A DNA stretch of 49,514 nucleotides, from positions 1 through 49,514 of the forward strand of contig NIVC01000791.1 of assembly GCA_002269645.1 (NCBI GenBank). Direction: 5' to 3'. The notes beneath the pieces are model-generated. The model was given only the letters and a program-made list of their open reading frames with translations, did no database searches and was not told where the DNA came from. Source of the stretch: Macrostomum lignano. Lineage: Eukaryota. Positions 1-49,514 of the stretch are shown piece by piece. The number at the start of each line of letters is the position of its first letter. Position 1 is the first letter of the stretch. The position numbers were made by a program, and so were the translations under genes.

Positions 1-5
1 TTTAG

Positions 6-4652
<4,647 letters not shown>

Positions 4653-5490
4653 ACTTGTTAGCATCATCATTATATCTACAAACTGTTCCTTGTTATGGTG
4701 CTTATTAAGTATGCTTATAATCTAGCACTACTACACATATACATGCAGTTTGGATAACTTTCATTTTAAATTTTTGTTTGTGACGTAAGAACTTTAATAT
4801 ATGTGCTTTTTAATCGCGTTTCTTTGTGCCTTTGCGACTTTTTTATTTACCTGACTTAATTACCTTTGAATTGATAATTTATCCAGCACTAGCTAGCCCA
4901 TATATTGCCCGTCTTAAATATGATGTCAAAAATATTCCGACTTCGCACCCGACATATATTTAAACTATAGTTTTTTTAATTTATTCAGCTTTGTGTTTGC
5001 TGCCTTTGTATTCCGTTTAGCTGTATATTATACTCGTACATGTACATCTGCATTCGAGCGTCGTTTTGACACATTGATTTTTTCTAGAAAATTCTTTGAC
5101 TTTATCCTGAAAGCTTGGAAATCTCGCTCAGAAGTAGGAACTTAGCTACTATAAGTAGTCTTTGATTTTTATTTGTCTGTATCTATTATAACAGTATATG
5201 TATTGCTATTACTGTATTGTCGTTAATATTTTTAACGTCTTCCGCTCACAATGCCTTTTTCTGTTATTTTGTTACCTATTTTTTAATTTCGATAGTTTTT
5301 GACCATTTACAACGACATTACATACCTTTTTCAACTACTACTTGAGCACTCAGCCCAACTTATCAGCCAAAATATCAGTCTCATTATTGTCTTACGTACA
5401 AGAAAAACAACCCTGTCTGTGTAATTTGTCAGAAAATTGGCCCGTAAGCCAGACCAATGGATCGCTAAAAGTAATCGCGTTAATGCATTA

Positions 5491-6184
5491 GCCAAGGACC
5501 ACTTAAGTAGAAGGACGGGAAACCTCGTTTCTTAGAAAAAATTTTGGAAGGCCGGTTTTCCTAGAAAAATGCACTACGGAGATAGGAAGTTTTCATTTTT
5601 CAGCACAAAAATTGCTACTGCTTTTGATAGGAGGCAGATCCAGTGTTCATCTTTTGATATGTTGTGCCTTTCTTATTGCTCTATCGATATTTATAAAGCT
5701 TTTCGTTCAGAAAATTTGGATTCTATGTGAATTTTTTATTCTACGTACATTTTCACGTGTCTTGTGCCTGAAATACATTAAAATGCCACGGATTGTCTCT
5801 TTGGTTTTATGAGTCTATTTTATCGATGATCATTCTTACCTGACTGTGTAACAAATATTTGTAACAGAGATGATAAAATAGATTTATAAAACCAAATATT
5901 GGAGCTGTGCATTTTTGTGATTTTTAGATACAGGAAATGTACGTAGAATAGGAAATTCACATAGAATCCTAATTTTCGGAACGAAAAGCTTTGTAAATAT
6001 CGATAGAGCAGTAAAAAAGGCACAACATATCAAGGGATAAACACTGAATCTGCCGCCTATCAAAAGCGATTTTGTGCTGAAAAATGGGAACTTCCTATCT
6101 CCATAGTGTGTTTTTTCGGGAAAACTTGCCTTCTGGAATTTTCTAAGAAACGAGGTTTCCCGTCCTGCTTAAGTCGTCCTTGGC
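5491..6184. mobile_element. Foldback/MITE-like element made almost entirely of long imperfect inverted repeats
   Basis: Left arm ~5491-5824 (GCCAAGGAC...GGAAACCTCGTTTCTTAGAAAA...TTTGGTTTTATGAGTCTATTTTATC) is the reverse complement of right arm ~5872-6184 (GATAAAATAGATTTATAAAACCAAA...TTCTAAGAAACGAGGTTTCC...GTCCTTGGC). ATTA flanks both sides. Confidence 0.8.
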
Positions 6185-6670
6185 ATTAGCTATGCTTACG
6201 TACTTTAATCTAAAATTTTATTGTTCCTTTCTTTAAGTTTTAACTAGTATATGGTCACATTATAATTTCAAAATTTAGTACATGTACATTTAAAATTGAT
6301 GTGTGCATGTACGTAAATAAAATCTGGATTTTTTGAGACCCAAAAAATGCTTCAAGGTTCTGATTTAAAACGAATTGACTTTTAATGATTTTTTCTTTTT
6401 TGATAATGCGCTTAAATTGCAATTAGAATTTAACCGTAAAGACGCAAATAATATACATACACATCCCGTCACTTGGTTGCAATTTCTACGTCTGCAAAGT
6501 TGCTTGAATAAAATGGAGGTCGTATCAGCATTCTGTGTAACATTGTGTAGTTTCACTACAAATTGGTCCGGTGAGGCAGATCTGAGCCACCGACCTAAGG
6601 GTCGGTCTTGAGTAGGTCTTGCAGCGGACAGATGCGGTGGGCAAAGTTGGGAACGAATCGACGGTAAAAA

Positions 6671-8963
6671 CCGACGCCATAATGATTACATTTATTATTA
6701 ACCTTGTAATGTATAACGTTTACTGACTGCTGTTCCGATATTCTCAAAGACTCGTGAGGACCACTACTCGCATTTGGAACAAGTTTTGGACCGCCTAAGA
6801 ACACACGGCCTACAGGTTCCTTTGAAGAAGTGCGAATTCTTTCAATCCGAGGTAGATTTCCTTGGCCATCGCGTGACTCTTGAAGGAATAAAACCTCTCC
6901 AGAAGAAGATCCAAACAATCACTGACTGGCCGACACCCACGGATTCGAACGCACTTCGGCGCTTCCTCGGTGTCGTTGGTTTCTACCGTCGATTCGTTCC
7001 CAACTTTGCCGATCGCATCTGTCCACTGCAAGACCTACTCACTGCATCACTACAGTCAGCAGGAAACTTCCAATGGACAGAGCAGCATCAGAAATCTTTC
7101 GAAAACATCAAACAAGCTCTCTCAGAGAGACTGCTGCATCATCCGGACCCCAACTGTACTGCGTACCACCTGTCACTGATGCCTCAGCCGACTGTGTTGG
7201 TGCCGTTCTGCATCAAACCTCAGCTTCAACCGGAACGTCACCTCTTGGCATGTTCAGCAAGTAGTTGTCGTCATCTCAAAGGATGTACAGCACGTTCGAC
7301 CGAGAACTACTCGCGGCGTACCTGCTGGCAGTGTTGCACTTCCGCAGCCTCATTGAAGGACTGAGCGTGACCTTGTTCACCGATCATAAACCACTAGCTC
7401 AGGCCTTCCACGCAAATCGCACCACTACGTCAGATCGCAATCAGCGCTATTTGACCGTCTTGTCCGAGTACGTGGCAGATGTCCAGTACATTCGCGGTGC
7501 AGACAACGTAATAGCTGATGCCGGCCCTTTCTCGACTGCCTGACTTCCCAGTGAATGATCACGTGTCCGACATCGCAACAGTCGCTGTAGTCGCTGCCCC
7601 ATCAAGCCAATTCCCTGTTGATCTGCCCAGTATCGCTGAAGCACAACGACCAGAGTCGTTCTCACCTGCACTAAATATTCGATCGTTTTCTCTGAACAAA
7701 GACGTCGTCGTTTGGTGTGAGACGTCAACGCCGTATCCTCGCCCGATCATTCCGCCGTCTCTCCGCGACGCCGTGATTGCCTCCTTCCATCGACTTGGTC
7801 ATTTCGGCTACCGTAAAACAGCAAAACACATCACAGAACGTTACTTTTGGCCCGGAATGCGTAAGTCCATCAAGACCTACTGCTGCTGGAACTGCCAGGA
7901 CTGCCAACGGAGTAAAGTCACTCGCCACACTCTCTCCCCGCAACAGGCCTTCGCATTACCATCAAATCGCTTTGAGGCGGTACACATCGATATTGTGGGA
8001 CCACTTCCACCAGCTAATGCTACCACCTTTGGCCACCAGTCTACCCGCTACCACGATGGTCGACCGCTCGACTGGCTGGCTAGAAGCTACACCACTGGAA
8101 TCAATAACCGCGGAAGTAGTCGCCCATACATTCGTCTCGTCTTGGGTCTCGCGCTACGGGAGTGCCACTGTATGTAATCACTGATCGGGGGCGCCAAGTT
8201 CGAATCAGAATTCTTTCACTCGGTCTCGTCATCAATTGGTTTTCATCGCGATTACGCACAACGGCGTACCACCCTCAAACCAATGGCAAGGTCGAGCGAG
8301 CCCATCGCACCCTGAAGACGATGCTACGTGCTCGAGGCAATGACTGGCTGACAGACCTACCTGTGGCTCTCCTCGCGATGCACGTCGCACCTGACGACCA
8401 ATGAATATCACCGTTCACCAGGGTTACCGGCGAGCTTCCGATGGTTCCGCGCATTCTAACTTCTGAACCACTCGCCCCAACGGACATTCGGACACGGCTG
8501 CAGGAACTGCTGACAGAGTTATAACGAGTCCACACGCGAAGACGCACGAAACACGGAGCTACGTACCCAAGGACCTGGAAATGGCTAGCTAAATTCGTCT
8601 GGGTTCGGGTCGATCGCGTGCGGTCGCCGCTCGAGGCGCCGTACTCAGAGCCGTATCGCGTGAAACAGCGAACTGACAAGTTCTTCGTTATTTTCCTACC
8701 GTCAGGCAACACCTACCGAATCTGTCTCTATCGATCGCCTCAAGCCGGCGCGACTTTCGTTTCCGAAGTCTGCTGTTCAGCCGGCCGCGAACCCGCTGCC
8801 GGAAAAGCCGCCAAACTAGATCAGGAACCGGTGGACTCATCACCTCCTAGAGCGACCTTTAGCGGCCGCCAAGTCCAATTCCGACGCCATAATGATAGAT
8901 TACATTTATTATTAAAACCTTGTAATGTATAACGTCTACTGACTGCTGTTCCAATGTTCTCAA
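6671..8963 (+). mobile_element. Degenerate Ty3/Gypsy LTR-retrotransposon pol fragment (RT C-terminus, RNase H, integrase)
   Basis: RT: LKKCEFFQSEVDFLGHRV...LRRFLGVVGFYRRFVPNF. RNase H: TDASADCVGAVLHQ, YSTFDRELLA, TLFTDHKPL, YIRGADNVIADA. Integrase: HRLGHFGYRKT...YFWPGMR...CQDCQ, VHIDIVGPLP, ITDRGRQ, TTAYHPQTNGKVERAHRTLK. RT-RH-IN order indicates Gypsy. Many frameshifts. ~77-bp direct repeats at 6671-6747 and 8881-8963. Confidence 0.93.
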
Positions 8964-11859
8964 TATTTCTTAATGTTCAACGCCTCATATAAAATTTAGC
9001 TCGTATTTCAACTATATAACCGCTTCGTTTCAATAATTTAAGCAATTCCACCATTTTATAATTCAGTTACAGTCTCTTTTCCCCGTGCTCCGCAATCGGA
9101 AGGGGGGTCGTATGGGTATTTTGTTGTACTTTTTATTTGCAACTCAGTTTGTCATAAATTACCATAGACTAATTTCCTTTTACAGTTCTTTCTCGCAGTT
9201 AAGTTTCTCGCCCCAATCCTTCTCGTCGTTAACTCATAAAATATATGCAATTCAAATCTAAGTTAAGTTGTAATTTCACTACAAATGCTTCACGTTACAC
9301 AAACCACAAACTTAATTTTATCTGAGATAAAAGAATCTTATCTGCTCGTACATTCTAGTAGTATCATTCGGCCTAAATAGGTCAAATAGCCTTTTTCAGG
9401 AGATATTCCTCTAAATTGTGGCCAGTTCAGTCAGCAATAATATTGTCGTTTCGGCAGTATACGAGTACATACCAAATTTGAATGCGCCTGAGTACATACC
9501 AGATTTAATTATTTTGTTTTCCCTTCTTCGCAAACTGCATAAGGATATTTTATTGCATATCTGTGAACTGGTTGCATTATAAACAGTTAAAATATTCGTT
9601 TTATTTTTTGCCGAAAAGTCAAAAGCTGTTAGGCAGTAATTTAAACGGGAAAAATTCGAGGGACTTTAAACTTAATATATAAAAATTACATTTTACAGCT
9701 CAATAGGCCTAGAGTATAGGCTAATTTGATTCTCGTTTAATGGTTGACATAATTTCACATAATATAAAAAAAGATTAAATATAATGTAACATATCCTCTA
9801 TTCACAAAATGTATATCGACCCTGAAATGGCCTGAATTGGCCAAACAGGCCGCATGCCTACATGCCTACAAATGGCTTAGCCATTTGATTGATTGGCTAA
9901 AAATCCATTGGATAATTCAAAAGTTATTATATTATTTATAACTTGAAAAATCAGACATTTTAAAGAAAAATTATCACAGTAGGGGCCTATCTTATGGGAA
10001 AATGCATTATGGAAATGTCAAAAATACAACACTAAAGGAGTAAAATGTTATAAATTTTTTATTACTTGACCAAAATTCAAAAGTGAAGTGTCTTTTTACT
10101 AATACAAACAAGATCTATCATACTAAATAAAAAAAATTAGAAATTTACAACTTTCAAAATCTCACGGGACCCCTTAATATTATAGTAGGCTTAGGCCCCC
10201 TATCTCATTACAAGTTGTGGTCATTGTGTTGCTTAGGGCCTAGGACTTAGGAGAATGCATATATTTTGACTAATAGCTAATAGGCATACATATACTATGT
10301 GCTTCTGGCAATCTCGAATCGTTTGTTTAATTATTTCCAGAATTATTTCGCCCTCTATTCAAGGGTGGTGGGGGGTGGTGGTTGGAATTATACGAATGAT
10401 TTGAGAAGATAGCCGTGCTTCTTGACCACTCATTTATCAATCACTATATTTCACTGATCTAAATGATATAGGCCTGATCATATAGGGGCCTATATAAGCT
10501 ATAGCCTACCCCTATTTGAATAAGTAGACAAAGGTGTCTAATGCAATTTTGGAATTTTCTGGTATTGCATTGCAACTAGAGTCAAGGCAAGTGCTGTTGC
10601 GGTGCAATGCAAGTTTTGGATAAATGGCAAAAGTAATTATGACAATCTTATTAAGGCTTAATGCCTTGTTATTTAATTAATTATCTTGTTATCTAAATAT
10701 GCCTATACTCAGTGTAAAAGTTAAAATATTCTGTGTCATGTTGCATTTTTGAGTTATTATTTTAGACCCCATGTTGTGCATTCGCAAGTTTTCTACACTT
10801 ATTCCAATAGAAAGCTATACCTATATATTTTTTTGAATTAGAGATTTTAGACATTTTTAGATTTATTACAATTTTAGACATATCTTTTGATACATTTTAG
10901 GACACTTAAATTGTCACAAAAAGTATTAGGAAAATAGTCATATATTAGTTAAATTTTGGTGACATATTTTCAAACATTTTTGCAATATTTTAAGTATCCT
11001 AAAAGTAGGCCTATTAAAAGATATATCTGAGAATGTGTTAGAGAAAGTTATACAAGTATAGCTTATATACATGGTTAGGTCATTCAATTAACAAAATTTA
11101 GTAATTGATAAATGGGTGGTTAGGATAGTTTAGTGAACTCATTTTAGGCTTTTTAGGTTGTTTGTTTAAAATTTAATGTCAAAATAATTTAACATAGAAA
11201 GCTAGGACATTGCCTATTATATCATTAACTATAGTATATAAATAAGGACTTCAGTGAAGGTCTTGTGACTTGCCAAAAAATTGGCTAAACTTTTTTATTT
11301 GAGTTTATGAAAAAGTAGTTTCTCTCTTTTTTCTAGTTTATATTTGATTTTTATTCTATATAATTGCATTGCATTTAAAGTTACTAATTTGTAAAAACTA
11401 GCCCTTTTTACTAAAAATCTTTTCATATCTATATTAAGATAAACCTAGCAAGTCACAACACCTTTATTAAAGTCCCTAGCCTAATCAAAGAAGCTTGGTA
11501 AACATATTTTGCTATTTGGCTATATTTGGCTTATGTAGTCAAGTGGCTTTGTATGCTATTATCTGTAGATTCATAGAGAGCAACCAAATCAAATAGATGG
11601 GATTATCAGCCAAGTTTAGTTATAGGCATCTCTTATTTCTCTTATCAACTGTAGCATTTGTGGTTTTATATAATATAACTATCTTATAGTAGCAAAACAT
11701 TACAATATAACATTGCAAAAGTATATCAAAGTTAGCCTACTAAAGCTTGCCCTATCTTGCATATTACTGTAGCTATCTAAACTCTAAGTCAGATGACTAT
11801 TGCACTTTTTGCTTTTTAAAAAAGATGATATTGAATGACTTGTATACTAGCTAAATTTG

Positions 11860-13067
11860 CTTGGCCATCCCCTATGACCACTATTGCAATAAATAAAAGA
11901 CTGCCTTTGGCTAGTAAAAGTTGCCTATTAGCATCATTGCCCTACTATTAAATGGTTTGTTCATTTTGTTGGTATGACAATGAATGACAATGATACTAGT
12001 TGATGAAGTGCAACATGGTCTAGCTAATAAAGGTCAGATGGGATCCCAATCCAATCCCGAAATCTTGGGATCCCAAGGAAAATTGAATTCCCGCGGGACC
12101 ATAATCCCAACCCTAAAAAACTCAAGATTTGGGAACAGGTCTTTTGATTAAAAATTTATAGAATTAGTGATTACTTGAAGGTATTTTGCTTTAACTTGTA
12201 CTCGTTATATTTACTTTGTTGGTTACAAAACTTCATATCAATTTCGTTGTGTTTTACTTCTTGATCTTGACCATCTTTTCTCAATTTTGTTTAACTTTAC
12301 ATGGACAATACACTAAAATACCTGATCCTAATTCCTGAATCCTGATCCCGATCCTGAGAAAAAAATTATTCCCGATCCCGATCCCGCCCGAAGATTTCAA
12401 TCCCATCCAACCTCTACTGGCTAAGCATTGATATCTCATTGATAATGATCAACCTCATGGGATGTGAAGTGGCTCATTAGAATTCATTCATTAGAATAAC
12501 TGTAGATTATCTTTAAGGAATCAGACCAATGCAAATGCTAATGAATTTTTATTCCTGTCAATTTGCCTTAAGGCTCAAGCTTATTTTTGGCAAACAAAAT
12601 GAAAGAGTGATGCTTTGGAATATACAATTGGCTGCAGAGAGATAGGACATAGACAAAAGGGGGACTTAAAGGGTACAAGAAAGTGGCTTTGCCAGATAGA
12701 CAATATGAGAAATAATAGTAGTATATTAATGCATTAATAAATGGTAATTTATGTGTGCATTCTTTCAATGTACAATAGGATGCAATGCAACATTACCTAA
12801 ATGGTCTTTAGCACTTTGCTACCACTCTCTTACTACCAGAATTTTGTAGCCAGAATGTGTAGAGCTGCCTGCACTGTCAAGCTGCCAATGTTGAGCAATA
12901 CTAGTGGGAGCCAGGAGTGAGCAACCTTTGCCTAGTAGACCATATAATATACTAATCAAGAAGCTCTTACCTGTGTCTGCCAGACCATGTATAATGAAAT
13001 GTGTTGCTTTGACTCTCTCCAACTTATCATTTGCCTCATCTAGCCAATTGAGAACAAAGTTATACAC
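11860..13067 (-). pseudogene. Decayed Pif1-family (SF1B) helicase, probably a Helitron-type relic
   Basis: Minus strand, in the correct order: Walker A FIIHGLADTGKSFLI (~12960-13000), motif Ia LLAPTSIA then frameshifted NIGSLTVQAALHI, Walker B-like RLIIINEISMLS (~12420-12455), motif III-like IVVIGDG (~11864-11884). Stops and frameshifts throughout. Confidence 0.68.
12028..12416. mobile_element. Non-autonomous hAT-like MITE (389 bp) inserted in the helicase relic
   Basis: TIRs TAAAGGTCAGATGGGAT ... ATCCCATCCAACCTCTA (14/17 match). 8-bp TSD CTAGCTAA / CTGGCTAA (7/8). Subterminal (A)TCCCG motifs. Confidence 0.82.
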
Positions 13068-14389
13068 ATGCTACTATTCAATGTTCAACTGCTAGTGATT
13101 GGTACTAGCAATGGCATTGGACTCATATCTATCAGCTAAGTATCCCATTTGCAGCTTAGAAAAAAATCTGTCAACTTCCATGACAAGAAAAAAACTTTGC
13201 TGACATTCTAATCAAAGTTTTAACTAGTATCCAGGTTGCAATCCACACTATTATGGTTGATCACACTTGTAGCAGCAGCCAGCAGCACAAATGTAGTACC
13301 TAATTAGGCTAATTGTAGTATTGCTCTAGGCCTTTGTAAATTGACTACCTTTGCTGCTATCATGTCCTAGGTCATTAGGGTATTGCCATTGATGTCACTA
13401 ACTCACTGGCATCCAATTCAATAGTTGTAGCTTCTCTTATTAGGTTAGATATATGGCAAATGCACAATGTATAAGCTGGCTGATTCTACTCAAATGCCTT
13501 TTGTCATGTATCATGCTCAGCTTTCAGCTTTCAGTATAAGACCATCTAGCAGTATACTTTGGTTATAACTAGTATAAATAAGGCCTATGTCTAATGGTAA
13601 AAACTGCCATTATGATTGACTATATTCATTGATATACTAATCAATTGGTAGAAACAAATTTTTTTGCTTAAGGCATTTTATAGGGATTTCCATTAGAATA
13701 AAACACTATTAAAAGTGGGTATAGTTGGTTCACTTTACTATAAGCCTATTTTGTAGGCAATTAGTTAGTATATATCAGTGACAAAAAAAGACATTTTGGA
13801 GCAATCTTAAACTTGTTTGGCAAATGCAATTTAAAGATTAACCTGATTTGAAATTACAAAGCAGCAGTATAAGATCCATGAGTACTTCTATTGTAATATT
13901 TTTTAAAAGCTATTACCAAATATAGCTAGAAAAGACTAGAAATTGATATAAACAACTTAAAACAACTTGGAGTGCAGTTAATCGGGAAAATGTAATAAAA
14001 ATTTTTTAAAGCTAATATTGAATTTTGTTAATTTCAAAAACCTAAATTTGTCAATGTATTGTTGTTTAATTTACATTCATAATAAAATGTATTTATGCAT
14101 ATATTCTATAGTTTTCGGGAATTTAGTGTTTTGTATTTTTTGGAAAAGCTATTGCAATCTTTTCCTTTTTAGACATGTTTATTTATCAACAATTTTAGCA
14201 ACACATTATAGTACTTTTGTATAAATAGCCTGAAATAGAATTTTTTGTAGATACACTGAACATTGTGTATATATATTTGCTACTATAATGCTATACTGTA
14301 TCTAAGGCTATTATACTATGTGCTCAAATGCCAGTTCATTGCTCACTCACTCATCAGACCTGCTATGCTGCAAGCTGTACTCTGCTGGC

Positions 14390-15247
14390 ATGAAGATGAG
14401 CGCACCGGCTGATCCACTTCACAACTCAGTCTCGTTGCGCCGGCTCTATCCGCCAGACACTGACGATGTCAAATGTTTGGCTAAACACCTGTTCCCTATC
14501 GATTATCCAGACTCCTGGTTTCACGATATCGTCACCAATGATCGATTTTATACCCAAGCTGCGTTGCTAGGCAACGAGATGGTCGCTATGCTAGTAGCCG
14601 AGGTCAAGCCTATTGCTATAGTTAATAAAGAGGATGCCGATTTGTTAAGCTGTCAATTCCCGCCGGAGACAAAGGTGTGCTACTTGCTCAGCATCGGTGT
14701 CAGCCAGCCCTACAGAAGGCGCGGCTTAGCTCGCCTGTTGCTAAGCAACCTGTTAAGCCATTTACACGCCAGCTTAGGCAGCCAGGTGAAATGCGTCTAC
14801 CTGCACGTGTTGGCTACAAATCGGGCTGCTATAGAGTTCTATCAGGGCCAGGGGTTTCAGCTGCACTGCCGGCTGCCGTTCTACTATGTGATCGAGGGCC
14901 GCCCGGCCGATGCCTGCTCCTATGCGCTGTACCTCAATGACGGCTGTCCACCAGAGTCCTGCTTGCAGACTGTGGCCAGATCCGCCAGTTTAGTGGCATC
15001 CTGCGTCTGCTCCAGGCTATTATCAGTCACCTGCTACTGTCGGCGCTGCCATCTGATGCCCAGCTGTCTGTATTCCATTGTTCGGCGTCTGGGTTCCTTA
15101 ATGGGACTGTCCTGTTCGGATTCTATTACTAATAGTAGTAGTAGATCGTGCAGTGTTTCTATGCTGCTTATGCAGTTGAAGCATCGATTGGTTTATTCTG
15201 CAACAGGCTCGCAGGGTACTTTGTCGTCTAGCACTGCCAGTGTGTGA
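14390..15247 (+). CDS. NAA60: N-alpha-acetyltransferase 60 (NatF), GNAT family, intronless CDS (~285 aa)
   Basis: LFPIDYPDSWF, MLVAEVK, KEDADLL, CYLLSIGV...YRRRGLARLLL, VYLHVLATNRAAIEFY, LPFYYVIEG, YLNDGCPP match NAA60 motifs. An upstream in-frame ATG also exists at 14318. Confidence 0.92.
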   Translation: MKMSAPADPLHNSVSLRRLYPPDTDDVKCLAKHLFPIDYPDSWFHDIVTNDRFYTQAALLGNEMVAMLVAEVKPIAIVNKEDADLLSCQFPPETKVCYLLSIGVSQPYRRRGLARLLLSNLLSHLHASLGSQVKCVYLHVLATNRAAIEFYQGQGFQLHCRLPFYYVIEGRPADACSYALYLNDGCPPESCLQTVARSASLVASCVCSRLLSVTCYCRRCHLMPSCLYSIVRRLGSLMGLSCSDSITNSSSRSCSVSMLLMQLKHRLVYSATGSQGTLSSSTASV

Positions 15248-15474
15248 TGAACCTCTAAGATACTGGCCCAATATCTGCGCTTTTATCTGAACTGTCAGTA
15301 AATCCAGTGATTAAAATCATCTCTCTAAAGGGAATGGTCTGTGCGATAGTTACAATTTAAACTGATGCTAGCTGAAGTCAATTTCTTCAAATAATTTACT
15401 GTAACATCTTACATAGTATGCTAGCCTAATTTTGTGCACTCTGTACTTGTAAAGAGATATAATTCGCTTGTAAA

Positions 15475-15985
15475 AAGATCCGCCAACCACAGATGTAAAC
15501 CCACTCTATCATTTTAGGTTCAATATTTAACCTTAAACATCCGCCCTCTACACCTAAAGATCTGCTCTTTACCATTTCAGATTCGTTTTCTATCCTTAAA
15601 GATCCGCCCTCTGCACTTTAAGATCCGCCCTCTACCCTTTAAATATCCGCCCTCTACCCTTTTAATATCCGCCCTCTACCCTTTTAAGATCCGCCCTCTA
15701 CCATTTTAAGATCCGCCCTCTACCCTTTTAAGATCCGCCCTCTACCATTTTAAGATCCGCCCTCTACCCTTTTAAGATCCGCCCTCTACCCTTTTAATAT
15801 CCGCCCTCTACCCTTTTAATATCCGCCCTCTACCCTTTTAAGATCCGCCCTCTACCCTTTTAAGATCCGCCCTCTACCCTTTTAAGATTCGCCCTCTACC
15901 CTTTTAATATCCGCCCTCTAACCTTAAAGATCCGCTTTCTAACTTTTAGAATCCACCCTCTAACATTTAAGATCCGCCCTCTATT
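15475..15985 (+). repeat. 22-bp minisatellite (AAGATCCGCCCTCTACCCTTTT)
   Basis: Visible tandem units, degenerate at the edges. Confidence 0.95.
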
Positions 15986-16459
15986 ATGAAAAGTAGTGCT
16001 ATGACAATGACATATTCTTTCATTTGCGCAACAAAAGTGCCTTTCTGTATAGATTTCGCTTGATGCTGATTTTAAATAGAAAAACAAGCCCAAACATTAG
16101 CGCATATCATCGTTTTAGTATGTAGTTAAGTCTGCAGACTTTTGTATACTGTGCTTACTTGAAATGTATTAATGCTAGTTGTTCCATGTTGATTTTGATT
16201 TTTTTAAAGAATCTTTGAATCGCACTTGTCAGTCCGAGTCTTACTTTGTTTATTCAATTATTCTTTCGTGTTATGTATGCCCATTCAGATACTGTCATTC
16301 TGTTCGCGGTGCTGATTAATGCCTCTTATTACCTGTGCATACCTGTGCTGCAGTGTGCACTTTAATTACGCTTGTTTGTTTGCTATTTTTTCATCTAGCT
16401 TTTTTTCTTTCCAAAGAAAATACTTTTCTGCTACAAAGACATAACGCTTAAGACGTTAT

Positions 16460-16945
16460 AAGGCAACCAGGGTTATTCCCCATGAGCCATAGACAACCAG
16501 GGTTATTCTCCATGAGCCATAGACAACCAGGGTTATACCCCCTTGAGCCATAGACAACCAGGGTTATTCCCCATGAGCCATAGACAACCAGGGTTATTCC
16601 CCCTTGAGCCATAGACAACCAGGGTTATTCCCCATGAGCCATAGACAACCAGGGTTATACCCCCTTGAGCCATAGACAACCAGGGTTATTCCCCGTGAGC
16701 CATAGACAACCAGGGTTATACCCCCTTGAGCCATAGACAACCAGGGTTATTCCCCATGAGCCATAGACAACCAGGGTTATTCCCCCTTGAGCCATAGACA
16801 ACCAGGGTTATTCCCCGTGAGCCATAGGCAACCAGGGTTATACCCCCTTAAGCCATAGGCAACCAGGGTTATTTCCCATGAGCCATAGACAACCGGGGTT
16901 ATTCCCCATAAGCCATAGGCAACCAGGGTTATTCCCCATGAGTCC
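16460..16945 (+). repeat. 30/31-bp minisatellite (CCATAGACAACCAGGGTTATTCCCCATGAG)
   Basis: About 16 visible units, partly alternating between 30- and 31-bp variants. Confidence 0.96.
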
Positions 16946-17290
16946 TGCACCAGTGTTCAATAGAACACTTGCGTCAAAGCATGCCTAGAAAGCTTTTAAT
17001 ATTATTTTATGTTTAATAGCGGATTGTATGATTTCTATCAGCTGCTATAAAATGCTGTCAGTGTAACTTGCAACAATAGAACAAATTTGCAGAATTGGTG
17101 AACAATTATTACTCATACATACCTGATTTGTCTCTTTAATGTTCCTCATTTTTCTTCGTTTTTCAAATAGCTAATTTTAATGCTTACAATTAGTTTATCT
17201 AGTCACTGACGTCCGGGATCCAGATGACTTGCTTTTGCTGAATAATTTGATACAATTACAAATCATCCCTTATTTTAATCTTGCAGCTAA

Positions 17291-20200
17291 ATGTGGCAAG
17301 ACGGCATGCTACCGCTCTTGGCTCTGCTTCTGTTTGCCGCTGCTCCCGTGGCAATGGCCGATGGGTCCCGGCTGGACCTGCAGGGAAAAACTCTAAAAGT
17401 GGCCACCCTGCTGGTGCGTTAATAGCTCAAATAACTAATCCTCAGGTTGAGCTGGCAGCCTCCCAGATCCTCAGGTCGAATTGCCAGCCTCCCAGATCCT
17501 CAGGTCGAATTGCCAGCCTCCCAGATCCTCAGGTCGAATTGCCAGCCTCCCAGATCCTCAGTCAGTTGCTGGGCCAGCCTCCCAGATCCTCAGTCAGTTG
17601 CTGGGCCAGCCTCCCAGATCCTCAGTCAGTTGCTGGGTCAGCCTCCCAGATCCTCAGTCAGTTACTGGGTCAGCCTCCCAGATCCTCAGTCAGTTGCTGG
17701 GCCAGCCTCCCAGATCCTCAGGTCGAATTGCCAGCCTGCCAGATCCTCAGTCAGTTGCTGGGCCAGCCTCCCAGATCCTCAGTCAGTTGCTGGGTCAGCC
17801 TCCCAGATCCTCAGTCAGTTGCTGGGCCAGCCTCCCAGAGTGTCAGTTGCTGGGTCAGCCTCCCAGATCCTCAGTCAGTTGCTGGGCCAGCCTCCCAGAT
17901 CCTCAGTCAGTTGCTGGGCCAGCCTCCCAGATCGTCAGTTGCTGGGCCAGCCTCCCAGATTCTCAGTCAGTTGCTGGGCCAGCCTCCCAGATCCTCAGTT
18001 GCTGGGCCAGCCTCCCAGAGTAACAGTTGCTAGGCCAGCCTCCCAGAGTGTCAGTTTCTGGGCCAGCCTCCCAGAGTGTCAGTTTCTGGGCCAGCCTCCC
18101 AGATGCCCAGTTTCCGGGCGGCCCCCTCATCGCAGCTCACACCGCTGTCCCCTGCTCTGCACCCACCAGGAAGTGCCGTTCAGCTTCAAACAAGGCGACA
18201 ACAGCAGCAGCATTCGCGGCTTTTACATCGACATTCTGGACCTGCTCGCTGAAGAGCTGAACTTCAAGTACAACCTGTACGTTGTGCCCGACAACAAATA
18301 CGGAGCCCAGCTGCCCAACGGCACTTGGAACGGCTTGATCAGAGAAGTTATTGACGGGGTATGCGACAATGCGCATGTATAATATTAGTTTTCTAGCGTT
18401 ATAATAACAATAATCTTTTGCACCTAGACCAACCGACAGCTCAGCCGCAGCTATTGCGCGGCGCATCTGAAGACTGCGTGCGGCTGTTCAGTCCAAGGAC
18501 TTGGGGGGGGGGGGTCGCCACACAAACCCTCAATTACCCCAGCTAATGCTGGCACCCATTTTACAGCTGGGTGAACTGAAGCCATGCAGAGTTAAGTGTC
18601 TTGCTCAAGGACACTAATTGTTCCTTCCAGTGGGTCGACAATCGAACCCCCGACCTCAGGCGCGCAGTTGCTAAAAACCCATACTGTTGAATCACTCACC
18701 GCACGCAGAAAGCCGACTTCGCTCTTGCTCCGTTGAGAATTACCGCTAATCGAGAAAAATACGTGGATTTCACCGTGTCTGTGGCTTCATCCGGCATGTC
18801 AATTGTTGTCAAGCAGGAGCTGCAGGAGGCCGAGTCCTATGCCGCTCTGTTCCTGATGCCGTTTGCTCCTTCGGTAAGTTGCAGTTTGTTCTTTTGTGTG
18901 CTGTTATGGTTGTACTGTGATGGTTGTACACAGTCATCAATACAGACTGGTGGTTGTACACAGTCTTATCAATACAGACTGGTGATTGTACACAGTCTTA
19001 TCAATACAGACTGGTGGTTGTACACAGTCTTATCAATACAGACTGGTGATTGTACACAGTCTTATCAATACAGACTGATGGTTGTACACAGTCTTATCAA
19101 TACAGACTAGTGATTGTACACAGTCTTATCAATGCAGACTGATGATTGTACACAGTCTTATCAATAAAGACTGATGGTTGTACACAGTCTTATCAATACA
19201 GACTGATGATTGTAGACAGTCTTATCAATACAGACTAATGGTTGTACACAGTCATCAATACAGACTGATGATTGTACACAGTCTTATCAATACAGACTGA
19301 TGGTTGTACACAGTCTTATCAATACAGACTGATGGTTGTACACAGTCTTATCAATACAGACTGATGGTTGTACACAGTCTTATCAATACAGACTGATGGT
19401 TGTACGCAGTCTAATCAATACAGACTGATGGTTGTACACAGTCTAATCAATACAGACTGATGATTGTATACAGTCTTATCAATACAGACTGATGATTGTA
19501 CACAGTCTTATCAATAAAGACTGATGGTTGTACACAGTCTTATCAATACAGACTGTTGGTTGTACACAGTCTTATCAATACAGACTGATGATTGTATACA
19601 GTCTTATCAATACAGACTAATGGTTGTACACAGTCATCAATACAGACTGATGATTGTACACAGTCTTATCAATACAGACTGATGGTTGTACACAGTCTTA
19701 TCAATACAGACTGATGGTTGTACGCAGTCTAATCAATACAGACTGATGGTTGTACACAGTCTAATCAATACAGACTGATGATTGTATACAGTCTTATCAA
19801 TACAGACTGATGATTGTACACAGTCTTATCAATAAAGACTGATGGTTGTACACAGTCTTATCAATACAGACTGTTGGTTGTACACAGTCTTATCAATACA
19901 GACTGATGATTGTATACAGTCTTATCAATACAGACTAATGGTTGTACACAGTCATCAATACAGACTGATGATTGTACACAGTCTTATCAATACAGACTGA
20001 TGGTTGTACACAGTCTAATCAATACAGACTGATGATTGTACACAGTCTTATCAATACAGAATGATGGTTGTACACAGTCTTATCAATACAGACTGATGGT
20101 TGTACACAGTCTTATCAATACAGACTGATGGTTGTACACAGTCTAATCAATACAGACTGATGGTTGTACACAGTCTTATCAATACAGACTGATGGTTGTA

Positions 20201-23200
20201 CACAGTCTTATCAATACAGACTGATGGTTGTACACAGTCTTATCAATACAGACTGATGGTTGTACACAGTCTTATCAATACAGACTGATGGTTGTACACA
20301 GTCTAATCAATGCAGACTGATGATTGTACACAGTCTTATCAATACAGACTGATGGTTGTACACAGTCTTATCAATACAGACTGATGGTTGTACACAGTCT
20401 AATCAATGCAGACTGATGATTGTACACAGTCTTATCAATACAGAATGATGGTTGTACACAGTCTTATCAATACAGAATGATGGTTGTACACAGTCTTATC
20501 AATACAGACTGATGGTTGTACACAGTCTTATCAATACAGACTGATGGTTGTACACAGTCTAATCAATACAGACTGATGATTGTACACAGTCTTATCAATA
20601 CAGACTGATGGTTGTACACAGTCTTATCAATACAGACTGATGGTTGTACACAGTCTTATCAATACAGACTGATGGTTGTATACAGTCTTATCAATACAGA
20701 CTGATGATTGTACACAGTCTTATCAATACAGACTGATGGTTGTACACAGTCTTATCAATACAGACTGATGGTTGTACACAGTCTTATCAATACAGACTGA
20801 TGGTTGTACGCAGTCTAATCAATACAGACTGATGGTTGTACACAGTCTAATCAATACAGACTGATGATTGTATACAGTCTTATCAATACAGACTGATGAT
20901 TGTACACAGTCTTATCAATAAAGACTGATGGTTGTACACAGTCTTATCAATACAGACTGTTGGTTGTACACAGTCTTATCAATACAGACTGATGATTGTA
21001 TACAGTCTTATCAATACAGACTAATGGTTGTACACAGTCATCAATACAGACTGATGATTGTACACAGTCTTATCAATACAGACTGATGGTTGTACACAGT
21101 CTTATCAATACAGACTGATGGTTGTACACAGTCTAATCAATACAGACTAGTGATTGTACACAGTCATCAATACAGACTGATGATTGTACACAGTCTTATC
21201 AATACAGACTGATGGTTGTACACAGTCTAATCAATACAGACTAGTGATTGTACACAGTCTTATCAATACAGACTGATGGTTGTACACAGTCTTATCAATA
21301 CAGACTGTTGGTTGTACACAGTCTTATCAATACAGACTGTTGGTTGTACACAGTCTTATCAATACAGACTGATGGTTGTACACAGTCTTATCAATACAGA
21401 CTGTTGGTTGTACACAGTCTTATCAATACAGACTGATGGTTGTAGACAGTCTTATCAATACAGACTAATGGTTGTACGCAGTCTTATCAATACAGACTGA
21501 TGGTTGTACACAGTCTTATCAATACAGACTGTTGGTTGTACACAGTCATCAATACAGACTGATGATTGTAGACAGTCTTATCAATACAGACTAATGGTTG
21601 TACACAGTCATCAATACAGACTGATGATTGTACACAGTCTTATCAATACAGACTGATGGTTGTACACAGTCTTATCAATACAGACTGATGGTTGTACACA
21701 GTCTTATCAATACAGACTGATGATTGTACACAGTCTTATCAATACAGACTGATGGTTGTACACAGTCTTATCAATACAGACTGATGGTTGTACACAGTCT
21801 TATAAATACAGACTGATGATTGTACACAGTCTTATCAATACAGACTGATGGTTGTACACAGTCTTATCAATACAGACTGATGGTTGTACGCAGTCTAATC
21901 AATACAGACTGATGGTTGTACACAGTCTTATCAATACAGACTGATGGTTGTACACAGTCTTATAAATACCGAAGTGCGAGTTGCGACCCCCACAGTGCCC
22001 AGCCTGACCTCACATACACATAACCTGTTGCAGACGTGGATTCTGGTAATTCTGTTCTACTTTATCTGCACGGCACTAGCCTTCACCCTGTGGCTGCTGT
22101 CGCCGTACGAGCAGGGCGAACCTCAGCTAGATCAGATTCCAATTCTGCGTCGCTCTAAGAAATCTGCCTGCTCCAGTTTCATGCTGGTCACTGGCGGACT
22201 GTTTGTTCAAGGCGAGTTATTGTAATTTCTTTTCGCTTGCTTTTTCGTACTTAAATGGTCGTTGCAAGTCGCATTTTACTTCTATTCATTAAAATGTGCC
22301 CGTTGCTATGTTTTTGCTATGCCAGATTGGCTGTTGCTATGCCAGATTAATTGTTGCTATGCCAGATTGACTGTCACTATGCCAGATTGACTGTTGCTAT
22401 GCCAGATTAATTGTTGCTATGCCAGATTGATTGTTGCTATGCTATGCCAGATTGATTGTTGCTATGCCAAATTGGCTGTTGCTATGCTAGACTGGCTGTT
22501 ACTATGCCAGATTGGCTGTTGCTATGCCAGATTAATTGTTGCTATGCCAGATTGATTGTTGCTATGCTATGCCAGATTGATTGTTGCTATGCCAAATTGG
22601 CTGTTGCTATGCTAGACTGGCTGTTACTATGCCAGATTGGCTGTTGCTATGCCAGATTAATTGTTGCTATGCCAGATTGATTTTTGCTATGCCAGATTGG
22701 CTGTTGCTATGCCAGATTGGCTGTTGCTATGCCAGATTAATTGTTGCTATGCCAGATTGATTTTTGCTATGCCAGATTGGCTGTTGCTATGCCAGATTAA
22801 TTGTTGCTATGCCAGATTGATTGTTGCTATGCCAGATTGACTGTTGCTATGCCGGATTGATTGTTGCTATGCCAGATTGACTGTTGCTATGCCAGATTGA
22901 TTGTTGCTATGCCATATTAATTGTTGGTATGCCAGATTGATTGTTGCTATGCCAGATTGATTGTTGCTATGCCAGATTAATTGTTGCTATGCCAGTACTT
23001 TATAAACTTTGCCAAATACAACCTGCAGGCTTCGCTCGCACGCCGAAGTCGCCAGCCATCCGGATTCTAGCCAGCGTGTGGTGGCTGTTCACCCTGGTCA
23101 CCGTGGCCTGCTACATCGGCAACATGGGCCCCGTGCTCAACGACCGTCTGGCTATTAAACGCCTTCAGCCGCCGTTTGAAAGCTTCGAAGAATTGGTTGG

Positions 23201-25278
23201 TCAATCGAAAATTCCCTACGGTGTGCTCAAGGGCGCCGCTTCGCACAACATGTTCAAGGTGGGGATTGAGTTTTAATTAATCATCTAGATGTCTTTGAGT
23301 CGTTTGGCTCTGTTTCATGTCAAGCGTATCAATGTCCCAGCCTCTGATTAACCACAAAAATCCTTAAATCACTTGATTCCTAGATCACTTAAAACCTAAT
23401 AGACTAATAACCCGGTGTGGTAGTCTAATGAACTAATATGGATAGGCTTATGACCTGATAGAGTAGGCTAAAGACCTAATATGGTAGGCTAATGATCTAA
23501 TAGGGTTACCTAATGCCCTGATATGGTGGTCTCATGACCTAATAGAATTGCCTAATGGCCTAATAAAGTAGGCTAATGATCTAATAGGATATTACCTAAT
23601 GATCTAATATGGTCTACCTAATGGCCTAATAGAATTTCCTAATGACTATGCTACTCATGAGACTAATAGAGTAGTCTCATGACCTAATAGGGTAAAGCTG
23701 ATGACCTAATATAGGAAGGTCAATAACCTAATATGGTAGTCTCATGGCCTCATAGGATTGCCTAATGCCCAAATAGGGTAACCTAATGACCTAATAAGTT
23801 AGGCTAAAAACCTGATGATCTACCTAATGGCTAAGAACCTAATATAGTAAGGGAATCAAACCCCTATTCCACGCATTCCAACGCAGTCCTCCAAGCTGCC
23901 CAGCTTCAAGCGGGCCGACAAATACCTGCGCGACAACCCGGACAGCCTGGCCAACACGGTGCTGCAGGGCATCAGCCGGGCCAAGACAGGCAACTACGCT
24001 TTCCTAGCCGAGAGCCTGACAGCCGAGTACTACACCAGCATCAACTGCGACCTCATCGCCGCCGCTACTGGCATCACCACCCTAGACTTTGCTCTGGCTG
24101 TAGCCAAAAGTAAGTACATGTGCATCCTTTTCTGGCGCAGGGTGCTTTTCACCTTTTACTTACTTTCACTCCTTGATTGTTAAGCTCGATTTCCCAGAGT
24201 GTCAGTTGCTGGGCAAGCCTCCCAGATCCTCAGTTGCTGGGCCAGCCTCCCAGATCCTCAGTTGCTGGGCCAGCCTCAAGGATCCTCAGTTGCTATGCCA
24301 GCCTCCCAGATCCTCAGTTGCTGTGCCAGCCTCCCAGATCCTCAGTTGCTGGGCCAGCATCCCAGATCCTCAGTTGCTGGGCCAGCATCCCAGATCCTCA
24401 GTTGCTGAGCCTACCTCCCAGATCCTCAGTTGCTGGGCCAGCCTCCCAGAGTGTCAGTTGCTGGGCCAGCCTCCCAGAGTGTCAGTTGCTGGGCCAGCCT
24501 CCCAGAGTGTCGGTTGCTGGGCCAGCCTCAAGGATCCTCAGTTGCTATGCCAGCCTCCCAGATCCTCAGTTGCTGTGCCAGCCTCCCAGATCATCAGTTG
24601 CTGAGCCAGCATCCCAGATCCTCAGTTGCTGGGCCAGCATCCCAGATCCTCAGTTGCTGGGTCAGCCTCCCAGATCCTCAGTTGCTGAGCCAGCCTCCTA
24701 GATCCTCAGTTGCTTGGCCAGCCTCCTAGATCCTCAGTTGCTGGGCCAGCCTCCTAGATCCTCAGTTGCTAGGCCACATTGTAAGCCTTAGCTTTACGCT
24801 ACCGCTGCACTCCTCCGTGACCCTGCCAGACTCTTCTCTGCGCTGCATACTCAACGAAGCCATCCTGAAGGTGAAGATGTCCGGCCAGCTCACAGCCACC
24901 AAGGACATCTGGTGGACTAAAAACCGGGACTGTTCCGACCAGCTAAGCTTCGAAGCCAAGTCCATGGCCCTCATGCCTGGCGACTTTGCCTGCCTGTATG
25001 GCCTGGTCCTCATCGGCGCCCTGGTCGCTCTGCTGGCTTTGCCAGTGGAAATGTATATAAAGAACGCTTTGCCCTTTAAATTATTGCCCAGTCGCGGCGG
25101 CGGCACGACCGCTGCTGCTGCTGCTGGAGCTACTCCGGCTGCTTCGACTGCCGCGGTCGCCGGCGCTGCCCCAGAAGCTGCCGCTGCTCCTGCTGCCGCT
25201 GGACCGTCGTCCAGTGCGGCTGCCGATACCACCGGCGGCGAGTCGGCCGAAGCAGCAGAGCAGAGGCCTCTGGTGTGA
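17291..25278 (+). CDS. Ionotropic glutamate receptor-family channel lacking the amino-terminal domain (IR-like); exons 17291(17306)-17413, 18170-18358, 18709-18873, 22034-22211, 23029-23258, 23887-24109, 24830-25278; ~513-518 aa
   Basis: Domain order: signal peptide MLPLLALLLFAAAPVAMA; S1 (KTLKVATLL/EVPF...GFYIDILDLLAEELNFKY...YGAQLPNGTWNGLIREV...ADFALAPLRITANREKYVDFT); M1 (FLMPFAPS/TWILV); M2 (GGLFVQG...PKS); M3 (RILASVWWLFTLVTVACYIGNM); S2 (FESFEELVGQSKIPYGV...YAFLAES...CD...WWTKNRDC); M4; Ala-rich tail. All exon phases join to an open frame (1542 nt from 17306). Confidence 0.92.
17440..18115 (+). repeat. 28-32-bp minisatellite of the same family as 62-920, in iGluR intron 1
   Basis: CCAGCCTCCCAGATCCTCAG(TCAG)TTGCTGGG units plus GGTCGAATTG variants. 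Confidence 0.96.
18545..18690 (-). mobile_element. CORE-like tRNA-derived SINE remnant in iGluR intron 2
   Basis: CCCATTTTACAGCTGGGTGAACTGAAGCCATGCAGAGTTAAGTGTCTTGCTCAAGGACAC resembles the antisense CORE domain of MIR-type SINEs. The reverse complement of AATCGAACCCC gives a Pol III B-box (GGGGTTCGATT). Confidence 0.55.
18915..21967 (+). repeat. 32-bp minisatellite (CAGACTGATGGTTGTACACAGTCTTATCAATA), ~95 units, iGluR intron 3
   Basis: About 3 kb of visible tandem units. Confidence 0.98.
22312..22996 (+). repeat. 20-bp minisatellite (GCTATGCCAGATTGATTGTT), iGluR intron 4
   Basis: Visible tandem units. Confidence 0.97.
23395..23850 (+). repeat. Degenerate ~21-bp tandem repeat (ATGACCTAATAGAGTAGGCTA-like), iGluR intron 5
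   Basis: Recurring CCTAATG/ACCTAATA motifs at ~21-bp spacing. Confidence 0.75.
24186..24775 (+). repeat. 28-bp minisatellite family array, iGluR intron 6
   Basis: Same units as 62-920. Confidence 0.96.
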
Positions 25279-25794
25279 CAGAAAAATGAGCCGAAAAATC
25301 GGCTTTTTCAAGTGGAACTAGAAAAAACAAACCGAAGTGTGTTTGTGTTTCGATTTTTTTCTATTTACTAATATTTATCTAGTCAATTAATAATTTTTTA
25401 TCGACAATGCGTTAAAAAGTTTTTAGGTATAATATTATATTTTGGGTTGGCCATTCTCGCAATATTATCTTTAAAAACTTGTTTTCTTATTATTATGATA
25501 ACAATTTTATTATAAACTCGTATCATTTCATGTATCGCCAGTTGCTCTACTACGCATAACATATTATATGGCGTTCTGATATTTTTCCTCTTTTCATAGA
25601 ACCACTGTGTCGGTCTGTTTCGTATTCAATAAAAATTTTGTAGCTTTTTATAGTTTATACTTCTGGCAAAAATGGACCCATAATCGTTCATACTGCTTTG
25701 TGTTATATTACGAGTAAAACCACTTCTCCACATTATAATACAAGAATTTAATACTATGAAATTTTTACAGCGATTCTGAGGAAATCGCTTCGTA

Positions 25795-25970
25795 CAGCCC
25801 GCTATGGGCACCCACCTCACTCCCTGCCCCGCTCATTCCCGTCTCTCATCTCCACTTTGTCTCATCGTAGAGCCCGCTATTGGCACCCACCTCGATCCCT
25901 GCCCCGCTCATTCCCATTCCTCCACTTCGCCGCAATGTACAGCCTGGTATGGGCACCCACCCCACTCCTT
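25795..25970 (+). repeat. Three imperfect direct copies of CAGCCCGCTATGGGCACCCACCTC...CCCTGCCCCGCTCATTCCC
   Basis: Copies start near 25795, 25870 and 25949 (third is partial). Confidence 0.7.
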
Positions 25971-26479
25971 AAACTTTTTGCAAGTTCAAGTCAATTTTAT
26001 ATTAACGCATTTTTCCCGATTCTTGCGTATTTGCGTTAAAATGATTTTTTTATTCTGCATTATTATTGATAGTTACGCAGCTTTTGGTGTGCACTCGTTT
26101 AAACAAATAATAAAGCGTCATTTCCTAACTTTTTGAGTGTAAAAAACTTTGTACCGCGCTTTGTTCTCTAGCTTTTTTACCTCAATACGTTTTTCTCGCT
26201 CTAAATCCTAAAAGTTTTTCTCTTCCCAATAAATAAAAACTTAGGCAGTAGCCGATGAAATTTTTTGTCAGTATTTGACACGTTTGTTACGATGCTTCAA
26301 ATAAATGGTTAATATTGAATACAAATTTATTATCGTGTTGCCAAGGCTTGCACTTATTTTACCAAACGTTAAACAAAACTGTTTCGCTAATATTACATTT
26401 GCAGTTTTTTTAATGACACGGATTCTAATAAAAAAAGTGCTTTAAAAATTTTCTTTTGTTCCTGTCTCTGTAGTGTAAT

Positions 26480-26762
26480 CTCACCAGAAGGTGAGATCAA
26501 GGACCACTGGTAATCCAGAGATTGAGTTCAAGGACCACTGGTAGTCCAGAAAGTGAGATCAAGGACCACTCGCAGTCCAAGGTAAGATCAAGGAGGACTG
26601 AAAATCCAGGTGAGTTCAAGGACCACTGGTAGTCCAGAGGGTGAGTTCAAGGGCCACCTGGTAGTCCAGAGGGTGAGTTCAAGGACCACTGGTAGTCCAG
26701 AGGGTGAGTTCAAGGACCACCTGGTAGTCCAGAGGGTGAGTTCAAGGACCACCTGGTAGTCT
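26480..26762 (+). repeat. 31-32-bp minisatellite (GAGTTCAAGGACCACTGGTAGTCCAGAGGGT)
   Basis: About 9 visible units. Confidence 0.93.
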
Positions 26763-27181
26763 AGGCGTAAAATTTGCACGATTCGAGATCAGTTAACTTT
26801 AACCAGACGTGGCAGTGGAATGCATAACATTTAATTATGAATTGCAGTTGATTCGGCCGTATAATAAAGCCTGTAGCGTTTCTATACACTGTAACACAGC
26901 AGTTTGTAAATAGTACATAGCTAGATTATCTCTTGCCGTCTATTTTACCATACACACGGCATATACCTAGCGCATGCAATTAAGCAAACTTAGCTATAAT
27001 GCCAACAAGCGCGTAGCATCTGCATGGCAGTTTATGAGCGTAGAAATATAAACGCCTGGATAATCAGTCTATGAAGGCAACTTGTGCAGTGCTTATTAAT
27101 TATTTATGGACTTAAGTTATCGCTCAGGTAACTGCCTAGACTGGTCCACTGGGGTGAGTATTTGTCGATCCCCACAACTCT

Positions 27182-28086
27182 TGTCAAGTGTTGGTCTCTT
27201 GTGGTGTCTGGCCTGTTGAGTGCTCTTGCACTTTTTGAGTTGTTTTTTTGTGTGCGCCCTAGGCAGCCATCCCCAGACCAGTTCTGGCTGGTTGGGGGGG
27301 GGGGCGCTTAGCCCGGCTTGTCTTTCCCCGCGGCGGCCACTGATTGGCTGGGCTTGTGTTTTTGTGTTTTTATTTTCTAGCCCCCATTCAGTCAGATCTG
27401 CTCGGCGAGCACGCTGATTGGCTGAGAGCTTATTTCTTTTGTTTGGCGTTTCTCTCTCTCTCTCTCACGCTGTCTGCCCCTCTACCCTGTTAAGTGGTAT
27501 ATAGTGCTCAGGCCCAGTCAGCTCCCCGCTCTTTGCTCCGCGCCCCGCGCCAGCTCTTCAAACTAAACTAGCGAGATTCAAGCGAGCCGTGTCTATACGG
27601 TCTCTTACTGCGAAGACTCAATTGATTGTGAGCAAATAAAGCGGTCAGGTGGTAGAGATATTCGAACGAGCTCCACAGCTTCTGGCACCGGTAAGACCCC
27701 GAGTTCATTCGCTTCTTTAGCTTTTCCGAGGCCTTGCCGTAGCAGTGATTCCATAGCTAGAGCGTCATCACGCCTGCGGACTGTGACCACTGCAGCACAG
27801 CAGCGTTGTATATTGAGTATTATTGTAGTACTGTACCGGTTACTTTATATAGTGTGAACAACCTACAGTATCGAAAATAGAAGCCCTCGAGAGTGTCACC
27901 ACACCTCGAGCCGCAGCGTGAACTCTGAGTGTCACAACACAAGAGGGATCGAACTATTATCGCAGAGCGTCGTCACGCCTGCTCGTATCCATAAAAGTAC
28001 AGACAGAGCGTCACTACGCGCCTGTTATATTACGTATAATATATTGTACTCTGGACTGGGCACCCAAACCAGCCCGGGTCACGACA
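27182..28086 (+). mobile_element. Solo LTR (905 bp)
   Basis: TGTC...GACA termini; 4-bp TSD CTCT on both sides; CCAAT-type boxes (CTGATTGGCTG x2); TATATA at 27498; AATAAA at 27635; no internal ORF. Confidence 0.75.
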
Positions 28087-28231
28087 CTCTTTAATACAAA
28101 GTAAAAAAAAATACCAAAAACCCACTCCAACGCAAAAAACTTTAATATGGGTTGGTTGGATAGTTTCCTACTCAAGTGTCTAGACTCGATCTATACTAAA
28201 AACTTGACTTTTTCGACGCCGAAATTTCAGC

Positions 28232-28335
28232 TATCAAAAGCCAGATCCTCAGTTTCTGGGCAAGCCTCCCAAATCATCAGTTGCTGGGCCAGCCTCCCAG
28301 AGTGTCAGTTGCTGGGACAGCCTCTCAGAGAGTGT
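28232..28335 (+). repeat. Short run of the 28-bp minisatellite family
   Basis: About 3 units including both the GATCCTCAG and GAGTGTCAG variants. Confidence 0.85.
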
Positions 28336-28349
28336 CAGGGGGATTGTAC

Positions 28350-30108
28350 TGGACACAGAATCTGGTGAGACGGTCCGAGGCAGGGAGTGCTGGACACAGA
28401 ATCTGGTGAGACGGTCCGAGGCAGGGAGTGCTGGACACAGAATCTGGTGAGACGGTCCGAGGCAGGGAGTGCTGGACACAGAATCTGGTGAGACGGTCCG
28501 AGGCAAGGAGTGCTGGACACAGAATCTGGTGAGACGGTCCGAGGCAGGGAGTGCTGGACACAGAATCTGGTGAGACGGTCCGAGGCAGGGAGTGCTGGAC
28601 ACAGAATCTGGTGAGACGGTCCGAGGCAGAGAGTGCTGGACACAGAATCTGGTGAGACAGGTCGGGGCAAGGAGTGCTGGACTTTCTGGACACAGAATCT
28701 GGTGCGACAGGTCGGGGCAAGGAGTGCTGGACTTTCTGGACACAGAATCTGGTGCGACAGGTCGGGGCAAGGAGTGCTGGACTTTCTGGACACAGAATCT
28801 GGTGCGACAGGTCGGGGCAAGGAGTGCTGGACTTTCTGGACACAGAATCTGGTGCGACAGGTCGGGGCAAGGAGTGCTGGACTTTCTGGACACAGAATCT
28901 GGTGCGACAGGTCGGGGCAAGGAGTGCTGGACTTTCTGGACACAGAATCTGGTGAGACAGGTCGGGGCAAGGAGTGCTGGACTTTCTGGACACAGAATCT
29001 GGTGAGACAGGTCGGGGCAAGGAGTGCTGGACTTTCTGGACACAGAATCTGGTGAGACAGGTCGGGGCAAGGAGTGCTGGACTTTCTGGACACAGAATCT
29101 GGTGAGACAGGTCGGGGCAAGGAGTGCTGGACTTTCTGGACACAGAATCTGGTGAGACAGGTCGGGGCAAGGAGTGCTGGACTTTCTGGACACAGAATCT
29201 GGTGAGACAGGTCGGGGCAAGGAGTGCTGGACTTTCTGGACACAGAATCTGGTGAGACAGGTCGGGGCAAGGAGTGCTGGACTTTCTGGACACAGAATAA
29301 GGTGAGACAGGTCGGGGCAAGGAGTGCTGGACTTTCTGGACACAGAATCTGGTGAGACAGGTCGGGGCAAGGAGTGCTGGACTTTCTGGACACAGAATCT
29401 GGTGAGACAGGTCGGGGCAAGGAGTGCTGGACTTTCTGGACACAGAATCTGGTGAGACAGGTCGGGGCAAGGAGTGCTGGACTTTCTGGACACAGAATCT
29501 GGTGAGACAGGTCGGGGCAAGGAGTGCTGGACTTTCTGGACACAGAATCTGGTGAGACAGGTCGAGGCAAGGAGTGCTGGACTTTCTGGACACAGAATCT
29601 GGTGAGACAGGTCGGGGCAAGGAGTGCTGGACTTTCTGGACACAGAATCTGGTGAGACAGGTCGGGGCAAGGAGTGCTGGACTTTCTGGACACAGAATCT
29701 GGTGAGACAGGTCGGGGCAAGGAGTGCTGGACTTTCTGGACACAGAATCTGGTGAGACAGGTCGGGGCAAGGAGTGCTGGACTTTCTGGACACAGAATCT
29801 GGTGAGACAGGTCGGGGCAAGGAGTGCTGGACTTTCTGGACACAGAATCTGGTGAGACAGGTCGGGGCAAGGAGTGCTGGACTTTCTGGACACAGAATCT
29901 GGTGAGACAGGTCGGGGCAAGGAGTGCTGGACTTTCTGGACACAGAATCTGGTGCGACAGGTCGGGGCAAGGAGTGCTGGACTTTCTGGACACAGAATCT
30001 GGTGCGACAGGTCGGGGCAAGGAGTGCTGGACTTTCTGGACACAGAATCTGGTGCGACAGGTCGGGGCAAGGAGTGCTGGACTTTCTGGACACAGAATCT
30101 GGTGAGAC
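28350..30108 (+). repeat. Composite satellite: 7 x 41-bp units followed by ~29 x 50-bp units (GGACACAGAATCTGGTGAGACAGGTCGGGGCAAGGAGTGCTGGACTTTCT)
   Basis: Visible units. ORF-track starts spaced 41 nt (28592/28633/28674) and 50 nt (29824/29874/29924) confirm the periods. Confidence 0.98.
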
Positions 30109-31408
30109 AGCAACAACTTCGAGCTCTGAGTTGGCCGCAACTTTTCTGCCCGATGTAATGTGTCATCGAATTCAATTTGATTAAAAGACTTCACGAAGAA
30201 ACTTTGAAAAAAGTCCCATTCAGAAAAATACGGATACGGTTTTTGTCCTTTACGAAATTTACTCATATGAAAAAATTATTTATTACATTTGAGATTAACA
30301 GAGATTAGAGAAGCGCTTATAACATAATTTTCGTAGGAACTTCTAGAAATGAGAACAACTACGCCAAGTATCCTTTTAGGCCATCTGTCCTGATTTACAG
30401 TGCGAACAAGCACTTTGTGTCGGGCACCATGTAGAGAGAAAATTAAGATAGGCTACGAGTATACTTAATTAGAGTTGATAACAAATAAGAAAGTAAGTGG
30501 GGCTCAGGGCCAAAATGAGTGTATTAAATTAGGCTGGGGTTGAGACGAGTACAAGTAAGAAGAGTAGGGGTGGAATTCGCGAGATTGAAGAGCCAATCAG
30601 AAAGCAGCGAGGGAGAGAGATAAGAATAGCAGAGATAACTAGACAGAGAGGGAGATAAAAACAGAGTAAACAGAAACAAGTGCAGATGAACTAAGGAAAT
30701 GACTAAGGAAGTCGCGACAAGTATGCCTTGGATTCATCTGTCTCGATCACAGATACTAAAATACACTACCTCGTACATGGGCAACTCAGGCTTATTTACT
30801 TTGTAAACCAGCTTTCTACTTTCAGTTCAGTAGCAAAGAAGAATACATAAGCTATTTTATAAAAATAAAGGCAGCTCAAAATGACTGACAAGTTTAGAAG
30901 CTTAAGCTTGCAGGCGTAAACAGCTTGCTAATTGGTTCAGCAATAATGTACATTAGCCAGTCCACTGAAATGTACATGGCAGCTTTAGGCTGGAATTTCC
31001 AAGAAAGGCAATAAAAATCGGGGCGGGTCGGGGGGTAGTGGAAAAAATCGCAGTTAGAGGTTTTAAGCTGCAGGGCCTGGGGTAAGAACCAATATGCCTT
31101 AGCTTTAAAAATACATTAAAATGCTTCTGTTTAACTTACTACTGAACTGAAAGTAGTTGGCAGGCAAATTTGCTGAGTGGCCACATCTAGTTATTCTAGT
31201 ATCTTTGGTCTCGATCTACTGTGCGAGAAGCATACGGTCGAATAATTTCCTTTCGATTGAGAAACCTCTTGAAGCAGTCATCGAGCTTATAAAAAATCAC
31301 ATTAAAAAGGAGAACGGTTTTAATAACTGGGTTACGAGCGTAATAAATAATATTATTTTGTTATTAATTTCGAATCTTATCTCAAATCTCAAGTCGTAAA
31401 ATCTCAAG

Positions 31409-32495
31409 TCAGGGCAGCAGAGCGAAGAACTCCCGGATCTCGCTCTCTGTCATGACGCTGCCGCCGATTGCGATGGCTTTCACGGTTCCATTAAACTTTG
31501 TTGGTTCGCCGACTCGTTTGCCGAATCGGAGGCAGCTGATTGACGGAACGAGACCGTAATTTGTAACGACGTTGATGCCGCCCTGGGCCAGGAAGGCGTT
31601 GTTGAGAAACATGCCCCAGAGATCGCCTGTTGGACTCGTTGTGAAGCCAAAATCCACCCAGTCGTCTTCGCTGGCAGACATGACTGAGCCCGACTGGTAT
31701 ATTTGTAGAAGATTGCCAACAACTGTTCCGAAAAGGGCGTAAAGCTTCGATGGTGCGTCGTATTCCCAGAGGTGGTTGTATGGTGATCCAGCAGTGAAAT
31801 CGGCACAATCAGTGAACTCAAAGAGCGGCTGGACCTGCGGTTTCCTTTTAAACCGAATCAGGACCGTGCCGCCACTGGTGAATCCGATGTCACTCTTGTT
31901 CAACACCAGATGCGATCCGTTCCCATTGAACTTGGCGCCTTCTTGCGTCCACTGCACATCGACCGGATGCATTCTGTTCATGTCTTCGTCTGTCTGGCAC
32001 AGCAGGTTCTCAAATCTGGTTAAGTCTTCTCCGAGCCAGACGTTGGTCAGATTCGGGTGGAACCGAGCCGGGTACTCCATGGGAAATCGAATGAACAGTC
32101 GGCAGTGGCTGCTTGAACCGGAGGCCAGACTGCGGCACACGGACTGGTAGCGGAACAGGCTGCATTCGAGAGTCTGCAGGTTGAACTGGGCAACGATGAG
32201 GCCAGATGAGAATGCGTCAGAGGCTTGCATCGTGCAGTGCCGCTCATTGAGCACTTTGGCCTGGTGGATTGCGGCTGACGCGTCCTGACACTGAGCCTGC
32301 ATCTGAGTCCACGAGTCCGCCGACTTGCTCTGGCCGATAGCCACACAGCCGAGCAGTTGCAGCGCTCCTAGAAGAAGATTTCCTGCGGAACCGAATTCAG
32401 TTAGAATTGCTGGGCCAGTTAACAATATAATTGATTTTTATTTTTATCGAAGCTGAAATATGATTTATGAATTGATGAAGCTTACCTGATCTCAT
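31409..32495 (-). CDS. Secreted protein with an N-terminal Cys-containing PAN/apple-like module and a C-terminal LamG/concanavalin A-like domain; exons 32495-32486 and 32382-31409; ~327 aa
   Basis: ATGAGATCAG|gtaagc...ttccgcag|GA gives MRSGNLLLGALQLLGCVAIG (signal-like). Then HCTMQA...VAQFNLQTLECSLF...C...C (PAN-like), then GAKFNGNGSHLVL...TVLIRFK...WVDFGFT...MFLNNAFL...LRFGK...FNGTVKAIAIGGSVMTESEI (LamG/pentraxin-like pattern). The 338-codon open frame is non-repetitive. Confidence 0.75.
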
Positions 32496-33104
32496 TGCCG
32501 CAAGTCAGAATGATAATGATAACTATATACCTGCTGCCTCTCTGCCGGATGGTTTTTCAGCCCCTTTTTAATTAAATTAAACTGGCCTGATCATTTATAA
32601 TACCTGCAGCTGTGGGCTATGGGTACGCATTCATTAGTCGAGGAATAGCATAGCCATGAGTTGATCATTTGCGATTGGCTTATAAAGATGGAGATAACGA
32701 GGAAACCATTGGCTCTGGGGGTGTCCACTTCTGTTTTAAACCAGCATTCAATAGCTCCCAACAATTAGTGAGTTACCAATTTTGATTGGTCAATTTGTCA
32801 CCCCCAGCCATCAAATAATCATATGAAGCGTACAGTGTACAGTTTTTAGGATAGCAATGCAGGATCCCTAAGTAGTGGTCTGCGTACATTTTTCGGGTTC
32901 TAATACTTTCTACTCTTGTCAGTAGTCAATTTTGTACTTGTGCACCTAATAAATTTTAGTTAGAACAACATTAACTCACAACAATAACAATATGTTAGAC
33001 GTTGTTAAATGTCTTATTAAAACGTTTGCGGTGGCATACTATTTGTTAAAGTTAATTTTGTATAGCATAAGAAGATAAGTATTGTGGATACCGGCATTTG
33101 ATGG

Positions 33105-33470
33105 TGTTGGAGTGGCTGTCTTTGGTGTGTTGGAACGGCTCTCTTTGGTGTGTTGTAGTGGCTGTCTTTGGTGTGTTGGAGTGGCTGTTTTGAGGTGCTG
33201 AAGTGGCTGTCTTTGGTGTGTTGGAGTAGCTGTCTTTGGTGTGTTGGAGTGGCTGTCTTTGGTGTGTTGGAGTGGCTGTTTTTAAGGTGCTGGAGTGGCT
33301 GTCTTTGGTGTGTTGGAGTAGCTGTCTTTGGTGTGTTGGAGCGGCTGTCTTTGGTCTGTTGGAGTGGCTGTTTTTAAGGTGCTGGAGTGGCTGTCTTTGG
33401 TGTGTTGGAGTAGCGGTCTTTAGGGTGTTGGAGCGGCTGTCTTTAGGGTGCTGGAGCGGCCGTCTTTAGG
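33105..33470 (+). repeat. 23-bp minisatellite (GTGGCTGTCTTTGGTGTGTTGGA with a ...TTTTAAGGTGCTGGA variant)
   Basis: Visible tandem units. Confidence 0.94.
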
Positions 33471-34734
33471 TGCACCCTGTCAGAAAGAGTACTAGCTGTC
33501 ATCTTTATGTAAAGGCAACTGACTGAGGTTTAGTGGACTCTTGCTAGCAAAAGCTGAGTTTGTTGCGCAGACACGTGATTGTCAAAATTGTCTTTCTACC
33601 ATTTAAGATGCTAGCTATGCAGCTGCAATTAGGAAAGCAAATGAAGATTAAACTCATTCGCAAACAACAATTAACTGTATAAAACCACACCCGAACCAAC
33701 TTGGATGCTTCTTGACTAGGTCTGCACACACCGTTCACGTGCTGGAGACTCAACTGGGTTCATGTGACTAATCTTCACTCGTACTTGCATGCTCCTTTCC
33801 TCTCTGCATTGGACTGTGCTTCAATTACGAGCTACAGTGGCCATTTGAGACCTAACCAGTTTAGAGGGTAGCTATACCTCTCTGCCAAGACAATAGATAC
33901 TCAACGAGACACGTGGCCCAGCTTGTTTAGAACGTAGAAAGCAATTGACAGCCCCGTCCTAACTCAAGGTTGAAAAATAGACACTTTAGATTTAGAAGCA
34001 ACAGAACACGTGCCGCAACCTGCACGAGACGATCGACTCAAGCTTACCAGCAGCGTAATTGCCTATGAAAAAATTGAGTGTAAAAGAATGCGTATATAAA
34101 TGCTCCAACTTCTAGTCTAGCAGCAAAAAGCTGTCAACTTTATCTTGTATTCTCATTTTTGCCAGTTGCTGTTAGCTACTCTGCTGCTGTTGTTCCATTT
34201 CTAGGAAAGCTACGTAGGGAGCGGGCGCCCGGAGGCGCGCCCTGCTATGGCCGTTAGTGGATCAGATCGCCTGGTAGAGGACGTCAACACCGGAATGGAC
34301 GACATATTTTACTGTAATGAGCATATATGGTAATATAAACTACTCTATAGTAGTATGTGTACTTACTTGCCTTAGCTTGCCAATTTATGTACTTGTAGCT
34401 TCCTTGTAGTTACTTGTAGTTCTTGTTTTTTGTGTGAATGTTCTCTGTGCCAAATCATCCTATTGTACATTTACAGTATCGACAGTACATTTGTAAGCCA
34501 AAATGTTTACTTACTTACATGCTTGAGTTATCCTAGCATGTATCTGTACCTGTAATAATCTGGCATGCGAGCGATTACCTGCCATCCATGCCATCCATGG
34601 CATCAATATTGGCGTCAATATTCTTCATTTGCTTGAATACTGTACATGTTGTATATAACTTGCCAAATCTCTTCCTAAATATCATTAGCATATCAATAAG
34701 TATAGAATTGTAATGTTAAAAGCATCAAATGTAC

Positions 34735-35315
34735 CACTCCGAATTGTGCCAAAGCATTGTCCTAATTTTGCCAAAACATTGTCCTACTTGTGCCAAAACT
34801 TGTCCTAACTGTGCCAAAACATTGTCCTACTTGTGCCAAAACATTGTCCTACTTGTGCCAAAACTTGTCCTACTTGTGCCAAAACATTGTCCTACTTGTG
34901 CCAAAACATTGTCCTACTTGTGCCAAAACTTTGTCCTACTTGTGCCAAAACATTGTCCTACTTGTGCCAAAACATTGTCCTACTTGTGCCAAAACTTGTC
35001 CTAACTGTGCCAAAACATTGTCCTACTTGTGCCAAAACATTGTCCTACTTGTGCCAAAACTTGTCCTACTTGTGCCAAAACATTGTCCTACTTGTGCCAA
35101 AACTTTGTCCTACTTGTGCCAAAACTTTGTCCTACTTGTGCCAAAACATTGTCCTACTTGTGCCAAAACATTGTCCTACTTGTGCCAAAACATTGTCCTA
35201 CTTGTGCCAAAACTTGTCCTACTTGTGTTAAAACTTGTCCTACCTGTGCCAAAACTTGTCCTACTTGTGCCAAAACTTTGTCCTACTTGTGCCAAAACTT
35301 ATCTTAACTGTGCCA
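34735..35315 (+). repeat. 21/22-bp minisatellite (TGTGCCAAAACATTGTCCTACT)
   Basis: Visible tandem units; source of the CPTCAK-repeat ORFs. Confidence 0.97.
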
Positions 35316-35729
35316 AAATAAAATTCCATGCCAAAGTCCATATGGTGCCAAAATTTATTATGCTTATAGAAAAGCAAAAGTCATGGGCTATGCCAAGAGT
35401 GTCTTATTGACTTTATTTACTCGTTACGATCTTCATCTACCGTATTTGGGCTATCCAAACTCACCGGATTCGTCCTCTGACATGAAGGCCTCCGTCATCG
35501 GACATTATGTCAGAAATCTATTGACAGTCTGTTTCTTCCAGTAATTATGCCATACTTTTGAGTATATAATAGATCCTTTAACATTTTTTTAATTCGCTTA
35601 TTCGCGTATTTTAACTCGCAAAAATATATCTTATTCTTAGGCTAGGTTTTTTTAGACTATGCATATTAGCAAACTGGAATACTCGTAGTCATAGATGGGA
35701 AAATTCATCCCTCTTACGAAAATAATTTT

Positions 35730-36095
35730 AATGAGGAACGTAGCGGACGAGCTGGCAGAAGTTCTTGGGCCTGAAAACGATCGGAGAGGTCCGGGTTCGG
35801 GCGGGAGGTAAGTGAGCCTGTTCGTTGACAGGGAATCCAAAGCTGAAGTACTCTGCATTCTCAACACTGTAGAGGCAGAATGGGCAGTCTTCTTTGCGGA
35901 TTTTTTCTGGAGGTAACGATGCCTGCCAAAACAGCCATGTCCGGAGAGGGCCATGGTTACCGCCCTGATGTCCCTGCGGTTGAGTCCAAGCAGGGCTCTG
36001 CGCAGGGCGAGGAAGGACAGGGGAACAGCCGCGCAGGATTGCCGGCAGTCGGAGACGTTGGCCCACCTGTCCCTGTGCGACGCAGAGAACTATAC
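35730..36095 (-). mobile_element. 5'-truncated 3' fragment of a non-LTR retrotransposon (I/R1/Loa-like)
   Basis: Minus strand reads [14 protein letters not shown]...[29 protein letters not shown], then frameshifted [15 protein letters not shown]. This is a degenerate C-terminal LTGH...C-x2-C...ET-x2-H zinc-knuckle region. Confidence 0.65.
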
Positions 36096-37769
36096 GCCAT
36101 ATTTCCTAGGGAGCCATTGCCAATTGCGCTTCGCTTCTACGCGACGAACGGCTACCAACGTCGTTCGTGATGCTTCATGAGATCCGGATATTTGTTCCAC
36201 AGTTGCTTCTGAAGCAATGAACTGCTCAGTACTACATGTATGACTGAGTAAACAGAAAGAGCCTGAGGTTCTCCTAGTTTAGAAGCTTTTCATCGTCAAT
36301 GCTGACAACGGAGCGTTTCAGTGGCTTCTTGACTGGCGTTGAAGTTGCGGATGTGCAGTCCCGCTGCCGATGCCAGAAAGCAGGATAGACGCTGTATGTG
36401 CCTGGCGACCTGTCTTGTCATGTGTGATATGCTGCATGCCGAGGATGAGTAAAAAGCTTCCTAGCTGCTGTCCGCCAGATCACCGAACTTTCTCATCGGG
36501 ACGTTTCTTACTCGCAGCTCCATCCAAGCCTTCGAATTCTCGCTTGTGGTGTCATGATTTTGGTCTTGGATAACAATGACGTCTCTCGTCCACCTAGTAG
36601 ATTAGATGCAACATCATCTCCTGGTTGCAGTACCATTTGTCCGATTAAAGGAAACCCATGATTTTGGCCAGATGGTAATTTCTCGCAATAGCAGCAAACT
36701 CATCTCGCGCTTTTGGCTGATTACGAGCTAACAAGCTTAAATTTCTGCTCCATCGATAGTTAAGGTTGAAGAACTGATTCCAGTCAAGCCCGAATATCGA
36801 TCAGTGTTGGGGATGTGCATAGAGCAGACCATCCTGAGTTGTCAGTGTTGAGTAGAAGAGGCGCGAGCAGTGGTTTAAAATAGTTGGTGGGTACTCAAAT
36901 ATTAGCTCTCGAGTCAATTTCTCCAGTCTCTTCGAGCACACTCGCCTGGCAGCTCCTCGGTTAGTAATCCGGACGCCATTTGATACGGCAGATTCGCCAC
37001 GCTGACAATTCTCTAGAAGTGAGAATTGTCAGCTGATATTTTTATATATGAAGGAAGAAGAGAGGGAAGAGGAGACAGAGGAGGAGAGGGGAGAGGGGGG
37101 AAAAGAGAAGAGAGAAGAGAGAGAATAGATGGAGAGCTGAGAAGCGACACAAATCTTGAGCGGGTCGGATTGCTATTGTGAAGTTTCAATTCAGACCTAA
37201 AAGCCGGATCAAGGACTTCTTATAACTAGCTTATAATTATAAAGAAATCCTTGGTCGGAGAGAGGCTTCACGGGCTAAAAATCTGCAAATAGCTTTTTAA
37301 ACAGACCTTGAACTTCTTTCACTCCTCGCATCACTACATTAAACTTTATCTTGTCCCCATCTTTTATGGTCAGTGAATCAGAAACAGACACCGATTCTAC
37401 GACGAGCGTACTCTACAATAGACACTCTGCTCTGAAGTTTCTGAGCTACCAGGGCTTTTGCTTCATTGCTATTCGAAAGTACCGAGGGATTAGATAGCTT
37501 AAAAATAAAAAAAATGTCTGCCAGACGCTGCAGACCGACCTGTCATGCAGACATAACCGTTTGACAATTTACGCGTACACCAAGGCTGTTATTTTCACAC
37601 CAGATCTTCAATGATTTTATCTCTGGATTTTTGACATATTTTATCTTTGACGGGAGCTTTGCTGGTTGATAAAAGACCGCCCCTACAGAAGTTCCCTAGT
37701 TTAGTCCTTGTGCCTTAAGCAAACATACGCTTGTGTTATTGTTATAGTCTTTGAACCATATCGGTTAAA

Positions 37770-37866
37770 ATGTTGGAGTTCAATGCGAAACAATTGCTTG
37801 TTCTGGCCGCTGCCTTGGCTGTTGCCACCGGCAAGGCTGCTGCTATTCGCGAGAGTACCCTCGATT
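37770..37866 (+). pseudogene. First coding exon of a putative secreted protein (signal peptide), with its donor site disrupted by the mariner
   Basis: MLEFNAKQLLVLAAALAVATGKAAAIRESTLD has a hydrophobic core and an AxA cleavage motif. Removing the mariner restores T|GTAAGT and a 39-nt intron ending TTTTATTACAG at 39265. Confidence 0.5.
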
Positions 37867-37869
37867 GTA

Positions 37870-39227
37870 CTTCGGCTTTCGGCTGTCCGGAAAGTCGCGA
37901 GAATGTATTTAAAAAATCAGTCAGAACTATAAAAAAACACGATAACAGCACTAGTTGGTAATGTAATCTCCCCTTGCATTGATTACAGCTTGGCAATGGT
38001 CAACGAATCGCTGAACCTCTCTTTTTAAACAATCTTCGTCAAGGCTTCTTGCCCACTGCAACGCAGCTTCTCGAACTTCATTGTGGTCGCTGAATACTCG
38101 CCTGGAGAAATCATTCTTCATCCAACTGAACAAAAAACGGTCGCACAGATTGAAGTCTGGGCTGTAGGGACTCTGAAACACCAGCTGAACTCCACGGGAC
38201 TCCATGTACTGCTGCACAGAACGGGCTAGGTGAGGTCGCGCATTGTCCCACTGCCAAAGAACATCCGACAGGTGAATTGGCTTTGACCTCAGAGTACGCC
38301 ATAGGTCTCCCGTGTGCCGAATGAACTCAACTATGCCATCTGCATCAACAGTTTGCTTCGGGGCTGTGGATTCAATGGAGAAGCGCTTGCTTGGAGTGAA
38401 AGCAACCAGAAGCATTGTCTTTGCATTCCCGACCGAGTGCCTGACAACCTGGGGCCGATGATCTCCTTGGCCAAGCCAGCACCTGTTGTTTGCTTTGTGC
38501 CAGTGTTGTTCAGGTACACCCACGTCTCATCTTCCACCACGTACTTGTCGCAAAAGTTTTCCACCCCCTCGTTGTAAAAAAGCCTGCGGATTTGCTTGGC
38601 ACAATTGATGCGAGCAGTCTTGTTCTCCTCGGATAGAGCATGAGGAACCCAGACGGCAGAAACGTTTCGAAGGTGCAAATCCTCGGTCAAAATTTCGTGC
38701 ACTGTTGTTTTACCAACTTCCAAAAAGTCGGCGAGGTCTCGGACACTAACTTTTGAATCCTCTTCAACGAGAGCTCGGCAGGTTTCGATCAGTTCCGTTG
38801 TCCTTGTTGACCGTGGCCGGCCAGTCCGAGGAGCTGAGGCCAGGGGAAATGCTTCATCACGGAACTTTGAGTACCATCTGTAAACCGTTGACTGACCTGG
38901 TGCGGCATCTCCATAAACTTTAAGTAGTTCGTCATAACAACTAATAGCAGAGATTCCAAGACGGTATCTAGCGTAGGCATAAGCCTGGAAATCTTCCATT
39001 TTGACGAACTCGCTGTTAGATTTTTCAAGCTTGATCACCGCGTTGCATTGGTTATTGAGCACTTTATGCTGAGCTCGCCCCTGCCCCCAATTTTGCTGCT
39101 AGAATAACAAAAATTTTCACCATAGACATATATAAGTCTATTATTGAAATTTTATGTGTGCCATGTCATCAGCTTGCTGCTTTCTTGCTTGACTGACACA
39201 TTCTCACGACTTTCCGGACAGGCGAAG
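37870..39227 (-). mobile_element. Mariner (Tc1/mariner, DD34D) DNA transposon, 1358 bp
   Basis: TIRs CTTCGGC(TTTCGGC)TGTCCGGAAAGTCGCGAGAATGT and ACATTCTCACGACTTTCCGGACAGGCGAAG. TA target duplication at 37868-69 and 39228-29. Confidence 0.95.
37951..38999 (-). CDS. Mariner transposase (~349 aa after correcting one 1-nt deletion near 38495)
   Basis: HTH region (STVYRWYSKF, RTGRP), WVPHAL, EDETWV, WDNARPH, YSPDFNLCD with 34 residues between the 2nd and 3rd Asp, GDY terminus. Confidence 0.92.
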
Positions 39228-41483
39228 TAAGTGAATTTCCGCTACTAGAATACTTTTTATTACAGGCAGGGGCTGTGTACATCCTTTTGCACTTTAAGCG
39301 ACATTGTCACGCAACCGGCGTGAGGCATTACTGCCCATTCCGCCGACTCCCCTGAGCAGGCACACAGACGCGCGGATACGTGCGCAGTCGTACGCACAGG
39401 CACACCCTCACACAGGATTGTACAGCGGCCTGTAATCGAGCCACAAGGCTACGTCCCCTTGCCCCTAAAAGCTACCGTTGTTTCAGGACAGATTTCAATG
39501 ACAAAAAAGCAATCGTCGAATTCACAGCCTAAAAACTGAAGTCCTTCAAATGACAGGTGATGCTGACTTACAAAAGAAGGTTTAGTACAGGGGTAGCACG
39601 ACTAGTAAGAGACTCGCGATTATTTAGGGTGCGCTATAAGGTTTCGGTTGTCTGGGAGAACCCATAATTTTATCTGCTTTATGGAGGGGATGTTTGTCCT
39701 TTGATAGGATTAACTGAATCAGTCTGTCAACTTCGAGTAGTTTGGTTTTTTCTGAGATCATCTATTCAGGTTGGATCGCAAATAATAAAGTGCAAGTGCG
39801 CGACCGATGTACCCCTGCATGTATATAGAACTGAATACCTACAAGAAAAATATGAATTTGATATGCACTTACTATCAAAACGTTTTGATCGGGTAAATCT
39901 CTTTATATGCATTGGGGAGGCAATGCAGACAAAATTCCCCGGCCTCGAAGCCTGGTGCATCTTGCTTGCCTTGGTCCATCTGCTGGCTCCTCTGGTTGTC
40001 TCCCTGCTTATTGTGTCTTGGCTTTCATCACTGACAGTGGATTGGAGTTCTGGGGAATGATCGAGTTCGTCCCGAATCGGGGAATACCGGCTGAGTCCGG
40101 GTTCCTCTTGCTCCTTGTGCCCCTCTCCGACCCCTTGGCCTGGCCCCATTCCGCAGACTAGGATATTTCCTCTCTCAGACCGCTTATACATACTCCAATA
40201 TTGTTTAGAGCATGGGTAGTAAAAAAGCCTTGACCCTCGCAGCCCTATAGGAGGGTTTGGTGCCACCTCTTGATAGGAGACTCGCCCTTGGTAAATAAGC
40301 TGCCTAGACTCCCTCCAAAATTAAGCCTTTTCCGTAGACTTCGGGGTCTCCCCGCTCTCGGACCGCCTTCAGTAGCATTTCAAAGTTTTTCAAATCCTTT
40401 TTCGCGCACTCTGGGATTTGTCTGCTGGTGGGGGTGGCTTGGGTGGACTTGGTCTTAGCACCGTCCCTGATTCCACTTTGGGTTGGCTGGTTGGTGGCTT
40501 GATCAGCGAAACTAGAGAAATTCCATAGTCCCCTGCTGCCATCTGTTGAAGGTCCAGAAGCTCCGCCTGGGTAAAGGCCAGTGACTCACGAAGTCAGAGC
40601 TGATGCAGGCACATGTGGTCGACGTGCTGATGAAATTTGGAGGCTTTGCAAGACTGCACTGAGGCGCAGTGCTGACTGGCGCACAGGGGTGTACTGAATA
40701 CACTGGCGCTTATGAGAAAAAAATCCGACCTTCTGGCAGAATTTTGAATATCTGGCGAGTTGATTCTTGTTTGAGAAGGTGCGCAACAAAAAGTTAGCTT
40801 GTATTCTTGAATGTCGTGAGCCTTGCGTTGCTTAGTTCCAGCACAGCAAAATTCTTTCCGGTAGTTTTACTACCGGAGTGGCCCGGTAGTGCCATTTAGT
40901 GCATCATTTAGTGCATTAGTACTTTGGGGTCAACTCATAATTGTTAAAAAGTCTTAACGTATATCGCATTTCGTTTTCTGTGCATCGATTTCCACAGTCG
41001 ATACCGCAGCCGCCACGAGCAGAAATGCTTTGCAAGAATTTTCCTACTCGATTGCCGACCGGATCCAGGTTCCAGCGCCACCTAGCGTGATCTGCAACAC
41101 CTGCCTATTCAAGTCCTGGCATGTGCGGAACAAATCAGTCAGACAAAAAACCATTCCGAAGTCGCTGGTGCCATCGATAATCAACGACTATCCGGAGCAT
41201 TTGCGTCTTACTCTCCAAGTTCTTCAGTATTCTGAAGACTTCATCTACTCTGATATGTAATCACTAGCCTTATTGATTTTCCTTTTTTACTTTATACCCG
41301 TCTTCAAAAAACTAGTTAACGAAGAACCCTGGATCCGTAGCAAGTCAAGAAGGCCATTAACATGAGCAGACATGCTCACAGATTCTACGAGTACATAACC
41401 TAGATGGGTCACTTCAGTATTCACTACTGCAGTATTCAGCTGCCGTCTCCGCGGGGCCGAAAACCCCGTGATTAGGGCTACAG

Positions 41484-41966
41484 ACACTAGATGCTGCTGC
41501 AAAGGACGGCCGAGTCACTACCGGCAATGAGAACTACTTTGAAAGTTCCGAGCCTAATGATCAACACCATCAAGATTGTGCGATCACAGCGAAATCGAAC
41601 AAGCTTCTGAGCGACAAGAATTGTGCCGATAAATATAGTTTCTACTGCTACACTGACATCGCTGCTAACATTCAGCCAAATCCGAAACGAACTCAAGGAA
41701 AGTTTGAACCCACAAATATCACCGAATACCGGCAGCCCGACCGGGGCTGTTGGATCAAAGTGCCGGCCATCAAGACCCTGGAAGACTGCGCCCTGACCTG
41801 CTATGAGTTCGAGTTCGGTGACTGCGTCGGATTCTACTGGCACCCGACAAGGAGGCAGTGCGTCCTGCTGCCCTACTTTGACGCCAGCCTGCCGCTTGAC
41901 GGCTCCGACTTCTCTGCCAACGAAATGGAGAAGCTGCAGTGGACAAAGTACCTGCGCACTGAGTGA
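41484..41966 (+). pseudogene. C-type lectin + PAN/apple gene, copy 1; 5' half (signal peptide and CTLD N-terminus) not found
   Basis: Open frame KDGRVTTGNENYFESSEPNDQHHQDCA...SDKNCADKYSFYC...QPDRGCWIK...DCALTCYEFEFGDCVGFYWHPTRRQCVLLP...YLRTE*. In-frame TGA at 41469 with no ATG before the lectin sequence. Confidence 0.75.
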
Positions 41967-42924
41967 TGAAACTTTTAAGAAGGTAAAGTGTGAGTTGTTG
42001 AAATCAATTGAATTGAAATGAAAGCGCTATTTTTATTTGTTTCTTTCTTTTAAAAACTACTTTTATTTCAGCAGAAAAGAATCTTAACGGTAACTCGTTA
42101 ATAAAGCGTTGATCCGTTAATTATCAATGACTTCAAAATTACAATATTTTCTTTTTCTCTTTGTGGAAATCTTTTGATAAGGACTTAACGATAGACACTT
42201 TCCTTCTAAAATATGGAATGTTGATTATTATCCATAAAAAACTAGAAATTTTTTGAATCACTCGAACAACCATAAAACTTGACGGTGTGTTACGTGTGGC
42301 ATTTTATTAATTATTCTGTCTAAATTTAAATTCGTTTTAAGCAATAATATCCTAGTCTGTCTATACTTGACCGTAGATTATGTGTTATTATTCAATAAAA
42401 GTTTTGGTTATTTTTAACTTTACAGCCATCTTTTTTATCTTTATCCTTCCTTACAAACTTTCACAAACGCGATTATAATTTTTTTAATTTCTATCTCGAA
42501 CTATTCAGTCCAAATAAACATTACCACTGATCTTAATGTTTTATTGACAACTGTCTACATCTATAAACTATTTTATCTGAGTCTGGATTTGTATTTTATT
42601 TAACCAACAAATTATTTATGAAATTTAAGTTGTAGATTTAAGCTACTTTGTCAGTAGTATACAAAGCGCATATAGTCCTTCGACAAATCAAAAGGACTCA
42701 ACAGACAATTTAAAATATTTTTTAGTTTCATTTGTAGCTCGTATCTCATATTTTCAACAGTTAAGGTTGTGATCAAAGGAGACCAACTACTTGAAGATCA
42801 TATACCATAGTCGAAATGGCTGCTCTATAAAAGTACATCTAGCTACTATAAAAACAAGAGGTAAAATCAGCGCTTTTCCTCCGAGACACGCGAAGATGCA
42901 GCGGTGAGAAGGGGAAGTTAAGTT

Positions 42925-43745
42925 TTAAAGATTGTGAAGGCTTTTAACAGATTGTGAAGGCTTTTGACAGATTGTGAAGGCTTTTGACAGATTGTGAAGG
43001 CTTTTGACAGATTGTGAAGGCTTTTGACAGATTGTGAAGGCTTTTGACAGATTGTGAAGGCTTTTGACAGATTGTGAAGGCTTTTGACAGATTGTGAAGG
43101 CTTTTGACAGATTGTGAAGGCTTTTGACAGATTGTGAAGGCTTTTGACAGATTGTGAAGGCTTTTGACAGATTGTGAAGGCTTTTGACAGATTGTGAAGG
43201 CTTTTGACAGATTGTGAAGGCTTTTGACAGATTGTGAAGGCTTTTGACAGATTTTGAAGGCTTTTAACAGATTGTGAAGGCTTTTGACATATTGTGAAGG
43301 CTTTTGACAGATTGTGAAGGCTTTTGACAGATTGTGAAGGCTTTTGACAGATTGTGAAGGCTTTTAACAGATTGTGAAGGCTTTTGACAGATTGTGAAGG
43401 CTTTTAACAGATTGTGAAGGCTTTTAACAGATTGTGAAGGCTTTTGACATATTGTGAAGGCTTTTGACAGATTGTGAAGGCTTTTGACAGATTGTGAAGG
43501 ATTTTGACAGATTGTGAAGGATTTTGACAGATTGTGAAGGCTTTTGACAGATTGTGAAGGCTTTTGACAGATTATGAAGGCTTTTGACAGATTGTGAAGG
43601 CTTTTGACAGATTGTGAAGGCTTTTGACAGATTATGAAGGCTTTTGACAGATTGTGAAGGCTTTTGACAGATTGTGAAGGCTTTTGACAGATTGTGAAGG
43701 CTCTTGACAGATAGTGAAGGGTTTTAACAGATTGTGAAGGGTTTT
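42925..43745 (+). repeat. 20-bp minisatellite (AGATTGTGAAGGCTTTTGAC), ~40 units
   Basis: Visible, highly homogeneous units. Confidence 0.98.
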
Positions 43746-43890
43746 GATTTCTTCCGAGTAAAATGTCGTATATTTAATGTTGCATACAACATAGACGATT
43801 GCCCAAGATAACACTGAATAATTCCGAAAATATACTCCCATGCAAGGAAAATCGAATTGCTTGGAAATCAGTTGTAGCGATGCTTTATAC

Positions 43891-44794
43891 CAGAAGTTGA
43901 CAAGCTGTTTTACTTCAAGAGCCGGGCAAGAATCTAGATCATTGCTGCGGGCCAGATGAGAGTGGAAAGGAGAAGGGATGGGGATAGAGATGATTAAAGA
44001 GGAGATGGGAGATGAAAGAAGAGAGGAGAGAAGAGAGATAAGATGCGAGATTAGAGAAAAGAAAGGTGAGAAGAGGACAGGAGAGGTGAGGTGAGGAGAG
44101 GAGATAAGAGTGAAGAGGAGAGAGAAGAGGAGAGTAGGGGAGAGGAGAGTAGAGGAGAGGAGAGGAGAGGAGAGGAGAGGAGAGGAGAGGAGAGGAGAGG
44201 AGAGGATATGAGAGGAGAGGAGAGGAGAGGAGAGGAGAGGAGAGAAGAGGAGATTAGGGAGGAGAGGAGAGGAGATGAGAGAGGAGAGGAGAGGAGATGA
44301 GAGAGGAAAGGAGAGGAGAGGAAAGGAGAGGAGAGGAGAGGAGAGGAGAGGAGAGGAGAGGAGAGGAGAGGAGAGGAGAGGAGATGAGAGGAGATGAGAG
44401 GAGAGGAGAGGAGAGGAAAGGAGAGAGAGGAGAGGAGAGGAGATGAGAGGAGAGGAGAGGAGAGGAGAGGAGAGGAGAGGAGATTAGGGAGGAGAGGAGA
44501 GGAGATGAGAGAGGAGAGGAGAGGAGATGAGAGAGGAAAGGAGAGGAGAGGAAAGGAGAGGAGAGGAGAGGAGAGGAGAGGACAGGAGAGGAGAGGAGAG
44601 GAGAGGAGAGGAGAGGAGAGAAGAGGAGAGGAGAGGAGAGAGTAGAGAAAAGAGAGAGAAGAAAAGAGAGCAGAGTACTTAGATAAGACTCCAACCCTGG
44701 ACGGGCTGTTATGAAGTTTCAAAGGACCAAAGGGCCGGATTGAGATTCTTCGCGGGCCGCATGTGTTCCCGCGGGCTGGAGCTCGCCAACCCTG
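43891..44794. mobile_element. Non-autonomous hAT (Charlie/Buster-like) element carrying an internal (GGAGA)n expansion
   Basis: Termini CAGAAGTTGACAAGC ... GCTCGCCAACCCTG. 8-bp TSD CTTTATAC / CTTTATCC with central TA. Subterminal GCGGGCC motifs. Confidence 0.7.
43960..44670 (+). repeat. (GGAGA)n polypurine microsatellite
   Basis: Visible pentamer run; source of the EERRG and LLSSP ORFs. Confidence 0.97.
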
Positions 44795-45014
44795 CTTTAT
44801 CCAATGAAAAATTATTGCATACTGGCCGAGCATTTATGCATGTAATTTTTACGAGATTTCACAGTCGATGTGTCTATCGATCAAATGGTCATATCAGTAA
44901 ATTCAAGGGCGTAGCCCTTGATTTTTCACTGGGGAGCGTCAGTGGCTCCAGTACCAGATTCGCCATATTAGGGGTGGCATAGGACACAGAGAGACATTTG
45001 GTATAATATCTATT

Positions 45015-45275
45015 AATTTAGTAGTTTGGTAGTTGAGTAAGTTTGGCTGTGTTTGGCAGTTTGGTAGTTTGGTAGTTTGGTTGTGTTTGGCAGTTTGGTA
45101 GTTTGGTAGTGACGTCGTTTGGTAGTTTGTTACTGTTTGGTAGTTTCTTAGTTTCATAGTTTGGTAGCGTCTGGTAGTTTGGAAAGTTTGGTAGTTTCGT
45201 ACTTTGGTTGTGTTTGGCAGTTAGTTAGTTAGTTTGGTAGTTCGTTACGCTTGTATGTTGGTAGTCTGGTAGTTT
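45015..45275 (+). repeat. Degenerate 9-bp repeat (TTTGGTAGT)
   Basis: Visible units. Confidence 0.85.
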
Positions 45276-45643
45276 CATTGATTCGCAGTGGTATATATTA
45301 GACATCGGCAGGAGGGGCCGTTTTAAAGAATAGAATTAGCAAGCCATTTATTGACTGGGATCTGCTCAAGATGAGTGAGCAAGATAAATGAGTAAGTTAA
45401 TCGATGAGTGAGTGAACCATGAGCACGCAGTCCAACAATGGCTTCTTCCATACGGAAGTTGGCAGTCAGAATCGATCGTAACGCCTCAGCAATAAAATGC
45501 CTGCCAGCTCTATGACAGAGGTGTCAATCATCTGTTTTGACAGACTCGTGACAGGAGACTCGTGACAGGAAACAATACACCTGCAGCGACTATAAAACCT
45601 CTTGATCAAAATTATTCGCTGGGTTGAGTTTAGTCACCCAGTG

Positions 45644-46416
45644 ATGAAGTCCTCAGTGCTCAAAGCTTTGCTCTTGGCAGCTGTTCAGCTTGCGATGTCT
45701 GCTGAGTCGGCTTGTCCTCCTGGCATGACTCAGATTGATGCGCAGCCATGGTGTAGCCAGTACTACAGTCAGTTGCTGACGTTTTGCGATGCGGTGAGGA
45801 CCTGCCACCAGAACGGTCAGGAGATGATCAGCAAGCCCGTGTACGACGCCATGAAGGCCAGCGGTGGCTTTTCTAGCCAGAGATGGTGGGTGGGACTGGT
45901 GGACTCGCTGAATGAGAGGAGCACTAACAAAGACGGCTGGGTTTGGATCAAGGACGGCCAGGTTACGTCAGTTAGCGGCAATGATTTTCACCCAGCCGAG
46001 CCCAACAACCTTGGTGGCAAGCAAGACTGCGCTACCATAATGGGTCTGAGCATCCAGTTGAGAGATGAGAATTGTGTTGAGAAGCACGTGTTTTACTGCT
46101 ATTCTAACATCACCGCCGCCTATCGAAAAGTCCCCAAGCGGAACAACGGAAAATTTGAGCTGGTAAGAATCGCTCAGTTTCAGCAGCCCGACCCGGGCTG
46201 TTGGATCAAAGTGCCGGCCATCAAGACCCTGGAAGACTGCGCCCTGATCTGCTATGAGTTCGAGTTCGGTGACTGCGTTGGATTCTACTGGCACCGACAA
46301 GGAGGCAGTGCGTCCTGCTGCCCTACTTTGACGCCAGCCTGCCGCTTGACGGCTCCGACTTCTCTGCCAACGAAATGGAGAAGCTGCAGTGGACAAAGTA
46401 CCTGCGCACTGAGTGA
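45644..46416 (+). CDS. Secreted C-type lectin (EPN motif) + PAN/apple protein, copy 2; intronless, ~257 aa after correcting a 1-nt deletion near 46293
   Basis: Signal MKSSVLKALLLAAVQLAMSA; CTLD (CPPGM...TFCDAVRTC...WWVGLVD...GWVW...AEPNN...QDCA...DENC...FYC); PAN-like DCALICYEFEFGDCVGFYWH. Paralog copy 1 shows CACCCGACA where this copy has CACCGACA. Confidence 0.85.
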
Positions 46417-47099
46417 TGAGATCATCAATAAAAATTAAGCTTAAGAGATGTCATGATCAAACTTGCTTTAAGAGACACGATGAACTTATTATTCTTTTAA
46501 AGTCTTGGATACATTTTAGGATAGCGTTTGTTATAACGCAGCCGGTTAGTTTGTTTATCTGTCTGTTTGTCTGTCTGTCTGTAGGTCCGTCTGTCTGCCA
46601 GTTTTTTGTTTTAACGTAGCTTTTTGCCAGAGCGTGCTGCAGCAGTATCTTTTACTAGATAATGATTAAAATATAAAGTGCATTATCCGATTTTCTATCT
46701 CATTTTATGTATTTTAATCACTATAATTATTTCTTCATTTTTTTATTTAAGTCAGCAGTTTTTTAATACTCTTTAAATAAATACATAAAATACGAGTATA
46801 ACGCAAAAAATACTACTCACAAATCAGCATCAAACCTAATACGAGCAAACAGTCGATATCTGTTATTCATGGATAAGCCAGCTAATTCGTGTTAAGTCAC
46901 TAAATTCTCAATGTCTTAACTTCTAGGAGCCTGGACTTCCGAATTCCAAATGAAGCATTAAGCGTGTGTCTTCGTTTGCGATGCCCTCACAACTCACAAG
47001 TTCGTTGAGAAAGAATTGAAAAAATAACATCTAGACTAAACTAGAATAAATTTCATAAGAAATTCGGTAACACAGAAATACTTTTTCGCTTCAATCTGG

Positions 47100-49514
47100 C
47101 GATGCAGAGTTCTGTTTACTGTTCTGTTTCGTTCCATGCGCTTAGAGCTCAAAGCAGAAGGAATTCAGCACTAGCAGAAGCGCGCAGCACCAGACGGCGC
47201 GGCCTGTACCAGCGCGCAGCTGAGGCGGTCCGCACCGCTAAAATCACCCAGCTGAGGAGAGAGGTCGCCGGGACGCCCAGGCGCAGCAGCTCGTCCAGGG
47301 AGGGTGGGGACGTCTCAGCTGGGCCCAACCCCTCGGCCGCAGGGCCGACTGGAGACGGACCCGCCTGCCCAGGCGGCTGGCTGCTCCAGGGCATTGGGCC
47401 ACTCCGAGACGGAGGACCCCGTAGCCGATGGGCGAAGGGCGGCGAACGCTGCCTACTGCCTTCCGATCGACTGGCCAGTGGCCTTTTGTTGAAGAGGAGC
47501 CCATGGACACCGGTGACCCTGACCCGAAGCTGGTGAGCGCCGAGGAGGAGGAGGAACTCCTGGCGGCTGCAACGCCCGATCTGCAATGATGCCAGCGGCT
47601 ACCTGGTGTCTGCAGATCAACACCCAGCACTGCGTGGCGGCGTCATTCAACCTGATGCGCACGACAGAGCAACAGCTTCCGGGCCTGTTTTTCGTGCAGG
47701 AGCCCTGGATGACTAAAGGTACGCCAAATAATGTGCCATCTGACTACCACTGCTTTTGCATGGCGGACTCTCACCAAGATCTCTGGTCTTTGCTGCAAAA
47801 GCTTTTGAGGCATGAATGAGACCTGATCTCTCGACCGGGGACATCTGTGTTGTTCAAACCAATAACCTCCTTCCCAATAAACGCGTGCTGGCAGCATCTG
47901 CCTATTTCCCAGGCGATGCCCCAGTAGTCTGCGACGCGCTAGTCAACCTCATTGACTACGTCGCGTCCCGCCGGTTCGAACTGCTCATTGCAGGGGATGT
48001 GAACGCGCACCACCTGCATTTGGGCAGCAAGAGCACCAACAACAGAAGCGAGGAGCTGGCCTACGTCAGCAGCACGAACCTCAACTTCTGTAACGTGGGC
48101 AATGCACCAAAGTTTAATAACGGGCTGTGGGCCGAAGTCATCGACACCACCATCGCCTCACCCGGACTTCTGTCCACAGTTACGGGCTGGCGAGTGTGGG
48201 AGGAGGTCTCACTCTCACGAGGAACGTCAGGAATACCGATTGTGCCGTCTTTGGCTCGAAGCTGAGCCGCGACATTCGGGATCTTGACCTCCCCAGTGAC
48301 CTCTCTGACTGCCGGGTTGTGGATGATCTCGCCTCCTCCCTGGGCGGGGCGATCACCACTGCCTTTGAGGTAGCCTGCCCTCTAAAGGCCTACAAAGGCA
48401 AGAAATCTGCTCCCTGGTGGAACCAGAGCTCGGGGCCCTTCGGTGCCGAGCCAGGACCCTCCAAAGGCGAGCGCTCAAAACCAAAGACCCATCTGATAGA
48501 GAGGCCTATACCCATGCGATCCACAAATTTAAGGGCCAAGTCAGAAGGGCCAAGACGGCCAAGTGACGCCAATACTGCGAAGGGCTTGAGGGCTCTTGCC
48601 CCGTAGCCCGCATGGTAAAGGCACTCACGAATGACCGTTTTTCTAAACTCTCTGTTGTGAAGATCAGACCTGATGGCTCGGTCACAGAGAGCTCTGACGA
48701 AACTTAAAGCTCCATAGTCTCCTCCCTAAATCTCCGACTCAGCAGGGCCTATCTGACCACACCGTTGGAGGGCAAGGCCTAGCGAAGTCTATAATCACCA
48801 AAGACCGCATTATTAGAGCGCAAGGTCCTTTAACGCCGTTCAAGGCGCCTGGCCCGACGGCATCTACCCAGCTTTCTTGCACGAGGCGGTGAAAAACCAA
48901 CGCTTCCTGGACCTGCTCTGTCGTCTCCTCCGAGCTTGTGTGGAGCTGGGCTATGTACCAGTTGCGTGGAGAGAGGCCCGGGTGTCTTTATCCCCAAGCC
49001 TGGAAAGAGAGACTATCAATCGGTGAAGGCCTTCAGGCCTATCAGCCTCACATCTTTCTGCCTCAAGCTCCTCGAAAGACTGGTGCTTTGGCGACTACTT
49101 TCGGTCGTGTTGAAGCCCTTTCCACTCTCGCAGAACCAGCACGCCTTCCGCGCGGCAGGTCTACCGAGAGTGCCCTCCATGTCATTGTTGACTTCCTGGA
49201 GAGGGGCCGTTCTTGGCAGCGCTTTGCCCTCTCGCTTTTCCTGGACATTGAGGGGGCCTTCGACAATGTCTGTCCTGTCTGTCCTGTCTGTCCAGATCTG
49301 TCCCTGGACTGCAACGCCCAGCTCAACGGGCTTGCGCTAGGCAACCAGGTGGAGCTCAGATGGATCCCGGGCCACGCTGGTTTCCTCGGCAACGAGCGCG
49401 CTGACCTGCTGGCCAAGGCTGGCTCCGCCGGCGCGCTGCTAGGCCAGGCCCGGGGCCCCGATGCCGCCTCGGGGATCAATTCCCGCGTTAAGCGCTGGAC
49501 TGACTCCGAGCATC
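47100..49514 (+). mobile_element. Degenerate non-LTR retrotransposon (APE endonuclease, RT, RNase H; I/R1/Loa-like), internally deleted, running off the window end
   Basis: From 47586: CLQINTQH...FVQEPW, SAYFP, IAGDVNAHH, VIDTTIAS (APE). KAPGPDGIYP, FIPKPGK...FRPISLTSFCLKLLERLV, QHAFR, FLDIEGAFDN (RT). Then directly WIPGHAGFLGNERADLLAK (RNase H C-terminus). Many frameshifts. Confidence 0.92.

Follow-up and report, generated by a model that had tools for sequence, protein, structure and literature searches.

A probably functional, naturally ATD-less ionotropic glutamate receptor subunit gene in Macrostomum lignano

Subunits of the non-NMDA type that lack the amino-terminal domain (ATD) and display the complete S1-M1-M2-M3-S2-M4 plan of the ionotropic glutamate receptors (iGluRs) are known from vertebrates, namely the kainate-binding proteins and Xenopus "U1" (XenU1) of frog, chick and fish, which span about 450-530 aa. 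Prokaryotic GluR0 is without M4 and has a K+-channel-like pore. Comparable short ATD-less subunits are found in a chiton (468 aa), abalone, the nemerteans Tubulanus and Lineus, the annelid Owenia, the hemichordates Saccoglossus and Glandiceps, amphioxus, the tunicate Oikopleura, a nematode and the frog Ascaphus. In the tuning receptors among the insect ionotropic receptors (IRs), the N-terminal region is about 200 aa long and without detectable homology (PMC2924276). The original prediction for the locus described here held that it encodes an ATD-less product, which stands, and treated this as exceptional, which does not: the feature is less exceptional than assumed because ATD-less S1-to-M4 subunits were already known and are annotated in many phyla. 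With the gene itself already in public databases and such subunits widespread in animals, its contribution is modest and not a surprising one.

The locus lies in a 49,514-nucleotide stretch of M. lignano DNA, here called the window. Its exons, rebuilt by hand, form a 7-exon gene on the + strand (17291-25278) with a 518-aa product; the length had been put at about 515 aa, and the predicted order S1-M1-M2-M3-S2-M4 was recovered. The features are as follows:

14306-15244, upstream GNAT acetyltransferase ORF
15245..17290, +, 5'/intergenic region from the GNAT ORF to the start codon, without ATD-coding potential
16464-16942, 30-nt tandem array in this 5'/intergenic region
17291..17413, +, exon 1, aa 1-41, start at 17291 with an upstream in-frame TAA
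17291-17359, +, predicted signal peptide, aa 1-23 (...VAMA/DG)
17384, +, first S1 strand, from about aa 32
18170..18358, +, exon 2, aa 42-104, S1 lobe; Y85 (18299-18301) is the GluA2 Y450 equivalent
18709..18873, +, exon 3, aa 105-159, end of S1, containing P112
18736-18738, +, R114 at the GluA2 T480 position, exon 3
18751-18753, +, R119, the R485 equivalent, alpha-carboxylate binding, exon 3
22034..22211, +, exon 4, aa 160-218 plus 1 nt; M1 at about 22034-22102, pore loop M2 at 22163-22211
22205-22207, +, V217 at the Q/R site, exon 4
23029..23258, +, exon 5, aa 219-295; end of the pore loop (GFARTPKSP), M3, start of S2
23058-23129, +, M3 with the degenerate gate motif ACYIGNMGPVLN, exon 5
23130-23132, +, P253, exon 5
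exon 5, +, M3-S2 linker with 4 additional residues
23235-23243, +, A288-A289-S290 replacing GluA2 "GST", start of S2, exon 5
23887..24109, +, exon 6, aa 296-369 plus 1 nt, S2 lobe
24007-24012, +, A336-E337; E337 is the GluA2 E705 equivalent, alpha-amino binding, exon 6
exon 6, +, C349, half of the ligand-binding domain (LBD) disulfide
24830..25278, +, exon 7, aa 370-518 plus stop (TGA, 25276-25278); end of S2 with C404
24973-25050, +, M4, exon 7
25051-25275, +, Ala-rich cytoplasmic tail ending in a conserved -PLV, exon 7

The start region has the predicted layout, with the AG of "ttgcag" at 17285-17286, a TAA at 17288-17290 and, in the same frame, the ATG at 17291-17293. Exon 1 codes for MWQDGMLPLLALLLFAAAPVAMA/DGSRLDLQGKTLKVATLL and is followed by the donor GTGCGT at 17414, and exon 2 opens at 18170 with EVPF. 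Five introns are GT-AG and intron 4 is GC-AG (GCGAGT at 22212); this GC donor is also kept in a second genomic copy, and its junction is gap-free against the mRNA of an ortholog. All six exon junctions are in fact gap-free in the alignment to this spliced orthologous mRNA, which validates the splice model. Identity between the product and the GenBank "hypothetical protein BOX15_Mlig028300g1" is about 99.6%, and the GenBank model P0001 departs from the gene model only in P253S and one 1-codon indel.

Pfam searches recovered Lig_chan-Glu_bd at residues 33-140 (7e-31), Lig_chan at 159-432 (3e-20) and SBP_bac_3, and no ANF_receptor domain was found in the product by the same search. Kainate and AMPA receptors are the best matches in the PDB: over residues 30-436 the product aligns from end to end with the LBD as well as the transmembrane domain (TMD) in GluK3 (3.6e-66), GluK2 and GluA2 (range 1e-66 to 1e-58), with query residue 30 corresponding to GluK3 residue 400, immediately past the ATD. 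The hydropathy profile makes the signal peptide, M1, M3 and M4 visible, and the order in the product is signal peptide, 8-10 or so residues, S1, M1, re-entrant pore loop, M3, S2, M4 and cytoplasmic tail. The agreement of domain, alignment and splice evidence with an iGluR-family gene is far above chance, and the claim that the gene is complete and without an ATD is upheld by Pfam, the PDB alignment, hydropathy and the spliced ortholog.

Could the missing ATD be an artefact, arising from a truncated model, from ATD exons lying elsewhere or mis-assembled, or from a decaying partial duplicate? Assemblies of M. lignano are repeat-rich and polyploid, and other UniProt models of the locus are visibly wrong, with P0002 and P0003 omitting exon 3 and P0005 entering a tandem repeat. 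However, when 182 iGluR proteins, about 100 with an ATD, were run against the window by tblastn, nothing outside the gene was matched except a repeat artefact, and an ATD HMM of 72 sequences gave a best E-value of 2.2 in the window, whereas in the positive control it detected the ATD exons of an ATD-bearing M. lignano gene (3e-26, 7.5e-10 and 2.5e-5). These searches covered the 17 kb upstream and the remainder of the window, in agreement with the earlier claim that no upstream ATD exon joins the gene; an alternative first exon more than 17 kb upstream, outside the window, would have to skip both the conserved signal-peptide exon and the GNAT gene, which ends 2 kb upstream of the start codon in both genomic copies, the second copy having the same GNAT synteny as the window. 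The in-frame stop, signal peptide and S1 layout recur in the two genomic copies, a paralog and the ortholog mRNA; the signal peptide and "DGSR" are homologous in the latter two. The intronless ortholog contig reads TAA, 15 nt, ATG, signal peptide, DGSR and S1, so that the orthologous transcript is ATD-less with an in-frame stop upstream, contrary to a scenario in which transcripts splice in ATD-coding exons. Expression is inferred from this ortholog contig (SRR28338165) and not from a transcript of the M. lignano gene itself.

The coding sequence also argues against decay. Against the ortholog transcript, dN/dS comes to 0.20 for the whole sequence, with 0.11 for S1 and 0.16 for M1-M3, and the intact frame differs from the second genomic copy by 10 synonymous changes and 1 non-synonymous one, with flanks only 91-96% identical; the latter change affects residue 253, within the gate, which is Pro here and Ser in the other copy. 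Judged from these substitutions, the gene is under purifying selection. A 42%-identical M. lignano paralog has the same exon layout and is likewise ATD-less, and on this comparison the architecture is old. The value of 0.20 and the architecture shared with this paralog dispose of a recent dead truncated AMPA/kainate duplicate. Truncation or pseudogenization is essentially refuted by the upstream stop, the ATD HMM, the GNAT gene, the 10:1 changes and the dN/dS, and is very improbable indeed.

In a set of about 15 billion proteins, an identity above about 35% is reached only by the M. lignano copies of the gene itself, a single orthologous transcript and the 42% paralog, consistent with the prediction of a lineage-specific family, here a small clade. 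The clade is marked by Arg at the T480 position, a pore loop ending in GFARTPK, Val/Ile as the Q/R residue and -PLV at the C-terminus; R114 and R119 do not vary among its 3 members. We favor, with a probability of roughly 0.72, a functional M. lignano gene for a naturally ATD-less iGluR-superfamily subunit, non-NMDA and AMPA/kainate-like by similarity, belonging to a small, fast-evolving, Macrostomum-restricted clade.

The original prediction had further proposed an IR-like kinship, under which the protein would be a flatworm member of the protostome IR family: a ligand-tuning chemosensory subunit of sensory neurons, with an ATD-bearing co-receptor of the IR25a/IR8a type required for its trafficking and channel function. 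The protostome source, the lack of an ATD, the change of "GST" to "AAS", a faster rate (root-to-tip 1.36 versus a median of 0.80) and an M3 degeneracy of the degree seen in tuning IRs (IR93a TYCGNL and IR21a CYTGSI in Croset's alignment) would all fit. When Croset's columns are bootstrapped by neighbor joining (NJ), divergent fly IRs alone make up the sister group in 90/200 replicates and part of it in 14 more, i.e. the clade adjoins them in only about 45-52%. Yet the support for the node is 24%, no IR occurs in the sister group in 72/200 replicates (36%), and even Nmdar2 appears there, a variation that bears the signature of long-branch attraction; with IRs removed from the data set the clade is drawn to other short ATD-less iGluRs. 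Identity to fly AMPA/kainate subunits (32-35%) exceeds that to IR25a (29%) and tuning IRs (15-25%), the N-terminal region amounts to about 8 residues as against the approximately 200 aa of insect IRs, and at the three diagnostic positions of Benton and Croset R and E are retained and the T-to-S change is conservative. The kinship is not supported, in view of the low NJ frequency, the greater closeness to AMPA/kainate subunits and the diagnostic R and E, and we consider membership in the IR family unlikely, though worth keeping in mind.

In the LBD the favored AMPA/kainate-like subunit retains the residues contacting the amino-acid backbone, R119 (R485), E337 (E705) and Y85 (Y450), along with P112 and the C349-C404 disulfide; the T655 equivalent is Ser. 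The selectivity positions are altered, with "AAS" for the alphaF "GST", "AE" for "LE" and the clade-invariant Arg at T480, and the sister paralog retains "GST". The first "GST" position is Gly in all glutamate-selective receptors compared and S, Y or A in others, and ligand prediction from such motifs is explicitly unreliable (PMC13648236). As these positions are not of the glutamate type, the agonist of the paralog under study is probably not glutamate itself. In the pore, Val occupies the Q/R site and Ala the +4 acidic site, and the SYTANLAAF gate motif keeps 2/9 residues, with a Pro in the gate; with so atypical a pore, conductance, polyamine block and gating should differ from those of AMPA/kainate receptors. 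We propose that four subunits, alone or with ATD-bearing iGluR subunits, would form a ligand-gated cation channel, in which the bilobed S1/S2 clamshell would close on a small alpha-amino-acid-type ligand and pull the M3 gate. Assembly would rely on LBD, TMD and M4 contacts, there being no ATD; such constructs are viable, as the PDB holds a 429-aa GluA4 LBD-TMD chain (9x57_A).

Three features, namely a degenerate M3 gate that includes Pro253, a hydrophobic residue at the Q/R site and the insertion of 4 residues between M3 and S2, raise the possibility that the subunit cannot gate alone, or does not conduct. It might instead behave like a kainate-binding protein, which would bind ligand without forming a channel by itself and serve for binding, for modulation or as a scaffold, or else accompany canonical iGluRs as an obligate accessory subunit. 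Its architecture matches that of the ATD-less vertebrate proteins, NCBI applies the name "glutamate receptor U1-like" to frog and chiton short subunits, and in bootstraps without IRs the sister group, which includes the frog U1-like protein P0026, is 61% ATD-less as compared with 19% in the whole data set. The badly degenerate gate motif and the P253S copy difference within it point the same way. Nevertheless, conservation is highest in M1-M3, and the pore loop TGGLFxQGFARTPK, like the binding residues, is unchanged between paralogs with an overall identity of only 42%; such constancy of the pore loop is hard to explain with an unused pore. The bootstrap for the U1-like grouping is a negligible 8%, and a role like that of kainate-binding proteins is rather improbable.

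Placed beside the described systems, the Macrostomum product shares with kainate-binding proteins, XenU1 and the RefSeq "glutamate receptor U1-like" proteins an identical domain plan, a size of about 450-530 aa and the lack of an ATD, but is only about 30% identical to them and belongs to a clade with signature residues of its own; orthology is not established given this identity and the unsupported grouping. It resembles GluR0 in having no ATD and an LBD split by the channel domain, and differs in its clear M4 and eukaryotic-type pore loop. With the protostome IRs (Benton 2009, Croset 2010) it has in common that it is a divergent protostome iGluR relative with no Pfam ATD, a fast rate, a degenerate M3 and an altered ligand-selectivity motif; unlike them, it begins S1 straight after the signal peptide, keeps the diagnostic R and D/E with T replaced by S, and stands closer in sequence to AMPA/kainate subunits than to any fly IR. 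In comparison with GluK3, GluK2 and GluA2 (AKDF), it is without the ATD of about 400 aa, has a gate, Q/R site and +4 site that depart from theirs, "AAS" for "GST" and a 4-residue insertion after M3, whereas it shares with them the LBD disulfide, R485, E705, Y450, M4 and the WW motif that precedes it.

The receptor gene lies on the plus strand at 17291-25278 and has seven exons in a model that we assembled manually on the basis of open frames and splice signals:

17291-17413, plus strand, exon 1 (hand reconstruction, as for all that follow)
18170-18358, plus strand, exon 2
18709-18873, plus strand, exon 3
22034-22211, plus strand, exon 4
23029-23258, plus strand, exon 5
23887-24109, plus strand, exon 6
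24830-25278, plus strand, exon 7

Five introns have GT-AG boundaries and intron 4 is of the GC-AG type (AAG/GCGAGT, with the GC at 22212-22213), a pair that is kept in both M. lignano copies of the gene (at 12066-12067 of L003, the second genomic copy) and whose junction is confirmed by the mRNA of an ortholog. The latter was recovered as a Logan contig of 1625 nt (L001, run SRR28338165) that encodes a protein of 72% identity without any intron and hence is evidently a spliced mRNA; as our 518-aa product (the window protein) aligns with it free of gaps at 6 of 6 exon junctions, the splice choices of the model are validated. Pfam searches with the window protein recovered Lig_chan-Glu_bd (PF10613, residues 33-140, 7e-31) and Lig_chan (PF00060, residues 159-432, 3e-20), both above the gathering scores, together with SBP_bac_3. 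The layout is that of the ionotropic glutamate receptor (iGluR) superfamily, in which M1, the pore loop and M3 interrupt the ligand-binding domain (LBD) between its S1 and S2 lobes and M4 comes last, and in the hydropathy profile a signal sequence at the N-terminus precedes three membrane helices located where M1, M3 and M4 are expected. S1 starts at about residue 32 and M4 occupies residues 418-443. Among all PDB chains the kainate receptors were the best matches (GluK3 with 3.6e-66, GluK2 and GluK5 with ~1e-62 to 1e-64), followed by AMPA receptors (~1e-60); the part of GluK3 that aligns with residues 30-436 of the window protein, residues 400-808, is exactly the LBD-transmembrane portion that follows the amino-terminal domain (ATD).

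The ~400-aa N-terminal ATD of canonical AMPA, kainate, delta and NMDA subunits is absent from the window protein, as had been claimed in the original prediction, and four independent lines of evidence support this: 1) A tblastn search of the window with 182 iGluR-family proteins, ~100 of them with an ATD, found nothing outside 17.2-25.3 kb except the spurious repeat-derived tail of one defective database model (P0005). 2) A profile HMM built from 72 ATD regions recovered the ATD exons of a positive control, an ATD-bearing M. lignano iGluR gene in the locus L002, in colinear order (E = 3e-26, 7.5e-10 and 2.5e-5); across the whole window its best hit had E = 2.2, on the wrong strand and inside an intron. 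3) The upstream neighbor, with the same orientation, is a single-exon GNAT acetyltransferase ORF (14306-15244, Pfam 6.5e-13), from which the receptor gene is separated by 2 kb of AT-rich sequence and minisatellite, and this synteny recurs in the second copy L003. 4) The ortholog transcript has an in-frame TAA 15 nt upstream of its ATG, and its product begins with MARSILTSPAMGLLLLLILLDSTALLVQA followed directly by DGSRMDYQGKNLRVV..., that is, a signal peptide, the same 'DGSR' and then S1. Within the window protein itself Pfam returned no match to ANF_receptor (PF01094). Hidden ATD exons elsewhere in the window are rejected by the negative outcomes of the tblastn search and the controlled HMM. 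The details first read at the start of the gene are exact: a 'ttgcag' ending at 17286, an in-frame TAA at 17288-17290, the first ATG at 17291 and an exon 2 that opens at 18170 with EVPF. The acceptor at 17286 is unlikely to receive the spliced leader, since the 35-nt M. lignano leader ends in an ATG that would be in the wrong frame there. The existence of an iGluR gene devoid of an ATD is confirmed by Pfam, the PDB alignment, the ATD HMM and the ortholog mRNA.

The locus is already predicted in public data, as an uncharacterised entry: GenBank holds a 519-aa 'hypothetical protein BOX15_Mlig028300g1 [Macrostomum lignano]' (P0001; UniRef name 'Glutamate receptor'), which differs from the window protein by one substitution and one 1-codon indel. 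This identity of ~99.6% establishes the free-living flatworm M. lignano as the source of the window. A literature search for Mlig028300 or Mlig007793 found no paper that mentions either. Three UniProt models of the locus are faulty and should be flagged: P0002 and P0003 lack exon 3, which carries the ligand-binding arginine, and P0005 continues through the GC donor, so that it includes intron 4 sequence, and terminates in a frame of a 50-nt tandem repeat at 28.3-30.2 kb.

The receptor gene is a live gene. Its dN/dS relative to the ortholog is 0.20 overall (dS ~1.0), with 0.11 in S1, 0.16 in M1-M3 and 0.22 in S2. The second copy (L003, contig NIVC01001072.1) shares the seven exons, the GC donor and the upstream neighbor, and between the two we counted 10 synonymous changes against 1 non-synonymous (P253S), plus an in-frame indel in the alanine-rich tail; the flanking DNA is only 91-96% identical. 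This sole amino-acid substitution between the M. lignano copies falls on codon 253 (23130-23132), inside the M3 gate motif, where the window and the ortholog have proline and P0001 and L003 have serine. The gene spans 4831 bp in L003 as against 7988 bp in the window, the introns of L003 being shorter because the intronic tandem arrays differ in copy number. Such minisatellite arrays make up most of the sequence in five of the six introns, with periods of 32, 32, 20, 42 and 28 nt and up to 96 copies, and the unit 'GCCAGCCTCCCAGATCCTCAG...TTGCTGG' of introns 1 and 6 is found again at the start of the window:

17483-18111, intronic minisatellite array
18918-21969, intronic minisatellite array
22314-22995, intronic minisatellite array
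23425-23796, intronic minisatellite array
24202-24776, intronic minisatellite array
1-940, further array
28250-30280, further array

The remainder of the window holds exons of another gene, mobile-element remains and two related ORFs:

1895-2212 and 3324-3620, plus strand, phosphatidate cytidylyltransferase exons (CTP_transf_1)
6717-8900, plus strand, mobile-element remains
12822-13070, minus strand, mobile-element remains
37954-39098, minus strand, mobile-element remains
47000-49514, plus strand, mobile-element remains
41472-41963, plus strand, ORF downstream of the receptor gene
45596-46435, plus strand, related ORF downstream of the receptor gene

The mobile-element remains include an LTR-retrotransposon pol region with frame breaks (RVT_1, RNase H, integrase zinc domain), a mariner/Tc1-like transposase split across two frames (HTH_48, DDE_3), putative LINE-like reverse-transcriptase ORFs at the end of the window and a putative helicase-like fragment. 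One of the two related ORFs combines a signal-peptide-like start with a C-type lectin domain (1.8e-08), and the pair share a similar C-terminal half on opposite-frame comparison. The 26 nt at 27598-27623 of the plus strand agree without mismatch with the 5' portion of the M. lignano spliced leader of 35 nt (CGGTCTCTTACTGCGAAGACTCAATT), after which GATTGTGAGCAA stands in place of TATTGCATG and its following GTAAG. Rfam found no RNA family in the window, this element included, and in folding the element does not surpass shuffled sequence (z = 0.08). It could represent an SL-RNA gene, variant or decayed, or else a trans-spliced mRNA that was retro-copied and of which this is the 5' end.

M. lignano encodes a paralog of 493 aa and 42% identity (P0006) with the same exon layout and a signal peptide leading straight into S1. 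Inspection of the ligand pocket across the Macrostomum clade formed by the window protein, its ortholog and P0006 revealed that the residues which hold the amino-acid backbone are invariant: R119 (GluA2 R485), E337 (E705), Y85 (Y450), P112 (P478) and the C349-C404 disulfide. Thus, the R485-type arginine, the acidic 705-type residue and the LBD disulfide of the superfamily are all present, the first two being the mark of amino-acid binders according to Ramos-Vicente et al. (PMC6307864). The positions that govern selectivity are unlike those of glutamate receptors: the alphaF 'GST' is 'AAS' in the window protein, though P0006 retains 'GST'; 'LE' is 'AE'; and the T480 position is a clade-invariant arginine (R114). 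In the comparison of Wang, Lynagh and colleagues the first 'GST' position is glycine in all glutamate-selective receptors and S, Y or A in others, and the same authors caution that such ligand predictions are fragile (PMC13648236). As the backbone residues are kept and the selectivity positions changed, the window protein would be an amino-acid-gated subunit whose agonist is probably other than glutamate.

No region of the protein is more conserved than the channel part, and yet it is non-canonical; this argues for a pore that is in use with unusual permeation and gating. Its pore loop TGGLF(V/I)QGFARTPK is invariant between the paralogs, with valine at the Q/R site and alanine at the +4 acidic site, and the gate motif SYTANLAAF of canonical subunits is replaced by CYIGNMGPV, identical at only 2 of 9 positions. 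A 4-residue insertion follows M3 in the window protein and is lacking in P0006. The alanine-rich tails are otherwise divergent, but all three clade members, the ortholog and the 42% paralog included, end in the tripeptide -PLV (25267-25275 in the window) with a K or R before it, which may be a docking or trafficking motif. AMPA and kainate receptors from which the ATD has been deleted remain functional channels, and an ATD-less GluA4 chain is present in the PDB (9x57_A); the window subunit might work alone or only with partners.

In the locus L002 (1-6448 and 10001-16646, M. lignano NIVC01000151.1), a distance of 3.5 kb separates P0006 from an ATD-bearing kainate-like gene of 988 aa that lies upstream of it on the same strand. 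An origin of the ATD-less genes as a recent partial tandem duplicate of this neighbor is rejected, for it is only 27-38% identical to P0006; it is an ordinary kainate-like gene whose conserved exons match a nemertean kainate-2-like protein at 60-70% identity. An exhaustive HMMER search over 1.84 billion cluster representatives singled out the ortholog (770 bits) and the paralog (376 bits), all other relatives being at most 34% identical. The clade is therefore small and, within the limits of public data, specific to Macrostomum; to this extent the predicted lineage-specificity holds. Word-indexed protein searches returned only the Macrostomum set, one nematode and one Oikopleura short subunit, the wider relatives being found only with the exhaustive HMMER search. 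Many of the best 150 relatives are proteins of 425-531 aa in which a signal-peptide-like N-terminus gives way almost immediately to S1; by source name, these short ATD-less relatives include:

Molluscs: the chiton Liolophura ('glutamate receptor U1-like') and the abalone Haliotis
Nemerteans: Tubulanus (several) and Lineus (two in tandem, fused in one model)
Annelid and hemichordates: Owenia; Saccoglossus and Glandiceps
Chordates: amphioxus (several genes, three species), the tunicate Oikopleura and the frog Ascaphus ('U1-like')
Nematode: Cylicocyclus

The best match outside Macrostomum (P0007, Lineus longissimus XP_064648822.1, 989 aa) resembles two tandem ATD-less units fused in one RefSeq model, with S1 starts at about residues 32 and 526. 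Since short subunits recur in this manner across Bilateria, the lack of an ATD is less unusual than was first assumed, and by itself should not count as evidence of membership in the Ionotropic Receptors (IRs).

The latter are divergent protostome relatives of iGluRs, most of them with N-terminal regions of ~200 aa that lack detectable homology (Croset et al., PMC2924276). Of the three glutamate-contacting residues diagnostic in the comparison with IRs (R in S1, T and D/E in S2), the window protein keeps R119 and E337 and has a conservative change to Ser290 at the T655 equivalent, and P0006 keeps all three. Identity to fly proteins is 35% for the AMPA type, 32% for the kainate type, 29% for IR25a and 25% for IR76b. 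We computed a neighbor-joining (NJ) tree from 29 fly iGluR/IR sequences re-keyed from Croset's cleaned 217-column alignment, the window protein and ~150 relatives. The Macrostomum clade was recovered with 92-100% bootstrap over this and a second NJ analysis of 417 columns without IRs. On the Croset columns it joined divergent fly IRs with 24% support, its sister group over 200 bootstrap replicates being IR-only in 45%, mixed in 7% and IR-free in 36%, with the clade non-monophyletic in 12%. On the 417 columns it was drawn instead to other short subunits at a node with 8% support, in a sister group of long branches of which 61% are ATD-less as against 19% of the whole data set. These placements disagree, both with low support, and both fit long-branch attraction given the root-to-tip distance of the window protein (1.36, against a median of 0.80; IR25a 0.95, tuning IRs 1.8-2.8). 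Hence, of the original reading as a lineage-specific, ATD-less, IR-like channel, possibly chemosensory and dependent on a co-receptor, the first two parts stand and the others are unproven; IR membership of the clade is, on these alignments, undecided, at 24% support and with an IR-free sister group in over a third of the replicates. On another reading the ATD loss would be no isolated case: the clade would fall into an ancient class of 'short' iGluR subunits of Bilateria, ATD-less and as yet without a name, to which the kainate-binding/U1 proteins of vertebrates would also belong, as would the short subunits from molluscs, nemerteans, annelids and hemichordates, and whose ligands would be diversified and partly other than glutamate. 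We hold this to be unlikely, at a probability of roughly 15%; the data hint at a single such class and do not support it. If it were true, a whole receptor class, not separated in current iGluR classifications (AKDF, NMDA, Epsilon, Lambda, IR), would have lacked the ATD from its origin.

Flatworms are not mentioned in the surveys of Croset 2010 (PMC2924276) and Ramos-Vicente 2018, and apart from a report of a single IR in Schistosoma we found no flatworm IR/iGluR inventory in the literature. From the receptor gene and its paralog it is evident that free-living flatworms possess a constrained lineage of ATD-less iGluRs of their own. As a natural minimal receptor, composed of a signal peptide, LBD, transmembrane domain and M4, the window protein is a convenient system in which to ask to what extent iGluRs can assemble, traffic and gate without an ATD, and the arginine at the T480 position, the 'AAS' and the valine at the Q/R site make questions of ligand and permeation directly testable. 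'U1' is the short unitary subunit of Xenopus; its relatives, the kainate-binding proteins of frog, chick and fish, are S1-M4 proteins without an ATD and were cloned in ~1989-1996. Given these and the short subunits of many phyla, the ATD-less architecture is known and recurrent, and the window gene adds to a known kind of protein a member from an unsurveyed phylum. The likeness to the kainate-binding/U1-type subunits lies in an ATD-less S1-M1-M2-M3-S2-M4 arrangement of ~450-530 aa, within which the 518-aa window protein is comparable in layout to the U1-like proteins of frog (P0026, 482 aa) and chiton (P0108, 468 aa). In contrast, prokaryotic receptors of the GluR0 type lack M4 and have a K+-channel-like filter, whereas the window protein possesses M4 and a pore loop of the eukaryotic iGluR type.
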